Part shown: positions 1-64,000 of the stretch, one piece after another
Position numbering within the stretch: position 1 is the stretch's first letter
Layout of the letters: every line of letters begins with the position of its first letter
From: Candidatus Aminicenantes bacterium
GTDB lineage: Bacteria > Acidobacteriota > Aminicenantia > Aminicenantales > JAFGBC01
DNA length: 64,000 nucleotides
Direction: 5' to 3'
Assembly: GCA_963702005.1 (NCBI GenBank)
Contig: OY969696.1
Span: 2,720,001-2,784,000 of the forward strand
Translations under genes and position numbers: made by a program
Notes under the pieces: generated by a model
What the model was told of the DNA's origin: nothing
The model's input: the letters and a program-made list of their open reading frames with translations, nothing else
Database searches by the model: none

Positions 1-629
1 GGGGTCGGATCCAGCATGATCCCGGGCGAGATGCCGAGCGCCTTGAATAAGGTCTTGTTCCATGTCCTCTTCCCGGGATCAAGAAGCTGGGAGGTCGAGG
101 CGATCGTGTACTCGGTCGTCTGCCGGCCGGTCAAGAGATAATGGAAGAGGTCGGGCATGAAGAGAAGACGGTCCGCCGCCGCCAGAAGGGGAGACCGGTT
201 TCGGACCAACCTGTAGAGCTGGAACAGCGAATTGAAGGGCAGGAATTGGATACCGGTCAACTCGTAAATCCGCTCCCGCTTGACTTTCTTGAAAAACTCC
301 TCCATCGCCCCGCGGAGCTTGAAGTCGCGATAGGCGTAGGGAAGGCCGAGGATGGTGCCGTCCTTGGCCAGAAGGCCGAAGTCGACGCCCCAAGTGTCGA
401 CGGCCAGGCTGTCGATCTCCGTCGTAACATCCGCGGCGCAGATTTTAAGGGCTTTCTTGATCTCGGACAGGAGTCCGTAGATGTTCCAGTGGAGACCGCC
501 GTTGAGCGTCAGGATTTCGTTGGAAAATCGATGGAGCTCGTCGAGCGAAAGGCGGCCGTCCTGGAAGCGGCCGAGGACGGCGCGCCCGCTTTCGGCCCCG
601 AGGTCGAAGGCCAAAAAGCGGCGCGTCAT
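1..629 (-). CDS. rhaB: Rhamnulokinase/FGGY sugar kinase, N-terminal part (runs off the window start)
   Basis: Manual translation from the CAT at 627-629: MTRRFLAFDLGAESGRAVLG...LHW...IDSLAVDTWGVDFGLL...PYAYRD, typical RhaB motifs. Not in the ORF track because it is truncated. Confidence 0.85.
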   Translation of the reverse strand, partial: MTRRFLAFDLGAESGRAVLGRFQDGRLSLDELHRFSNEILTLNGGLHWNIYGLLSEIKKALKICAADVTTEIDSLAVDTWGVDFGLLAKDGTILGLPYAYRDFKLRGAMEEFFKKVKRERIYELTGIQFLPFNSLFQLYRLVRNRSPLLAAADRLLFMPDLFHYLLTGRQTTEYTIASTSQLLDPGKRTWNKTLFKALGISPGIMLDPT

Positions 630-783
630 CGCCGGGCGGCTCCGGCGGTCGGATGGAACGGCTTCAACCCTCATCTGTCCATTGCTTATCATAGACCGTA
701 TGACCGTCTGCTGGCAATGGGGTAGGGGACCTTTGAAAATAAGATCCTTTTCCCTTATCATAGTCGTGAAAGCATTGGCGGCC

Positions 784-2148
784 ATGGACTTCGACGACGA
801 AATCAAGTTGATTCGCAAACAGCGGACGTCTCGGCCTCGGGGCCGGACCGTCGAGGACGCCTGGCGGAAGATCGATGGGGAGGGAGAGCGCTCGACCAAG
901 GACAAGCTTCAGAGCCTGATCACCCTGACGGTCAAGAAAGACCGCGGCCGGACCGCCGGGACGGAGAAACCCGGATCCCCCGCCGCTCCCGCTCGGACGT
1001 CGCAGCCGCTCCGGATCTTCGAGAATCCCTATCCGCTCCATGTCCGCTACGGCCGGATCTCGCTCGCGGCCGGCCTTGACCTCGACCGGAATCTCATGGC
1101 CAAGCTCATTCGCGCCTCGAGTCGGGACGACGAGCCGGGCGAAGTCGACCTCCAGCGGGCCCTGTTCATCGACCTGGAGACGACCGGTCTGGCCGGGGGG
1201 ACGGGGACCCTGCCGTTCCTGGTCGGGATGGGATTCTACAAGGACGATCGCTTTCATGTCGTCCAGCATTTCCTGGAGGACCCGGCCGAAGAGGGTATCT
1301 TCATCGCCGGCCTCCGCCGCTTCTTCGGCGAGATGGACTTCCAGAGTTTGGTCACCTACAACGGAAAACTTTTCGACATCCCACTCCTCGAGACCCGCTT
1401 CGTCCTCAATCGGACGCCCTTCCCGCTGACCGACCTGCCCCATCTCGATTTTCTCTTTTCAGCCCGGACCCTCTGGAAACACAAGCACGAAAGCTGCCGG
1501 CTCTTTCATCTGGCCAGAGAGGTCGTCCAGGCCGACCGGCTCGAGGATATCCCCTCGGCCGAGATCCCGGTCCGCTATTTCGAATACCTCCGGACGCGGG
1601 ATTTTTCGCTGATCGAGCCCATCCTCTACCACAACCAGGAAGATATCCTATCCCTGCTCGGGGTCGTCATCTCGGGACTCCACCAGATCGCCGAGGGAGA
1701 AAGGACGGCCGCGGCCGGCGCTCCGTCCGACGCCATGGACCTCTACGGAACGGGAAAGTTCTTCGAGCGGGTGGGCGATGCCGAGACCTCCGTCCGCTAC
1801 TACGAGCGGGCCCTCCAAGGCCGGCTGTCGAGGGATACGGCCGCGGCGGCCCGCCGGAGCCTTTCGGCCCATTTCAAGAAAGCCAAAAAGTACGACCGGG
1901 CGGTCGCCCTTTGGCAGGAAATGACCCGAGCGAACCAGCTGGTAAGTTTCCGGGAACTGGCCATTCACTACGAGCATCGCGAAAAAAATCTTCAAAGGGC
2001 CCTCAACGTCGCCCAGGAGGGCATGGTCCTGGCCCTGGATGAGGCCGCCGAGTTGTTCCTGAAGGATTTCGAGCACAGGATCGAACGGCTCAAAGCTAAG
2101 CTCGGCCGGGCCGCGATACCGAGGCCGGTGAAGGGAAGGACAAAATGA
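784..2148 (+). CDS. RNase H-like (YprB/MrfB-like) exonuclease with C-terminal TPR-like region
   Basis: LFIDLETTGL, LVTYNGKLFDIP, HLDFL and YHNQEDI motifs; helical repeat C-terminus; start taken at ATG 784. Confidence 0.8.
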   Translation: MDFDDEIKLIRKQRTSRPRGRTVEDAWRKIDGEGERSTKDKLQSLITLTVKKDRGRTAGTEKPGSPAAPARTSQPLRIFENPYPLHVRYGRISLAAGLDLDRNLMAKLIRASSRDDEPGEVDLQRALFIDLETTGLAGGTGTLPFLVGMGFYKDDRFHVVQHFLEDPAEEGIFIAGLRRFFGEMDFQSLVTYNGKLFDIPLLETRFVLNRTPFPLTDLPHLDFLFSARTLWKHKHESCRLFHLAREVVQADRLEDIPSAEIPVRYFEYLRTRDFSLIEPILYHNQEDILSLLGVVISGLHQIAEGERTAAAGAPSDAMDLYGTGKFFERVGDAETSVRYYERALQGRLSRDTAAAARRSLSAHFKKAKKYDRAVALWQEMTRANQLVSFRELAIHYEHREKNLQRALNVAQEGMVLALDEAAELFLKDFEHRIERLKAKLGRAAIPRPVKGRTK

Positions 2149-3152
2149 AAGCCATGGTCCTCGAAGCCTTCGCTCCCGTCAAGGAAAAACCCCTCAAGCT
2201 TATGGACCAGCCCGTCCCCGATCCCGGGCCGGGCGAGATCCTGCTCTGGATCGAATTCTGCGGCGTCTGCCACTCGGACCTCCATATCGTCGAAGGCGAC
2301 CTCAAGGACGCCCGGCTCCCCATCATCCCCGGCCATCAAGTCGTGGGCATCGTGATCAAGGCGGGGGAGGGGGCGGGAGAGAGGCTCACGGTCGGCACGA
2401 AAGCCGGGGCCGCCTGGCTCTATGCGGCTTGCGGATACTGCGAATTTTGCCTCAGCGGCCAGGAGAACCTGTGCCGGATGGCCCGGTTCACGGGCTATCA
2501 TGTCAACGGCGGGTACGCCGAATACATGGTCATTCCCGAGAAGTTCGCCTATCGAATCCCGGAGGGTTTCACAAACCTTCAGGCGGCGCCCCTTCTCTGC
2601 GCAGGGATCATCGGCTATAGGGCCCTGCGCATGAGCGGGGCGGCAGCCGGGTCGCGCCTTGGTCTCTACGGGTTCGGCGCCTCGGCGCACATCGCCATCC
2701 AAGTGGCGAAGCGCTGGGGCTGCGAGGTCTTCGTCTTCTCGAGGAGCGAGAAACACCGCCAACACGCGCTTGAGCTCGGGGCGGCCTGGGCGGGGGATGT
2801 CCAGGATGAGCCTCCCTCCAAACACCTGTCCTCGGTCGTTTTCGCGCCGGCGGGAGAGGTCGTCCTCAGTGCGCTCGATAATACAGACCGGGGCGGGACC
2901 GTGGCCGTGGCCGGGATCACCATGACGCCCCTGCCCGAGCTGGACTACGAAAAACACCTCTATTGGGAGCGGACGCTCCAAAGCGTCTCCAACGCCACGC
3001 GTGTCGACGGGGAAGAACTTCTCAAGCTCGCCTCCGAGATCCCGGTCAAGACTTCGACCAAGGTCTTCGCCCTCAAGGAAGCCAACGAAGCGCTCATCGA
3101 GATCAAGGAAAGCCGGATCAAGGGCGCCGCGGTCCTCAAGATCGGGAAATAA
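2145..3152 (+). CDS. Zinc-dependent alcohol dehydrogenase
   Basis: CGVCHSDLH, GHQ, CGYCEFCLSGQENLC structural Zn cluster, GLYGFGAS. Confidence 0.92.
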   Translation: MKAMVLEAFAPVKEKPLKLMDQPVPDPGPGEILLWIEFCGVCHSDLHIVEGDLKDARLPIIPGHQVVGIVIKAGEGAGERLTVGTKAGAAWLYAACGYCEFCLSGQENLCRMARFTGYHVNGGYAEYMVIPEKFAYRIPEGFTNLQAAPLLCAGIIGYRALRMSGAAAGSRLGLYGFGASAHIAIQVAKRWGCEVFVFSRSEKHRQHALELGAAWAGDVQDEPPSKHLSSVVFAPAGEVVLSALDNTDRGGTVAVAGITMTPLPELDYEKHLYWERTLQSVSNATRVDGEELLKLASEIPVKTSTKVFALKEANEALIEIKESRIKGAAVLKIGK

Positions 3153-3164
3153 CGCACCCCGCGA

Positions 3165-3193
3165 TTGAAAATGGGCACCTATTACGTTATATT
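3165..3193 (+). promoter_or_regulatory. Sigma70-type promoter of tRNA-Arg
   Basis: TTGAAA-N17-TATATT ending 24 nt upstream of the tRNA. Confidence 0.6.
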
Positions 3194-3217
3194 AGGGAAG
3201 ATTTTCGGCATCATGAT

Positions 3218-3306
<89 letters not shown>

Positions 3307-3400
3307 ATATAGAACTGATTTTCAGTTAGTTAGCCTTTCTGACCTGGGCGGCCCGGTTTAATCTGGATTAGCCTCAATTTGCCCCTATTATCCCTCTAAC

Positions 3401-3421
3401 GTGGCACAAATGTGGCACAAA
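3401..3421 (+). repeat. Putative integrase arm-type sites, element 1 left arm
   Basis: GTGGCACAAA twice at 11-bp spacing; same motif at 16082. Confidence 0.7.
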
Positions 3422-3434
3422 AATATTTAATGGA

Positions 3435-4625
3435 TTATAAAATTACGACTCGGAGCTTGCCTTCGTCCGTGACGATGAGCTTTCTAAAGCCGGCTTGATA
3501 TGGTGGACCAAGAACGAAGCTAAATCGCGCATGAAGCTTTTGGAGTTTTTGAACTTGCTCTTCAAGCATGCGTATCTGACGCGGAGTCGACTTTGGATTC
3601 TGACGACAAGTTGCCAAGGTAGCTTTAGCGGTGCCCAATTCTTTGTCCTTATACAAACATTCAAAGGGCCAGCCGTCTATCGGCCTGAAATTCTTGTATC
3701 GGCTCAAAAGGTTATTTTTCAAAGTCCGCATGGCCTTTTCCGCGGGCTGTTTCGCGTGTGTACCGATGAATTTGATGAGCTCAGGAATCCGCGTGGAATG
3801 AAAGTGAATATCTAAGAGCAGGAAAATCACGAGCGGCCAGTCCGTCTTAAGCCGATGCTGTCCATCCTTCCGAAGGACATAATTGCGCTTTCGATCAAGT
3901 TTCCAGCGCGTGGCCTTCCGAATCAGGTGATAGACAAGAACATTGTAGGGGTGCGGGTGTTTTCCGCGCTTCCCGCGGGCGAGTTTGAAATAAGGAATCA
4001 TAGATTTTTCAATCTGATTTATTATCTTCGCCAATTTAATCCGCCATACCAAAAACTGTCTAGCATTTTCTTTTAAACCCGCCAGGTTCTTCTCGCGTTG
4101 CTGTTGCCTAAAATATAGATCTTCAACATAGATATCCCACTTGACCTGATTGTCCAAGATATTATTAAATTTCTCGATCTCAGCCTCTATTTTATCGATC
4201 TTATATTGAATCATTCTCTCAGCATTGTTTTTGGGCTTCGCTAAAGCCCAGGCAAAAGGCTCGGCAGCGCCAGGCGCCAGTCTCCTCCAATCCCGATGAA
4301 AGCTTAAAATCGACCTTTCAAATTGCGATTCTTGAGCTTGGTTATCCTTCTCGATTTTGCAGAGCTCCCGAAGTAATAGCTCGAGGCGGCAATAGAGATT
4401 AGCCTTGGCATGACGGCTCGGGTTGTCTTCGTCTTGGACATCGATTCCCTTTTTCATATAGAGCGGATCAATAAGTTCCCTAATTATCTCCCTCTTTTTC
4501 TTCTTGATATCCGGCCAGGCTCTAGGATTCAAACCTAAAAACTCCTCAACCTGCGTACGGTCCCCTTTCTTCACAGCGTTGACCACGTCAATAAAAAGGG
4601 GTGAATTGCGTTCATTGAATAGCAT
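3435..4625 (-). CDS. Hypothetical protein (396 aa, lower GC), divergent from the HTH pair
   Basis: Long AT-richer ORF, basic and helical, no recognised motif. Confidence 0.7.
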   Translation of the reverse strand: MLFNERNSPLFIDVVNAVKKGDRTQVEEFLGLNPRAWPDIKKKKREIIRELIDPLYMKKGIDVQDEDNPSRHAKANLYCRLELLLRELCKIEKDNQAQESQFERSILSFHRDWRRLAPGAAEPFAWALAKPKNNAERMIQYKIDKIEAEIEKFNNILDNQVKWDIYVEDLYFRQQQREKNLAGLKENARQFLVWRIKLAKIINQIEKSMIPYFKLARGKRGKHPHPYNVLVYHLIRKATRWKLDRKRNYVLRKDGQHRLKTDWPLVIFLLLDIHFHSTRIPELIKFIGTHAKQPAEKAMRTLKNNLLSRYKNFRPIDGWPFECLYKDKELGTAKATLATCRQNPKSTPRQIRMLEEQVQKLQKLHARFSFVLGPPYQAGFRKLIVTDEGKLRVVIL

Positions 4626-4687
4626 TTTCTAGTTGCCTTCGACCCTTATCCTACATCATACTTTAAGGCGTAGCAAGGAATTTCAAA

Positions 4688-4906
4688 ATGAAAAAAGAAG
4701 GCACAAAGATTCAGCCGGGACGGACGCTGAAGAGTCTCCGCGTTTTAGCGGGACTTAATCAGAAGGATCTGGGAAATCTTATCGGAATTTCTCAGCAGGA
4801 GATCTCGAAGCTGGAGCACGGCGTATTTCTTCCGGGGTCCGAACTCAGACAAAAAATCTCGGACGCGCTAGGTCAGCCGGCCTCCATTATCTATCCGGAG
4901 CTCTAA
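4688..4906 (+). CDS. XRE/Cro-like HTH regulator
   Basis: LKSLRVLAGLNQKDLGNLIGISQQEISKLEHG. Confidence 0.88.
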   Translation: MKKEGTKIQPGRTLKSLRVLAGLNQKDLGNLIGISQQEISKLEHGVFLPGSELRQKISDALGQPASIIYPEL

Positions 4907-5128
4907 GTGGAATCTAGATATCTTCGACTCCCGGCAGCCTCCTTATATTTGGGATTAAGCCGGAGCACTGTATATAAATTGGTAAGTCGTCGGAAAATTC
5001 CGCACGTGAAGCTCGGCAAGGTCCTTATTTTTGACAAAAAAATTATCGATAGGTGGATGGCCCGGCGCCGGCAAGATCCGCCTGGCTGGGGCGCAGAGAA
5101 TCACGCGGCCCGCGCGTCAATGGAGTAA
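4907..5128 (+). CDS. Excisionase/AlpA-like HTH_17 protein
   Basis: YLGLSRSTVYKLVSRRKIPHVKLGKVLIFDKKIIDRW; GTG start. Confidence 0.85.
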   Translation: MESRYLRLPAASLYLGLSRSTVYKLVSRRKIPHVKLGKVLIFDKKIIDRWMARRRQDPPGWGAENHAARASME

Positions 5129-5131
5129 AAA

Positions 5132-7219
5132 TTGAGCGATATTAAGTTCGTTGTCACTGTTGACACCGCTTCTGGCAAGGCGGCCATCAAGCAGCTCGAG
5201 GGCGACATCCAGGGTCTTGGCACAACGTCAACGAAGTCCGGCAGTGCTCTGGGCGGGATGTGGAAGCAGGTTATCGGGGGGATGAGTGCTTACAGCCTTC
5301 TGAGCAAGGCTGGTCGTGAGGTCGTACAGTTCCTGGAGGATACCTGGAAGGCGGCGCTTGATGCCGAGGCGGCCGACAACGAACTCCGAAACGCCCTGGC
5401 CTCCACGGGCCGGGAGGTTGAGGCGAATGCCAAACATTTCAGCGACCGGGCGGCGGCGCTCCAGGACATGACGGTTTACGACGATGAGGCCATCAAGCGC
5501 GTCCAGGCCCTGCTCCTGCAACTTACGAACCTGGACCAGAAGGGACTGGACGCGGCGACCAAGGGCGCCATCGGCTTGGCTACGACACTGAAGATCGACC
5601 TTCAGAGTGCGGCGTCGATAGTAACCAAGGCGATGGAAGGTAATTATGCGTCCCTGGGCCGGTACGGGATTAAAGTCCGAGAGACGGGGACTGAAGAGCA
5701 GAAGCGTGCGGACCTGCTGGCCAAGTTGGGGGTCCTCTATCAGCGGTCGGTGGCCGAGACCGACACGGTTCGGGGCGCCCTGATTCAGTTGAAAAACGCA
5801 TACCAGAATGTTCAAGAGGAAATCGGAGGCGCCGTCGTCAAGAGCTCCGAGTTTCGGGATATCCTCGTCCTTATCAAGACGTTCGTTAAAGAGTTCGGCT
5901 TCATACTGACGCACGATCTCGGCGGGGGATTCAACGTCATTAAAACGTCGCTCGCCTCTTTTCTTGACCTCGTCCGGACCCGGTTCGGCCCGGCGCTCGC
6001 TCTCATGGAGCTCGAGCATGCGAAATATCTGAAGACGCAGCGGGAGGGCTCCGCGATCATCCTCATGGGGACGAAGGCTCTGGAGGGCATGGATAAGGCT
6101 CTCAAATCGGTCGGCATAGACGTCAGGAATCTCGTACCGTGGATCGGTAAGACAGGGGAGGAAACCAAGAAGGCCGGCAAGACCCTGGAGGATTATCAAA
6201 AGGAGGGAAAGGCGCTCGGCGTCACGATCAGAGCTGACCTCATCGAGAAACTCGCCGCGATGCAGAAGGGCCTGACCTCGCTCTCGGGCGCGGGGCAGCT
6301 TGCGGCCCCAGATATCGTCAAGGTCAAGTTGGCCATCATCGACCTGAAGCTTCAACTCGGACAGATCAGCCCCGAGATGGCGGCGACCGAGAAGAGCATC
6401 GTCACGGGATGGAGAAGTGTTCAAGCGAAAGTAGTTCCCATAACGCAAGAGATCAGCCTGGGGATAACGAAGCTCACGAAGACCGACCAGGCTTGGGCTG
6501 CACAGGTGGTCAGGGATTCCGGTTTAGCTGTTAGCTCTTATCAGAGAACTGCCAATAAGGCGAGAGAAGTTGAGGGAGTTATTTTTCAAGCTCAGCAAAA
6601 TATGATGACTTCGAACGAAGCCTTAGCAGAAAATGCCGCCCAATATCTTTCAAAGATCGAGCAAGCCTTTGAAGATCTCAAAGTTAGTTGCGGTGATGCC
6701 TTTGTTCAGATCGGCCTCGGCCATAAGAATTTTCTTGAAGGAGCCAAGGAGCTAGTCGAGCAATTCGGAAATGAAGTCGGGGCCGCGACGCGAAAATGGA
6801 TGATGGATCTAGCCGGCCAGACTGCACGCGAATTTATTATGAACCAGGCCAAGGCACTGCAGGGTGTTTTGGCTTCGATCTTCTCGAAAATTCCCTTCCC
6901 GTTTTCTATCGTCGCGGCCGGCACGGCGATTGCGGCTGTCACGGCCCTCTTTGCTAAGATCCGGGCGTTCGAGTCGGGAGGCATCGTCATGCGGCCGACC
7001 CTAGGGATGATCGGTGAGGCTGGCCCGGAGATGGTCCTCCCCCTAACGCCCAAGACGATCAATAATTACTTCGGGGGAAACCAGGGTAGGAGCCGTCCCA
7101 TGCAGCCGACCATCATTATCAAGATCGGGGACGATGTCCTGGTTAAAAAGGTGGTCGACATCGTCGAGAACGAGTCCAGATTAGGCAAAATGAAAATTAG
7201 CTCAAGGGCAATCATCTAG
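5132..7219 (+). CDS. Phage tail tape-measure-like protein (695 aa)
   Basis: IKFVVTVDT N-terminus; Ala/Leu-rich helical body; KAMEGNYASLGRYGI; hydrophobic PFPFSIVAAG segment; C-terminal FESGGIVMRPTLGMIGEAGPEMVLPL typical of TMPs. Confidence 0.8.
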   Translation: MSDIKFVVTVDTASGKAAIKQLEGDIQGLGTTSTKSGSALGGMWKQVIGGMSAYSLLSKAGREVVQFLEDTWKAALDAEAADNELRNALASTGREVEANAKHFSDRAAALQDMTVYDDEAIKRVQALLLQLTNLDQKGLDAATKGAIGLATTLKIDLQSAASIVTKAMEGNYASLGRYGIKVRETGTEEQKRADLLAKLGVLYQRSVAETDTVRGALIQLKNAYQNVQEEIGGAVVKSSEFRDILVLIKTFVKEFGFILTHDLGGGFNVIKTSLASFLDLVRTRFGPALALMELEHAKYLKTQREGSAIILMGTKALEGMDKALKSVGIDVRNLVPWIGKTGEETKKAGKTLEDYQKEGKALGVTIRADLIEKLAAMQKGLTSLSGAGQLAAPDIVKVKLAIIDLKLQLGQISPEMAATEKSIVTGWRSVQAKVVPITQEISLGITKLTKTDQAWAAQVVRDSGLAVSSYQRTANKAREVEGVIFQAQQNMMTSNEALAENAAQYLSKIEQAFEDLKVSCGDAFVQIGLGHKNFLEGAKELVEQFGNEVGAATRKWMMDLAGQTAREFIMNQAKALQGVLASIFSKIPFPFSIVAAGTAIAAVTALFAKIRAFESGGIVMRPTLGMIGEAGPEMVLPLTPKTINNYFGGNQGRSRPMQPTIIIKIGDDVLVKKVVDIVENESRLGKMKISSRAII

Positions 7220-7488
7220 TGGACGGTGAGCTGATCGGAGTCTTTTTGGCCGGGGTCTTTAGGCAGGACCCCCGTCGATTTCTTCTGGTCTTTGGCCCCT
7301 CGGCCAACACCTTCACCTTAACTTTTGTACCAACCGACGAGGCGGGGGAGCGCCTCCCGCTCACGTTTGAGACTATCTCCGCGATGCTCGAGGAAGCGAT
7401 CAAGAAGAGCTTCCTGGACCATGCCGTAGACGCCAAAGATGAGGCCGGCGAATGGGGGGGGGAGTTCGGGAAGCGGGGCAACGCTTAA
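7219..7488 (+). CDS. Hypothetical protein
   Basis: Coupled to the TMP stop; co-oriented. Confidence 0.55.
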   Translation: MDGELIGVFLAGVFRQDPRRFLLVFGPSANTFTLTFVPTDEAGERLPLTFETISAMLEEAIKKSFLDHAVDAKDEAGEWGGEFGKRGNA

Positions 7489-7519
7489 GGGCAACTGCGT
7501 TTTTTAAGGATTCGAACAA

Positions 7520-8896
7520 ATGAGCAACGAAGTCGAGCGCGGGATCCTGGCGGCCCTGGCATTGAGGCCGTCGCTCTTCGAGCTGGCCGACGTCACAGCG
7601 GCGGATTTCGCACCGGGCCGAACGCGGGAGATGTTCTCGCTCATGGCTGAACAATGGGAATCAGACCGTCCGGCTGATTCGGAAGGGATCGATCTCAATC
7701 GGATCGCAGACAAGCTTAGGGGAGACTGCCCAGGAACATTTTGCGCGGAGATTATATCAGGCCAGGTCCGGGTCGAGCCCGAAACGTTCAAGCGCCGCGT
7801 CGCCGAGATCAGGCGTTGCCGACGATCCGAGCAAATCGTCACGGAGGCCCTTAAACTAGGAGAGATCCATCTCAAGACCGGAGCCTTTGACAAGGAAGGA
7901 TTCGCCGAACTGAGCCGGCTGATCGTTAAGCAGAGTGCGAACGGCGGACCCCAGATCGACGTCCTCGAGGTGCTGCGCACGGGGACCGAGCTCCAAAAGC
8001 TGGACGCACGAATCGAATATAGCATAGACAAGCTCTTGCCGGCCAAAAGCCTAACGCTTTTCCACGGTCGAGGAGGGATCGGAAAAACCTGGATCTGTCT
8101 CCAGCTCGCCGCCGCCGTTTCGGAGGGCGTCCCCGTATTCGGACAGGCTTCACGGCTTCAACCCGTCGTCTTCATCAACTTTGAGAATCCGCTCGCAATC
8201 ATGGTTGAAAGGGTCCGGCGCCTCGATGTCCGGTACGTTCACTTCTGGGACCGATCGGCGGATCCCCGCCCTCCCAAACTTGACTCCCCAGATTACGAGC
8301 TCTACAAAAAGCTCCCGGCCGGAGCGCTGCTGATATTCGACTCGCTCAGGTCTGGACATGACGGGGACGAAAACTCGAGCCGGGATATGGCGATCGTCAT
8401 GGGGCGCCTCAAAGAGTTCCGGGAGGCCGGCTTCACCGTCCTGGTCAACCATCACTCGGCAAAAGGCAACGAGAAGAGCTATAAGGGCTCGACGGCGATC
8501 TCCGATCTCGCCGACCATGTCCTGTCTTTCTTCAAGGTCCGGCCATCCAGCTTCGAGGAGATTGAAGACGATCTGGGCCCGGCCCCCGGGGACCTCTTCT
8601 ATTTTGGGACGCGCGAAAAAACGCGCTACGAGCCCTTCAAGCTCTTCCTGAGTTTCCAGGACGGAGGCAGCTTCATCCTGGCCGGAGATCCGGATGTGGA
8701 TAAGCTGGCCGAGATACAGGCCTTCATCGGATCCGCCGGCCACGGCCTGACTCAAACAGAGGTCTGCGCCTGGGCGAAAGCTGAGTTTGGCATCGGCAAG
8801 AAAGGCAAGATCATCGCGCTCCTGACCAAAGGCGCCTCAGCAGGGCGCTGGAGGTCCCGGCGCGACGGCTACCGGAGGATCTATGAATCACTTTGA
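7520..8896 (+). CDS. Replicative helicase, DnaB-N-like domain plus RecA-fold AAA_25 (RepA-like)
   Basis: EVERGILAAL...ADF N-terminus; Walker A GRGGIGKT; LLIFDSL; HHSAK; YKGSTA. Confidence 0.82.
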   Translation: MSNEVERGILAALALRPSLFELADVTAADFAPGRTREMFSLMAEQWESDRPADSEGIDLNRIADKLRGDCPGTFCAEIISGQVRVEPETFKRRVAEIRRCRRSEQIVTEALKLGEIHLKTGAFDKEGFAELSRLIVKQSANGGPQIDVLEVLRTGTELQKLDARIEYSIDKLLPAKSLTLFHGRGGIGKTWICLQLAAAVSEGVPVFGQASRLQPVVFINFENPLAIMVERVRRLDVRYVHFWDRSADPRPPKLDSPDYELYKKLPAGALLIFDSLRSGHDGDENSSRDMAIVMGRLKEFREAGFTVLVNHHSAKGNEKSYKGSTAISDLADHVLSFFKVRPSSFEEIEDDLGPAPGDLFYFGTREKTRYEPFKLFLSFQDGGSFILAGDPDVDKLAEIQAFIGSAGHGLTQTEVCAWAKAEFGIGKKGKIIALLTKGASAGRWRSRRDGYRRIYESL

Positions 8897-8903
8897 CCGT
8901 GAT

Positions 8904-9135
8904 TCTGTCCCTCTGTCCCCCCTTATAAAGGGGGGGACAAAGGGAACAGAGTCATTCACTCTCTGTCCCAAGCCTAGGGAACAGACTGGGACAGAGGGGA
9001 CAGAGAGAGGGATCCTTCCTGTCCGGATTGTCTCGTCCCAGGGGACAGAGAGGCGAAAAATAGGGCTTTTTAACTGCACAAGAAATTGTGCACTTTTAAG
9101 CTCTGTCCCCGCGTTCGGGAACAGAGTCGGAACAG
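8904..9135. repeat. Iteron array and AT-richer tract: putative replication origin
   Basis: About 11 copies of GGG(A)ACAGA in both orientations immediately after the helicase gene; AT-richer tract ~9055-9100. Confidence 0.78.
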
Positions 9136-9423
9136 CCACGCGAAACGTCTCCGGACGGCCCTGGAGATCGAACGGCCAGAAACGCAAGAATGCCAACTCA
9201 GGAAACTACCCAGATCGGGCTCAGGTGCTTCGAGCCGGGAAAAGGCGAGACCGTTTGATTACGAGACAGAGGGTCCGGGCCGCTCTCTCGGGGAAAACAG
9301 AGGCTCCGGCCGTGCTCTGTGCCACATCTGTGCCAGTAAAAAGGCCGCGCGGGGGCGCCCTGGAATCCCAACTTACTGTTGATAAACAGGTTACATACTA
9401 CCTGATTACCCAGGGGAAATAAG

Positions 9424-10086
9424 GTGAACAAAGAGGAGAACAAACCCTACAAGTCGAAGGGAGGGCGACCCTATCGACACGGGGGATTTTCTATCTCTCT
9501 CAGAGATGAAATCCTCAAGGACAACCCCAGGATCCGGCGTTACCTGGCGGATACCCGTGTCGGCCTGGCCCGGGACATAGCCGGAGGAGAGGATTCGCTC
9601 TCGGAGATGCAGCGCGTGATGATCGACCGGGTTATTTCGAAGCTCGCCGTCTGTCGCCTCATCGAAGCCTACATCGAGAAGTACGGCGCATTCAGACAGG
9701 ATCGCTTCAAGCGGAAGATCCTCGAGCTCGAGCCCTGTCTGGGGAACTCATACCTGGCCTATTCAAACAGCATCGACCGGGCCCTGGTTGCGCTCGGCCT
9801 CTCGAAGAAGGAAGCAGCCCGGGTGATGACGCCGGCCGAGCTGATCCTCGAGGTAGGGAAGGGTAACGCCGGCCCGGGATCCAAGGACAAGGGGCCGGCC
9901 CCCAGTACCCGGCGCCGGGCTCCAGGGAAGGCGAAGGGCAAGAATCCCCAGGGGACGGGAGGGGCGAAGGGCGAGACTGTGGGTCTTGAGGCCGGAGAGA
10001 TCGTCCGTCCTGGGGCATCCAGTGACGAAATCCCGGGAGACAAGAGCGTCTCCGAGGCCCCCGGCCAGGGGGAGGATCAATCATGA
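9424..10086 (+). CDS. Putative terminase small subunit-like protein
   Basis: N-terminal GGRPYRHGGFS resembling the KHG-x-Y/F-S motif of TerS-like proteins; helical core; disordered tail; upstream of TerL. Confidence 0.45.
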   Translation: MNKEENKPYKSKGGRPYRHGGFSISLRDEILKDNPRIRRYLADTRVGLARDIAGGEDSLSEMQRVMIDRVISKLAVCRLIEAYIEKYGAFRQDRFKRKILELEPCLGNSYLAYSNSIDRALVALGLSKKEAARVMTPAELILEVGKGNAGPGSKDKGPAPSTRRRAPGKAKGKNPQGTGGAKGETVGLEAGEIVRPGASSDEIPGDKSVSEAPGQGEDQS

Positions 10087-10129
10087 TTCAAATAAACCTA
10101 GTGAGGCATTCGAGTCCTGGGAGAAAGCG

Positions 10130-10393
10130 ATGACGAATCGCGCAAGGCATAGGCGCCAGGCGCTGCAGAAAAGCGTTAACGCTTCGGATTCCGAGGAGTT
10201 GAGGGTGCAGGCCTTGCAGGGCGGATCCTGTGAGGTTTGCCGGGCGCCTGTCCATGCTTGTAAGGGTCGGCGTCGGCGCTTCTGCTCATCTCATTGTCGG
10301 CTCTTGGCTTGGGCCGTGGACGCCCTGGCAACGGCCCTGCAGCAAGGCAAGGCCGAAGGCCTGAGAGACGGGATCGGGAGATTGACATCATGA
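10130..10393 (+). CDS. Small Zn-finger protein
   Basis: CEVC...RRRRFCSSHC; stop overlaps the next start. Confidence 0.6.
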   Translation: MTNRARHRRQALQKSVNASDSEELRVQALQGGSCEVCRAPVHACKGRRRRFCSSHCRLLAWAVDALATALQQGKAEGLRDGIGRLTS

Positions 10394-10638
10394 GCGAAAT
10401 CTTAGGCAGGCTCCAGAAGAACACGGCGGAGGAATTGAGGATCGCCCTGGAGGTTTCCCGGCCCGGGCATGAATACCTGGACATCCGCGTCTGGAAGTCT
10501 GTCGAGGCCGGGCACAACGGCGCCGAGGATCCGACAGAGCGCGGCTTTTCCCTGGACGTCGAGCGTTTGCCCGAGCTCATCGGAGTCTTGGCAGAGGTCG
10601 AGCGCGGCTTGCAGGCACGGAAGGAAGGCAGCCGATGA
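10390..10638 (+). CDS. PC4/YdbC-like ssDNA-binding protein
   Basis: KNTAEELRIAL...YLDIRVW...PTERGFSL...LPEL pattern. Confidence 0.75.
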   Translation: MSEILGRLQKNTAEELRIALEVSRPGHEYLDIRVWKSVEAGHNGAEDPTERGFSLDVERLPELIGVLAEVERGLQARKEGSR

Positions 10639-11099
10639 TAGAGTTTGTCGTCCCTGGTGAGCCGCAAGCGAAAGGGCGGCCGCGCTTCTTTCCGATTCGG
10701 ACGAAGGCGGGCCGGACTTTCGGTCGGGCCGTGACACCGGATAAGACGCGGAGTTATGAAACCTTCATCAAGGAGCTTTTCGTCATGGCTTATCCGGGGT
10801 TCGTCCCGATGGAGGGGCCATTGTCGATGACGATCGAGGCTTTCCTGGGGATTCCGAAGTCGGCGTCGAAGACGAAACGAGAAGCGATGGAAGGCAGGAC
10901 CATCGTCCCGGAGAAGCGCCCGGATCTGGACAACCTCATGAAGGCGGCGGCGGACGCGCTTCAGGGGCTTGCCTTTCGGAATGATTCGCAGATAGTGGAG
11001 GCGGCTATTCGCAAGCGGTACTCGATCGCCCCCAGGATGAGAATACAGATCGGGACATTTGGCGGGAGAATGGATCAGGAAGGGAGGGCGGGTGTCTAA
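10635..11099 (+). CDS. rusA: RusA-family Holliday junction resolvase
   Basis: VPGEPQAKGRPRF; KRPDLDNLMKAAADAL; NDSQIV. Confidence 0.92.
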   Translation: MIEFVVPGEPQAKGRPRFFPIRTKAGRTFGRAVTPDKTRSYETFIKELFVMAYPGFVPMEGPLSMTIEAFLGIPKSASKTKREAMEGRTIVPEKRPDLDNLMKAAADALQGLAFRNDSQIVEAAIRKRYSIAPRMRIQIGTFGGRMDQEGRAGV

Positions 11100-12584
11100 A
11101 TGAACATTATCCAGGCCATTCAATCTCCCTTAGTTTTCCGCCCGCTCTTCAAAGACCTTGAGACCTGGCACTCTTGGGAGGTTTACCTTCGGGCGCTCTT
11201 CGGCCTTGATATCGAGAGAAAGAAGGACCTCGAGTTATTCCGCAGCTGCACGGGATTAGAAACTCCTGCGGGAAAGGCCGCCCATGAAAGCTTCGTGATC
11301 TGCGGCCGACGCAGCGGGAAGAGTTTCACCTGTGCACTGATCGCCTCGTACCTGGCCGCCTTCAGTGACTGGAGCCCATTTCTGGGTCCAGGGGAGCGGG
11401 GTTGGATCTTCATCATCGCCGTGGACAAGGCGCAGGCGGGGATCATCAAGAGTTATGTCTCCGGGATTTTTCACTCGAATAAAAGCCTCGAGGCGATGAT
11501 CCGGCTGGAGACGAAGGAGACGCTTGAGCTCTCTAACAATGTGAACCTCGGGGTGAAGACGTGCAATTTCCGGACCGTCCGCGGCTACACGGTGCTATGC
11601 GCGATTCTCGAAGAGATGGCCTTCTGGCGGTCGGAGGATACCGGCGCAAATCCGGACAGGGAAGTCCTGGCAGCGATCCGGCCCGCGCTGGCTACGGTGC
11701 CCGATTCCTTTTTGATCGGGATCTCAACACCATACAGCCGGCAGGGCGTGCTCTGGGAGCAATTCCGGGTGAACTGGGGGAAGCCGGGCGGACCCCTGAT
11801 CTGGCGCGCGGGGACCTCGACGATGAATCCGACGATCAGCCGGAAGACGATCGAGACGGCCCTGGCGACCGACCGGACCGCGGCCGCCGCTGAGTGGGAG
11901 GCCGAATGGAGAGAGGACATCTCCACGTTCATGCCGCTCGAGATGGTCGAGGCCGTAGTCGTCCCGGGCCGATATGAGCTGCCGAAGGTCGAAGGCGCCG
12001 ATTACCATGCGTTCTGTGATCCCTCCGGCGGGCGCCAGGACTCGATGACGCTGGCTATCGGCCACAGGGACGCCGTCGGCCATGTCATCCTTGATGTCCT
12101 CCGCGAGGCCCGGCCGCCCTTCACGCCGGGGAGCGTCGTTGCCGAGTTCTCCGACCTGCTCAAGGGATTCGGGATCTGCTCGGCCCGGGCGGATCGGTAT
12201 GCCGGCGAGTGGGTGACGTCAGCCTTCAGAAATCACGGGATCAGCATCGAGGCCTCGGAGTTCACGGCCTCCGAGATCTACGTCAACTTCCTGCCCCTTG
12301 TGGCGAACGGGTCAGTCGAACTCCTGGACATCAAACGCCTAACCGCCCAGTTCACGGGGCTCGAGCGCCGGACCCGGAGCGGAGGCAGGGACCTCGTCGA
12401 CCACTACGCCGGCGGACACGATGACCTGGCCGTGGCCGCGGCCGGCGCCTGCGTGATGGCGGCGAAGAATTCGGGGGCGGCCGGCTATGAAGGCTGCCCG
12501 GCTGAGGATGATGACGATGAGGATGGCGGCGTTCGTATTGCGGGGATTAATGATCTGCGGCGTGAGCTGAGGCGTGGAACCTAG
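11100..12584 (+). CDS. terL: Terminase large subunit
   Basis: Walker A GRRSGKS; Walker B ILEEMAF; ISTP coupling motif; nuclease motifs DPSGG..DS and HDDLAVA. Confidence 0.85.
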   Translation: MNIIQAIQSPLVFRPLFKDLETWHSWEVYLRALFGLDIERKKDLELFRSCTGLETPAGKAAHESFVICGRRSGKSFTCALIASYLAAFSDWSPFLGPGERGWIFIIAVDKAQAGIIKSYVSGIFHSNKSLEAMIRLETKETLELSNNVNLGVKTCNFRTVRGYTVLCAILEEMAFWRSEDTGANPDREVLAAIRPALATVPDSFLIGISTPYSRQGVLWEQFRVNWGKPGGPLIWRAGTSTMNPTISRKTIETALATDRTAAAAEWEAEWREDISTFMPLEMVEAVVVPGRYELPKVEGADYHAFCDPSGGRQDSMTLAIGHRDAVGHVILDVLREARPPFTPGSVVAEFSDLLKGFGICSARADRYAGEWVTSAFRNHGISIEASEFTASEIYVNFLPLVANGSVELLDIKRLTAQFTGLERRTRSGGRDLVDHYAGGHDDLAVAAAGACVMAAKNSGAAGYEGCPAEDDDDEDGGVRIAGINDLRRELRRGT

Positions 12585-12632
12585 CGATGAGGTGCCTCAG
12601 TTTGAATAAAAAATAATCGAGGAGGCAAGACA

Positions 12633-13187
12633 ATGACGGACAAAGAACGGTATCTCAAGATCAAGGACGGTCGAGACAGCCTGGCCTCGAAGCTCTCGGC
12701 TTTTCCCCGGGAGATCGAGACCCTGGGCGCGGAGATCGCACCGTTAGAGGAAGAAGTCCTCAAGCTCGAGATCCTCGGAGATTCGAGCGCGGCGGCGAAG
12801 CGGGCAGAGATCCGGGAGAAGACGGCGCATATCCGGCAACTCGAAAGCGAGCGCGAAGAAGCCAAGCGGCGTCTGGAAGTCTCGGGCAAAGTCCTCGTGG
12901 AGCTCCGGGAAAAGGCCGAAAAAGAACTCTACCCCGGCCAGGCCAAAATGCTCAAGAGGGCGATCGAGGTCTTCCTGGCCAAAATCCAGGAAGCCTTCGC
13001 TGCGGAGATCGAACTTTCGGCCGCAAGAGAGGAAGTGAAGCGGGTCTTCCAGGAGATCGACTCGGGCAACTTCCCGACCGTTTCGTGGAATCCGATCTTC
13101 CTTCGAGGGCCCTGGGACAAGCAGATGAAGGGCGCCGTGGAGTCGATTCTCGCCGAACTGCAGGCAGGTCTTCAAATCCTGAAATAG
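12633..13187 (+). CDS. Coiled-coil hypothetical protein
   Basis: GGAGG RBS; E/K/R/L-rich heptads. Confidence 0.7.
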   Translation: MTDKERYLKIKDGRDSLASKLSAFPREIETLGAEIAPLEEEVLKLEILGDSSAAAKRAEIREKTAHIRQLESEREEAKRRLEVSGKVLVELREKAEKELYPGQAKMLKRAIEVFLAKIQEAFAAEIELSAAREEVKRVFQEIDSGNFPTVSWNPIFLRGPWDKQMKGAVESILAELQAGLQILK

Positions 13188-13196
13188 GAGGCACGC

Positions 13197-13745
13197 ATGA
13201 TCAAGTTAGAAAGAGGAGCTCACGATCGATTCTTCCGAAAAAAGATCATTCGTGAGCGCCAGATCAAGATGCTTAACAAGTACGTGCCGCTGGCAGAACG
13301 GATCTGGTTCAGCTACAATTCCGTTGACGTCGACGACGTCCCGGACCACGTGAACGCCGCAGCGCGCCGGATGATGAATTTCTGCGCCTTCAAGCTCGGG
13401 CTAAAGAAACTCAGCATTGAATGGATCGAAGGTGAGGCGGTCCCGGCAAGGTCCAAGGGGGCGAATAAATTCAAGTATACCCTCCCGGAGCCGCTCCTGG
13501 GGCGCAGCTCTCCCGGATCGGAGACGATCGAGATTCGCTGCGACATGCCCGTCTCGGACATCCTGCACGCGATCTCCCACGAGGCGCATCACGTTTGGTT
13601 CGAGAGGGCCCACGGGAAGACGTATCCCTACACAAGAGAGCGCGAGATGTGGGAGAACACCGCGAACACCTTTGCGCTCCTGGCCCTCCAGGGACTCAAG
13701 GATCAAGATGCGATCGGATCCCGATGCGGCTGGTACGGCGGGTGA
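13197..13745 (+). CDS. HExxH metallopeptidase-like protein (ImmA/IrrE-like)
   Basis: IEIRCDMP...ISHEAHH...E..ANTFA; GGAGG RBS. Confidence 0.62.
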   Translation: MIKLERGAHDRFFRKKIIRERQIKMLNKYVPLAERIWFSYNSVDVDDVPDHVNAAARRMMNFCAFKLGLKKLSIEWIEGEAVPARSKGANKFKYTLPEPLLGRSSPGSETIEIRCDMPVSDILHAISHEAHHVWFERAHGKTYPYTREREMWENTANTFALLALQGLKDQDAIGSRCGWYGG

Positions 13746-13766
13746 GAGAAAAGCTGCCAGAGCGCG

Positions 13767-13955
13767 CTAGCGGCCTCTGACCGCGTTAACCGTCCTGGAC
13801 TTGATGAAGCGGTCTATATCCTCTCGCCGGAATAGGACGCGGCGGTCGAGCTTGATGTAGGGCAGGTACTTCTCTTTTATCCACTTGTCGAGAGTGCTCC
13901 TGCTGATTCTTAGGTATCCCATGAGCTCAATTTTGGTTAAAAGGGACTTTTCCAT
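13767..13955 (-). CDS. Excisionase-like HTH_17 protein
   Basis: LLTKIELMGYLRISRSTLDKWIKEKYLPYIKLDRRVLFRREDI. Confidence 0.85.
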   Translation of the reverse strand: MEKSLLTKIELMGYLRISRSTLDKWIKEKYLPYIKLDRRVLFRREDIDRFIKSRTVNAVRGR

Positions 13956-14001
13956 CCCGGGCAATCATAGCAGGTTCGTCCAAAAAAGTGAATAAAAAAG
14001 C

Positions 14002-14046
14002 TTGACAATCAAGCATAAACGTGTAAAGATAAGCATAGACAAGCAT
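14002..14046 (+). promoter_or_regulatory. Divergent control region with AAGCAT direct repeats
   Basis: TTGACA at 14002; AAGCAT at 14011, 14031 and 14041 (10-bp phasing). Confidence 0.55.
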
Positions 14047-14074
14047 GAGAAAACAGAGAAGGGAATACGATAAA

Positions 14075-14257
14075 ATGGTTAAATTATTCTCTATCAAAGA
14101 GATATGTGATCTGTGCAGCGTCAAAAGATCCACCGTCCTTCAGTGGATTGGCTCGGACCGACTCCGGGCCTTTAAGCTCGGCGGGGGGCGCCTCTGGCGG
14201 ATCCGGGAGCATGATCTTAAGAAATTCATAGACACAAGCGCGCGGGATTCTCGATGA
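14075..14257 (+). CDS. Excisionase-like HTH_17 protein
   Basis: LFSIKEICDLCSVKRSTVLQWIGSDRLRAFKLGGGRLWRI. Confidence 0.85.
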   Translation: MVKLFSIKEICDLCSVKRSTVLQWIGSDRLRAFKLGGGRLWRIREHDLKKFIDTSARDSR

Positions 14258-14421
14258 CAACACTTCTCAATAGGAAGGATACGGCCAAGATGTTCGGCGT
14301 GACGCTGCGGACAGTAGATAACTGGTGTCGGGCGGGGCTTCTTCCGTTTATTGCACTGCCGGGCGGGAAGCGATTTGATCTTCAGGATATAGAACGCTTC
14401 ATCAACGCCAGGAGGCGATAA
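14254..14421 (+). CDS. Excisionase-like HTH_17 protein (55 aa, absent from the ORF track)
   Basis: Manual translation MTTLLNRKDTAKMFGVTLRTVDNWCRAGLLPFIALPGGKRFDLQDIERFINARRR; ATGA overlap with the upstream gene. Confidence 0.82.
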   Translation: MTTLLNRKDTAKMFGVTLRTVDNWCRAGLLPFIALPGGKRFDLQDIERFINARRR

Positions 14422-14763
14422 ATGAGCAAAAAGGTGATGAAACTCCTCGATGCCTCGACGGGACTCATGGAGTGTCGCGTCTGTGGCCGGCAGCATCACG
14501 CCTCACTCCTCGAGGGCGGGCGATATGCCCGCGGATCCTGGAAATGTTCGGACGGCTGCAAGCATTCGGATCTTCGGAAAGTCAAAGTCCGTCTGGCGGG
14601 AGGAGAACTCTCCGAATTTCGGCTCGTGGTCGGCGCGGGGATACCCGTCCTTGAGAACGCCGGCGGCCAAATCTACGGACCCGGAGACATCCGGTTCTCC
14701 GAGATCCTCTTCGTCCCGGCCTGGGCCGAGGACCTGCTCCGCTGGGCAGGATATCAATTCTGA
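14422..14763 (+). CDS. Zn-ribbon hypothetical protein
   Basis: MECRVCG...WKCSDGC; GGAGG RBS. Confidence 0.65.
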   Translation: MSKKVMKLLDASTGLMECRVCGRQHHASLLEGGRYARGSWKCSDGCKHSDLRKVKVRLAGGELSEFRLVVGAGIPVLENAGGQIYGPGDIRFSEILFVPAWAEDLLRWAGYQF

Positions 14764-14776
14764 AAGGGAGGATATC

Positions 14777-15016
14777 ATGAAGACCGAAGTCTGCTTGATT
14801 AAGAAGTCTCAGAAGTCCGCTAAAGGGCCCGTGTCCTTACCTACGCTCATATCCCGCAAAAACGAAAAATGTTATCTCTCGGAATTGGCCAAAATAGCGG
14901 CTGCCCTGGGCGTCACGCTGAAGGATTTTTTCATCGAGAATGGCCGGATAACTTACAAGCACGTGCTGCTCATGTACAAACTTGCCGAAGAACTCAACAT
15001 GAAAACGGGAAGGTGA
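14777..15016 (+). CDS. Small protein with a degenerate XRE-HTH C-terminal signature
   Basis: GGAGG RBS; LAKIAAALGVTLKDFF. Confidence 0.55.
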   Translation: MKTEVCLIKKSQKSAKGPVSLPTLISRKNEKCYLSELAKIAAALGVTLKDFFIENGRITYKHVLLMYKLAEELNMKTGR

Positions 15017-15018
15017 CC

Positions 15019-16146
15019 ATGAGCGCCTCAGCCCACGTCCGAGTTCCCGGCCTGGGCCGTATCTATCGGGTCGGCCGGATCTGGTATGTGGATTACTGGG
15101 TTGATGGCTGCCGCAAGCGCGAGCGCGCGAGCGGGGACAAGGAAATGGCCCTCAGTATCCTGGCCGCGAAACGAACGGACGTCGAACGCGGAGAGCTCGG
15201 CTTCGAGAAAAAGCAGATCCTTCACTTCGCTTCCTTCGCCGAGGAGTACAAGAAGATTAAGGCAGGTTCGAGGTCCATCTGTAGCATCCGGGGATATATC
15301 AAGCACCTTCTTCGATTCTTCGGAGATCTCCAGCTCTCGAAGATCACGCCGGAGATGATCGAGGGATATAAGCAAAAACGGCTCAAACAGAAAGTCCGCG
15401 GCCAGGACCTCAAGCGGACGATGAAGGGCTCGAGCATTAACCGGGAGCTGGCAACCCTCAAGAACATTTTCAGCGTCGCGTTGAAACAGAAGCGATATCG
15501 TGGAGATAACCCGGTCAGGCAGGTGTCCTACTTTCCCGAACAGAATCGCGATTATGTCCTCAGCAAGGAAGAGATCGGGCGCCTCCTCGAAGCAGCCGGC
15601 GGGACCCTGCGGAAGATTGTCTTGATCGCGCTGAATACAGGACTCAGGAAGGGCGAGATCCTGTCCCTGAGATGGAACCAGGTCAATTTTGAGGAAGGTA
15701 TTATCTCTTTCGCTAGAACCAAGAGTGCCAAGTATTTCCGGGTCCCCATGAATCAGGTCGTACGGGATATTCTTGCCGGGGTCGAGAAGAAAAGCGATCA
15801 TGTCTTTCCGGGTCGTGGAAGTCGGGGGTATCTCTTCGACTGTAAGAAGCAGTTCGAAGCCGCCCGGGAAAAGGCCGGCCTGCCGGAGTTGCGGTTTCAT
15901 GATCTCCGGCACTGCGCCGGCACGTACATGGCCGCGGCCGGCATCCCTTTGACCACAGTCCAGCAGATCCTCGGACATCAGGACATTCGGACGACCATTC
16001 GATATATCAACCCGAATGATGAAGGGCGTAGAAAAGCCGTCAACGCCCTGGCAGCTCTCTTCGTAGATCCCGGGCAGGGGAGTGGCACAAATATGACACA
16101 GGAAGAAATCCGGGAGCCCGCAACGATAGAGATATCAACCAATTAG
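15019..16146 (+). CDS. int: Tyrosine recombinase (phage integrase)
   Basis: TGLRKGE, RTKS, FHDLRH, LGHQDIRTTIRY; stop 14 nt before the att core. Confidence 0.96.
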   Translation: MSASAHVRVPGLGRIYRVGRIWYVDYWVDGCRKRERASGDKEMALSILAAKRTDVERGELGFEKKQILHFASFAEEYKKIKAGSRSICSIRGYIKHLLRFFGDLQLSKITPEMIEGYKQKRLKQKVRGQDLKRTMKGSSINRELATLKNIFSVALKQKRYRGDNPVRQVSYFPEQNRDYVLSKEEIGRLLEAAGGTLRKIVLIALNTGLRKGEILSLRWNQVNFEEGIISFARTKSAKYFRVPMNQVVRDILAGVEKKSDHVFPGRGSRGYLFDCKKQFEAAREKAGLPELRFHDLRHCAGTYMAAAGIPLTTVQQILGHQDIRTTIRYINPNDEGRRKAVNALAALFVDPGQGSGTNMTQEEIREPATIEISTN

Positions 16147-16160
16147 GGCGGGGCACTCCG

Positions 16161-16220
16161 TGACTACGAATCAGAAGGTCGCAAGTTCGAATCTTGCCGG
16201 GCGCGTTTCTAAATTCCCCC
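16161..16220 (+). repeat. att core copy 2 (junction of elements 1 and 2)
   Basis: Identical to 3247-3306. Confidence 0.95.
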
Positions 16221-16383
16221 TGTAACTTCTGTAAATCAAGGGCTTAGCATGATTCGGGGCGGGGAAAGGCTTTAAATCATCTTCAGCCGTTTTATGCCTT
16301 TTTCAGCCAAAAAGCGGAAAGAAAGCGGAAAGCGTTTTTGAAACTACAATCGGAATTGTAGGGAAACGTCCCCCGGCGGAATT

Positions 16384-17013
16384 CTATTTCACCTTGATGA
16401 TGAAATTGACACTCGCGTTCTTGGGCCGGGTCTCTTCTCCCGCGTTAACCCACGACTTGGTGTTGTACCTTGTCGCGCCCATGATGTTCGCATTGACCGA
16501 GGTAGACATCTTATAATACCAGGAACCAACATCATAGGCCCAAAAACCTGTTCCGCTAGCGGCCGCACTCGCGACTTGAGTGTGTTCGTACTGATGGCTG
16601 TGCGGAGTCTGAGCATGCGTATGGTTTTGCATCATATCCTCTTGGACCGACCCGACGCCCGTCGCGCTCCCACCGGGATTGGAGGGCTTGCGCTTCTTCA
16701 CATCGGGATCCCGGCCCGTTCCTGCGTCATCACCTCGAAGGAACCTCCCCCTGAGGTCGGGCAGATTGAATTTGTCGCCAGCGCTTCCCCATGACGTTCC
16801 GATGGCCGTGAAGAGCTCCGTATAGACCGATTTGCTCAGCGCCTTGCCGTTGCACAGCATCCAGTTCGCGGGAATGGAACTCGATGCGCCGCCCCAAGCT
16901 ATGATGGTGCCTACGGGCAGCGAATTATCTGTCGCCCTTGTCGGGGCCATGATGCCCACGGCGCCCGCAGCCGACAATATTGATAAAACGCCGGCCAATA
17001 CTAGGTTCTTCAT
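16384..17013 (-). CDS. Phage tail-collar/fibre-tip domain protein with N-terminal signal-peptide-like segment (copy A)
   Basis: PVGTIIAWGG..PANWMLCNG..FNLPDLRGRFLRG; HTH..HSH; ETRPKN..VNFIIK. Confidence 0.88.
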   Translation of the reverse strand: MKNLVLAGVLSILSAAGAVGIMAPTRATDNSLPVGTIIAWGGASSSIPANWMLCNGKALSKSVYTELFTAIGTSWGSAGDKFNLPDLRGRFLRGDDAGTGRDPDVKKRKPSNPGGSATGVGSVQEDMMQNHTHAQTPHSHQYEHTQVASAAASGTGFWAYDVGSWYYKMSTSVNANIMGATRYNTKSWVNAGEETRPKNASVNFIIKVK

Positions 17014-17123
17014 GCTATCCCTCCAAATAAAAAATTGATAAGCCGGACAAGGATTCCCTTTTCAACCGCGCCCGGCCGCAATCTGCCATTCAGGTCGATT
17101 TCTCATCTTGCTACTTGGGACAA

Positions 17124-17151
17124 AGATAAATCCCTGTTCTGGATATGTCAA
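17124..17151 (-). promoter_or_regulatory. Sigma70-type promoter of copy A (duplicated near 17973-18001 for copy B)
   Basis: Minus strand TTGACA-N17-TATCTT in both duplicated upstream regions. Confidence 0.6.
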
Positions 17152-17232
17152 GAACGGTGGGATGATAAGTCGGGACGGGTCGGCGGCCGCCGGGGGGAGT
17201 TCGATGAGGCCGGGGAAGGCCCGGACCTGGAG

Positions 17233-17862
17233 CTATTTGACCTTGATGATGAAATTCACGGCCGCGTTTTTCGGGCGCGTTTCTTCTCCCGCGTTGACTT
17301 GCGACTTGGTGTTATATCTTATCGCGCCTAATATGTCCGCCTTCTCCCCCATGGTTAATTGCCCCGTGAATTGGTTTTCCATAACAGATACTCCTGATCC
17401 GGTATCAGCGATGTTAATCGGCGTATTATAAAAGTCATAGTAATGTTGATGGGGATTCTGGTCATGCGTATGGTTTTGCAGCGAATCCTCCTGGACGGAG
17501 CCGACGCCTGTCGCGCTGCCGCCGGGATTGGATGGCTTCCGCTTTTTCACATCGGGATCCCTGCCCGTTCCTGCGTCATCACCCCGAAGGAACCTCCCCC
17601 TAAAATCGGGCAGATTGAATTTATCTCCCGCGCTTCCCCAAGACGTCCCGATGGCCGTAAAGAGCTCTTTATAGACCGCTTTGCTCAGCGACTTGCCGTT
17701 GCACAGCATCCAGTTTGCCGGAACGGAGCTTGATACGCCGCCCCAGGCGATGATGGTCCCCACGGGCAGCGAATCGCCGGTCGCCCTCGCCGGAGCCATG
17801 ATGCCCACGGTCCCCACAACCGACAACGTTGATAAAACGCCGGCCAATACTAAGTTCTTCAT
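17233..17862 (-). CDS. Phage tail-collar/fibre-tip domain protein with signal-peptide-like segment (copy B)
   Basis: Paralogue of 16384-17013 at 849-bp offset; same length, different tip segment. Confidence 0.88.
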   Translation of the reverse strand: MKNLVLAGVLSTLSVVGTVGIMAPARATGDSLPVGTIIAWGGVSSSVPANWMLCNGKSLSKAVYKELFTAIGTSWGSAGDKFNLPDFRGRFLRGDDAGTGRDPDVKKRKPSNPGGSATGVGSVQEDSLQNHTHDQNPHQHYYDFYNTPINIADTGSGVSVMENQFTGQLTMGEKADILGAIRYNTKSQVNAGEETRPKNAAVNFIIKVK

Positions 17863-18146
17863 AGCTATCCCTCCTTATAAAAACAGGATAAGCCGGATGA
17901 GGATTCCCTTTTCAACCACGCCCGCCCGCAATCCGTAATTCAAGTCGATTCCCTATCTTGCTACTTGGGACAAAGATAAATCCCTTTTCTGGATATGTCA
18001 AGGATGGTGGGATGATAGGTAGGGACGGCTGGGCGGTCGCGAAATTAAGCGAATACATGATAGAAACCGGAAAGAAAGCGGAAAGCCTCGTAATCCACCG
18101 TCCCGTAACCGACTATAAATCAAACCTTTAGAGAGGGTAAGGCGCG

Positions 18147-18194
18147 GACTACGAATCAGAAGGTCGCAAGTTCGAATCTTGCCGGGCGCGTTTC
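18147..18194 (+). repeat. att core copy 3 (48 bp)
   Basis: GACTACGAATCAG...GGGCGCGTTTC identical to 3248-3295. Confidence 0.93.
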
Positions 18195-18206
18195 CTGATT
18201 CAGCCG

Positions 18207-18356
18207 TCAGTTGGAATCGGGGTAGCAGAACCAGCGGGCGTCTTCCTGGCGGACGTCGGCCCGGCGGGAATTCACCTGTTTCCGGCTGGGCAGGAAGGCA
18301 AAAAGAATCATGGCGGCGCCCAGAATCCCGAACATGGCCAAAATGAGCTTCTTCAT
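18207..18356 (-). CDS. Small (49 aa) membrane or secreted protein, absent from the ORF track
   Basis: MKKLILAMFGILGAAMILFAFLPSRKQVNSRRADVRQEDARWFCYPDSN; GAAGGTG RBS; sigma54 site upstream. Confidence 0.6.
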   Translation of the reverse strand: MKKLILAMFGILGAAMILFAFLPSRKQVNSRRADVRQEDARWFCYPDSN

Positions 18357-18402
18357 ATCGCACCTTCTATATGAACTGATAATTCATTTCAAAAAATAAT
18401 TA

Positions 18403-18418
18403 TGCAATTTTTGTGCCA
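18403..18418 (-). promoter_or_regulatory. Sigma54 (-24/-12) promoter
   Basis: Minus strand TGGCAC-AAAAA-TTGCA, matching the RpoN consensus. Confidence 0.7.
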
Positions 18419-18677
18419 GTCTCGGGAAAAAAGCCTCTCCCATAAATTTGATATTTCTTCGCCCTATACTGACCATATTTTTGCCTTATTTTTGTCTCTC
18501 ATGTAAATAAAATTGACATAGGGGGATTCCGGCCGCCTGTTCTTTCGGGAGGACGCCTGTCCATCGTTTGACCCATTCGCCGACGCTACTCCGCCCTGAA
18601 AGGCGGGGACGAGAAGCGCGGCTCAGGGTTAAACCCTGACCAAGCCGTGGCATTCCTGCCGGGGAGCAGTCTTGCAG

Positions 18678-18713
18678 CACTCATACTAAGCCGGAAACGG
18701 CTTAGTATGAGTG
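18678..18713. repeat. Perfect 16-bp inverted repeat with GAAA loop
   Basis: CACTCATACTAAGCCG-GAAA-CGGCTTAGTATGAGTG. Confidence 0.85.
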
Positions 18714-18756
18714 TCGAGGGTTTGACACTCCCGTCCAAAGGAGTTAAAAAAGAACC

Positions 18757-21351
18757 ATGAAAAGAATCCCCGGTCTCGGTTTCGTCATCATAATCGTCCT
18801 GGCGATATTCCCCCTCGAGCTCCGCTCCCAGGAGGGGCTTATACCCCGTTTCTCATTAGATGAGTCGGACATCGCCCTCTCCCGCCTCGCCCAGCCTCAG
18901 ACCTATTTCGATAGGGCGGGCCGGCGTTTCGCCATCCTGGGCCTCGAGAGCGGGACTTTCGAGGCTTGGGCTTACCCGCTCAAGCTCGTCAGGAACGCGG
19001 AGCTTTCCTTCTTGATCGGGTCCAGCACTCAACCTATCCCGGCCCGGGACATCGTCCGTTTCATCACGGTCACTCCGGCCGCGACGACCCTGACCTACGT
19101 CTATCAATCCTTCACCGTCCGCGCGACCTACGTTGCTTCCATCGAAGAGCCGGGAGCCGTCATCCTGCTCGCGGTCGACAGCATCGAGCCGCTGACCGTG
19201 GTTTGCTCCTTCCTGCCCGTCCTCCAGCCGATGTGGCCGGCCGGGATCGGCGGCCAATATAGCTACTGGGACGACACGATAAAAGCTTACCTCATCTCCG
19301 AGCCGACCCGGCGCAACCACGGCTTCTTGGGATCGCCGGCCGGAAGGGGAATATCCTACACGCCGGCCCACATGCTGTCCGATGTCCCCAACCAGTTCAA
19401 GATCGAGATCACGGACCCCGCTTCCGTGCGCGGCCGGTTCATCCCCATCATTATCGCCGGCGGCAAGGGGGCGCGTGACGATATCCGCGGTGTTTACGAG
19501 CGTCTCGCCGCCGACCCAAAGGCCGTCTACGCCGCCGCCGCCGCCCATTATGACCGGCTCCTGGCCGAAACCCTTCATATCACGACACCTGACGTCCGGC
19601 TCAACCTGGCCTGGGAATGGTCCAAGATCGCTTACGACAACCTCATCGTCGACAATCCCGACCTCGGCCGAGGGATGGTGGCCGGGCTCGGGCTGTCGGG
19701 CACGGGCGGGCGCCCCGGCTTCGGTTGGTTCTTCGGCGCCGACGCCTACCTCAATTCGTTGAGCCTGCTCGGGTTCGGCCGGCACGAAACGGTCCGCGAC
19801 GTCCTTGCCTTTACCCAAAAGTGGCAACGGGAAGACGGCAAGATGGCCCATGAGCTCAGCCAGGCCGCCGGCTACATCAACTGGTTCAAGGATTATCCCT
19901 ACGCCTATATCCACGGCGATACATCTCCTTATTACATCGCCGCCGTTTACGCCTATTTCCGCAGGAGCGGGGACGAGGAGTTTCTGAAGGCGAGCTGGCC
20001 CTCGCTCAAGAAAGCCTTCGCCTGGTGTTTATCCACCGATGATGACGGCGACGGCCTTATGGATAATAAAAAAGCGGGGCTGGGCGCGCTGGAGTTCGGG
20101 TCCCTCACCGGAATCCAAACCGATATCTACTGCGCCGCGGTCTGGCTCCGGGCCTGCCAAGCGATTGAAGAGCTCGCCCGGGCGGCGGGGGAGCCGGCCC
20201 TATCTCGAAAGGCGGCGGATCTATTCGCCAAAGGCCGCCGCGCCCTGGAGGACAGGCTCTGGGATGAAGAGGCCGGCCAATATGCTTACGCCTTCAACGC
20301 GGCGGGTCAGAAGGTTAAGGAGCCCAGCCCCTGGAACGCCTATCCGCTGGCTTGGTCTCTTGCCGACGGCGAGCGGAGTGTCAGATCCCTGGCCCGCCTC
20401 AACGAATCCGACATGACGACCGATTGGGGCGTCCGCATCCTGTCCAGCCGCAGCAAACTCTACGAGCCTCTCAATTACAACTACGGGGCGGTCTGGCCTT
20501 TCCTGACGGGCTGGGTCGCGACCGCCCTCTTTAAACACGGCTTCCTCCCTCAGGGATATCAAGCCTTAATGAGCTCGGTCCGGCACAGCTTCGACAACGC
20601 GCTCGGCGAGGTCACCGAGCTTTTTTCGGGCGCCCTGAACACCTGGCCCCAGGAGGCCGTGGCCCACCAGGGATTTTCGACCGGCGGCGTTTCGCTGCCC
20701 CTGGCTTGGGGGCTGCTCGGGCTCGACGGCGATGCCGCGAATAGGTCGATCCTGTTCGAACCCTGCTTTCCCGCCGACTGGCCGGAGGTTCGGATCGAGA
20801 GATTCCGGGTCGGAGGCGCATCTTTCGATTTGGCTTATACGCGGCGGGAGGACGGCATCCGGCTCGAGGTTGCGTCCAAAGGGGGAGAGGCGGCCGGATT
20901 CAAGCTTCGCTTCGCCCCAGCTCTCGGCCTGGGGACAAAAATCCTGCGCGGTTCCTGCAACGGGACGCCCATTCCGGTCGAAGCGGAAACGCCGGCCTGG
21001 GCTCAATCGATGAGGCCCGGGATCGAGGTCCCGTTGACGGGATCGGACATCGTCGAGATAGCCATCGAGTCCACGGCCGAAATCCTGCCGCCGGGGAACG
21101 ACACGGCGACGGGGGATTGCGACAAGGGACTGAAGATCCTCAAGATCAGCCTGGCCGGGAGCGATCTCACGGTTGCCTGCGAGGGTCTCGCCGGACGCGA
21201 ATACGCCTTGCCCATTCTCCGACCGGAGAGGGTCGCGTCCGTTGTCGGCTCTGTATTGAGCGGTCGAAGCCTGAAGATTCTCATGCCAGCCGGCCCGGCC
21301 GGAGGATTCGTCCGGCACGAGGTCAAGCTGACGCTTAAGACGAAGCGCTGA
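18757..21351 (+). CDS. Exported (alpha/alpha)6 glycoside hydrolase, amylo-alpha-1,6-glucosidase-like
   Basis: Signal peptide; GRPGFGWFFGAD; QREDGKMAHE; DDDGDGLMDN; YNYGAVWPF. Confidence 0.8.
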   Translation: MKRIPGLGFVIIIVLAIFPLELRSQEGLIPRFSLDESDIALSRLAQPQTYFDRAGRRFAILGLESGTFEAWAYPLKLVRNAELSFLIGSSTQPIPARDIVRFITVTPAATTLTYVYQSFTVRATYVASIEEPGAVILLAVDSIEPLTVVCSFLPVLQPMWPAGIGGQYSYWDDTIKAYLISEPTRRNHGFLGSPAGRGISYTPAHMLSDVPNQFKIEITDPASVRGRFIPIIIAGGKGARDDIRGVYERLAADPKAVYAAAAAHYDRLLAETLHITTPDVRLNLAWEWSKIAYDNLIVDNPDLGRGMVAGLGLSGTGGRPGFGWFFGADAYLNSLSLLGFGRHETVRDVLAFTQKWQREDGKMAHELSQAAGYINWFKDYPYAYIHGDTSPYYIAAVYAYFRRSGDEEFLKASWPSLKKAFAWCLSTDDDGDGLMDNKKAGLGALEFGSLTGIQTDIYCAAVWLRACQAIEELARAAGEPALSRKAADLFAKGRRALEDRLWDEEAGQYAYAFNAAGQKVKEPSPWNAYPLAWSLADGERSVRSLARLNESDMTTDWGVRILSSRSKLYEPLNYNYGAVWPFLTGWVATALFKHGFLPQGYQALMSSVRHSFDNALGEVTELFSGALNTWPQEAVAHQGFSTGGVSLPLAWGLLGLDGDAANRSILFEPCFPADWPEVRIERFRVGGASFDLAYTRREDGIRLEVASKGGEAAGFKLRFAPALGLGTKILRGSCNGTPIPVEAETPAWAQSMRPGIEVPLTGSDIVEIAIESTAEILPPGNDTATGDCDKGLKILKISLAGSDLTVACEGLAGREYALPILRPERVASVVGSVLSGRSLKILMPAGPAGGFVRHEVKLTLKTKR

Positions 21352-21386
21352 CGATAGAGGAAAAGTCCGGACGCGGTCCGGACCCG

Positions 21387-21944
21387 CTACTTCTTGATGG
21401 GAGCCGCGGCGGCATTGGCCGCGTCATAGCGACGGACGACCTCGTCGGTGATTTCGATGGCCTGGTTGAAGTAGACGATGCCGCTGGCCGCGACATCGAG
21501 GACCAGGTCATACCCCCGCTCCTGGGCGATCTGGTTGATGATGACGATCATGTCGCCGCGGATCTTCTGGATGAGGTTGTACTGCAGCTGCTGGTAATCC
21601 TTGGTCGAATCCTCCTCGGTCCGCTTCCGTTCCGTCGTCTTGCGATCGATATCGCCCTGGAGCTGGAGCATGGCCTCGTTGCTCAAGGTCAGCCGCTGGG
21701 TGTTGAGCTTAGTCTCGAGCGTCCGGAGATCGTTGTCGAGCCGGGCCAGGTCGCTTTTAATTCTGTCCTCGCGGGCCTGGAACTGGGTTGCCGCCCTCTT
21801 TCCTTCGGACGAAGTTTCGAAGGCCTTTTGGGAGTTGATGACGGCGATCTTGATGTTGGGGGTCTGGGCCCAAGCGGCCGCGGTCAGGACGAAGCCCGCG
21901 CCGACCAGGGCGAGAACAGCTAGGGTTCTCAATCGTATTGTCAT
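21387..21944 (-). CDS. skp: OmpH/Skp periplasmic chaperone
   Basis: Signal peptide; KIAVINSQK; GYDLVLD; EITDEVV. Confidence 0.88.
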   Translation of the reverse strand: MTIRLRTLAVLALVGAGFVLTAAAWAQTPNIKIAVINSQKAFETSSEGKRAATQFQAREDRIKSDLARLDNDLRTLETKLNTQRLTLSNEAMLQLQGDIDRKTTERKRTEEDSTKDYQQLQYNLIQKIRGDMIVIINQIAQERGYDLVLDVAASGIVYFNQAIEITDEVVRRYDAANAAAAPIKK

Positions 21945-22017
21945 GTTCGCCTCCTATGACGGGATTCTATGCTCACGTCCGTCCTTTCAAACACCGAAAG
22001 GCCGGAGAACGTTGCCC

Positions 22018-23133
22018 TTAGCCTCTAAGCTCCCGGAGCGCCGCGCCGATCCGGTCAAGTCCCTTGAGGAGGACGCCGGGCTCGTCGCCATAGCCGAAAC
22101 GCAGATGGCCGTCCATCAGGAAATGATCGCCCGGGACGATGAGGACGCTCTTTTCGCGGATGAGCTTCTGGACGAGCTCGGTCGAATTGATCTTGAGGTT
22201 ATAGTGGGCGAAGACGATTGCGCCGGCCTTGGGCGGGACGAACTCGAACAGGCCGTCCTGAGACCGGAGCCAGTCTCCGATGACCGGAAAGTTGGCCTTG
22301 AGGATGCCGCGGGTCCGAGACAGAATTCGCTCCCGCGTCTCGGGCTTGAGGACGAGCCGGGCCAAGTTGTCGCTCAGGACGGTTGGGGAGATGGTCGTGT
22401 AATCGTGGTAGGGCCAGGTCTTGGCGACCGCGTCGGCCGGCCCGACCATCCAGCCCACCCGCAGCCCGGGCAGGCCATAGGCTTTGGACAAGCCGTTGAC
22501 GACGAAAAGCCGATCGTATTTTCCCCAGAAGCTCTCGGTCCGGGGGCCATCGACTTCAGCGCCCTGATAGACCTCATCGGCCACGATCCAGGCGCCGACC
22601 TGGCCGGCGAGATTGACGATCGCGTCCATGGCATCCCGGTCCATGATCGCGCCGGTCGGGTTATTGGGGTTGGTGACGATGATGAGCTTGGTCTTTTTCG
22701 TCACGAGCTGGCGGAGCTCATCAAGGTCCGGCGCCCAGCCCCAGTCCTCCCGAAGATGGAAGGGCTTGAGCTTGGCCCCGAAGGCCCGGGTCAGTCCCCA
22801 CATCTGCATGTAGTTGGGAAGCATGAAGAGGACCTCGTCGCCGGGCTCGACCTTGCTCCACATCAGGAGAAAATTGGCCTCGGAAGAGCCGGTTGTGACC
22901 AGGACCTGGTCCGTCCCGGCGCCCGGGTAGAGCGAGGCAACGGCGGCCCGGAGCTCCGGCGTCCCGTTGGTCTGGCTGTATCCCAAGCCGAGCTTGAGGA
23001 GCCGGTCCAGCTCTTCGCGAGCAACGAATTCGCCGAGCGACAGGGGATGGACGCCGCTCTCGGAGAGGTTGTACTCGACAACGTTCTCCCAGGTCGACTG
23101 CATCCGTTCCATTTCAAATGTCTCTATTTTCAT
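22018..23133 (-). CDS. PLP-dependent aminotransferase class I/II
   Basis: NPNNPTG; ADEVY; GLSKAYGLPGLRVGW. Confidence 0.93.
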   Translation of the reverse strand: MKIETFEMERMQSTWENVVEYNLSESGVHPLSLGEFVAREELDRLLKLGLGYSQTNGTPELRAAVASLYPGAGTDQVLVTTGSSEANFLLMWSKVEPGDEVLFMLPNYMQMWGLTRAFGAKLKPFHLREDWGWAPDLDELRQLVTKKTKLIIVTNPNNPTGAIMDRDAMDAIVNLAGQVGAWIVADEVYQGAEVDGPRTESFWGKYDRLFVVNGLSKAYGLPGLRVGWMVGPADAVAKTWPYHDYTTISPTVLSDNLARLVLKPETRERILSRTRGILKANFPVIGDWLRSQDGLFEFVPPKAGAIVFAHYNLKINSTELVQKLIREKSVLIVPGDHFLMDGHLRFGYGDEPGVLLKGLDRIGAALRELRG

Positions 23134-23957
23134 ATCGTCACCTTAAAAACTCCTTTGAAGGCGAACCCCAGGACGACGGACAGGATGAAATAGGCGACCA
23201 GCCAATGGACGCCGATGCCGAACAAGTTCAGCCGGCGTTCGGGATAGCGGACCTCGAAGGTCTTCAGCGGAGCGTCCGAGGGAAGCGATCTCTCGCCGGG
23301 ATGCGAGATTTCGCGCCAGGCGTTGGTCCGAACCCTGGCCGTCGAGACTCGGGCCAGCCGGCCGTCGTCCACGACGACTTTTTTGGCGGCGCTTTGGTCC
23401 GCCCAGCGAAGCGTGACGTCGTGGACGCCGGGGGACTCGGCCCGGATCCTCCAGTCGACTTCCCGGTCCTCCTCGATCCTAAGCGGGGGCGTCTCGACAA
23501 CCAGGCCGGCCGGCGCTTCGAGCCTCATATCCGTCTCGACCGGACTGTAGCCTTCAGCCAGCCGAACTATGACCAGCGCGCGCTCGCCGACCTGAAGCGG
23601 CCGGCTCCCGAACCAGTCGTTGAGCTGGATGAGGATGATGAGGACGGGAACGATCATGACCAAGAGCGGCTTGAAGGCATAGCCGATGTACTTCAGGTTG
23701 GCCGCCAGGATGCTTCCCTGCGCCCTCAATGAGACCGCCAGGTCGTTCTTGAAAAGGCGCAGCTCGAGGAGATGGGCTTTGATCAGGTTCTTGACCCGGC
23801 GGATTCCGTCCTGATTTGAGGTGAGGCGATAGATGGCGAGCATCAGGAAGCCGGTCAGCAGGGAGACGACGGCCATCGCTATCCAGGGGCTCATGGCCCG
23901 GAACGGCCCGAGCAGAAGGTCGAACAGCCCGGATACGACGGCGTTGAAAACGTTCAT
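23130..23957 (-). CDS. Membrane protein, DUF106/EMC3/TMCO1-like topology with an Ig-like insert
   Basis: TM1, basic coiled region, KPLLVMIVP TM2, beta-rich insert, WLVAYFILS TM3. Confidence 0.55.
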   Translation of the reverse strand: MNVFNAVVSGLFDLLLGPFRAMSPWIAMAVVSLLTGFLMLAIYRLTSNQDGIRRVKNLIKAHLLELRLFKNDLAVSLRAQGSILAANLKYIGYAFKPLLVMIVPVLIILIQLNDWFGSRPLQVGERALVIVRLAEGYSPVETDMRLEAPAGLVVETPPLRIEEDREVDWRIRAESPGVHDVTLRWADQSAAKKVVVDDGRLARVSTARVRTNAWREISHPGERSLPSDAPLKTFEVRYPERRLNLFGIGVHWLVAYFILSVVLGFAFKGVFKVTI

Positions 23958-23970
23958 GGAGTCCTGGGAC

Positions 23971-24162
23971 TCAGGAAATGTAGCCGAGCCCCTTGAGCTT
24001 CTTCTTGATCTCCTCTTCGGAGTCCGACTCCTCGAGCTTGGCGATTTCCTTCTCGAGGCAGTGGCTGATGAACTCTTCGACCGAGGTGTAGCCCGAGAGC
24101 TCGGCGTACTTTTTGACTTTGTCGATGAGGTCCTTGTCCAGCTTGACCTTGCCTTTGCCCAC
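23971..24162 (-). CDS. Small RHH/CopG-like protein with C-terminal LxxLGY motif
   Basis: KVKLDKDLIDKVKK..GYTSVEEFI..EEEIKKKLKGLGYIS; GGAGG RBS with GTG start. Confidence 0.78.
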   Translation of the reverse strand: MGKGKVKLDKDLIDKVKKYAELSGYTSVEEFISHCLEKEIAKLEESDSEEEIKKKLKGLGYIS

Positions 24163-24171
24163 GATATCCTC

Positions 24172-26184
24172 CTAAAAAACGGGTTTCCCGACGAGATTCT
24201 TCGGCCTTTCGACGCCGAACAGGGCGAGCAGGCTGGCCGTCAGGTCGTAGAGGGCGGGGCTCTCGCTGCGGATGGGCCGGTTGGCGAGAAGGATCCCCGG
24301 AATAATCTGAGGATCGCCCATGTGGTCGCCGCTCCATTTTTCGGTGTTGTCCTCGAAGATGTCCTTGGAGAAGCGCCCCATCGGCGAGCCCCAGGAGATC
24401 CGGTAGCCGCGGTTGAACCCGAGCACGATGTCGGGCGCGCGATCGAGGCAGGAACCCGTGTAGACGTCGCGGGCGACGAAGGCCCGCAGAACGGCCCGCT
24501 CGCCCGTCTTGGGATCGACCGTCTCTTCAAGCTTGCGCGCGATCTCCCGGACCAAAGTCTCCTTGTCGGGTCCGGGCGGCACGATGCCCTCGCTTTCGCG
24601 GCCGCGCTCGTTGATGTAGAGGCCGTTGAGGCCGACGCCGTAGGCCCGGCTCCGGGACCAGTCCGTATTCAGGAACAGGGAATCCTCGCTGAGGCGCCGC
24701 TCGCTCTTGAGGACGTGATAGCCGTTGGCCTTGAGCCAGCTGTTGAGGTTGAAGGCTCTCCGGAAGGGGTTGAAGCCGTGGTCCGACATGGCGATGACGA
24801 CGGCGTCGCGGCCGGCTTTGTCGAGCGCCTTGCCGAGGAGCGCGTCCATGTCCCGGTAGATGGACTCGATGACCGGCCCGTATTTGAGGGCGAGCTGCGC
24901 GTCGTATGTCGGGCTGGCCGGGTCCCTGAAACGCCAGAACATGTGCTGGCGCTGGTCGGTCGACGAGATGTAGAAAAAGAGGAGGCCGGCGTCGAAACGG
25001 GCCAGCTCGTAATCGAACATGTCGAGGCTCTCGCGCAGGATGCGGCCGTCCATGGCCAGAAACTCGTCCTCGTCGAGGACGTCGTTGTCGAGGGCGCTCG
25101 TGTCGGCGGGCAGGCCCTTGGTGAAGAACGGTCCGAACTTGGCGGCGAGCTCTTGGGCGTAAGATTCGGGGGTTGAAATGGGGAGGGCCGGGTCGCCGGG
25201 GTCGATGTTGACCGGCGTCACGTACAGCTTGAACTCGGGATGGACCTCCTTGAGATAGAAAAGGCAGATGCCGCCGACACTCTGAGTCGGCATGAAGCCG
25301 AACCGGACCTTCTTCCAGTCGCTCCATTCCTTCTCGCGCAGGATGAACTCCTGGCCCTGGAAGGAAATCCGCGCGACCGGGTGGACGGGATCGATGTCGA
25401 TCCGGAGGTCGACGAAGGTGTCGGGCAGGTCCTTGAGGAAGCTGTTGACGGGGCCTCTGAGCTTCGCGTCGACGCGGTTCCCGATGACATAGACCTGATG
25501 GACCCGGCCGCCGCCGATGTCTTCGTTGATTTCGGCCGGGACCGTCGTGTAGTAGTTGAACTGCCCGTAAGTCCCCAGCAGGTCGGGCGTGCCCATGCCG
25601 GAAATCGTCCGCTGGCGGCTGGCGACCGGAGGGTAATTGGCCGGGATCTTGAAGATCGTTGACGGGATGCCCTGCTCCTCGAGAATCTGCCAGAAAGCTT
25701 TGCCTTGGCGGAGGTTCCGGACCTCGCCGCCCGAGAGCGGGAAGACATATTTGCCGAGCTTCATGGTCCGTTTGGCCGCCTCGGTGGCCGAGGCTGAGAA
25801 AATGATGAACTTGGAAGGATCCGACTGTTGAGCCGGGTCCCGGTGGATGAAATCGAAGATGCCGTGGCCGCCCGGGTTCGTTCCGGCGATGAAGTTCGAC
25901 CAGGCGACCGGACTCTGGGGCGGGATGCTCGTCCGGAGCGGGCTGAAGCTCCCTTGCGCCGCCAGCTTGCGGAACGAGGGGAGCTTGCCCTCGTCCATCC
26001 ACAGCTTGAGGAGGCCGGGGTCGATGCCGTCCATGCCCAGGACGAGGACCTTGCGGGCCGCGTCCTTCTGGCCGTGGAGCTTGCTGACGAGCCCCGGGCC
26101 GCCCAGAGCGAGCAGCGAAGCGGCCCCCAGGCTGAGTTTGAGGAAGTCTCTCCGCTCGAGGGGATGGCCTTTGATCCTTGTCAT
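24172..26184 (-). CDS. AlkP-superfamily NPP-like phosphodiesterase with Tat signal
   Basis: ERRDFLK; VLGMDG; PPQSPVAWS; MSDHGF; WSGDH. Confidence 0.85.
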   Translation of the reverse strand: MTRIKGHPLERRDFLKLSLGAASLLALGGPGLVSKLHGQKDAARKVLVLGMDGIDPGLLKLWMDEGKLPSFRKLAAQGSFSPLRTSIPPQSPVAWSNFIAGTNPGGHGIFDFIHRDPAQQSDPSKFIIFSASATEAAKRTMKLGKYVFPLSGGEVRNLRQGKAFWQILEEQGIPSTIFKIPANYPPVASRQRTISGMGTPDLLGTYGQFNYYTTVPAEINEDIGGGRVHQVYVIGNRVDAKLRGPVNSFLKDLPDTFVDLRIDIDPVHPVARISFQGQEFILREKEWSDWKKVRFGFMPTQSVGGICLFYLKEVHPEFKLYVTPVNIDPGDPALPISTPESYAQELAAKFGPFFTKGLPADTSALDNDVLDEDEFLAMDGRILRESLDMFDYELARFDAGLLFFYISSTDQRQHMFWRFRDPASPTYDAQLALKYGPVIESIYRDMDALLGKALDKAGRDAVVIAMSDHGFNPFRRAFNLNSWLKANGYHVLKSERRLSEDSLFLNTDWSRSRAYGVGLNGLYINERGRESEGIVPPGPDKETLVREIARKLEETVDPKTGERAVLRAFVARDVYTGSCLDRAPDIVLGFNRGYRISWGSPMGRFSKDIFEDNTEKWSGDHMGDPQIIPGILLANRPIRSESPALYDLTASLLALFGVERPKNLVGKPVF

Positions 26185-28346
26185 GATCGGCCTTTCCGGG
26201 AGCGTTTCTGAGATGGAGGGACGGCGGTCCTAGCGGCCGCGCCTTCCGCGGCCAGGAGCGAGCGGCCGTCCATATGGGCCGGGACGGCGACGCCGAACAG
26301 CTCCATCACGGTCGGCGCGATGTCCATGATCGACGGCGGCCGTCCGTTGGTGCTCCCGTTCATGAAGAAAACGCCGGGCACGACCCTGGGGTCGATGCAG
26401 TGGTCGCCGCTCCAGGCTTTGAGGTTGTCCTCGAAGACGGACGGCGTGACCTTGCCCGTCACCGAATCCCAGGAGGCCCGGTAGCCCTCCGCGTAGCCGA
26501 CGATGAGGTCGGGCGCGTTTTCGCGGTAGGGGCCTCGATAGACGGCGTCACGGTCGAACAGGATGTTGATCCCGGCCGGGCCGTTCGCCCCGTCCTTGAG
26601 GCCGCCCAGCTTTGTCATGAGCTCGGCCTTGAGGGCCGTCGCCTCGGCGCCCGGCTCGACGATGCCCTGCGCTTCGCGGCCCTTGAGGTTGAGGTAGAGG
26701 CCGCCCAACCCGAGGGCGTAGGCTTTGGTCCGCGTCCAATCGACGTCCTTGAACCATTCTCCGTCGCCGCCGGTTCCTTCCTTGAGAAAGAGGTAGCCGT
26801 TCTTCCAGAGCCAGGAGTTGAGGTTGACGCCGCGCCGGAAGGATTTGAAGCCGTGGTCGGACATGATGATGAGGACGCCTCGATCGTCGAGCGTTTGCTC
26901 AACCCGGCCGACCAGGTCGTCCATCCTCCGGTAGAGGTCCTCGACGACGGCCGCGCTCATCCTGGCCTGTCCCGTTTTAAGGGCGGGATGGGCCTTATCG
27001 AGGTAGCGGAAGAACATGTGCTGGATGCTGTCGGTCGTCTCGAAAACGCAGACAACCATTCCCTTCCGCGTTTTCTTAATGGCGTTGAAGAACATGGCCT
27101 CCCACTCCAGATGATTGGAGTAGGTCAGCTCGAGGAAGGCTTTTTCGCTCAGGACGCCCTCGTTGAGGGCCCAGGTGTCGTTGGCCTCGCCGAGCGTGAT
27201 GAAGCTCCCCAGGAGCTTGGCCAGGTAGACCGAGTAGATGAAAGGATGGGAGATGGGGAGAGCCGGTTTTTCGGGATCGATGTTGAGGGGCGTGATATAC
27301 ATCTCAAAATGGGGCCTGACGCTCGTGATCAGAAAGCGCGCGATCGAACGGACCTTGATCCCCAGGCCGGGCTTGAAGACGAGCCCGGTCCAGGGCGAGA
27401 AAACATCCTTGGCGAGGCGGAAGGTCTGTCCCGAGACCTCGAGGACGGCCTCCTCCCGGCCGGGATCGAGCTTGACCGTCATCGGGATCCGGATCTCTCC
27501 GCCCGATTTGAGGAGGGTGTTCTCGGGGCCGGAGATAAAAGTCCGGACGACGTTCTCTTCGACCGTCACCGGAACGGCCAGGCCGCCCTCGCGCCTGTGG
27601 ACCTTTTCGGGATCGGACGTATAGAACGAGAACGTCCCTTGGCTTCCCTTGAGGTCGGGCGCGCACATCCCCGACAGGAGGTGGCCGCTGAATTTTTCGG
27701 GCGGGAAGGTGATCGGGACGCGGAGGATCGTGCTGAAAATGCCCTTGTCGCCCAGGAGCTTCCAGAACGGGACGCTCCTGCGCAAGCCGCGGATCTCGGG
27801 CTTGGAGATCGGGATGTCGTACTTGCCGACGGACAGGACCTTCTTCGGCTTTCCGATCCGGGCCGAGGACAGGTCGGGAAGATACGTCTTCGGGTCGCGG
27901 CTCAGGAAGTCGAAGATATTATGCTTGGACGGCTCGGAGCCGGTCATGAAAGAGGACCAGGCGACCGGCGAGATCGAGGGAATGGTCGTCTGGAGCCGGG
28001 CGTAGGTCCCGTCCTTTTTGAGCCGGCTGAGGTTGGGGAGCTTCCCCTCGGCCATGAACTTTTCGGCGATCGTCGGCTCCATGCCGTCCAGGCCGAGGAT
28101 GACGACCTTGTCGACCTTGCCTTTCCGATAGGCTCTTTGGCCGCGCAGGGCGCGCCACAGGAAGCGAAACGGCCAGGATAAGAACGAAAATACGGCCAGG
28201 AAAAAAGTCAGGAATAGGACAAGGAACGAGGACAGGAAGGCGAACCCGGCGCCCGGGCCGATGTAGGCGGCCGCCGGCAGGGCGATCCCGAGGATGAGTA
28301 CGAGCGCGATTCCCGCGCCGATGATCCCGGCTTTGGGACGGTTCAT
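26181..28346 (-). CDS. AlkP-superfamily NPP-like phosphodiesterase with N-terminal membrane anchor (YIGPGAG)
   Basis: ILGLDG; PSISPVAWSSFMTG; MSDHGF; WSGDH. Confidence 0.85.
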   Translation of the reverse strand: MNRPKAGIIGAGIALVLILGIALPAAAYIGPGAGFAFLSSFLVLFLTFFLAVFSFLSWPFRFLWRALRGQRAYRKGKVDKVVILGLDGMEPTIAEKFMAEGKLPNLSRLKKDGTYARLQTTIPSISPVAWSSFMTGSEPSKHNIFDFLSRDPKTYLPDLSSARIGKPKKVLSVGKYDIPISKPEIRGLRRSVPFWKLLGDKGIFSTILRVPITFPPEKFSGHLLSGMCAPDLKGSQGTFSFYTSDPEKVHRREGGLAVPVTVEENVVRTFISGPENTLLKSGGEIRIPMTVKLDPGREEAVLEVSGQTFRLAKDVFSPWTGLVFKPGLGIKVRSIARFLITSVRPHFEMYITPLNIDPEKPALPISHPFIYSVYLAKLLGSFITLGEANDTWALNEGVLSEKAFLELTYSNHLEWEAMFFNAIKKTRKGMVVCVFETTDSIQHMFFRYLDKAHPALKTGQARMSAAVVEDLYRRMDDLVGRVEQTLDDRGVLIIMSDHGFKSFRRGVNLNSWLWKNGYLFLKEGTGGDGEWFKDVDWTRTKAYALGLGGLYLNLKGREAQGIVEPGAEATALKAELMTKLGGLKDGANGPAGINILFDRDAVYRGPYRENAPDLIVGYAEGYRASWDSVTGKVTPSVFEDNLKAWSGDHCIDPRVVPGVFFMNGSTNGRPPSIMDIAPTVMELFGVAVPAHMDGRSLLAAEGAAARTAVPPSQKRSRKGRS

Positions 28347-29638
28347 GCGTAATTATCCAGGATGAGGCGGGCCAGGCCCGAGATCGAGAGGTCGTCCCCG
28401 TGGTCCCGGGCGGCCCAGAAAAAGGCGTCATCCCAAGTGTGCATGCCCTGGAGGTCGGTGGGAGTGAAGACATCCTTCTTTTTGGTCGAGCCCTTCAAGT
28501 CGAATCCGTACTCGGAAACGACCAGGAGGTCCGGCCCTTGGGGGGTCAGCGGGCCATTGTAAACGTCCTCGGCGGCGAAGACCCTGCGGACGACCTTGCG
28601 GCCTTGAAACTCGAGCCTTTCGAGCTTGGCCTTGACCTCGGCCCGAAGGGCCTTGGCCGACGAAGGAGCGACCGATCCTTTGGGGAATCTTCCTTTGAGG
28701 TTGAGGTAGATCCGGTTGGGGTCCAGGGCGAAAGCCCGGGATTCGGAGGCGAGGTCCTCGAGGCCCTTGGGCGCGGGATTCCCGTACTTGAGATACCCCT
28801 CCCGCTCGAGCCAGGAATTCAAATTGACCTCGCTGTCGAGGCGGGTGAAGCCATGGTCGGACAGGAGATACAGGACGGGCTCGCGCTCGTCCGGCTGCTT
28901 GAGGGCCGTCACGATCCGCTCGATGATCCGGTCGACCTGCCGATAGTAGTCGAGGAAGTTCGCATGGTAGGGATGGGCCGCGTTCTGGCCGGCGTTCCAA
29001 AGATAATGGTGGAGACGGTCCGTGCCGGTGACGACGAACTCGAAGTAATCCCAGTCGTCCCGCCAGAAGTAGTTGAGGGCCTTCTGGCGGCCGGCCATCG
29101 TCTTGGCCAGCTCCTGCCAGAGGAATTCGTGGTCCTCACGGGCCCGCATCGTGTCGATGTCGATCTGGTAGCCCATCTTTTCCAGGGCCAGCTTCTGGGC
29201 GGCCGGGTAGACGGCCTTGGCCAGGTCCAGGGCGACGAAGCCGGAGACGAGGACACCGCTCAGGGGGCGGGCAGGATAAGTGGACGGCTGGTTGATGACG
29301 ATGGATTTGCGGCCTTTGCGGCCGATGATATCCCAGATCGTCTCCGCTTTGACGTCATGAAAATTGGGGAAGCGGACCTCGTAGGAAGCCGGCTTGAAAT
29401 CGGTGAACCCGAAGATGCCGTGAGTCCCCGCGTTCGTCCCGGTCATGAAGTCCGTCCAGCTGACCGCCGAAATCTCGGGGAGGCTCGCCTTCATCCTGTG
29501 GAGGCAGCCCTCTTCGACGAGCTTGGCCATGGCCGGCATGATCCCCTTGGCGCAGAAATCGAGGAGCAGAGAATGGGGCACGCCGTCCAGCCCGATGACG
29601 CAGACCTTTCGATTTTTTTTCTTCTTGAATAGTGCCAT
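28343..29638 (-). CDS. AlkP-superfamily NPP-like phosphodiesterase, no export signal
   Basis: VIGLDG; PEISAVSWTDFMTG; LSDHGF; GMH. Confidence 0.85.
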   Translation of the reverse strand: MALFKKKKNRKVCVIGLDGVPHSLLLDFCAKGIMPAMAKLVEEGCLHRMKASLPEISAVSWTDFMTGTNAGTHGIFGFTDFKPASYEVRFPNFHDVKAETIWDIIGRKGRKSIVINQPSTYPARPLSGVLVSGFVALDLAKAVYPAAQKLALEKMGYQIDIDTMRAREDHEFLWQELAKTMAGRQKALNYFWRDDWDYFEFVVTGTDRLHHYLWNAGQNAAHPYHANFLDYYRQVDRIIERIVTALKQPDEREPVLYLLSDHGFTRLDSEVNLNSWLEREGYLKYGNPAPKGLEDLASESRAFALDPNRIYLNLKGRFPKGSVAPSSAKALRAEVKAKLERLEFQGRKVVRRVFAAEDVYNGPLTPQGPDLLVVSEYGFDLKGSTKKKDVFTPTDLQGMHTWDDAFFWAARDHGDDLSISGLARLILDNYA

Positions 29639-29650
29639 GACAAGCCTTTT

Positions 29651-29678
29651 ATTATAGCAATCGAACCGACAAAGTCAA
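29651..29678 (-). promoter_or_regulatory. Sigma70 promoter of the NPP operon (very short leader)
   Basis: TTGACT-N16-TATAAT with TG extension; -10 ends 12 nt before the ATG. Confidence 0.6.
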
Positions 29679-29946
29679 AGCGGAGGTCAATCTGACCGGA
29701 CTATCAAATAACATAGACCTTCCGAGGCTTGAGGGCGAGGGGGATGTTGGAGAAGCCCGCCGAGCGGGTCGGTAGAGAATAATGGGGAAGGGCGAGGGGA
29801 GGATGGTGAAGAAGGCCGTATGAGAGACCGAGCGGGCATGGATCCCGCTAGCGAAGCGAGGGCGGGAGAGCGAGGGCTCGAATCGAGTGAAGCTTTCCTC
29901 GCTGGGGAAAGCGAACGTGCCTTCGAACCATCCTCCCCGAGCCCTC

Positions 29947-31962
29947 TCAGCCCAGGTGCTCGGCGACGAGCTGGGCGATGTCCTTGACGGCGATATCCGT
30001 CCGTCCCTTGTCCTTGAGCCCGTCGACGAGCATGCTCTTGCAGAAGGGGCAGGCCGTGGCGACGGTCTTCGCGCCCGAGGCGAGGAGCTCGTCCGTCCTG
30101 AGATGATTGATCCGCTTGCCGAGCGATTCCTCGGTCCACATTAACCCGCCTCCGGCGCCGCAGCAGAATCCGTGCTCCTTGGAGCGGGCGGGCTCCTTGA
30201 GACCTTCCGGGGCCAGCCGGCCCAGGACGGAGCGCGGCTCGGACGTCATCCCGTTATGGCGGGCCAGATAGCAGGGATCGTGATAGGTTAAGTCCCCCAC
30301 ATCCGCGGGACCGACCGTCAAACGCCCCTCCTTGACCAGACGAGCGATGAGTTCGGTATGGTGGACGACCTCTATTCCTTCCAGGGCGGCCTTGTCCTCG
30401 TCCGAGAAGGCGGACAGGCGGTCGAGAAGCCGCGGATACTCGTGCTTGAGGATGTTAAAGCCGTGGGGACAGGCCGTGACGATCCGTCGGACTTTATGCC
30501 CCAGGAACAGGCTCAAGTTCTCGGCCGCCAGCTGCTGGAAAAGGTACTCATGGCCGAGGCGACGGGCCGAGTCGCCGCAGCATTTCTCGTCCGTCCCCAG
30601 GATGGCGAAATCGATACCGGCCTTCCGGAACAGCGCGGCCAAGGCGACGGACACCTTGCGGCCCTCCTCGTCGAACGACCCGGAGCACCCGACATAGAAA
30701 AGCCAGTCCGCGTCCGGCTTGTCCTTGAGAAGCGGGACGTTCAGGCCTTCGGCCCATTCCGCCCGCTTGGAAAATCCGATCCCCCAAGGGTTCGAGTTCG
30801 TCTCCATGTTCCGGAAGGTCTGGTTGAGCTCGGCCGGGAACTTGCTCTCCATCAGGACCCGGCTCTGGCGAAGCCCGACGATCTTGGCGATGTGCTCGAT
30901 CTCGACCGGACAGACATGCATGCAGGCTCCGCAGGTCGTGCAGGTCCAGACCTCGCCCTCTTCGAAGGTTTCGGGCATGAGCGTCGCGCAAAGGTCCCTC
31001 TTCTTGGCGACGAGCGCCTTCCGCTCTTTAAGAAGCCGGCGCTCCTGGTTGTAGAGGATCATCTTGGGGGAAAGCGGCTTCCCGCTGGCAAAGGCCGGAC
31101 AGACATCCTGGCAGCGGCCGCATTCCATGCAGGCGAAGGCGTCCAGGTTGTCCTTCCAGCTGAAATCGGGCGCCTTCTCGATCCCGAACCTCTCGGACGT
31201 CTCGAGGTCGAGGGGGGCGAGCTCTCCGCAGGGCCGCTCCGGCCGGAACAGGACGTTAAACGGGCCGGCCAGCATATGGAGGTACTTGGAATGAGGGACG
31301 TAGGATATGAACCCGAAGACAAGCAGGATGTGGAGCCACCAGGACAGCTTGAAATGCGAGGCGATCGCGGCGGCACTCGCGCCCGAAGCGGCGATCTTGC
31401 CGGCCAGGGCGCCGCCTAAAAAGGAGAGGCGGGCCGCCCCGGGCTGGTGGGCGATGGCGAAGGCCTCGAAATAGAGATAGCTCAGGGTGACCGCGATCAG
31501 GAAAAAGTAGATGAGGCCCGAGTCCAGCTTCGTCGTCTTATAGGCCTCGGGCCGGACGATGAAGCGCCGGACGATGAAAAACAAGGCCCCGACTAGGACG
31601 AGGACGGCCAAGACGTCGACGACGAGCGAAAACAGCAGCCCCAGGCCGCTTCGGCCGAAAAGATAGAATCCGTCGAAGAACCCTTCCAGGGTATGGTTGA
31701 CGGTCATCGTGTCGAAGGTCAGAGCTCCGTAGAAGATGAAGACATGCATGAACCCCGTGAAGCGGCGCTCGTTCTTCAGCGTGCATTTCTGAAGAAGGAC
31801 CTTGGCCAGGGCGGTTCGGACCCGGCGCCCGATCTCCCCGAAGCGGAGCGCGGGCTGCCCGGAGCGCACGATCCGGAAGCGGAGGAGGAGGGGCGCCAGG
31901 AAGGCCGCGGCCGTCGCGGCGATGCAAGCCGCGAAAACGATCTTTTCGATGGAGGACAGCAT
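29947..31962 (-). CDS. Membrane Fe-S oxidoreductase, FadF/HdrD-like (CCG domains)
   Basis: N-terminal TMs; CMECGRCQDVCP; CTTCGACMHVCP; CCG; HDPC; CCGAGGG. Confidence 0.9.
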   Translation of the reverse strand: MLSSIEKIVFAACIAATAAAFLAPLLLRFRIVRSGQPALRFGEIGRRVRTALAKVLLQKCTLKNERRFTGFMHVFIFYGALTFDTMTVNHTLEGFFDGFYLFGRSGLGLLFSLVVDVLAVLVLVGALFFIVRRFIVRPEAYKTTKLDSGLIYFFLIAVTLSYLYFEAFAIAHQPGAARLSFLGGALAGKIAASGASAAAIASHFKLSWWLHILLVFGFISYVPHSKYLHMLAGPFNVLFRPERPCGELAPLDLETSERFGIEKAPDFSWKDNLDAFACMECGRCQDVCPAFASGKPLSPKMILYNQERRLLKERKALVAKKRDLCATLMPETFEEGEVWTCTTCGACMHVCPVEIEHIAKIVGLRQSRVLMESKFPAELNQTFRNMETNSNPWGIGFSKRAEWAEGLNVPLLKDKPDADWLFYVGCSGSFDEEGRKVSVALAALFRKAGIDFAILGTDEKCCGDSARRLGHEYLFQQLAAENLSLFLGHKVRRIVTACPHGFNILKHEYPRLLDRLSAFSDEDKAALEGIEVVHHTELIARLVKEGRLTVGPADVGDLTYHDPCYLARHNGMTSEPRSVLGRLAPEGLKEPARSKEHGFCCGAGGGLMWTEESLGKRINHLRTDELLASGAKTVATACPFCKSMLVDGLKDKGRTDIAVKDIAQLVAEHLG

Positions 31963-31975
31963 GATGACTCCCTTA

Positions 31976-32800
31976 TTAAAAAGGAATGGCGATGCCCCAC
32001 AGGTACTTGTGGAATTTTTGTTTCAAGCCCAACGGGCTTTCCTCGCGATCCTGCCAGAGGCTTCCGCCGCAGGAGAGCTCGAGCCAGTCGGTGAGCCGAA
32101 CCCTGATGATGACGTCGAGCAGGAACGCCTGGCCGAGATAGAAGGCCTGTCCGGCCTGGGACACCAGCTGGATGTTGATGGTCGCCCGGTCCTGGAGCCA
32201 GGCGGCCATCCGGACGCCGATTTCCTGCTTGAGCTTGTCGCCGGAGAGGTCGAGGTGGGTCCGCTGGTTCGTGTGGTGGAAGAACCACAGGAAAGGCTCG
32301 ATGTAGAAGGACTCGAACTCGACCGGGAGGCCGAGGCCGATGTAGTTCCGGTTGGTGTAGAACGGCTTCCCCAGGCGATAGCTCGTGTGGTCCGAGTCGT
32401 GGTTGCTGTCGTGGCCGATGACGAGGACCAGGTTGTCGTAAACGGACTGGCGCAGCGAGAAATGCCAATCGTACTGGGTCCGGTTGTGCCCGTCGTCGTG
32501 GGTCACCAGTTGAGCCAGGAAGCGCGTCCGGGGCGTGAAGTAGATGACGTTCCGGAACCCATAGCTCCAGCGATCGACCAAGCCGCTCAGGTCGTTGTAG
32601 CTGGGGAAGGTCGAGGGGGCTTGGAGATGGCCGAACAGCTCCCCGCGGATGATGATCGTTTTGCGGCTCGATAACAGAGCCCGGTCCGGCTCGGGGCGGT
32701 AGATGAAGAGCTCGTACCCGAACAGGGCCGGCCCCAGGAAGAGCAGGGTCCCGAAGAGGAAAGCCGGTCGGAAGGCTCGGACGGCGCTTTTAATATTCAT
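31976..32800 (-). CDS. Putative outer-membrane beta-barrel protein
   Basis: Signal peptide; amphipathic strands; C-terminal WGIAIPF. Confidence 0.6.
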   Translation of the reverse strand: MNIKSAVRAFRPAFLFGTLLFLGPALFGYELFIYRPEPDRALLSSRKTIIIRGELFGHLQAPSTFPSYNDLSGLVDRWSYGFRNVIYFTPRTRFLAQLVTHDDGHNRTQYDWHFSLRQSVYDNLVLVIGHDSNHDSDHTSYRLGKPFYTNRNYIGLGLPVEFESFYIEPFLWFFHHTNQRTHLDLSGDKLKQEIGVRMAAWLQDRATINIQLVSQAGQAFYLGQAFLLDVIIRVRLTDWLELSCGGSLWQDREESPLGLKQKFHKYLWGIAIPF

Positions 32801-35594
32801 AGGCCAACCCCAAACGGAAGATGCGCGGCGACTCGATCTCGGTGGCGAAGCGGAGCGGCCAGTCGGGCCCCGTCCACGGGATTTCGCCCGTCGCCAGATG
32901 CTGGTTGAAGACGTTGAAGGCGTCCAGGATGAGGCGCAGACGCGAGGCGCCCCAGGCGAAAACCTTCTCGATCCTGACGTCCCAGGTCATGTTGAACTCA
33001 TAGCGGGCGACGCCCCGCGGGTGGGCCATGATCGCGAACGGGCCCTGATTGAACCCTTCGACGATGATCCAGCGGGCGAAGGGCTGGCCGTCGTAGTACT
33101 TGCCCAGGATGGCGATCCTCGTCCCGGCCGGGCCATTGAGGGCCAGGCCGGTCCGGACGACATAGGCCCGGTCGAAACGGACCCGGCCCTTGGCGTTGAT
33201 GAGGTTATTCGGGTTTTCGAAGAGCGATCCGGGAATCCCGTCGTCGTTCTCCCACTCGCTGTTCCCGGGGCTGGTGGTGCCGATCGCTTCGGTGGCCGTG
33301 GCCGCCAGGAAGAAGCCGCCGCGCTCGCCGAAGGGCTTGACGATCGTCAGGTCGAGGCCCCGGTAGCGCGTGACGGGATTGATCGGCTCGCTCGGGTTCG
33401 TCAGCAGGAAAGAATCTTGGCCGAGCGTTTCGGGCCGCTGATTATAGACGGTGAAGGTCAGGTCGTCGTACGTCCCGGGAACCGTGTCGTCTCCGGCCTC
33501 AGAGATTACGACCCGGTCGTAAGCCGAGAAGGGGACCCCGACGTTGACCGATTCGATGAGGTTGTGCGTCTCGCGATAGAAGCCGGCCAGCCCGAGTTGC
33601 CAGCCCCGGCCCAAATCTTGATGAAAGGAAACGGCGTAGGCGTCCGTAAACGGCCGCTTGAGCCCCGGGTCGATCGATCCGAAGGCGGGGCCCTCCCGGC
33701 GCAGAAGGCGGCCCCGCTCGCCCTCCTGGAATTGGCGGTCGCCGTTCTCATCGTTCCAGGCATAGGCCAGGGCGCCCAGCGCGCCCGGATGGCCATAGGT
33801 TAAATAGGAGAGAGGCATCCCGTAATAATAGCGGCCCACCTCGGCCCGCAACGTCGACGCCCCCGCCCCCCAGAGAGGGATGGTGAGGCTCAGGCGGGGA
33901 GAGAGATTCGTCCAGCGAATCCGGTTCTGATCGGACACCCCGATCGATCCCGAGGAGCGAGGGCGCCCGAAGCACGACGAGAAATTCAGCCCGGCCGACA
34001 CCGAAAGAAAACCGGCGAGCTTCGTCCGTTCTTGGACGGCGGCGGTCAGGATAAGCCCGCTTTCCCGGTGGCTGAACGAGGGGCTGTTGAAATCGACGAC
34101 TTCGAGGGCTCCGCCCTTATAAAAGCGGAGGTGCCGCGCTCCCAACACTTTTTCGGTGCTGTCGTTCGCGATCGAGCGGAGCTCGAGGCTGTAATCGAGA
34201 CGGTTGAGATTCTTGGTCTTGGCCGAGAGGAGAGACGTCCCGCGCGCGAACAGGACGAGCGAGCTTCGGACGGACTCGGAGGCCTCTTCGGCCGGGCCGC
34301 TCGGGATATTCCTAAGGATTTCGACCGTATAGTATCCCGATGCCCCGTCCTGAAACCCGTTGACGATGCGGCCGCGGTTAAAGGAGACTCCGGCGCTCAG
34401 GGCATGGCGGTCTCCCAGCCGGCCCTCCCAGACGGCTTGGGCCAAATCATAGGCACGACGCTGGTCCAAGGTCGTCGAGAAGGGAATGTTCCGGCCGGCG
34501 CCGAAGGAAGGCTCCTGGATGTTCTGTCCGGTCCAGAGCAGCTTGAACCGGCCGCCCGGGGCTTGATAGGTGAGCTGGACGAGTCCGGAGGCCAGATAAG
34601 ACCGGTCGGCCTTTTCGCTGTCCGCCAGGTCGCGGGCGAGGTTGAACGAAGTCCAGGATGTGAACAGATACAACTTGTCCTTGACGACCGGGCCCGAGAG
34701 CCGGAAGTTGCCTTCGAGGCCGAAGTCGAGGCTGCTCGCCGCGCTGATCCCTTCCTTGCGAAGCGCGGGAGTAATATTATTGGATCGAAGCAGGCGGTCG
34801 GTGCCGTAGGCGGACAGGGCTCCGTGGAATTCGCTCCCGCCTTCCATCGTCTCGAGGTCCAGGACGCCGCCCGGCGAAGAGATCCAGAGCGGCGGAGTGG
34901 AATTGACGAGGCTCAGGGAGTTCAACCCGAACAGGTCGGGCCAGAGGAGGGGCATCCCGGTCTGGTAGGGGTCGGTCACGTCGACTCCGTTGAGCGTATA
35001 GACCGTCTGCGTCCAGGATCCTCCCCCCCGTGCGCTGAACAGGCCGGGCCGGGTCGCCCACATTCCGCCGACGTCGATCCGGTTCATCGTCGCCGAGTAG
35101 TCCTGGTTCTCGATCGTCGTCCAGACGTCATTACCGGAGGGGAGCCGATCCATCTGGTCCCGGCCGATGAACGTTTGCCGGGAAGAGATCGGGTCTTCGG
35201 GAGTCAGACGTCTCACCGTTATCCCTCCGTCCGCCTTCTTCCCGGAAACGGTGATATCAAGGATATAGGACTGGGGCATCGGGAAGGATATTTCTTTTTC
35301 GGCGGGAAGGCCTTGAAGCGTCGCTCCCTCGACGATGAGGCTGTAGCGTCCGACCGGGAATCCGACGGCTCTGAAGTATCCGTCCTCATCCGTCGTTAAA
35401 GCTGACCGGAAGCTGCCTTCCTTGGCGCTCAGAAGGACGCCGAGGCTCCGGCCCGGGGCGCCGGCCCCGTCCTTCACGCGCCCCCAGATCGATACCGCGT
35501 CATCGGCCCCGGCCGAGGCACAGAGTGAAAGGACGGCCGCGAGGGCCGCCCAGACGCGCGGGTGTTTGCGAATCGATGGTCTCTGAGTATCCAT
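32790..35594 (-). CDS. TonB-dependent receptor-like outer-membrane protein
   Basis: Carboxypeptidase-regulatory-like N domain, plug-like region, DAFNVFN, C-terminal RLGLAYEY; start uncertain (35594 or 35633). Confidence 0.78.
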   Translation of the reverse strand: MDTQRPSIRKHPRVWAALAAVLSLCASAGADDAVSIWGRVKDGAGAPGRSLGVLLSAKEGSFRSALTTDEDGYFRAVGFPVGRYSLIVEGATLQGLPAEKEISFPMPQSYILDITVSGKKADGGITVRRLTPEDPISSRQTFIGRDQMDRLPSGNDVWTTIENQDYSATMNRIDVGGMWATRPGLFSARGGGSWTQTVYTLNGVDVTDPYQTGMPLLWPDLFGLNSLSLVNSTPPLWISSPGGVLDLETMEGGSEFHGALSAYGTDRLLRSNNITPALRKEGISAASSLDFGLEGNFRLSGPVVKDKLYLFTSWTSFNLARDLADSEKADRSYLASGLVQLTYQAPGGRFKLLWTGQNIQEPSFGAGRNIPFSTTLDQRRAYDLAQAVWEGRLGDRHALSAGVSFNRGRIVNGFQDGASGYYTVEILRNIPSGPAEEASESVRSSLVLFARGTSLLSAKTKNLNRLDYSLELRSIANDSTEKVLGARHLRFYKGGALEVVDFNSPSFSHRESGLILTAAVQERTKLAGFLSVSAGLNFSSCFGRPRSSGSIGVSDQNRIRWTNLSPRLSLTIPLWGAGASTLRAEVGRYYYGMPLSYLTYGHPGALGALAYAWNDENGDRQFQEGERGRLLRREGPAFGSIDPGLKRPFTDAYAVSFHQDLGRGWQLGLAGFYRETHNLIESVNVGVPFSAYDRVVISEAGDDTVPGTYDDLTFTVYNQRPETLGQDSFLLTNPSEPINPVTRYRGLDLTIVKPFGERGGFFLAATATEAIGTTSPGNSEWENDDGIPGSLFENPNNLINAKGRVRFDRAYVVRTGLALNGPAGTRIAILGKYYDGQPFARWIIVEGFNQGPFAIMAHPRGVARYEFNMTWDVRIEKVFAWGASRLRLILDAFNVFNQHLATGEIPWTGPDWPLRFATEIESPRIFRLGLAYEY

Positions 35595-35668
35595 GTGCCG
35601 TATAATCTTTATCATTTTGCCCGGCACTGTCAAGATGTTATAATCTTCGCACCCTCAAGGAGACGGCC

Positions 35669-37073
35669 ATGGCGGAACGGTACGAAATCATTATCATCGG
35701 CGCGGGGCCGGGGGGGTATGTCGCCGCCCTCCGCGCCGCCCAGCTCAAGAAAAAAACCCTCCTCATCGAAGAGGACAAGGTCGGCGGGACCTGCATGAAT
35801 TGGGGCTGCATCCCGACCAAGCATTTGCTGCACCTGACCAAGATTTTCGAGGACGTCCGGGCCGCCCGCCATCTCGACGGCCCCCGCGACCAAATCGGCT
35901 GCGACTGGGCCAGGGTCCAGGAGGAGCGGGCCAAGGTCGTTGACAAACTTGTCAAGGGAACTGAGTTCTTGCTTAACAAGAACGGCGTAACGGTCATCAA
36001 GGGCCGGGCCGCGCTGCGCGGACCTGACAAGGTCGCGGTCGCCGCGGCCCAAGGCGAACGGGAATACGAATCCGGCAGGATCGTCCTGGCCACGGGGAGC
36101 CGTTCGGCAGACCTCCCTTTTCTCAAGCCGGACGGCATCAGGGTCATCACGAGCCGCGAGGCGCTCGAGCTGGCGGCCGTCCCTAAAAGTATGATCGTTA
36201 TCGGGGCCGGCGCCATCGGCCTCGAGCTGGCTTCCGTCTACCGTCGAATGGGAACCGACGTCCTCGTCCTCGAGATCCTGCCCGCGATCCTGCCCGGCTC
36301 GGACCGCGAGATCGCCCTGCGCCTGGAGCGGATCCTGACCAAACAGGGCATTAAAATCCAGACCCAGATGAGGATCGAAGAAAGCCGCGTTGAGGAGGAG
36401 GGGGTCGTCCTCAAAGGGATCTGCAGCAAAGGGGGGACGCCGTTCGAATTCGGAGCCGAGAAGGTTCTCGTCGCGGCGGGCCGGAAGCCCAACTCCGAAT
36501 GCCTCTGCTCGGGCCCGCCCCGTCTCGCGCTCACCCGGCAGGGATTCGTCGAAGTCAACGCTAAGCTCGAAACGAATATCCCCGGCGTCTACGCGGTCGG
36601 CGACCTCATCGGCGGCAAGCTCCTGGCCCACAAAGCCTCCCAGGAGGGAATCCTGGCCGTCGAAAATGCCTTCGGCGCCTCCAGGGATATGCGCTACGAC
36701 GCCCTGCCCATGGCCGTCTTCACCGATCCCGAGTTGGCCTCGGTCGGGCTGACCGAGGAGGAAGCCCGAGAGCGCGGCCTGGATGTCCAGGTCGGCAAAT
36801 ACCCGTTTCATGCCAGCGGCCGCGCCCTGACGCTCGAAAGCAGCGAGGGCATGGTGAAAATCCTGGCCGGGAAGGACGACCGTATCATTGGCGCCCACAT
36901 ACTCGCCCCCTACGCCAGCGAGATCATCCCCGAGCTAGACCCTGGCCATCCATAAGGGCTTGGCCCTTCAGGACATCTCGTCGGCGATCGCCATCCATCC
37001 GACGCTTTCGGAAGGCGTTGTGGAAGCCGCCCTCAAGGCTAAGAACGCAGCTTACCACATCCTGAATATCTAG
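35669..37073 (+). pseudogene. lpdA: Dihydrolipoyl dehydrogenase with a +1 frameshift near 36937 (or a sequencing error)
   Basis: GAGPGGY, GGTCMNWGCIP; catalytic HPTLSE and the true C-terminus lie in another frame ending TAG 37071-37073. Confidence 0.85.
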
Positions 37074-37107
37074 GAAGTCGGAAAGCCCCCGCCGTTCTCA
37101 GTCGTTC

Positions 37108-38763
37108 TCAGTGGACGTAGCCCAGAGCCTTGAGCATCTCTTCCGTCTTGCGGTCGATCTTGAATATCTCCTTGGAGTTGAGGATATTCCGGGCGAAATC
37201 GTCGATCGTCTGTTTGAGGCCGGCAACCTCCTTGATCCCCTTTTTATCCTCAAAGACGTTCGCCTGCTCTTCGGGATCCTTAATGAGGTCGAAAAGCTCA
37301 TAGCGCTTTTCTTCGGGCGTCAGGATGAGGTGCCAGGGCCCCTTCTGAATTCCGAACCGGTCTCGGATCGCCTCGGGCCGAAAAGTTTCCTCCATGACGG
37401 CAAAGTTCTTATTGTCCTTGAGACGGAGGAGGTTGCGGCCCTGGTAGGGCGGGAGGTTATTGAAGCGCATGACGTTGGTGATGGTCGGCGCCACGTCGAG
37501 CAAAGTCGTCCAAGGGCTTTTGCGGACGCCCCTTTTTGAGATCGACGGGCTGTAAAGGATGAGCGGGACCTTGAGATAATTGTTGTACAGAAAATGGATG
37601 TGGCCGAAATGGCGTATACCCTGGTTCGTCATGTGCTCGCCCAGACCCTCGCCGTGATCGCCGACGGCGAGGATCCCGGACTTCTCATAGAGTCCAAGGG
37701 CCTTGAGTTTGTCGAGCAGCTTCCCTATCTGGCCGTCCATGTATTCGACTTCGCGCCCGTAGCGGTTCCGGTTGGCGGCTTGGGTCAGGTTAAGCCGGCC
37801 TCGGAAGACGAGCTGGCGGACCGCCGGCCGGCCGTGGTTTACGATGTCGACGGTGGCTCCGCTCCTGGTGATGAAGAAGATATTGTCGCTCCGGCGCAGA
37901 TACCAACCCCGGGAAAAATCCGAGGTGATCGTTTTCTGGTCGAGCGTGGGCGAGAAATCGACCGCGTCGAGCCGGGCCGGATAGCCATACTGGGTCCCGG
38001 CTTCGGAGTTGAAGATATCGAAGCGGAGTTGACTCTTGCCGGAAGGGATCAGGACCGGGACGCTGTAAAGCGAATATTTGTCCAGGCAGTATTCGCCCAG
38101 AAGCTGATCGTTGAGGTAGAGCTTCAGGTCGGGCGGCAGGTCCGGCGGCGCGTAGGGGTCGTGGGGATCCGAGTAGTGAACCCAGAGAAAAAATTTCTCA
38201 TTCTTGTGGGCTTCGAGCCACGGAAAAACGCGGGCGTTGACCTCCTCGGCCGTCAGGTACCAGCGCTCAGCCGGAAATTTGTCGTCGTAGACGTCGAAAC
38301 CGTCGTCCAGGGCGTACCCAGCCTGCAGGACTCCCAGAGAGATGAAGGCGGCCGTTGCGTACCCCCGCTTTTTGAACAGCCGAGCGAGGGAGAGCTTATC
38401 CCTCTCTTGGCGGAATTTCTGGAACACCTGGCCGTTGTTGTAGTACTTGAGGTCGTGGGGGAACTGAGAATAAAAGATGGACGCATGGGAGGCCGCCGTG
38501 ATCGGAATGTGCGAGAAGCAATTCTCGAACAGGATGCCCTGCCGAGCGAGGCCATCGAGGTTGGGGGTTTTGACTTTGCTGGCTCCATAGGAGCTGAGGT
38601 AGTCGGCCCGTTGGGTGTCGAGAGTGATGAGGATGAAATTGTCGGGAGGCGGGGGCTGTTTGCAGCCGGCCGTCATCAGGACGCCGAATAGAACGGCGCA
38701 CAGCCCGGCGACGAAGGCGGACGTCCGCCGCCGAAAAGAATGCTTCAAAGTCTTCTCCGTCAT
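37108..38763 (-). CDS. Sulfatase-like AlkP-superfamily lipoprotein
   Basis: TAGC lipobox; ITLDTQRAD; WVHYSDPHDPY; GDHGE; C-terminal MLKALGY. Confidence 0.82.
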   Translation of the reverse strand: MTEKTLKHSFRRRTSAFVAGLCAVLFGVLMTAGCKQPPPPDNFILITLDTQRADYLSSYGASKVKTPNLDGLARQGILFENCFSHIPITAASHASIFYSQFPHDLKYYNNGQVFQKFRQERDKLSLARLFKKRGYATAAFISLGVLQAGYALDDGFDVYDDKFPAERWYLTAEEVNARVFPWLEAHKNEKFFLWVHYSDPHDPYAPPDLPPDLKLYLNDQLLGEYCLDKYSLYSVPVLIPSGKSQLRFDIFNSEAGTQYGYPARLDAVDFSPTLDQKTITSDFSRGWYLRRSDNIFFITRSGATVDIVNHGRPAVRQLVFRGRLNLTQAANRNRYGREVEYMDGQIGKLLDKLKALGLYEKSGILAVGDHGEGLGEHMTNQGIRHFGHIHFLYNNYLKVPLILYSPSISKRGVRKSPWTTLLDVAPTITNVMRFNNLPPYQGRNLLRLKDNKNFAVMEETFRPEAIRDRFGIQKGPWHLILTPEEKRYELFDLIKDPEEQANVFEDKKGIKEVAGLKQTIDDFARNILNSKEIFKIDRKTEEMLKALGYVH

Positions 38764-38920
38764 GATCTTGATCCTCGCCGGAAACCGGGAGGGACAGCGC
38801 TCTCCCGTCCCGGCACGCAAAAAGGATTTCTATTATCGTGAAATGCGCCGAAAAAGTCAAAATGTTGAAACGGCCCGGTCAATCGGTTACAATCTGGAGC
38901 ACGGAGAAAATCGCCCGACC

Positions 38921-39274
38921 ATGATCGAGATCTTTCTTGTCTTCGCGGTGTTCGGGGCCCTGGGCGCGGTCATGCTGTCCCTCAACCGTCTCCTCGGACC
39001 CCGCCGGCCCGATCCGGCCAAGACCGGCCGGCCCTTCGAATGCGGCAGCCCCCCCCTCCAAGAGGGGATTCCCCCCGTTCCCGTCCCTTACTACGGCGCG
39101 GCCCTGCTCTTTCTGCTTTTCGACATCGAGGTCGTTTTCTTCTTTCCCTGGGCCCTCATCGTCCGCTCCATGACCGGAATCGCGCTCGCCGGAATGGCCG
39201 CCTTCGTCCTTCCGCTCGGCGCCGGCCTCGCCTTTGCCTGGAAGAAGGGCGGCTTGGACTGGAACGAACGCTGA
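38921..39274 (+). CDS. nuoA: NADH-quinone oxidoreductase subunit A
   Basis: PFECG; [16 protein letters not shown]; WKKGGLDW. Confidence 0.93.
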
Positions 39275-39278
39275 CGCC

Positions 39279-39746
39279 ATGAGCACGGCCTCGCCCTTCA
39301 ACATCGTCCTCGGCTGGGCCCGCAAGTTCTCGCTTTTTCACTATCCTTTCGTCACGGCCTGCTGCGGCATGGAATATATGTCGGCCGCCTGCGCCCATTT
39401 CGACCTCGACCGATTCGGGGCCGGCTTGACGCGCTTCTCGCCCCGCCAGGCGGACCTCTTGATCGTGGTCGGGACGGTCACCGAAAAGCTGGCTCCCGTC
39501 CTTAAGACGGTTTATGCTCAGATGCCCGAGCCCAAGTGGGTCATCGCCTTCGGCGCCTGCGCCGTAAGCGGCGGGATCTACGACAATTACGCCGTCATCC
39601 AGGGGATCGACACCGCCATCCCCGTCGACGTCTACATCCCCGGCTGTCCGCCCCGGCCCGAGACCGTCCTGGACGGCCTGCTTAAGCTCCAGGACAAAAT
39701 CCAGAACCAGGACCAGGATTGGCGATGGAAAAAGAGACGATCCTGA
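39279..39746 (+). CDS. nuoB: NADH-quinone oxidoreductase subunit B
   Basis: TACCGME; SPRQADL; [13 protein letters not shown]. Confidence 0.95.
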
Positions 39747-40210
39747 GCGTGCTCCAGTCCGTCCTGGGAGACGGGGTCCTGAGCGCGACCGAGTCCCTGG
39801 GCATGCCCGTTCTCGTCATTCGGGCCGAGGCCCTCCTCCCGCTCGTCCGGGCCGTACGTGAGCATCCCGCTAACCTCGGGGTTCTCCTCGACCTGACCTG
39901 CTTGGACAATCCGGAAGCCCCCCAACGCTTCACCCTCGTCTACCATTTCGCTTCGTTCCTTTCGCGGGCCCGCCTCCGGATCAAGATCCCTCTGGACGGA
40001 TCCGAACCCGCCATCGATTCGCTGACGCCCTTCTGGCCCAACGCCGGCTGGCTGGAGCGCGAAGTCTACGATATGTTCGGAGTCCGCTTTCGCGGCCACT
40101 CGGGCTTGAAGCGGCTCCTTCTCTATGAGGGCTTCGAGGGACATCCCCTCCGCAAAGATTATCCGCTGCGCAGACACCAGCCCCGCGTCCCCGAGACGGA
40201 GAAGCCATGA
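39725..40210 (+). CDS. nuoC: NADH-quinone oxidoreductase subunit C
   Basis: [11 protein letters not shown]; GHPLRKDYP. Confidence 0.93.
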
Positions 40211-41529
40211 CGACGCGGCTCCAGACCGAGGCCCGGCCGGAAAGCCTGCTCCTCAACATGGGGCCATCCCATCCGGCCATGCACGGGACGATCCGGATCA
40301 TGCTCGAGCTCGAGGGCGAGCGGGTCCGCAACGCCGAAGTCGAGGTCGGCTTCCTTCACCGCGGTTTCGAAAAGACCTGTGAGAACCGGACCTGGTTCAA
40401 CCTCCTGCCCTATACGGACCGCCTCAACTACGTCTCGCCCCTTCTCAACAACCTCGGCTACGCCCTGGCTGTCGAGAAGCTCGTCGGCGTCGAGGCGCCT
40501 GCCCGGGCCCAACTCATCCGCATCCTGATGGGCGAGCTGTCCCGGATCGCGGACCACCTGACCTGCATCGCCGCCATGGCCATGGAATGCGGGGCCTTCA
40601 CGGTCTTCCTTTATAATATCAAGGCCCGCGAATTCATCTGGGACGTCATCGAAGCCACGACCGGCGCCCGGATGACGACGTCCTACATCCGGATCGGAGG
40701 CGTCCGGTCCGACCTGTCTCCGGGCTGGGGGGAAGCCCTGGCTAAGGCCGCAACCGAGACGCGGAAAGTCCTCAAGGACGTCTCCGGCCTGCTCGATGCG
40801 AACCCGATCTTTCTTAAGCGGACGCGCGACATCGCCGTCATGACTCCGGAACGGGCCCTGGCCTACGGATGGAGCGGACCCTGCCTGCGTTCGACCGGGA
40901 TCGCCTACGACGTCCGCAGAGCCCATCCCTATCTTAGCTATGCCGATTTCGATTTCGAGATCCCGACCGGCGAGCGCGGCGACAATTACGACCGCTACCT
41001 GGTCCGGATGAAGGAGATGGAGCAGAGCCTCCGCATCATCGAGCAAGCCGCCGCGAAACTGAGCGGGACGCCGCCCGCGGTCAGGGCCGGGGGCATCGAG
41101 CCCTCCGCCGCCATCGAGACCTCACGGACCCGCCGGGAACGCCGCCCGATCCGGCTTTCGCCCAATCTCGAGGGGTCGGAGAAACCCGGCTACGGAGAGA
41201 TCCTCGCCGAGGGGCCCTGGGTGGTCCCGGCCAAAGAAGATGCCTACACGTCCATAGAAGGCTTGATCCGCCATTTTCAGTTTTTCATGAAGGGGCACGG
41301 AATCCGCCCGCCCAAGGGCGACGTCTACGGCGCGGTCGAGGGCGGGAACGGCGAGGTCGGATTCTACCTCGTCTCGGACGGGAGCGACACGCCCGCCCGG
41401 GTCCATCTGCGCGCCCCTTGCTTCCATCTCGTGGCCGCCTTGGAAGAGATGGTCCGCGGCCTGTACTTGGCCGATATTATTCCGACCTTCGGGTCTCTGA
41501 ACATGATAGGCGGAGAGCTCGACCGATGA
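40207..41529 (+). CDS. nuoD: NADH-quinone oxidoreductase subunit D
   Basis: NMGPSHPAMHG; LHRGFEK; DRLNY; GELDR. Confidence 0.95.
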   Translation: MTTRLQTEARPESLLLNMGPSHPAMHGTIRIMLELEGERVRNAEVEVGFLHRGFEKTCENRTWFNLLPYTDRLNYVSPLLNNLGYALAVEKLVGVEAPARAQLIRILMGELSRIADHLTCIAAMAMECGAFTVFLYNIKAREFIWDVIEATTGARMTTSYIRIGGVRSDLSPGWGEALAKAATETRKVLKDVSGLLDANPIFLKRTRDIAVMTPERALAYGWSGPCLRSTGIAYDVRRAHPYLSYADFDFEIPTGERGDNYDRYLVRMKEMEQSLRIIEQAAAKLSGTPPAVRAGGIEPSAAIETSRTRRERRPIRLSPNLEGSEKPGYGEILAEGPWVVPAKEDAYTSIEGLIRHFQFFMKGHGIRPPKGDVYGAVEGGNGEVGFYLVSDGSDTPARVHLRAPCFHLVAALEEMVRGLYLADIIPTFGSLNMIGGELDR

Positions 41530-42005
41530 CGAAGACCTGGGACGAGACTATAGCGAGGCGGATCGAGGATGCGGCCGCCCGCTACCCGCGCCGGGAGTCC
41601 GCCCTTTTACCCGCCCTCCACATCGTCCAGGAGACGTTCGGATTCGTCCCTCCGGAGAGCGAAATCCGGGTCGCGGAACTCCTGGGGATCCCCGCCCTGA
41701 GGGTCCGGGAAGCCGTGACCTTTTATTCCCTGTTCGTGCGGAGGCCGCTGGGACGGCACCGGATCCAAGTCTGTCGCAACCTGAGCTGCACACTCCTGGG
41801 CGGCACCCGAATCCTCGACCACCTCCGGCGCAGGCTTAGCCTTAAGCCGGGTGAGACGTCCGCCGACGGACTCTTCACCCTGGAGACGGTCGAATGCTTG
41901 GGCCGCTGTGACGAGTCGCCCGGCTTGATGCTCGACGATCATTTTCACGGTTCCTTGTCCGAGGACAAGATCGACCGGCTCCTCGCTTCGCTGGAGAAGG
42001 ATTGA
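41526..42005 (+). CDS. nuoE: NADH-quinone oxidoreductase subunit E
   Basis: VTFYSLF; VCRNLSC; VECLGRC. Confidence 0.92.
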   Translation: MTKTWDETIARRIEDAAARYPRRESALLPALHIVQETFGFVPPESEIRVAELLGIPALRVREAVTFYSLFVRRPLGRHRIQVCRNLSCTLLGGTRILDHLRRRLSLKPGETSADGLFTLETVECLGRCDESPGLMLDDHFHGSLSEDKIDRLLASLEKD

Positions 42006-42007
42006 CC

Positions 42008-43273
42008 ATGGCCGACCTGATCCTGACGTCCGGATTCGAGGACAGCGGCCTTCACCGCATCGACGCCTATCTCGCCCGAGGCGGATATCAGGCCGCCGCC
42101 AAAGCTCTCCGGACGATGACCCCCCGGCAGGTCCTCGAAGAAGTCCAAAAAGCGCAGCTGCGGGGCAGGGGAGGGGCGGGTTTCCCGGCCGGGCTCAAGT
42201 GGAGCTTCGTCAAACCGGTTTCGGGCCGTCCGAACTACCTCTGCGTCAACGCCGACGAGGGCGAACCCGGGACTTTCAAGGACGGATCGCTCCTCCGCCG
42301 CAATCCCCATCTCCTTCTCGAGGGGATGGTGATCGCATCCTTCGCCGCAGGGATTGAAACGGGCTTCGTCTACATCCGCGGAGAATACGAGGATGCGGCC
42401 CGGCGGCTCGAGGAGGCCGCGGCCGAAGCGAGATCGCGCGGCTATCTCGGGCCGGATATCCTCGGAACCGGGCACGGCCTCGATGTCATTATCCACCGCG
42501 GAGCCGGTTCCTATATCTGCGGCGAGGAAACGGCCCTCCTCGAATCCCTCGAAGGGAAACGAGGATTTCCCCGGCTCAAGCCGCCCTTTCCGGCCGCGAT
42601 CGGGCTGTACGGATCCCCGACGGTCATCAACAACGTCGAGACGCTCGCCAATATTCCGGCCGTCATCGTCCTGGGAGCGGAGGCCTTTCTGAAGCTGGGG
42701 CTCGCCAAGGACGGCGGGACGCGACTCTTTTCCGTGAGCGGACACGTCAGAAGGCCCGGCCTCTACGAGTGCCCGCTGGGGACGTCTCTCCGCGATCTCA
42801 TCTTCGAGCGGGCGGGCGGGATAGCCGAGGGCCGGCGACTCAAGGCCGTCATCCCGGGCGGGCTGTCGGCCCCGATTCTCAGGGCCGACGAAATTGACAT
42901 CGCGCTGGATTTCGATTCCCTGGCCGCGGTTCGCTCCATGCTCGGGTCGGCCGCCGTCATCGTCATCGACGAGACGACTCCCATGCTCGAGGTCCTGGCG
43001 GCCGTCGTCCGCTTCTTCGCTCACGAATCCTGCGGCCAGTGCACGCCCTGCCGGATCGGGACCTCGTGGCTGGAGCGGATCGTGGAGCGGATGACCGCCG
43101 GCGCCGGCACGGCCGAGGATCCGGATGAGCTCCTGCGGATCGCCCGCGCGATGCAGGGAAAGACGCTCTGCCCGATGGGCGACGCGGCGGCGCTGCCCGT
43201 CCTCGCCCTCGTCACTAAGTTCCGCGCGGAGCTCCTGGCCCCCGCCGCCGGGTCGCGGACCGGAGGCGCCTGA
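42008..43273 (+). CDS. nuoF: NADH-quinone oxidoreductase subunit F
   Basis: LRGRGGAGFP; NADEGEPGTFKD; YICGEET; ESCGQCTPCR. Confidence 0.95.
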   Translation: MADLILTSGFEDSGLHRIDAYLARGGYQAAAKALRTMTPRQVLEEVQKAQLRGRGGAGFPAGLKWSFVKPVSGRPNYLCVNADEGEPGTFKDGSLLRRNPHLLLEGMVIASFAAGIETGFVYIRGEYEDAARRLEEAAAEARSRGYLGPDILGTGHGLDVIIHRGAGSYICGEETALLESLEGKRGFPRLKPPFPAAIGLYGSPTVINNVETLANIPAVIVLGAEAFLKLGLAKDGGTRLFSVSGHVRRPGLYECPLGTSLRDLIFERAGGIAEGRRLKAVIPGGLSAPILRADEIDIALDFDSLAAVRSMLGSAAVIVIDETTPMLEVLAAVVRFFAHESCGQCTPCRIGTSWLERIVERMTAGAGTAEDPDELLRIARAMQGKTLCPMGDAAALPVLALVTKFRAELLAPAAGSRTGGA

Positions 43274-43275
43274 TC

Positions 43276-44823
43276 ATGCCCAAAATCGTCGTCGACGGGA
43301 TCACGATCGCGGCCGCCGAAGGGGAGACCATCCTCAAGGCCGCCAAGGGGGCCGGCATCGCCATCCCTCATTTCTGTTTCCACCCGGCCTTCCCGCCCGA
43401 GGGGAGTTGCCGGATGTGCGTCATCGAGGTCGAGGGATGCTCCAAGCTCGAGCTCGCCTGCGCGACCGAAGCCAAAGAGGGGATGATCGTCCGGACCGGA
43501 ACGGATCGGGTCCGTGAAGCCCGGCGGGCCGTCCTCGAATTCCTGCTGACCGAGCATCCCCTCGATTGTCCCGTCTGCGATAAGGCCGGAGAGTGCAGGC
43601 TTCAGGATTATTTTCAGGAGCACGGCCTCGGCCCATCCCGCTTCAACGAAGCCAAGACCAAGCGGGCCAAGCTCGTTCCGATCGGAAACGGCCTCCTCCT
43701 CGACCGTGAGCGCTGCATCCTCTGCACAAGATGCGTCCGGTTCCTGGACCGGGTCACCCGGACGCGGGAACTCGGAGTTTTCGAACGGGGGAACCGTTCG
43801 GAAGTCGGAACCCTGGAGGACCGGCCTGTGGCGACGAACTACGCCGGGAACCTCGTCGACGTCTGCCCGGTCGGCGCGATCACGGACCTTGATTTCCGGT
43901 TCACGACCCGGGCTTGGTTCCTCAAGCCGGTCGCATCGTTCTGCCCTCTCTGCGGACGAGGCTGTGAGGTCTGGATCGACGAGCACCCCGGGTTCGCCCG
44001 GACCGCCCGGGCTAAGCGGATCTTCCGGGTTCGTCCCAAGGAGAATCCGGATCGCAACGGTCCCTGGCTCTGCGATACGGGCCGCCGGGCGTTCAGCAGC
44101 CTCGACCGGAATCGAACTGACAAAGTCCTTTGCAACGAAGGCGGCCGGAAGACGATCCTGAGCTGGGACAAGGCGCTTCTCTGGGCCGGCCGCAAGCTCG
44201 CCGAGCTCTCCACGAAGGGCCGGTCGAACCGTATCGCGGTCGTCCTCAACTCCTTCCTTTCCAATGAAGAGCTCTACCTAGCCGGGCGGTTCTTCAGGGA
44301 TTCGCTCCAGGTCGGATACCTGGCCTTCCTGGATCCCCCGCTGGGGATCCCCGACGGATTCCTGCTGACGTCCCGACGGAGTCCCAACCGGCGGGGAGCC
44401 CGCGAGCTCGGCTTCGACCTGGCGCCTCCGGACTGGGACAGGATCGCCGCTACAGCCGAACTCCTCCTCCTTTTCGCGCATCCCTGCCTGGAGGTCGCGG
44501 CCGAGGATCCGATCCACAAGGCCTGGAGCGGCGTTCGGACCAGGATCCTCCTCACGCCCAGAACGTGCGGACTCGAGGCCGGGGCGGACTTGATTCTCCC
44601 GACCGCGCTCACGGCCGAAAAGGCCGGCTCCTGGACGGACATCGCCGGATCGGCGCGCGTTTTCGAGCCCGTCCTCGAGACGCCGGGTGATGGAGTCGCC
44701 GAGTGGCGGATCTTGGCCGGCCTGGCCCAAGAACTCCGGCTCGAGGGTCTGGCCGGGCTGGAGTCGTTCGCTCGGGTCCGGACGGAACTCGTGCGGGCCC
44801 ATCCTTGCTTCGAGGCGATCTGA
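43276..44823 (+). CDS. nuoG: NADH-quinone oxidoreductase subunit G (short form, 515 aa)
   Basis: IPHFCFH; CRMC; HPLDCPVCDKAGEC; CILCTRCVRF. Confidence 0.9.
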   Translation: MPKIVVDGITIAAAEGETILKAAKGAGIAIPHFCFHPAFPPEGSCRMCVIEVEGCSKLELACATEAKEGMIVRTGTDRVREARRAVLEFLLTEHPLDCPVCDKAGECRLQDYFQEHGLGPSRFNEAKTKRAKLVPIGNGLLLDRERCILCTRCVRFLDRVTRTRELGVFERGNRSEVGTLEDRPVATNYAGNLVDVCPVGAITDLDFRFTTRAWFLKPVASFCPLCGRGCEVWIDEHPGFARTARAKRIFRVRPKENPDRNGPWLCDTGRRAFSSLDRNRTDKVLCNEGGRKTILSWDKALLWAGRKLAELSTKGRSNRIAVVLNSFLSNEELYLAGRFFRDSLQVGYLAFLDPPLGIPDGFLLTSRRSPNRRGARELGFDLAPPDWDRIAATAELLLLFAHPCLEVAAEDPIHKAWSGVRTRILLTPRTCGLEAGADLILPTALTAEKAGSWTDIAGSARVFEPVLETPGDGVAEWRILAGLAQELRLEGLAGLESFARVRTELVRAHPCFEAI

Positions 44824-45899
44824 TGGACATCGGAATTGTCCTGGCTAAGATCGTCGCGGCCCTCGTCTGGTTCCTGACCTTAACGCTTTGGCTGACTTGG
44901 GTCGAGAGGAAGGAGAGCGCCGTTATCCAGGACCGGATCGGAGCCAATCGCGCGTCCATCCTGGGAGTCCGCGTATTCGGACTTTTCCAGCCTCTGGCCG
45001 ACGCCGTCAAGATGATTTTCAAGGAGGATTTCGTCCCGGCTTTTTCCAGTAAGCTCCTTCACGCCCTGGCGCCGTTCTTGTCCTTTTTCTTCGTCGCCGT
45101 CACGATCACGGCGGTCCCCTTCGGCGACAGCCTCCGGATAGCCGGCCGGACCGTCGCCCTCCAGGTCGTCGACGTTTCGGTCGGACTCGTCTTTATCCTG
45201 GCCATGCTGTCGATGGGCATCTACGGCATCCTCCTCAGCGGATGGGCGTCGCGGAACCGCTTCTCGCTCCTGGGGGCGATGCGGGGAGCCGCTCAGCTCA
45301 TCTCCTACGAAGTCGCCCTCGGGTTCTCGCTGGTCGGCCTGGTCATGGTCTTTCCCTCTCTCCGCCTCTCAGACATCGTCCATTTCCAGGGCGGCCTCCT
45401 GTTCGGCTTCCTGCCGCGCTGGGGCGTTTTTCTGCAGCCCTTGGGATTCGTCCTGTTTTTCATCGCCGCCCTGGCCGAGACGAAGCGCGTCCCGTTTGAC
45501 CTGCCCGAGGGAGAGTCGGAGATCATCGGCTTCTTCACCGAATACGGAGGCCTCAAGTGGGGCCTGTTCATGATGACGGACTTCATGGAAGTCATCGTCA
45601 TGTCGGCCCTGATGACGACCCTTTTCTTCGGGGGATGGCAGGTCCCCTGGCTGGGCCCCGCCGGCTTCAGTTTCCCCTGGGGCGGGGAGTGGCTGTTGCC
45701 CCGCGGGATCGTCGTCGCCCTCCAGGTCTCGGCTTTCAACCTCAAGGTCGCATTCGGCTGCTGGCTGCAGGTCCTCATCCGCTGGACCTATCCGCGCCTT
45801 CGCTACGATCAGCTCATGGACTTAGGCTGGAAGATCCTCGTCCCGCTCGGCTTCGTCAACATCGGGCTGACGGCCGTCCTGATCGGAGTCCTGGGATGA
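44823..45899 (+). CDS. nuoH: NADH-quinone oxidoreductase subunit H
   Basis: ERK..QDRIG; QPLADAVK; PFDLPEGESE; PRLRYDQLM. Confidence 0.95.
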   Translation: MDIGIVLAKIVAALVWFLTLTLWLTWVERKESAVIQDRIGANRASILGVRVFGLFQPLADAVKMIFKEDFVPAFSSKLLHALAPFLSFFFVAVTITAVPFGDSLRIAGRTVALQVVDVSVGLVFILAMLSMGIYGILLSGWASRNRFSLLGAMRGAAQLISYEVALGFSLVGLVMVFPSLRLSDIVHFQGGLLFGFLPRWGVFLQPLGFVLFFIAALAETKRVPFDLPEGESEIIGFFTEYGGLKWGLFMMTDFMEVIVMSALMTTLFFGGWQVPWLGPAGFSFPWGGEWLLPRGIVVALQVSAFNLKVAFGCWLQVLIRWTYPRLRYDQLMDLGWKILVPLGFVNIGLTAVLIGVLG

Positions 45900-46377
45900 C
45901 CGTGAAGGAGACCGCCCGTTTCGCGTTCGAGGTCCTGCGGGGGGAGCGATCACGGCCCGCCATTTCGCCGTCAACATGGCTTTCCACATTTTCCGCGCCC
46001 TCGGAATCAGAACCCGGCGGCCGGGCGCCGTCACCATCCAGTATCCGGAGGCGCGAAAACCGGTCGCCGGCCGCCACCGGAGCCTTCACCGGCTCATGAC
46101 CCGCCCCGACGGACGGCCGCGCTGCGTCGCCTGCATGCTGTGCGTGACGGTTTGTCCCTCGGAATGCATCTCGATCGAGGCCGGCGAAGATCCCGATCCC
46201 GAAATTCAGAAGGCGCCGGCCCGGTTCGCGATCGACCTCAGCCGCTGCTGCTTTTGCGGGTTCTGTGTCGAAGCCTGTCCCGAAGACGCCATCCGCATGG
46301 ACACGGGAGTCCTGGAATCGAGCCGGCTCGGCCGCGCCGACCTTAAGGTCGAGCTGTGGCCGAATCGCAAGGACTGA
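45896..46377 (+). CDS. nuoI: NADH-quinone oxidoreductase subunit I, apparent one-base loss in the G-run at 45939-45944
   Basis: TIQYPE; CVACMLCVTVCP; CCFCGFCVEACP; ATG 45896 overlaps the nuoH stop and joins the main frame only with one more base. Confidence 0.85.
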
Positions 46378-46429
46378 GCCCCCCGGTCCGCCGGGCGGGA
46401 ATCGGGGTTACATTCGTTCGCTTCGCGGA

Positions 46430-46457
46430 TTGACATTCGACGGCCGAAGATTATAAT
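46430..46457 (+). promoter_or_regulatory. Consensus sigma70 promoter of malic enzyme
   Basis: TTGACA-N16-TATAAT. Confidence 0.75.
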
Positions 46458-46496
46458 ACTCTTTCTATTTTTTATCTGCGAAGGAGATCGAACGTT

Positions 46497-47846
46497 ATGA
46501 AAAAAGTTACCGTCGAAGAGTTGCTGGCCAAGGCCGAACAGCCATCGAAAGACGCCCCCCGGCTTCATTCCTTCTACAAGGGCAAGGTCGGCGTCAGCAT
46601 CAAGTGCCGCGTCCGCGACTTCAACGACTTTGCCATTTGGTACACGCCCGGCGTCGCGGCCGTCTGCAAGGAGATCGCGGCCGACAAGCAAAAAGCTTAC
46701 GAATACACCAATAAATGGAACAACGTGGCCGTCATCAGCGACGGCACCCGCGTCCTCGGGCTCGGCGACATCGGTCCCGAGGCCGGCCTGCCGGTCATGG
46801 AAGGCAAGGGGCTGCTCTATAAATACCTGGGCGGCGTCGACGCCTTCCCGATCTGCCTGGACGAAAAAGACGCCGATAAGATCATCGAGATCTGCAAGGC
46901 CCTCCAGCCCTCCTTCGGCGGCTTCAACCTGGAGGACATTTCCCAGCCCAAGTGCTTCAAGATCCTCGACACTCTCCGCGCCGAATGCGAGATTCCTGTC
47001 TGGCACGACGACCAGCAGGGAACGGCCTGCGTCACGGTCGCCGGCCTGGTCAACGCCCTCAAGATCGTCAAGAAGGACATCCGCCAAGTCAAGGTGACCG
47101 TGGTCGGGTCCGGCGCCTCGGGCATCAACATCGCGCGCCTGATCATGGCCGCCGGGGCCAACCCCGCGAACATGCTCTCGGTCGACTCCAAGGGGATTCT
47201 CTCGCGCGACCGCGCCGATCGGGACAACCTCCAGGCTAAGTTCAAGGAGAAGTGGGACATCTGCATGCGGACCAACCCGAAGTGCAAGCAGGGCCAGATT
47301 CCCGACGCCATCAAGGGCGTCGATGTCCTCATCTGCTGCTCGACGCCCGGGCCGGGGACCATCAAACCGGAGTGGATCAAGACCATGGCCAAGGACTCCA
47401 TCGTATTCGCCGAAGCCAACCCCATTCCCGAGATCTGGCCGTGGGAAGCCAAGGAAGCCGGCGCCCGGGTCGTGGCCACCGGCCGCTCCGATTTCCCCAA
47501 CCAGGTCAACAATTCCCTCGGCTTCCCGGGCATCTTCCGCGGCGCCCTCGACGTCCGGGCTAAAACGATCACGGACGAAATGTGCATCGCCGCTGCCCTC
47601 GAGCTGGCCAAGGTCGCCGAGGACAAGGGCATCAGCGAGGACTATATCGTCCCCAACATGGACGAATGGGAGGTCTTCCCGCGCGAGGCGGTGGCCGTCG
47701 GCAGCAAGGCCATCGAACAGGGCGTCGCCCGCTTCAACTTCCCGGCCGATGTCCGTTTCAAGATGGCCGAGGAGACGATCCGCAAGGCCCGCACCGAAGT
47801 CCAGTGGATGATGAAGGAAAAGTTCATCCTCGACCCCGATAAATGA
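46497..47846 (+). CDS. NAD(P)-dependent malic enzyme
   Basis: YTPGVA; DGTRVLGLGDIG; NLEDI; HDDQQGT; TGRSDFPNQVNN. Confidence 0.95.
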   Translation: MKKVTVEELLAKAEQPSKDAPRLHSFYKGKVGVSIKCRVRDFNDFAIWYTPGVAAVCKEIAADKQKAYEYTNKWNNVAVISDGTRVLGLGDIGPEAGLPVMEGKGLLYKYLGGVDAFPICLDEKDADKIIEICKALQPSFGGFNLEDISQPKCFKILDTLRAECEIPVWHDDQQGTACVTVAGLVNALKIVKKDIRQVKVTVVGSGASGINIARLIMAAGANPANMLSVDSKGILSRDRADRDNLQAKFKEKWDICMRTNPKCKQGQIPDAIKGVDVLICCSTPGPGTIKPEWIKTMAKDSIVFAEANPIPEIWPWEAKEAGARVVATGRSDFPNQVNNSLGFPGIFRGALDVRAKTITDEMCIAAALELAKVAEDKGISEDYIVPNMDEWEVFPREAVAVGSKAIEQGVARFNFPADVRFKMAEETIRKARTEVQWMMKEKFILDPDK

Positions 47847-48203
47847 TCAGAGCCATAGGCCGCTCCCTTCCTTGACAAGGAAGGGGGGGTGTGTTATATA
47901 GACACTCATTACGAAGGATAGGTGCAAGAACCGACATGACGACGACAGGTCGAAGCTCACATCGCGCCGGCGAGGTGGGCTCTTCTTCCTGGGGAGATGA
48001 TCTAGCCCCGCCTTAGCCGTTCACCGACGAATCCCGCCTTAACGAAAGACCCGGCCCGCCCCCGAGGCGAGAGCCCGGGCGTAGTCGAAGGTTCAGTCGG
48101 AGAAGGGATGGAGGTGAGAATGGCCCAGAGGCCGCAAACAGCCACAAAATTTAAAATGTTCTCTATTCCCATTCCCATCAAACACTACCAAAAAGGAGGT
48201 AAC

Positions 48204-48803
48204 ATGAAACGTTTGATGAAACATCTGGCACTGGCTTTGACGGTTGCGATCCTGTTCGTGAGCTGCGCCAAACAGCCGACCCAGGAGCTCAACAATGCCA
48301 AGGCCGCGATCGAGGCCGTCGTCGCCGAGAAAGGCGATGTCTACGCCCCGGACGAGGTGAAGAAGCTCAATGACGATCTCCAGGCCGCCAACGACGAAAT
48401 CGCCGCCCAGAGCAAGAAGTTCTTCAAGAAGTACGGCACGGCCAAAGAGATGCTGGTCAAGCTCGTAACCGACGCCGACGCCGTCAAGGGGCTCATCCCG
48501 GCCCGGATCGAAGAGGCCAAGAACAACGCCCTGACCGCCCAGAACGAGGCCAAAGCGGCCGTTGACGAGGCTAAGGCCCTTCTCGAGAAAGCCCCCAAGG
48601 GCAAGGGCACCAAGGCCGACATCGAGGCCATGAAGGCCGACCTGACCGCCGCCGAGACCGCCTTGGCCGAGATCCAGACCGCGCTCGACGCCCAGGACTA
48701 CTTTGGCGCCAAGGACAAGGCCGTCTCCATTAAGGACAAGGCCGCGGCCATCAGCGAGCAGGTCAATCAGGCCATCGCCAAGGTCAAGGGCAAGAAGAAG
48801 TAA
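48204..48803 (+). CDS. Ala/Lys-rich helical lipoprotein
   Basis: AAGGAGGT RBS; FVSC lipobox; two internal helical repeats; ends KGKKK. Confidence 0.8.
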   Translation: MKRLMKHLALALTVAILFVSCAKQPTQELNNAKAAIEAVVAEKGDVYAPDEVKKLNDDLQAANDEIAAQSKKFFKKYGTAKEMLVKLVTDADAVKGLIPARIEEAKNNALTAQNEAKAAVDEAKALLEKAPKGKGTKADIEAMKADLTAAETALAEIQTALDAQDYFGAKDKAVSIKDKAAAISEQVNQAIAKVKGKKK

Positions 48804-48816
48804 CGAACTCGAAGCC

Positions 48817-49917
48817 TTGCGCCGAACGCGACTGATCGCAACGCTTGTCGCCGCCTTAATCGCCTTCGGTTGCAGGACAGGACCACCGGTTCCTCCAGAG
48901 GCCGAAGAGGCCTCAAAGCTCGAATTGTGCCTCTGGAGGGCCGGTGCTTCTGTTTTTGCCGCCGAAGATTACGACGGCTTTCTCGAGCGCCTCAGAGCCG
49001 CCCGGGCCGGCCTGGAACGGGAATCGTTTAAGCTCGGCTGGTTCCGTGACTATAAAACCGTCCGGGCCGACTTTCGCGCCGTCTTGACCCTGGGCGAAGA
49101 CGTCCTGGCCCGGGTCGAAAAGCAAAAAAAAGAAAAGGCGGATTCGTTCGAGACTCAGGCCGAGGTCCTGGCCCGAAGGATCATCGAGCTCCAAGAAACC
49201 ACCCTCCGCCTCAACGAGAAAGGCGAGGCCCGCCAATGCCTGGCCCTGGCCGAGTTGGCCATAGCCGAGGCCCGAGCCCGCAACGCTAAAGCCGCCTTCG
49301 AGGCGATCCCCGGCAAGCTCGAATCCGCCCGCGATTTAATCGCCCGCTCCGAGGCCGTCTTGGCCGCCTTCCTGGAGAGGTACGTGGACCCCGCTCAGGT
49401 CAAGATGTGGAAAAGCTGGGTGGGCAGGACCGTCGAGGAGTCCCGGCAAAGAGGAACGACGGCCTTCGTCGTGAACAAGATCGAGCGGACGATGACCGTC
49501 TACAAGGCCGGAAAGCCCTTACGGGTCTTCGACGTCGGCCTGGGGATGAACGGATTCTCGGACAAACTCCATTCGGGGGACAATGCGACCCCGGAAGGTA
49601 TCTATAAAATCATCAAGAAGATCCCCAACAGCCAGTATCGTAGGGCCCTTCTCATTAATTACCCGAACGAAGAGGACCGGGCCCGCTTCGAAAAGGCCAA
49701 GAAAGACGGACGCCTCAATCCCGAGACGGGAATCGGAGGCTTGATCGAGATCCACGGCGGCGGCAAGGACACCCTGACCCGGGGCTGCATCGCCCTCGAG
49801 GACGCGGACATGGACGCCCTCTACGCCCTGGCGGTCGCCGGGACGCCGGTCACCATCGTCGGCTCCCTCGAAACCGACCATCCCATTCTCGCCACCGTCA
49901 AGAAGAAACTCCAATGA
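48817..49917 (+). CDS. L,D-transpeptidase family lipoprotein
   Basis: AFGC lipobox; GDNATPEGIY; INYPN; IEIHGG..TRGCIAL; TTG start inferred. Confidence 0.85.
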   Translation: MRRTRLIATLVAALIAFGCRTGPPVPPEAEEASKLELCLWRAGASVFAAEDYDGFLERLRAARAGLERESFKLGWFRDYKTVRADFRAVLTLGEDVLARVEKQKKEKADSFETQAEVLARRIIELQETTLRLNEKGEARQCLALAELAIAEARARNAKAAFEAIPGKLESARDLIARSEAVLAAFLERYVDPAQVKMWKSWVGRTVEESRQRGTTAFVVNKIERTMTVYKAGKPLRVFDVGLGMNGFSDKLHSGDNATPEGIYKIIKKIPNSQYRRALLINYPNEEDRARFEKAKKDGRLNPETGIGGLIEIHGGGKDTLTRGCIALEDADMDALYALAVAGTPVTIVGSLETDHPILATVKKKLQ

Positions 49918-50633
49918 ACGAAGGAATCCCAGTTTCGCCCTTCCCGGAAACCACGGCCTTTCCCGTTCCCCACGGCCCCCGGCCTCCTTCCCGCTGGAAG
50001 AAACCCCTCCTGGGCGCGGTCGCCGGCCTGGCCGCCTTGTTCATTATCGCGGAGATCGCCGGAATCATCCTGATGAGCCGGAAGATCGGGGCCGTCGAGC
50101 CGGCCGCCACGGCCGAATTGACCGAAAAGGACATCGCCCGCCTGCCGGCCAAGAAAAAGGATTTGGAGCGGAAGCTGGCCGGCCTGGCGCCGCGCGGCAG
50201 CTACATCGTCATCGACTCCGGACTCAACATCTTGACCCTGCGCAAGGGCGGCGAAATCCAACAGCAGGCCGTCGTCTCCTGCGGCAGCGGCGACATCCTG
50301 CAAGAGCCGAACGGAAAACGAAGCTGGGTATTCGATACGCCGCGGGGTGAGTTCGCCGTCAAGTCCAAGCTCATCGATCCCGATTGGATCAAGCCCGATT
50401 GGGCTTTCATCGAGGAAGGGGAGACCCCTCCTAAGAAGTTCGAGGACCGCGTCGACACCGGGATGCTCGGCGACTATGCCCTCGGCTTCGGCAACGGTTA
50501 TTTCATCCACGGAACCCTTTATACGCGCCTCCTGGGACGGAACGTAACCCACGGCTGCATTCGGGTCGGGGACAAGGACCTGGAAGCCGTTTTCAAGGTC
50601 GTCCCGATAGGCGCCAAGATTTATATCTTTTAA
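49914..50633 (+). CDS. L,D-transpeptidase (YkuD), membrane-anchored
   Basis: TPRGEF; YFIHGT..LGRNVTHGCIR. Confidence 0.9.
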   Translation: MNEGIPVSPFPETTAFPVPHGPRPPSRWKKPLLGAVAGLAALFIIAEIAGIILMSRKIGAVEPAATAELTEKDIARLPAKKKDLERKLAGLAPRGSYIVIDSGLNILTLRKGGEIQQQAVVSCGSGDILQEPNGKRSWVFDTPRGEFAVKSKLIDPDWIKPDWAFIEEGETPPKKFEDRVDTGMLGDYALGFGNGYFIHGTLYTRLLGRNVTHGCIRVGDKDLEAVFKVVPIGAKIYIF

Positions 50634-50635
50634 CA

Positions 50636-51331
50636 ATGCGCGCGCCCAAGCTCGTCTGGCTGTTAATCGTCGGATCGGTCCTCGTCCCGCTCCCGATCAA
50701 AGCCCAAGACGCGGCCGACCGGGCGCGAGAGGTCCGGCGGCTGGAAACGGAGCTTTCCCTCGCCAAATCCCCGGCGTTTTATCTCGCCTTGGACCTCGAG
50801 GCTCGAAAGATCGAGCTTAAGGCGAGAGGAATGGTCCTGCGCGACTGGGCCCTGGATGAAATCCATCAATCCGGTTCAAGGGCCGCCGAGGGCGTCTACT
50901 CCATCTTGAAGAAAGCGGCGCGCTTCATCCCGACCCGCTTAAAAATCACTCCTGAAAAAGAGGGCGAGGAACAGATCGTCAAACCGGACGAGTCCAAGGC
51001 CAAGGAGAATGGGCAGGTCAAAGCCGAGGCGGGCCAGCCGGCGACGGAAACCTATGACCTCCAGGCCCTCGAAATCCGAGACATGCCCAGCAGCTTCGAC
51101 CTGATTCTCGATTCGGGGCTGACGATTCAATGCCGTCCTCATAAAAAGGGTTTAGCTGCCATCCTGGCAAAGACTGGACGGGCCCTCTACCTTCCCCTCA
51201 AAACCTTGGTTCTGGCCGTCAAGAAAAAGCGCTTAGACATTATCGAACTGAGCACCAAGGATAGCAAAGAAGCGCAAGCTCTCTACTGGACAGTATTCGA
51301 AGGCCAGAAATTATTTATCCTAACTAATTAA
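50636..51331 (+). CDS. Exported protein, possibly a catalytically dead YkuD-like fold
   Basis: Signal peptide; YLALDLEARKIEL..G..LR resembles the first YkuD strands; no HG..GC motif. Confidence 0.55.
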   Translation: MRAPKLVWLLIVGSVLVPLPIKAQDAADRAREVRRLETELSLAKSPAFYLALDLEARKIELKARGMVLRDWALDEIHQSGSRAAEGVYSILKKAARFIPTRLKITPEKEGEEQIVKPDESKAKENGQVKAEAGQPATETYDLQALEIRDMPSSFDLILDSGLTIQCRPHKKGLAAILAKTGRALYLPLKTLVLAVKKKRLDIIELSTKDSKEAQALYWTVFEGQKLFILTN

Positions 51332-51372
51332 TAATAAACACTTAATCATCAATAAAATATTTCTATTTTAAT

Positions 51373-51393
51373 ATTGACAAAACAACACTCAAC
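51373..51393. promoter_or_regulatory. HAIR-like HspR operator overlapping the dnaK -35
   Basis: ATTGACA-N7-ACTCAAC versus consensus CTTGAGT-N7-ACTCAAG; hspR lies in the same operon. Confidence 0.6.
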
Positions 51394-51429
51394 TTATATA
51401 TTAATAATCAACTAAATTAGGAGGAAGAT

Positions 51430-53367
<1,938 letters not shown>

Positions 53368-53434
53368 GCGGGCCCCCGGCGGCGACCGCTCCGGCCGGAT
53401 GGTCCTTCCTGTCCGGACCGGGAGGCCGTGAAGG

Positions 53435-54544
53435 ATGGACAAGGACTATTACAAGACCTTAGGGGTCGAACGGGCGGCCGGAGTCCAGGAGATCAAGAAA
53501 GCCTACCGGAGGCTGGCCCGCAAGTACCATCCCGACCTCAACCCCGGCGACAAGACCGCCGAGGCCCGCTTCAAAGAGATCCAGGAGGCCTACTCGGTCC
53601 TGAGCGATCCCAAGAAAAAAGCCCAGTACGACCAGTTCGGGTTCGTGGGGGATCGTCCTCCCGCCGCAGCTGAACGGCCCGACAGTTCCGGATTCGAGGG
53701 CTTCGACTTCTCCGGCTTCGGGACGACCTCCTTCCGGGACTTCTTCGAGAACCTGTTCGGACGCTCGGCCGGCCAGGCCGCTCCTCAGCGGGAAGGACGA
53801 GGGGAAGACCTCCTTTACACGATGAAGCTCGGGTTCGAGGACGCCGTCCACGGCGTCCAGACCCGGATCAAGCTCAACCGGATGGTCCGCTGCGCGACCT
53901 GCGGAGGCCGGGGCACCGTCCAGCACGCAAGCCGGCGCGCCTGCCCGACCTGCCGGGGGAGCGGCCGGAGCTACTTCCAGCGCGGGGCCATGAAGTTTTC
54001 GGCGAATTGTCCTGACTGCGGCGGGAGCGGCGAGACGGCCGGCGAGGATTGCCGAGACTGCCGGGGCGCCGGACTGGTCGCCAGGTCCGAGCTCATCAAC
54101 GTCCGCATCCCGGCCGGCGTCGATTCGGGATCCAAGGTCCGGATCGCGGGCAAGGGGCACGAGGACCGGCTGGGCGGGCCGGCCGGCGACCTCTACATCC
54201 AGATCGAGGTCAATCCCCATCCTCTGTTCCGGCGCGAGGGACCGAACATCACCGCCAAGATCCCGATCACGGTCCCCGAGGCGACGTTGGGAGGGAAGAT
54301 CGACGTCCCGACCCTTTACGGCCGGACGATGATCCGGATTCCGCCCGGGACGAAATCCGGGCAGCGCTTTCGTCTCAAGGACAAAGGCGCGCCCGTTCCC
54401 GGCCGGAAAGCCGTCGGCGACCAGGTCGTCGAGGTCACGATCGTCCCGCCCCCGTTCGCGGACCAGCGGGTCCGGGAGCTCATGAAGGAGCTCGCGAAGA
54501 TCTCGGGGCCCAATCCGAGGGAATTCCCGGGAGGAGGCGACTGA
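53435..54544 (+). CDS. dnaJ: Chaperone DnaJ
   Basis: J domain with HPD; G/F region; four CxxCxGxG repeats. Confidence 0.95.
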
Positions 54545-54545
54545 G

Positions 54546-54977
54546 ATGAGGAAGCGCAAGTCGACGAGGAGCCGTAGCGAAGAAAACCAGGCTAGCCAAC
54601 CCTATTATCATATCTCGAGCGTCGCTCTTCGCTTTAACATCCATCCTCAAACGCTGCGCCTCTACGAGCGGGAGGGACTCCTCCGTCCCTCGCGGAGCGA
54701 GGGCAACACGCGTCTCTACACGGAGGAGGACCTCAAACAACTCGAGGTCATTCTCAACCTCATCCGCGAGCTCGGCGTCAACCTGGCCGGCGTCGAGGTC
54801 ATCCTCAACATGAGGGAACGGATGAGGCAAATGGAGATTCAGGTCTCGGAGTTTTTAGAGTATATCCAGACTGTATACTTCGCCGGACGGGAGGACGAGT
54901 TCGAGAACCGGCGCAGGAGCCTGGTCAAGGTTTCGGCGACCGGCATCGTCAAGTCCGGGGAGCCCGAGGGTTCCTGA
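54546..54977 (+). CDS. hspR: Heat-shock repressor HspR (MerR family)
   Basis: IHPQTLRLYEREGLLRPSRSEGNTRLY..LGVNLAGV. Confidence 0.88.
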   Translation: MRKRKSTRSRSEENQASQPYYHISSVALRFNIHPQTLRLYEREGLLRPSRSEGNTRLYTEEDLKQLEVILNLIRELGVNLAGVEVILNMRERMRQMEIQVSEFLEYIQTVYFAGREDEFENRRRSLVKVSATGIVKSGEPEGS

Positions 54978-54999
54978 ACGGGGAGGCCGGAGGCGATCC

Positions 55000-55842
55000 G
55001 TGGATTATCAGGACTTTCTCGATTCCCGAAACCTGCAGCTCTACTTGGACCAGATCGCCAAATTTTCCCTCTTCAGCGAGGAACAGGAGAAGGCGCTGGG
55101 GGAGCAGATCCTGAAGGGCGACAAGGACGCCCTCCGGATGCTCGTCGAGTGCAACCTCCGCTTCGTCGTCTCGATCGTCAAGCGGTACCGGGGGATGGGA
55201 ATCAGCTTCCTGGACCTCATCAACGAGGGCAACGTCGGGCTGATCGAGGCCGCCCGGCGCTTCGACCCCAAGCGGGGGGTCCGGTTCATCTCCTATGCCG
55301 TCTGGTGGATCCGCCAGTCCATCATCCACGCCCTGACCCATTCCTCCCGGATCTACAACATCCCCCAGAAGCTCTCGGACCAGATCTCGCTCATGAAGCG
55401 AAAGAAGGAGAAGCTCAAGGCCGAGCTGGGCCGCGAGCCGGAGCGGGAAGAGATCGCTAAAAGCATGGGAATCTCGGCCGAGGAGATCGAGGACCTCGAG
55501 CTCCTGTCCGAGCGGAACATCTCCTTGAGCGATCGCTACGGCGAGGACGACCTCGAGGTCGAGGAAAAGATCAGCGATCAGGAACGGCCCTCCGTCGAGG
55601 ACCAGGTCATCCATTCCTCGATCCAGAGCCAGATCCGGGAACTCCTGGCCGGGCTGGATGATAAAGAGGCACTTGTGCTAAAATTACGGTTCGGCCTGGA
55701 CGATGACAGGCCGCGGACGCTGCAGGAGATCGGCAAGATTCTCAGCGTGACCCGGGAGCGGGTCCGCCAGATCGAGCAGAAGGCCAAGCGGAAGCTGGCC
55801 CAGTCGAACAAACTCCAGCAGCTCAGAGGGTACCTCAATTGA
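55000..55842 (+). CDS. Sigma70-family factor lacking region 1.1 (group 2/3-like)
   Basis: NLRFVVSIVK; DLINEGNVGL; FISYAVWWIRQ; TRERVRQIE; GTG start. Confidence 0.9.
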   Translation: MDYQDFLDSRNLQLYLDQIAKFSLFSEEQEKALGEQILKGDKDALRMLVECNLRFVVSIVKRYRGMGISFLDLINEGNVGLIEAARRFDPKRGVRFISYAVWWIRQSIIHALTHSSRIYNIPQKLSDQISLMKRKKEKLKAELGREPEREEIAKSMGISAEEIEDLELLSERNISLSDRYGEDDLEVEEKISDQERPSVEDQVIHSSIQSQIRELLAGLDDKEALVLKLRFGLDDDRPRTLQEIGKILSVTRERVRQIEQKAKRKLAQSNKLQQLRGYLN

Positions 55843-56591
55843 CGCCCGAAACGATCTGTCCCGTTTGCCAGGGTAACCGCTGGGTCCTGGAGGAGTCCGG
55901 GGGCGCCGTCCGAGCCCGCCGCTGCACCTGCCAGACCGAGCGCCGAGGGCGGGTCCTCATCGAACAAGCCCGGATTCCGCGCCGCTACCAGAATTGTTCC
56001 CTGGCCAATTTCGACGGCCGGAACGATTCCCTCCGCAACGCCAAGAAGATCTCGGAAAAATTCGTCAAGAACTACCCCGTCCAGGAGGTCGGACTCGTCT
56101 TTCTCGGACCCTGCGGGGTGGGGAAGACCCACCTGGGCGTCGCCATCCTCCGCGAGCTCGTTGAGACGAAATCGGTTCCCTGTCTGTTCTATGACTTCCG
56201 TGAGATTATTCGCGACATCCAGAGCACCTTCAGCCCGGACTCGGCCTTGAACGAATCCGACGTCCTGGCCCCGGTCTTCGAAACCAAGGTCCTCGTCCTG
56301 GACGAGCTCGGCGCCAAGCGGACGACGGCCTGGGTCGAGGAGACCGTTTTCTACATCATCAACCAGCGCTACAACGCCAAGAAGTTGACGATCTTCACGT
56401 CGAATTACCCGGACACTGCCGAGGAGGAGGACGACGACCGGCGCGACGCGTTTTATAAAAAAGGGGAAGAGACGCTGATCGACCGGATCGGCGTCCGGCT
56501 CCACTCCAGGATCTACGAGATGTGCAAGATCGTCCGCATCGACGCCGAGGACTACCGCAAGATCGCCAAGCAGGCCAGCTACCGGTTTTAG
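55839..56591 (+). CDS. DnaC/IstB-like AAA+ ATPase with N-terminal Zn motif
   Basis: CPVC..CTC; GPCGVGKTHL; LVLDELG; IFTSN; SRIYEMC. Confidence 0.88.
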   Translation: MTPETICPVCQGNRWVLEESGGAVRARRCTCQTERRGRVLIEQARIPRRYQNCSLANFDGRNDSLRNAKKISEKFVKNYPVQEVGLVFLGPCGVGKTHLGVAILRELVETKSVPCLFYDFREIIRDIQSTFSPDSALNESDVLAPVFETKVLVLDELGAKRTTAWVEETVFYIINQRYNAKKLTIFTSNYPDTAEEEDDDRRDAFYKKGEETLIDRIGVRLHSRIYEMCKIVRIDAEDYRKIAKQASYRF

Positions 56592-56632
56592 CGGGGATGC
56601 GCTCGCTGAGTGAATCCTCTTCCTGAGCCTTA

Positions 56633-56661
56633 TTGCTTTTTTAAAATCTCCATGCTATAGT
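56633..56661 (+). promoter_or_regulatory. Promoter of tRNA-Asn
   Basis: TTGCTT-N17-TATAGT with TG extension. Confidence 0.65.
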
Positions 56662-56674
56662 CTGCAGCGCCTGC

Positions 56675-57011
56675 TCCTCGGTAGCTCAATCGGCAGAGCG
56701 GGTGGCTGTAATCATCTTGCAGCTTCCACGAGAAATCGTGGTTGAAAAATCGGGTGAATTCAGGGAAGCCTTCCCTCCGCCGGGAGCGGAGAAAGGTAAT
56801 CCTGAGCCAAGCCCCGTCCCGAACAAAGTTCGGGACGGGGAAGGTGCAGAGACTAGAGCCTAGGCTCGTACTCCGGGTATGACCTGGGGGAAGCGCCCGA
56901 CACCCTCCCCTCGATAATGCGAGGCGGGTGAAGAGATAGTCCAAGCCCAGAAGAAATTTTGGGGGCCTTGTAACCACTAGGTTGCAGGTTCGAGTCCTGC
57001 CCGAGGAGCCA
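56675..57011 (+). tRNA. tRNA-Asn(GTT), exons 56675-56709 and 56971-57011, intron-split
   Basis: Joined exons give TCCTCGG..GGTGG-CTGTTAA-CCACT..GTTCGAG..CCGAGGA-G-CCA, a full cloverleaf. Confidence 0.93.
56710..56970 (+). ncRNA. Group I self-splicing intron (261 nt, no ORF)
   Basis: Core-like blocks GAATTCAGGGAAGCC, AATCCTGAGCCAAG, GTGCAGAGACT, AAGAGATAGTCC; P1 GCTGT/GCAGC with U.G at the splice site; terminal G. Confidence 0.92.
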
Positions 57012-57029
57012 TTTTTATTCCCGCCTCTA

Positions 57030-58382
57030 TCAGGTCAAAGATGACGGGGCCGTTCCTCCGCCGTCCGGCCTTCTCCCCCGTCGCCCCCGGCGATGCCGTT
57101 TTCGCCTGCTCCGCTCCGATTCCGGGCCGGACGGGACGGATTCCCGCAGAAGAATCTCGAAGCCCTCTCCCGGCCCGGCCGGGCGTCCCGTCCTGATCAG
57201 AAAACAGAGGCGGCCGGCCTGTCCAAAATGACTGCGCTTGGCCAGGGACCAGCGCATCCGGCCTGTCCGCAGGGCGCGGCCCATCGCTCCCAGAATCAAC
57301 AAAATCTGGATGAAGTCGGCTTTGAGTTTCCGGGGCAGGGTCGCTTTCATCCCGGCCCGGTCAAAGGTTTCATAAAGGATGTTGTGGATGTCCCCCGGCT
57401 CGGCTCCGAAGAGCGGCTCGACCCATGGCCAAAAAATGAGCGAGTACATCTCTTCGGCCGCGAGCTTCAGTCCCGCCCGCCGGGACCTATCCTCGACGTC
57501 GAGGAGTCGATCGAGCCGGGCGTACAGAGCGGGGTTGGATTCGTAATCCTCGCCGGCCTTGCCCAGGATGATCCCGAGCAGCCCGCGGGTTCGCAGCGCT
57601 GCGAAGACGGGCCGCGTTTCATAGGCCAGATCTTTGTTGAGCTCCTCATATAAACGCGCTCCCGAGCACGCGGCTAAAAGCTCGCGCTGAGCGGGGATCT
57701 CCCGTTCGGTCGCCTCGTCGACCGTGAACCCGAGACGGCCCGCGTGGCGCAGAACCCGCCAGACCCGGACGGGATCCTCGGCGAAACGCTCGGCCGGATT
57801 CCCAATGACTCGGACGACGCGGCGGGTCAAGTCCTCGACTCCCCCCACGAAATCGATGACGACATCGTCGTCCGGGTCGTAAAACAGGGCGTTGATCGTG
57901 ATGTCGCGCCGGAAGGCGTCCTCGCGGGGCGTCCCGTAGATCAGTTTCGGGTCGATCGGCGCGTCGGGCGAGATCTCCTCGCCCCGGTCGGGGATGCGCC
58001 GGAAAGTCGCCACTTCGATAATCTTCCCCTCCGGGAAACGGACGTGGGCCAGCCGGAAACGGCGGCCGATGATGAAACAGTTGGCAAACCTCTTGCGGAT
58101 CTGTCCCGGCCGGGCGTCGGTGACGATGTCGAAATCCTTGGGGACCCTCCCCAGCATGAGATCCCGGACCGCCCCCCCCGTCAGATAAGCACGAAAGCCG
58201 AAGCGATGGAGGCGCCGGATGATCCCCAGGGCGTCCGGGTCGACCTCCCGGCGCGAGATCGGGTGGTCGGGCTTTTCGATGACCAGGGGCGATTCGGGGC
58301 CGTCCGGAGGGGCGGATTCGGCGTCGCCTGGATCAAGGACAGAAGGGGGGACGTCCCTGGATTGATCATCGCCGTTTGTCAT
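57030..58382 (-). CDS. pcnB: Poly(A) polymerase I family nucleotidyltransferase
   Basis: GGAVRD..KDFD; IIGRRFRLAHV PAP-I signature; RRDITIN; EDPVR. Confidence 0.85.
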   Translation of the reverse strand: MTNGDDQSRDVPPSVLDPGDAESAPPDGPESPLVIEKPDHPISRREVDPDALGIIRRLHRFGFRAYLTGGAVRDLMLGRVPKDFDIVTDARPGQIRKRFANCFIIGRRFRLAHVRFPEGKIIEVATFRRIPDRGEEISPDAPIDPKLIYGTPREDAFRRDITINALFYDPDDDVVIDFVGGVEDLTRRVVRVIGNPAERFAEDPVRVWRVLRHAGRLGFTVDEATEREIPAQRELLAACSGARLYEELNKDLAYETRPVFAALRTRGLLGIILGKAGEDYESNPALYARLDRLLDVEDRSRRAGLKLAAEEMYSLIFWPWVEPLFGAEPGDIHNILYETFDRAGMKATLPRKLKADFIQILLILGAMGRALRTGRMRWSLAKRSHFGQAGRLCFLIRTGRPAGPGEGFEILLRESVPSGPESERSRRKRHRRGRRGRRPDGGGTAPSSLT

Positions 58383-58441
58383 CGGAGAGTGAATTGTAGG
58401 GTCTGACTCTTCATTTTGTCAATGAGGGCCAGGAATTTAAA

Positions 58442-58480
58442 TTTAATTTTTTCTTCATACGGCCTTCATCAATTCTTAAC
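58442..58480 (+). promoter_or_regulatory. Pho-box-like direct repeats
   Basis: TTTAAT, CTTCAT, CTTCAT, CTTAAC at exact 11-bp period (58442, 58453, 58464, 58475). Confidence 0.68.
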
Positions 58481-58527
58481 GGAGATCTCCTATCATGCCC
58501 TTGAAATATTCCATGAAAGGAGATTGC

Positions 58528-59604
58528 ATGAACATTCGGAAATCTATCCGAACCGCCTTAGTCCTGGCCGGATTACTGGCTGGATTAGGCAGCGGGCTTC
58601 ACGCCCAGCAGACTTTCGGGACCACGATCTACTTCGACTGGACCCACTTCCTGTCCGACAACGGCCCCAAGACGACCGCGCCGCCCAACACGCCGAGCTT
58701 CAAGAACGACTTCTTCGCTTTCCGCCGGGCCTATTTCACCTACGAAAACAAGATCAACGACAACCTCAAGTTCCGCTTCCGCTTAGACGCCGACAACACG
58801 GCCAACCTGACCTCGGTCGATTCCGCTTTTAAAACGAAGAAGGACGACAAGCTCCGCCCCTTCATCAAGCACCTCTATTTCGAGTACGCCAACCTGATCC
58901 CCCGGTCCGTGTTGAGGGTCGGCATGACCGAGACCCTGACCTTCAAAGCGGCCGAGGATCGCTGGGGTTACCGGAGCGTCGCCAAAACGCTGGTGGACGG
59001 CTACAAGGACATCACGGGCGTCGAAATCGACGCGAGCTCGGCCGAGATCGGCGCCAGCCTGACCGGCTCCCTGATCAAGTACCTCCGCTACGGCTTCATG
59101 GTCAGCAACGGCGCAGGGTATGGCCACGCCGAAACCGACAAATGGAAAAAGCTGTCGTTCCAGGCCCAGCTCGTTCCCGTGGCCGGCCTCTCGATCTACG
59201 GCTACCTGGACACCGAAAAACAAGATAAGGATAAGGACGCCCTGACCTACAAGCTCGACGGCTACTTCGAGATGGTCAAGAACCTGGTCATCGGCGCCGA
59301 ATACTTCGTCTACCGGAACGACCTCTACCTGGTCGGAACCGACCGCTATGACGTTTCGGGCTATTCCGTGTTCGGGCGCTATGCCATCACGCCCGACAAG
59401 CTGAACCTGTTCGCCCGTTACGACTCCTACGAGCCGAATTCCAAGGTCGACAAGGACCAGACGAGCCTGGTTATCGCCGGCCTGGACTGGGCGCCCTGGC
59501 ATTCGAGCATCAAGTTCCAGCCCAACATCTGGATCCAGAGCTACCAGGACTCGGCGAAGAAGAACGACGTCATCTTCAACATGACCTTCTTCATGTCGTT
59601 CTGA
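58528..59604 (+). CDS. Putative phosphate-selective porin
   Basis: Signal peptide; FRRAYF; FIKHLYFEY; NGAG; LFARYD; C-terminal F; heads the pst operon. Confidence 0.72.
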   Translation: MNIRKSIRTALVLAGLLAGLGSGLHAQQTFGTTIYFDWTHFLSDNGPKTTAPPNTPSFKNDFFAFRRAYFTYENKINDNLKFRFRLDADNTANLTSVDSAFKTKKDDKLRPFIKHLYFEYANLIPRSVLRVGMTETLTFKAAEDRWGYRSVAKTLVDGYKDITGVEIDASSAEIGASLTGSLIKYLRYGFMVSNGAGYGHAETDKWKKLSFQAQLVPVAGLSIYGYLDTEKQDKDKDALTYKLDGYFEMVKNLVIGAEYFVYRNDLYLVGTDRYDVSGYSVFGRYAITPDKLNLFARYDSYEPNSKVDKDQTSLVIAGLDWAPWHSSIKFQPNIWIQSYQDSAKKNDVIFNMTFFMSF

Positions 59605-59647
59605 GTCGGCGGCTTAGAATCAACAAGGCAGACAAGGAGACATCCAA

Positions 59648-60541
59648 ATGAAAAAAGCAATGCTTCTGATCGCCGGCCTGGCCCTTCTCGGCGCGCTCCT
59701 CCTGGGCGCCCCGGCCAAGAAGATGATCCAGGTCAAAGGATCCGACACCATGGTCAACCTGGTCCAGATCCTGGCCGAAGAATTCATGGCCCAGAACCCG
59801 GGGACGGCCATCGCCGTCCTGGGCGGCGGCTCCGGCACCGGGATCACCGGCCTCATCAACCAGACCTGCGACATCGCCACCCACTCCCGCGAGTGGAAGC
59901 CGAAAGAGATCGATCAGGCCTGGGAGAAGGGCGTGAGCCCCCGGTTCTTCGTGATCGCCGTCGACGGCCTGAGCATCATCGTCAACGAAAAGAACTCCCT
60001 GAAATCCCTGAGCATGGCGCAGGTCGGCGCCCTCTACCGGGGCGAGGTCAAGAACTGGAAATCCATCAGCGGGCCGGATAAGGCCGTCTCCCTCTACGGT
60101 CGCCAATCCAACTCCGGAACCTACGTCTTCATGCAGGAGCACGTCCTGGGCAACAAGAATTACTCGACCGATATGAAAGAGATGAACGGCAACGCCCAGA
60201 TCATCGAGAGCGTCCTCCAGGACGAGGGCAGCATCGGCTACGTCGGCGTCGGCTATCTCTACGACAAGGACGGCAAGATCCGCAAGGGCCTCAAGGTCCT
60301 GACCATCTCCAAGGCCGAGGGCGACGAGGCCTTCTCGCCCCTGGACAAGGCCGCCATCGACACCGGCAAGTACCCGATCGCGCGGCCCCTTTTCGAGGCC
60401 ACGAACGGGAAGCCCTCCGGCGACGTCGCCAAGTTCATCGCCTGGGAGACCGGCCCCGAGGGCCAGGCCGTCGTCGAGCGCGAAGGCTTTTACACGATCG
60501 GCGCTCCTCACAAGGACGCCAACGACAAGAACTTCAAATAA
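59648..60541 (+). CDS. pstS: Phosphate ABC transporter substrate-binding protein
   Basis: KGSDTM; GGGSGTG; RQSNSGT; YPIARPL. Confidence 0.92.
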   Translation: MKKAMLLIAGLALLGALLLGAPAKKMIQVKGSDTMVNLVQILAEEFMAQNPGTAIAVLGGGSGTGITGLINQTCDIATHSREWKPKEIDQAWEKGVSPRFFVIAVDGLSIIVNEKNSLKSLSMAQVGALYRGEVKNWKSISGPDKAVSLYGRQSNSGTYVFMQEHVLGNKNYSTDMKEMNGNAQIIESVLQDEGSIGYVGVGYLYDKDGKIRKGLKVLTISKAEGDEAFSPLDKAAIDTGKYPIARPLFEATNGKPSGDVAKFIAWETGPEGQAVVEREGFYTIGAPHKDANDKNFK

Positions 60542-60555
60542 CTCTCCCAAACCCC

Positions 60556-60587
60556 ACGGGCCGGGGGGCGGCCGCCCCCCGGCCCGT
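60556..60587. repeat. Perfect 32-bp GC-rich palindrome between pstS and pstC
   Basis: ACGGGCCGGGGGGCGG-CCGCCCCCCGGCCCGT. Confidence 0.8.
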
Positions 60588-60634
60588 CCTTCCGTTCGGG
60601 TTGGGGGAGTTACAAGGGTGGGGGAGAGGCGCCA

Positions 60635-61546
60635 ATGAACACACGCATCGTCCGCAGGAGGACCCGGAAGTCCAGGCTCAAGGAATCGGTCATCAAGGCC
60701 TTCTTTTTCGCCAATGGGATCATGGCCGTCCTCGTCCTCATCGGAATTTTCGCGCTGCTCGTCCTGACGGCCTTCCCCGCCTTCAAGGAGGTCCGCATCG
60801 GCGAGTTCCTGACCTCGACCCACTGGGATCCGACGTCGCCGGAGAAGGCCGAATACGGGATCCTGTCGATGGTGGCAAGTACCCTATTTGTAACGATCGG
60901 GGCGATGTTCCTCGCCATCCCGGTCGGCTTAGGGGTTGCCGCCTATCTCTCCGATGTCGCCCACTGGCGGGTCCGGGAGATCGTCAAGCCCATCGTCGAG
61001 ATCCTGGCCGGAATCCCCTCGGTCGTCGTCGGATTCCTGGGCATCGTATTATTCGGCCCCCTGATCGCCAAGATCTTCAAGCTCGGCAATGGGCTCAACG
61101 CCCTTAACGGCAGCTTCCTGTTAGCCATCATGGCCCTTCCGACGATCATCAGCCTGTCCGAGGACTCCCTGAACGCGGTCCCGCGTTCCTACACGGAGGC
61201 TTCGCTGGCCTTGGGCGGCTCGCGCTGGCAGACGTTGGTCCGCGTCAAGATCCCGGCGGCCCTGTCCGGCATCATCGCCTCGTTCATGCTCGGACTGGGC
61301 CGGGCCATCGGAGAGACCATGACCGTGCTGATGGCGACCGGGAACGCCCGGTCGTTCCCCCATGGCTTCCTGAGCTCGGTCCGGACCATGACGGCCGGGA
61401 TCGCCATCGAACTCGGGGAGGTCCCGTACTACACGACCCACTACTACGCCTTGTTCGCGATCGGGCTCGTCCTGTTTCTGATGACCTTCCTCGTCAACCT
61501 CGCCGCGGACCTCATCCTCCACAAGTACCAGGAGAGGGAGCAATGA
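60635..61546 (+). CDS. pstC: Phosphate ABC permease PstC
   Basis: LAGIPSVVVG; GRAIGETM. Confidence 0.95.
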   Translation: MNTRIVRRRTRKSRLKESVIKAFFFANGIMAVLVLIGIFALLVLTAFPAFKEVRIGEFLTSTHWDPTSPEKAEYGILSMVASTLFVTIGAMFLAIPVGLGVAAYLSDVAHWRVREIVKPIVEILAGIPSVVVGFLGIVLFGPLIAKIFKLGNGLNALNGSFLLAIMALPTIISLSEDSLNAVPRSYTEASLALGGSRWQTLVRVKIPAALSGIIASFMLGLGRAIGETMTVLMATGNARSFPHGFLSSVRTMTAGIAIELGEVPYYTTHYYALFAIGLVLFLMTFLVNLAADLILHKYQEREQ

Positions 61547-62397
61547 AGAAGAAACGGCTCGCTCAAACGCTAGGGTTTCTCCTTCTCCGCGGCTGCCTCT
61601 ATTTCGTCCTAGCGGTCCTTCTTCTCTTCCTCTACGACATCGGAAAGAAGGGCGGCGGATCCATTTCCTGGGAATTCCTGACCCAGTCGCCGCGCCGGGG
61701 CATGACCCAGGGCGGGATTTTCCCCGCCATCATGGGAACCTTCCTGGTGACGATCGTGACGGCGCTGCTGTCCGTGCCGCTCGGGATGTTCGCCGCGATC
61801 TACCTCAACGAGTACGCCCGACAGACGCGCCTGACCCGGATCATCCGGCTGTCCATCCGGAACTTGGCCGGCGTCCCCTCGATCGTCTACGGCCTCTTCG
61901 GCGTCATCCTCTTCGTCAACATCCTGAGGTTCGGGACCTCGATCCTCTCGGCCGGGCTGACCCTGGGCCTGATGACGCTGCCCTGGACGATCACGGCCAG
62001 CGAGGAAGCCCTCAAGACCGTCCCCAATTCCTATCGGGAGGGCGCGCTGGCTCTGGGGGCTACGAAATGGCAATCGGTCCGGACCAACGTCCTGCCCTAT
62101 GCCGTGCCCGGCATGCTGACCGGGACCGTCCTGGGCCTCGCCCGGGCGGCCGGGGAGACCGCGCCCATTCTGTTCACGGGAGCCGCCTTTTACCTGCCCT
62201 ACCTCCCTAAATCCCTGTCCGACCAGTTCATGGCTCTTCCTTATCATCTCTACATCATGTCGACCCAGCACCATGCCATCGACGCCGTCCGGCCGCTTGC
62301 CTACGGGACGGCCCTGGTCTTGATCGTTCTTGTCCTGGGGATGAACATGGCCGCCGTCGTCGTGCGTTACCGTTTCCGGCGCAAGAAAAGAGACTGA
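61543..62397 (+). CDS. pstA: Phosphate ABC permease PstA
   Basis: [14 protein letters not shown]; ARAAGETAP. Confidence 0.95.
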
Positions 62398-62399
62398 CC

Positions 62400-63161
62400 A
62401 TGTCCGAACAAGCCAAAATCGAAATCCGCGACCTGAACTTTTATTACGGGTCCAAGCAAGCCCTCAAGATGATCAACCTCGCTTGTCCCGCGAACCGGGT
62501 CACGGCCGTCATCGGGCCGTCCGGCTGCGGAAAGTCGACTTTAATCCGGACCCTGAACCGGATGAACGACGTCATCCCCGGCGTCCGGCTCGAGGGCCGG
62601 ATCCTCCTCGACGGCGAAGATATCAACGTCCCCGAAGTCGACGTCGTCGACCTTCGGCGCCGGGTCGGGATGGTCTTTCAGAAACCGAATCCCTTCCCCA
62701 AGTCCATCTTCGACAACGTCGCCTATGGCCTGCGCATCAACGGCCTTCGGAACCCCCGGAGGATCGAGGAGACCGTCGAAAAGAGCCTGCGCGAGGCGGC
62801 CCTTTGGGACGAGGTCAAGGACAGGCTCCAAGAGAACGCTTTTGCCCTGTCGGGAGGGCAACAGCAGCGGCTGTGCATCGCGCGGGCCCTGGCGGTCGAG
62901 CCCGAGGTCATCCTGTTCGACGAGCCGTGCTCGGCCATCGACCCGATCGCGACGGCCCGGATCGAGGACTTGATTCAGAAGCTGAAAATGAGTTATACAG
63001 TGGTCATCGTGACCCACAACATGCAGCAGGCCGCCCGCGTTTCGGACTTCACCGCATTCATGATGCTGGGCGATCTTATCGAGTTCGACCGGACCGACAA
63101 GATCTTCACGAATCCGGCCAACAAGCTGACCGAGGACTACATCACGGGCCGCTTCGGATGA
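62400..63161 (+). CDS. pstB: Phosphate ABC ATPase PstB
   Basis: GPSGCGKST; FQKPNPFP; LSGGQQQR; YITGRFG. Confidence 0.97.
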
Positions 63162-63203
63162 TGGGGAGAGGCCCCGCGCCGGAGCACGGCGGGAGAGGAC
63201 ACC

Positions 63204-63881
63204 ATGGAACGACACTTCGACGAGGAACTCAAAAATCTCAAGGAGAAGCTCCTCCGGATGGCCGGATTGGCAGAGGATTCGATCGCCAAGGCCGTCAGGG
63301 CCCTCAAGGAGCGCGACGAGGCCCTCATCCGCCAGGTCTTTGAACAGGAAGAGAAGACGAACCTCATCGAGATCGAGATCGACGAGATCTGTCTACGTCT
63401 GTTGGCTCTCCGCCAGCCGATGGCCGGAGACCTTCGCTTCATCACCTCGGCCATGAAGATCGGGAGCGAGCTGGAGCGAATCGGCGACCAGGCCGTCAAC
63501 ATCGCCGAGCGGACGGACGAACTCCTCAAAGTCCCCCAGCTTAAGCCCCTCCTCGACATCCCCCGGATGGCCGGCCTGGCCCAGGCCATGGTCGTGGACT
63601 CCATCAACGCCTTCGTCAACCGCGACGCCGATCTGGCCCGCCGCATTTGCGCGCGGGACGACGAAGTCGACCAGATCAACCATCAGATCTTTCGCGAGCT
63701 CCTGACCTACATGATGGAGGACCAGGCAACCATTCCCCGGGCCGTCGATCTCATCCTGATCGGCCGGCATCTGGAACGGATCGCGGACCACGCCACGAAC
63801 ATCAGCGAAGATGTCATCTACCTCGTCAAGGGGAAGTCCATCAAGCACCACATCGAGGAGCGGGGCTGTAAAACCCCTTAG
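63204..63881 (+). CDS. phoU: Phosphate signalling protein PhoU
   Basis: QPMAGDLR; ELERIGD; LERIADHATNI. Confidence 0.96.
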   Translation: MERHFDEELKNLKEKLLRMAGLAEDSIAKAVRALKERDEALIRQVFEQEEKTNLIEIEIDEICLRLLALRQPMAGDLRFITSAMKIGSELERIGDQAVNIAERTDELLKVPQLKPLLDIPRMAGLAQAMVVDSINAFVNRDADLARRICARDDEVDQINHQIFRELLTYMMEDQATIPRAVDLILIGRHLERIADHATNISEDVIYLVKGKSIKHHIEERGCKTP

Positions 63882-64000
63882 ATCGATGCCCCGCCCGGCC
63901 GGCCCTGGGGGGGAGAGGCCGCCGCTACCTTTTCGGCAGACGGACTTCGACGCCCGGGATAGCCTTAAGAAGGGGGACGACCCTGGCCAGCGTGTCGTCG

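Follow-up and report, generated by a model that had tools for sequence, protein, structure and literature searches.

Eight tail collar paralogues with an export-type leader and a hypervariable putative tip in a Candidatus Aminicenantes genome

Two neighbouring genes of the window (the whole stretch of 64,000 nucleotides of Candidatus Aminicenantes DNA that was analysed), here called W1 and W2, encode small proteins that resemble the receptor-binding end of a phage tail fibre and carry an export-type leader. In our best explanation, which we hold with moderate confidence, they belong to the COG4675 'tail collar' family, were acquired horizontally and are exported, trimeric binding modules within an eight-gene repertoire with variable tips.

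The original prediction described two paralogues of 209 amino acids repeated with a period of 849 bp, and both reading frames were recovered where it had placed them. The direct repeat measures 849-850 bp from start to start and takes in the ends of the coding sequences together with 177 nt upstream of each start, so that the tandem unit contains a promoter and a 5' UTR besides the coding sequence. The features of the pair are as follows:

16384..17013, minus strand: paralogue W1, 209 aa, with leader 1-27, Collar domain 35-92, HxH pair, variable block at about 143-177 and conserved C-terminus
17233..17862, minus strand: paralogue W2, 209 aa, with the architecture of W1 and a different tip
16933..17013, minus strand: Sec-type leader of W1, codons 1-27, with Lys2, a 21-residue hydrophobic core and Pro-Thr-Arg-Ala before the predicted cut
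17782..17862, minus strand: Sec-type leader of W2, codons 1-27
16594..16623, minus strand: double HxH of W1, residues 131-140 (H131-x-H133-x-Q-x-x-H138-x-H140)
16483..16587, minus strand: hypervariable block of W1, residues 143-177
17332..17436, minus strand: hypervariable block of W2, approximate, in the register of W1
17014..17115, minus strand: conserved 5' UTR of W1, about 100 nt
17863..17965, minus strand: conserved 5' UTR of W2
17123..17151, minus strand: promoter-like site of W1, sigma-70-like, TTGACA-17-TATCTT
17973..18001, minus strand: promoter-like site of W2, sigma-70-like, TTGACA-17-TATCTT

W1 and W2 are identical at 156 of 210 positions (74%; BLASTP, E 4e-116). The DNA of the repeat is 80-86% identical, and its likeness breaks only at about 16495-16585, roughly residues 144-173; the alignment shows the unrelated tips and the shared ETRPKN C-terminus that had been reported. 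Synonymous differences affect 16-38% of the conserved codons per segment and are spread across the whole gene, which does not support a recent simple tip swap between W1 and W2. Since differences of this size are found even between these two, W1, W2 and the other paralogues must be old. The duplication is real, but it is not a simple one: W1 and W2 are rather two members of an eight-gene family in this genome.

The relationship to phage fibres is supported by several comparisons. The Pfam Collar model (PF07484), whose cut-off is 24 bits, matches the two proteins with 68.7 and 65.1 bits at residues 35-92 and over the complete profile (1-57 of 57), and it is above cut-off in all eight genomic copies. 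The mature part (residues 27-209) aligns end to end with residues 336-526 of T4 gp12, three PDB sequences being found at E 4e-16 to 1e-13 (4.3e-16 for 1ocy; 1.3e-13 for the alignment of 27-209 with gp12 336-526), which upholds the earlier view of W1 and W2 as receptor-binding modules of phage fibres. The top Foldseek matches are 1ocy, 5iv5 and 1pdi (E 6e-6 to 1e-5, probability 1.00, identity 26-28%), PHROG tail-fibre profiles match only via their C-terminal parts, and the ESM Atlas returned 'phage tail protein' and MdpB clusters only. Matches were found in 1694 phage records, all below 60% identity, with at most 38.7% among the 25 listed. For the Pfam family S_tail_recep_bd (PF14928), W1 stayed below cut-off (17.9 vs 23.8 bits) and W2 gave no match, and NCBIfam held no family for either protein.

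The HxH motifs are also real: of 67 close homologues, all have H131, H133 and H140, and 66 have H138. The first motif (H131/H133) aligns on His445/His447 of gp12, described as zinc ligands in passages of Leiman 2010 (PMC3004832). As read from the sequence, each protein consists of a 27-residue leader followed directly by a gp12-like collar and a putative metal-binding head, with no fibre shaft in between. T4 gp12 (1OCY, 1PDI, 5IV5) shares with W1 and W2 the collar and head over their whole mature length and the conserved C-terminal strand. However, gp12 has 527 residues, a long beta-helical shaft, a baseplate attachment, a single HxH and no leader, its gene stands among virion genes and its assembly is cytoplasmic, whereas W1 and W2 have 209 residues, a Sec leader, two HxH and neither shaft nor attachment region, the Collar domain beginning at residue 35 right after the leader. 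They are thus stand-alone tail collar proteins, short, shaft-less and encoded outside virion clusters.

The proteins are predicted to form a homotrimer: the ipSAE is 0.89 (0.87-0.89 in three runs) vs at best 0.00 in three controls, contacts agree between runs to at least 95%, and the partner pLDDT is at least 86. Calibrated on solved proteins, such a mark is attained for 20 of 30 that are pairs of one chain and for 1 of 23 that are single chains, and the high score here may stem from the model's memory of the solved gp12 trimer. The AF2 monomer is of moderate quality (mean pLDDT 74, pTM 0.53, residues 181-200 below 50-58) and has residues 2-21 as one helix.

Concerning export, all eight paralogues begin with a hydrophobic leader ending in (A/T)-R-A, in agreement with the Sec-like leader ending xRA that had been noticed in the pair. 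Their best hydrophobic N-terminal 12-mer scores 2.1-2.8, and a value of at least 2.0 is reached by 66 of the 71 closest database homologues, the other five being four N-terminally truncated sequences and one that scores 1.91. By inspection and counts, the leader follows the pattern of Sec export and signal peptidase I (positive n-region, h-region, small -3 and -1), position -3 being A, T or S in 61 and position -1 in 53 of the 67 close homologues; neither a lipobox Cys nor a twin arginine is present in the eight paralogues. Together with these counts, a leader dN/dS of 0.19 (28 pairs) indicates that the leader is translated and selectively constrained, and we infer that signal peptidase I probably removes it after (A/T)-R-A27.

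Because the hydrophobic core is long, 21 residues being enough for a membrane span, the leader could also act as an uncleaved anchor. In such a signal-anchored display the leader would be a transmembrane helix holding the trimer on the inner membrane with its tip in the periplasm, there to sense or bind an envelope or incoming component. The Collar domain begins only about 8 residues after the core, a more distant subgroup of homologues (P0044-P0055) has a c-region with no clear A-x-A, and the AF2 helix at residues 2-21 would fit as well. However, the close family conserves small residues at -3 and -1 and a Pro at -4 (34 of 67), as expected for a cleaved site, and helix-breaking Gly residues occur within the core, so that we consider the anchored form fairly unlikely.

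The part of the protein that distinguishes the paralogues is the block after the second HxH. A test for hypervariability of the tip across homologues had been suggested, and column entropy over 67 homologues is 3.11 bits at residues 143-177 vs 1.1-1.3 bits in the collar, HxH and C-terminal parts, while median pairwise identity (2211 pairs) is 14% within the block vs 60% elsewhere. Block and scaffold are uncoupled: the homologues P0010 and P0021 share 94% of the block and 76% of the rest, P0003 and P0004 16% of the block and 92% of the rest. Judged from these alignments, the block of about 35 residues is exchanged independently of its scaffold, a behaviour seen in the wider family only. The leader, collar, HxH region and C-terminus have a dN/dS of 0.11-0.19, indicating purifying selection; in the block pN is 0.59 and pS 0.74, and its dN/dS is not estimable because of saturation. 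Between paralogues, the blocks vary in length through indels (33-43 residues), and their changes affect residues of every type. Residues 149, 151-157 and 161-164 are absent from the predicted inter-chain interface, and we propose that the block is a putative tip, lying within the gp12-type head after the presumed metal-binding histidines with its central residues outside the modelled interface. Two candidate diversifiers were rejected. The sole RVT_1 match, at C1:665581, is separated from each of the family loci by more than 1.1 Mb, and no template-like repeat accompanies the genes, which speaks against a diversity-generating retroelement; switching by inversion was dismissed as well, no inversion system being seen in the repeat analysis.

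In the genome of 4.3 Mb, the eight paralogues are the W1/W2 pair, a five-gene array and a singleton, all with intact reading frames. The array lies 207 bp from a tRNA-Leu gene and the singleton follows a tRNA-Glu 3' region that is duplicated. Around the family loci there are att repeats, an integrase, tRNA genes, IS200 and housekeeping genes. GC content of the family genes is 54-58% vs 60.4% for the genome. None of 60 related genomes possesses a homologue, whether searched with the protein (E 1e-10) or with the Pfam Collar model (E 0.001). Many metagenomes contain full-length relatives, and the paralogues have counterparts there; of two such loci, one (L092) is 272 bp from a tRNA-Arg(TCG) gene and the other (L089) stands between two ordinary S58 peptidase genes with no signs of mobile elements. 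Contigs of four wetland DNA runs contained short fragments only, with joints at paralogous repeats, and are not assignable to a genome.

Regulatory sequences are conserved together with the genes. The TTGACA-17-TATCTT site is identical in sequence and placement in W1 and W2, confirming that the promoter region was duplicated with each gene. These two are the only promoter-like sites of the 2-kb region vs a mean of 1.6 in shuffles, so that their number is not significant by itself and the weight rests on their identical placement. The 5' UTR is common to six of the eight paralogues (one with an internal deletion) and to metagenome locus L092, and a GGAGGG ribosome-binding site is found 4-7 nt upstream of the first ATG in all eight. 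Since the same conserved promoter and 5' UTR recur in front of each gene, the paralogues are probably switched on together. As a guess, the 5' end of the UTR could pair with the ribosome-binding site; a consensus fold of the six copies (30 pairs, one two-sided change, covariation +0.11 kcal/mol) gives a structure no support, and an Rfam scan of 16000-18500 returned a single sub-threshold chance match, on the tRNA fragment.

The W1/W2 pair is located in a low-GC remnant of 2 kb that two tRNA-Arg att repeats enclose and that adjoins an integrase island, here called island A:

3217..3292, plus strand: tRNA-Arg(ACG); the left att copy is its 3' part, from about 3248 on
14869..16146, plus strand: tyrosine integrase of island A (13 kb, 3296-16161)
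16162..16209, plus strand: middle att copy (48-nt 3' core of tRNA-Arg), immediately behind the integrase gene
16314..16333, plus strand: left copy of a 20-nt direct repeat that flanks the gene pair
18067..18086, plus strand: right copy of the 20-nt repeat, with one mismatch
18102..18131, plus strand: possible remnant of an integrase 3' end, of weak similarity
18147..18194, plus strand: right copy of the 48-nt att core, followed by the chromosomal flank

The 20-nt repeat gives 2 matches vs 0.01 expected by chance, and from the stop of the putative integrase remnant to the att core the spacing equals that of island A. The glycosidase gene of the right flank, which served to look for an empty integration site, has homologues in 9 of 12 relatives. 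No such site was found, the two relative loci inspected having neither the tRNA nor synteny on the left flank, and the insertion is therefore defined by the att repeats alone.

A pair of genes in an att-flanked remnant with a mere trace of an integrase gene might be nothing more than decaying prophage debris with no present function. This is very hard to credit for a family whose reading frames are intact in all eight copies, whose promoter, UTR and ribosome-binding site are conserved and whose full-length relatives occur in many metagenomes, and the purifying selection outside the tip contradicts it. Similarly, homology to tail-fibre heads and the composition of island A, which carries a primase-helicase, RusA, a terminase-large-subunit-like gene and the integrase and looks like a phage satellite, could suggest alternative tips for the tails of a virion, satellite or tailocin, possibly hijacked by the island. 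The original prediction had mentioned hijacked tails as its less favoured alternative, and we find it highly improbable because cytoplasmic assembly of virions does not fit a conserved, selected Sec leader. Furthermore, a shaft or attachment domain is missing, six of the eight copies lie far from island A, and Phage_sheath_1 and Baseplate_J have no match anywhere in the genome; judged from this and from the annotation of the island and its neighbours, the genes are outside a virion gene set, in line with the original prediction.

Of the original interpretation, the origin from fibres, the constrained export leader, the independent tips and the non-virion nature of the genes all stand. A cell-bound adhesin is weakened by the mature protein having no obvious anchor. 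The other proposal, an anti-phage mask or decoy, would have exported or shed heads bind the cell's own surface receptors and block adsorption of phages with related heads, each tip covering a different receptor and the genes being moron-type cargo of integrative elements. Gp12-type heads bind lipopolysaccharide, and it is consistent with cargo that a decayed integrative element has these self-contained promoter-gene units at its att-proximal end, that their GC is low, that their distribution is patchy (0 of 60 relatives) and that tRNA genes or fragments adjoin the other family loci as well. However, PADLOC-DB 2.0 defence models gave no family for W1 or W2 at E 0.01, and there is no sign of passage through the outer membrane, the two secretin genes of the genome having no established link to the family. 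In addition, old paralogues with counterparts in other metagenomes would be expected as much of a housekeeping-like repertoire as of an arms race, and the locus between the S58 peptidase genes does not look mobile. We therefore rate a decoy as rather unlikely. A specific form, in which the repertoire as a whole would shield the surface, exported heads re-binding envelope glycans of their own cell or its neighbours so that the tips occupy phage receptors and block adsorption, has in our estimate only a slim chance; if true, it would be a defence principle that builds on the recognition module of the phage itself, with exchange of tip cassettes as the source of diversity.

The exported repertoire that we favour would work as follows. 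Each protein would be made with a Sec signal peptide, and the remaining residues, about 182, would be a shaft-less version of the receptor-binding module found at the C-terminus of a short tail fibre of the T4 gp12 type. The collar domain would be followed by an intertwined head that histidine-bound metal holds on the threefold axis, with two HxH motifs, and a beta-hairpin of about 35 residues after the second motif, wholly different between paralogues, would present the ligand-binding surface. The family would then be a repertoire of trimeric lectin-like binding modules, placed in the cell envelope or outside the cell. Its genes stand at low-GC sites linked to tRNAs, in this case within what is left of an integrative element, which suggests horizontal acquisition, and the family may have grown by tandem duplication together with exchange or rapid turnover of the tip block.

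The same domain defines COG4675, 'microcystin-dependent protein MdpB' (PF07484), and JGI calls close homologues 'microcystin-dependent protein'. Stand-alone tail collar proteins of other phyla are likewise small and often in tandem (18 of 156 fetched loci hold 2-6 matches), and 41 of 73 open reading frames of up to 260 aa at these loci have a hydrophobic N-terminus. The W1/W2 subfamily differs from other COG4675 members by its fixed 27-residue leader, double HxH, single hypervariable block, eight copies and absence from the 60 related genomes. According to passages of the respective papers, a tail collar paralogue group of the acidobacterium Candidatus Solibacter usitatus is under positive selection (Z = 3.70; PMC3174227) and COG4675 proteins have been detected in soil metaproteomes (PMC5579227).

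The closest functional analogue is the mosaic adhesive trimer (MAT) family of Bdellovibrio bacteriovorus. As described in PMC10769870, it comprises 21 phage-fibre-like trimers with signal peptides and differing C-terminal binding tips on the cell surface, one of which binds prey glycans. These fibres are long (residue numbers in crystallised fragments reach 1,151); they have a beta-rich domain, conserved and about 130 aa long, after the signal peptide, as well as beta-helical or prism shafts and, in many cases, an S74 chaperone-protease, and the word 'collar' is absent from the text of that paper. W1 and W2, in contrast, have a gp12 collar and head and no S74; the MAT domain and a shaft are excluded because the mature protein is wholly aligned to the gp12 collar and head. 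Re-use of a tail collar by bacteria for variable surface recognition has also been proposed for a PilV-tail collar fusion, which, in the excerpt considered (PMC9881135), stands at a pilus tip and is diversified by programmed DNA inversions, unlike W1 and W2, which are separate co-oriented genes with a promoter each and no visible inversion system.

Small bacterial 'tail collar' proteins amount to 44,655 cluster representatives at E 0.001 and 9,564 at 1e-10. Judging from listings and passages of the literature naming COG4675, 'microcystin-dependent protein' or 'tail collar domain', none has been characterised; they are very common, yet no functional study was found in the literature searched, and W1 and W2 belong to a widespread, functionally unstudied bacterial family. 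This locus offers a clean study case, a gp12-type head reduced to the minimum, probably exported and with one replaceable tip, and eight natural variants in one genome together with a high-scoring trimer prediction suit structural and glycan-binding work. Such work could reveal how bacteria use domesticated phage receptor-binding modules, be it in adhesion, in recognition of other cells or in protection against phages.

The two 209-amino-acid paralogues proposed from the sequence were confirmed as a pair of reading frames on the minus strand, and the 849-bp period ascribed to them corresponds to a tandem DNA repeat of 849-850 bp, in which the following features were located:

16384-17013, minus strand: reading frame of the first paralogue (W1), 209 codons
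17014-17115: conserved 5' UTR of W1, about 100 nt
17233-17862, minus strand: reading frame of the second paralogue (W2), 209 codons
17863-17965: conserved 5' UTR of W2, about 100 nt

The two proteins are identical at 156 of 210 aligned positions (74%). At the DNA level the repeat is 86% identical over the 5' two-thirds of the genes and 80% over their last 111 nt, the likeness dropping out only across about 16495-16585, and it also takes in the 177 nt before each start codon (86% identity). The duplicated promoter region of the original prediction was recovered as well: the same promoter-like TTGACA-17-TATCTT, agreeing with the consensus at 10 of 12 positions, lies about 110 nt upstream of both W1 and W2; because two such sites are no more than are counted in shuffled sequences, the argument for a promoter is their identical placement. 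The UTRs are 86% identical between W1 and W2, although about one third of the synonymous codons differ in the coding part. Promoter and UTR are common to six of the eight collar paralogues of the genome (one with an internal deletion) and to a metagenome relative (locus L092), and a GGAGGG ribosome-binding site stands 4-7 nt upstream of the ATG in all eight. Pairing of the UTR 5' end with the ribosome-binding site is possible, but covariation support is absent.

W1 and W2 belong to a bacterial family of tail-collar proteins that stand alone (PF07484; COG4675, "microcystin-dependent protein"), and JGI already gives this last label to close homologues. Among solved structures, the stretch 27-209 can be aligned over its full length to the C-terminal receptor-binding part of T4 gp12, residues 336-526 in a chain of 527 (E 4e-16 to 1e-13); the gp12 collar is placed at residues 342-397 in the description by Leiman et al. 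2010 (PMC3004832). In this alignment H131-x-H133 superposes on gp12 His445-x-His447, and in the family of W1 and W2 a second HxH (H138, H140) comes after the first. The HxH motifs noticed in the pair recur among close homologues: all 67 have H131, H133 and H140, and 66 have H138. W1 residues 120-208 also match the model of the T4 short-fibre receptor-binding domain, with a score under its cut-off. An AlphaFold2 monomer built on an 85-sequence alignment was of moderate quality (mean pLDDT 74, collar above 90); its best Foldseek matches were the gp12 structures 1ocy, 5iv5 and 1pdi (E 6e-6 to 1e-5), followed by a cyanophage tail fibre and the T4 long-fibre needle tip. Three copies of residues 27-209 predicted together reached an ipSAE of 0.89 (runs 0.87, 0.89 and 0.89), the best of three controls reaching 0.00, with at least 95% of contacts agreeing between runs and a pLDDT of at least 86. 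In calibration, 20 of 30 proteins solved as one-chain pairs passed this mark, as did 1 of 23 known as single chains from their solved structures, and the pass may reflect likeness to gp12, because the gp12 trimer has already been solved.

Residues 1-27 consist of Met-Lys, a 21-residue hydrophobic stretch and Pro-(Thr/Ala)-Arg-Ala, with neither a lipobox cysteine nor a twin arginine, and the Collar domain starts eight residues after this leader. It is kept in all eight genomic paralogues, and an N-terminal hydrophobic 12-mer scoring at least 2.0 was found in 66 of the 71 closest database homologues; of the other five, one reaches 1.91 and four are truncated records that start within the leader or beyond it. 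Over 28 paralogue pairs dN/dS is 0.19 in the leader, similar to the other constant parts (collar 0.11, HxH region 0.18, C-terminus 0.15), which shows that the leader is translated and constrained and that the start codon does not lie downstream of it. In the alignment of 67 close homologues, Ala, Thr or Ser occupies position -3 in 61 sequences and position -1 in 53. That the leader serves as an uncleaved membrane anchor instead of the predicted cleaved signal peptide is a live alternative in view of the long hydrophobic core and of a more distant homologue subgroup without a clear A-x-A.

The block of about 35 residues after the second HxH (W1 residues 143-177) behaves differently from the rest of the protein. 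Its mean column entropy among the 67 close homologues is 3.11 bits (collar 1.11, HxH region 1.31, C-terminus 1.18), its length ranges from 33 to 43 residues, and its median identity over 2211 pairs is 14% against 60% elsewhere. Synonymous and non-synonymous sites are both saturated there, so dN/dS is meaningless. Block and scaffold are uncoupled, one pair showing 94% identity in the block and 76% elsewhere and another 16% and 92%; this indicates, from sequence comparison, that blocks are exchanged between scaffolds or that given block types are retained on diverged scaffolds. The claim that W1 and W2 carry swapped tips stands in so far as the tip varies independently of the scaffold in the wider family, while a recent swap between these two genes was not borne out, the synonymous differences running along the whole gene. 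Ser/Thr make up 24% of the block against 14% of the rest, and basic residues 5% against 13%, which hints weakly at a polar surface for binding. The monomer model folds the block into a beta-hairpin with strands at 141-150 and 157-169. The interface given by the trimer prediction leaves out residues 149, 151-157 and 161-164 but takes in their flanks, a pattern that fits a projecting loop, although residues left out in this way count as uncertain; a position of the block at the distal tip is plausible on these models.

A tRNA-Arg(ACG) gene lies at 3217-3292, and its 3' part recurs twice as an identical 48-nt core, delimiting two segments:

3296-16161: island A, a 13-kb integrative element at tRNA-Arg(ACG)
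16162-16209: second copy of the 48-nt core
18147-18194: third copy of the 48-nt core

Island A has a GC content of 56% (62% in the flanks) and carries an AAA_25 primase-helicase-like gene, RusA, two HTH_17 excisionase-type HTH genes, a gene for a 494-aa protein with weak terminase-large-subunit matches and a tyrosine integrase gene whose end lies 15 nt short of the middle core. With no capsid or tail families recognised in it, the island resembles a phage-satellite-type element. The collar pair fills the 2-kb segment between the second and third cores (GC 53%) and has a 20-nt direct repeat on either side of it (2 matches where chance would give 0.01). At its left end this segment has 11 additional bases in common with the left end of island A, and at its right end a stop codon at the integrase-stop distance from the core, preceded by weakly similar sequence. 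We infer that the segment is what is left of a second integrative element, related to the first and in tandem with it, W1 and W2 being its surviving cargo or a later insertion. A short repeat at 18560-18760, just upstream of a glycosidase gene, has 148 BLASTN matches genome-wide and very high contig depth in wetland metagenomes; its TTGAC-containing end lies before the glycosidase gene.

The genome, a single 4.31-Mb contig, holds eight collar-gene copies:

within C1:2720001-2784000 (the window): the pair W1 and W2
C1:2580513-2584805: co-oriented array of five collar genes (locus L009, C1:2572001-2592000)
C1:1792955-1793587: singleton collar gene

The array is flanked by an IS200-type transposase gene and tRNA-Leu(CAA), and part of it is the product of a 1949-bp segmental duplication that took along a piece of the tRNA gene. 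This duplication (L009 10907-11102 and 12856-13051) copied the 5' part of tRNA-Leu(CAA) and a collar-gene upstream region, and shows a route of array growth. The array is also near heptose-pathway and heptosyltransferase (GT9) LPS-core genes (L009 5258-7731), with the IS200-type transposase gene between. Heads of the gp12 type bind lipopolysaccharide core; the proximity may be a coincidence. The singleton follows a duplicated tRNA-Glu 3' region: a second copy of tRNA-Glu(CTC) with about 130 nt of downstream sequence lies 2119 bp from the first (88% over 181 nt; 6899-9224 of the singleton's locus, L010), a 560-aa ORF without Pfam match stands between the copies, and the collar gene comes next. 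In a quick tree of the constant part, the six genomic copies present in the database set interleave with metagenomic sequences, suggesting that the paralogues predate the divergence of their carriers.

Neither the protein query (E 1e-10) nor the Pfam Collar model (E 0.001) matched in a set of 60 genomes from relatives (2 in the same genus, the other 58 in the same order). Completeness is at least 90% and contamination at most 5% for 47 of these; as the set is a sample with many fragmented members, absence refers to the genomes searched. The close relatives (47-76% identity, equal length and leader) are metagenomic, most of them lying on short contigs. Where context exists no phage genes surround them: one gene (L089) lies between two S58 peptidase genes and another (L092) between a tRNA and a BamB-like gene, 272 bp from tRNA-Arg(TCG). 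More distant relatives (at most 45% identity) occur in Chitinophagales, Flavobacteriales, Myxococcota, Verrucomicrobiota, Spirochaetota, Bacteriovoracaceae and others. Among 156 loci fetched from two collections, 18 have 2-6 matches, and 41 of 73 ORFs of at most 260 aa have a hydrophobic N-terminus. None of the 1694 records matched in the phage collection reaches 60% identity (33-39% in the best rows), and the matches mostly start at query residue 22-35, past the leader. A 50%-clustered library of 1.84 billion proteins gave 44,655 representatives at E 0.001, 9,564 at 1e-10 and 168 at 1e-30. Many database relatives have 3 to 12 collar-head-like stretches per polypeptide (12 matched stretches in P0121, 4832 aa), relatives of about 510-540 aa with three being common; fused multi-head forms therefore coexist with the single-head form.

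The interpretation as exported receptor-binding proteins is supported in part, namely for the gp12-type module, the conserved leader and the variable block. The protein would be an exported, metal-stabilised trimeric binding module in which one replaceable hairpin sets specificity, and a repertoire of eight would be kept, every member behind the same promoter and UTR; as a general mechanism we consider the module and its replaceable hairpin somewhat probable. Passage through the outer membrane is conceivable, since the genome has two secretin genes. There is no support for tail assembly, for a diversity-generating retroelement or for a known defence system, because Phage_sheath_1 and Baseplate_J had no match in the genome, its sole reverse transcriptase lies more than 1.1 Mb from every collar-family locus, and no defence model matched W1 or W2. 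Adhesion, recognition of other cells and shielding against phages are all candidate roles; receptor masking in particular appears improbable.

A tail-collar paralogue group under positive selection has been described in an acidobacterium (Challacombe et al. 2011, PMC3174227). The nearest functional analogue is the MAT family of Bdellovibrio (PMC10769870), whose 21 trimeric adhesins carry signal peptides, resemble phage fibres and have mosaic tips; unlike W1 and W2, they are long fibres with other domains. Literature on the tail collar domain and COG4675, mostly outside subscription journals, yielded no paper on the function of any small exported collar protein. W1 and W2 are further members of a family already known but uncharacterised, and are moderately interesting as a compact system for studying phage receptor-binding modules that have been domesticated.
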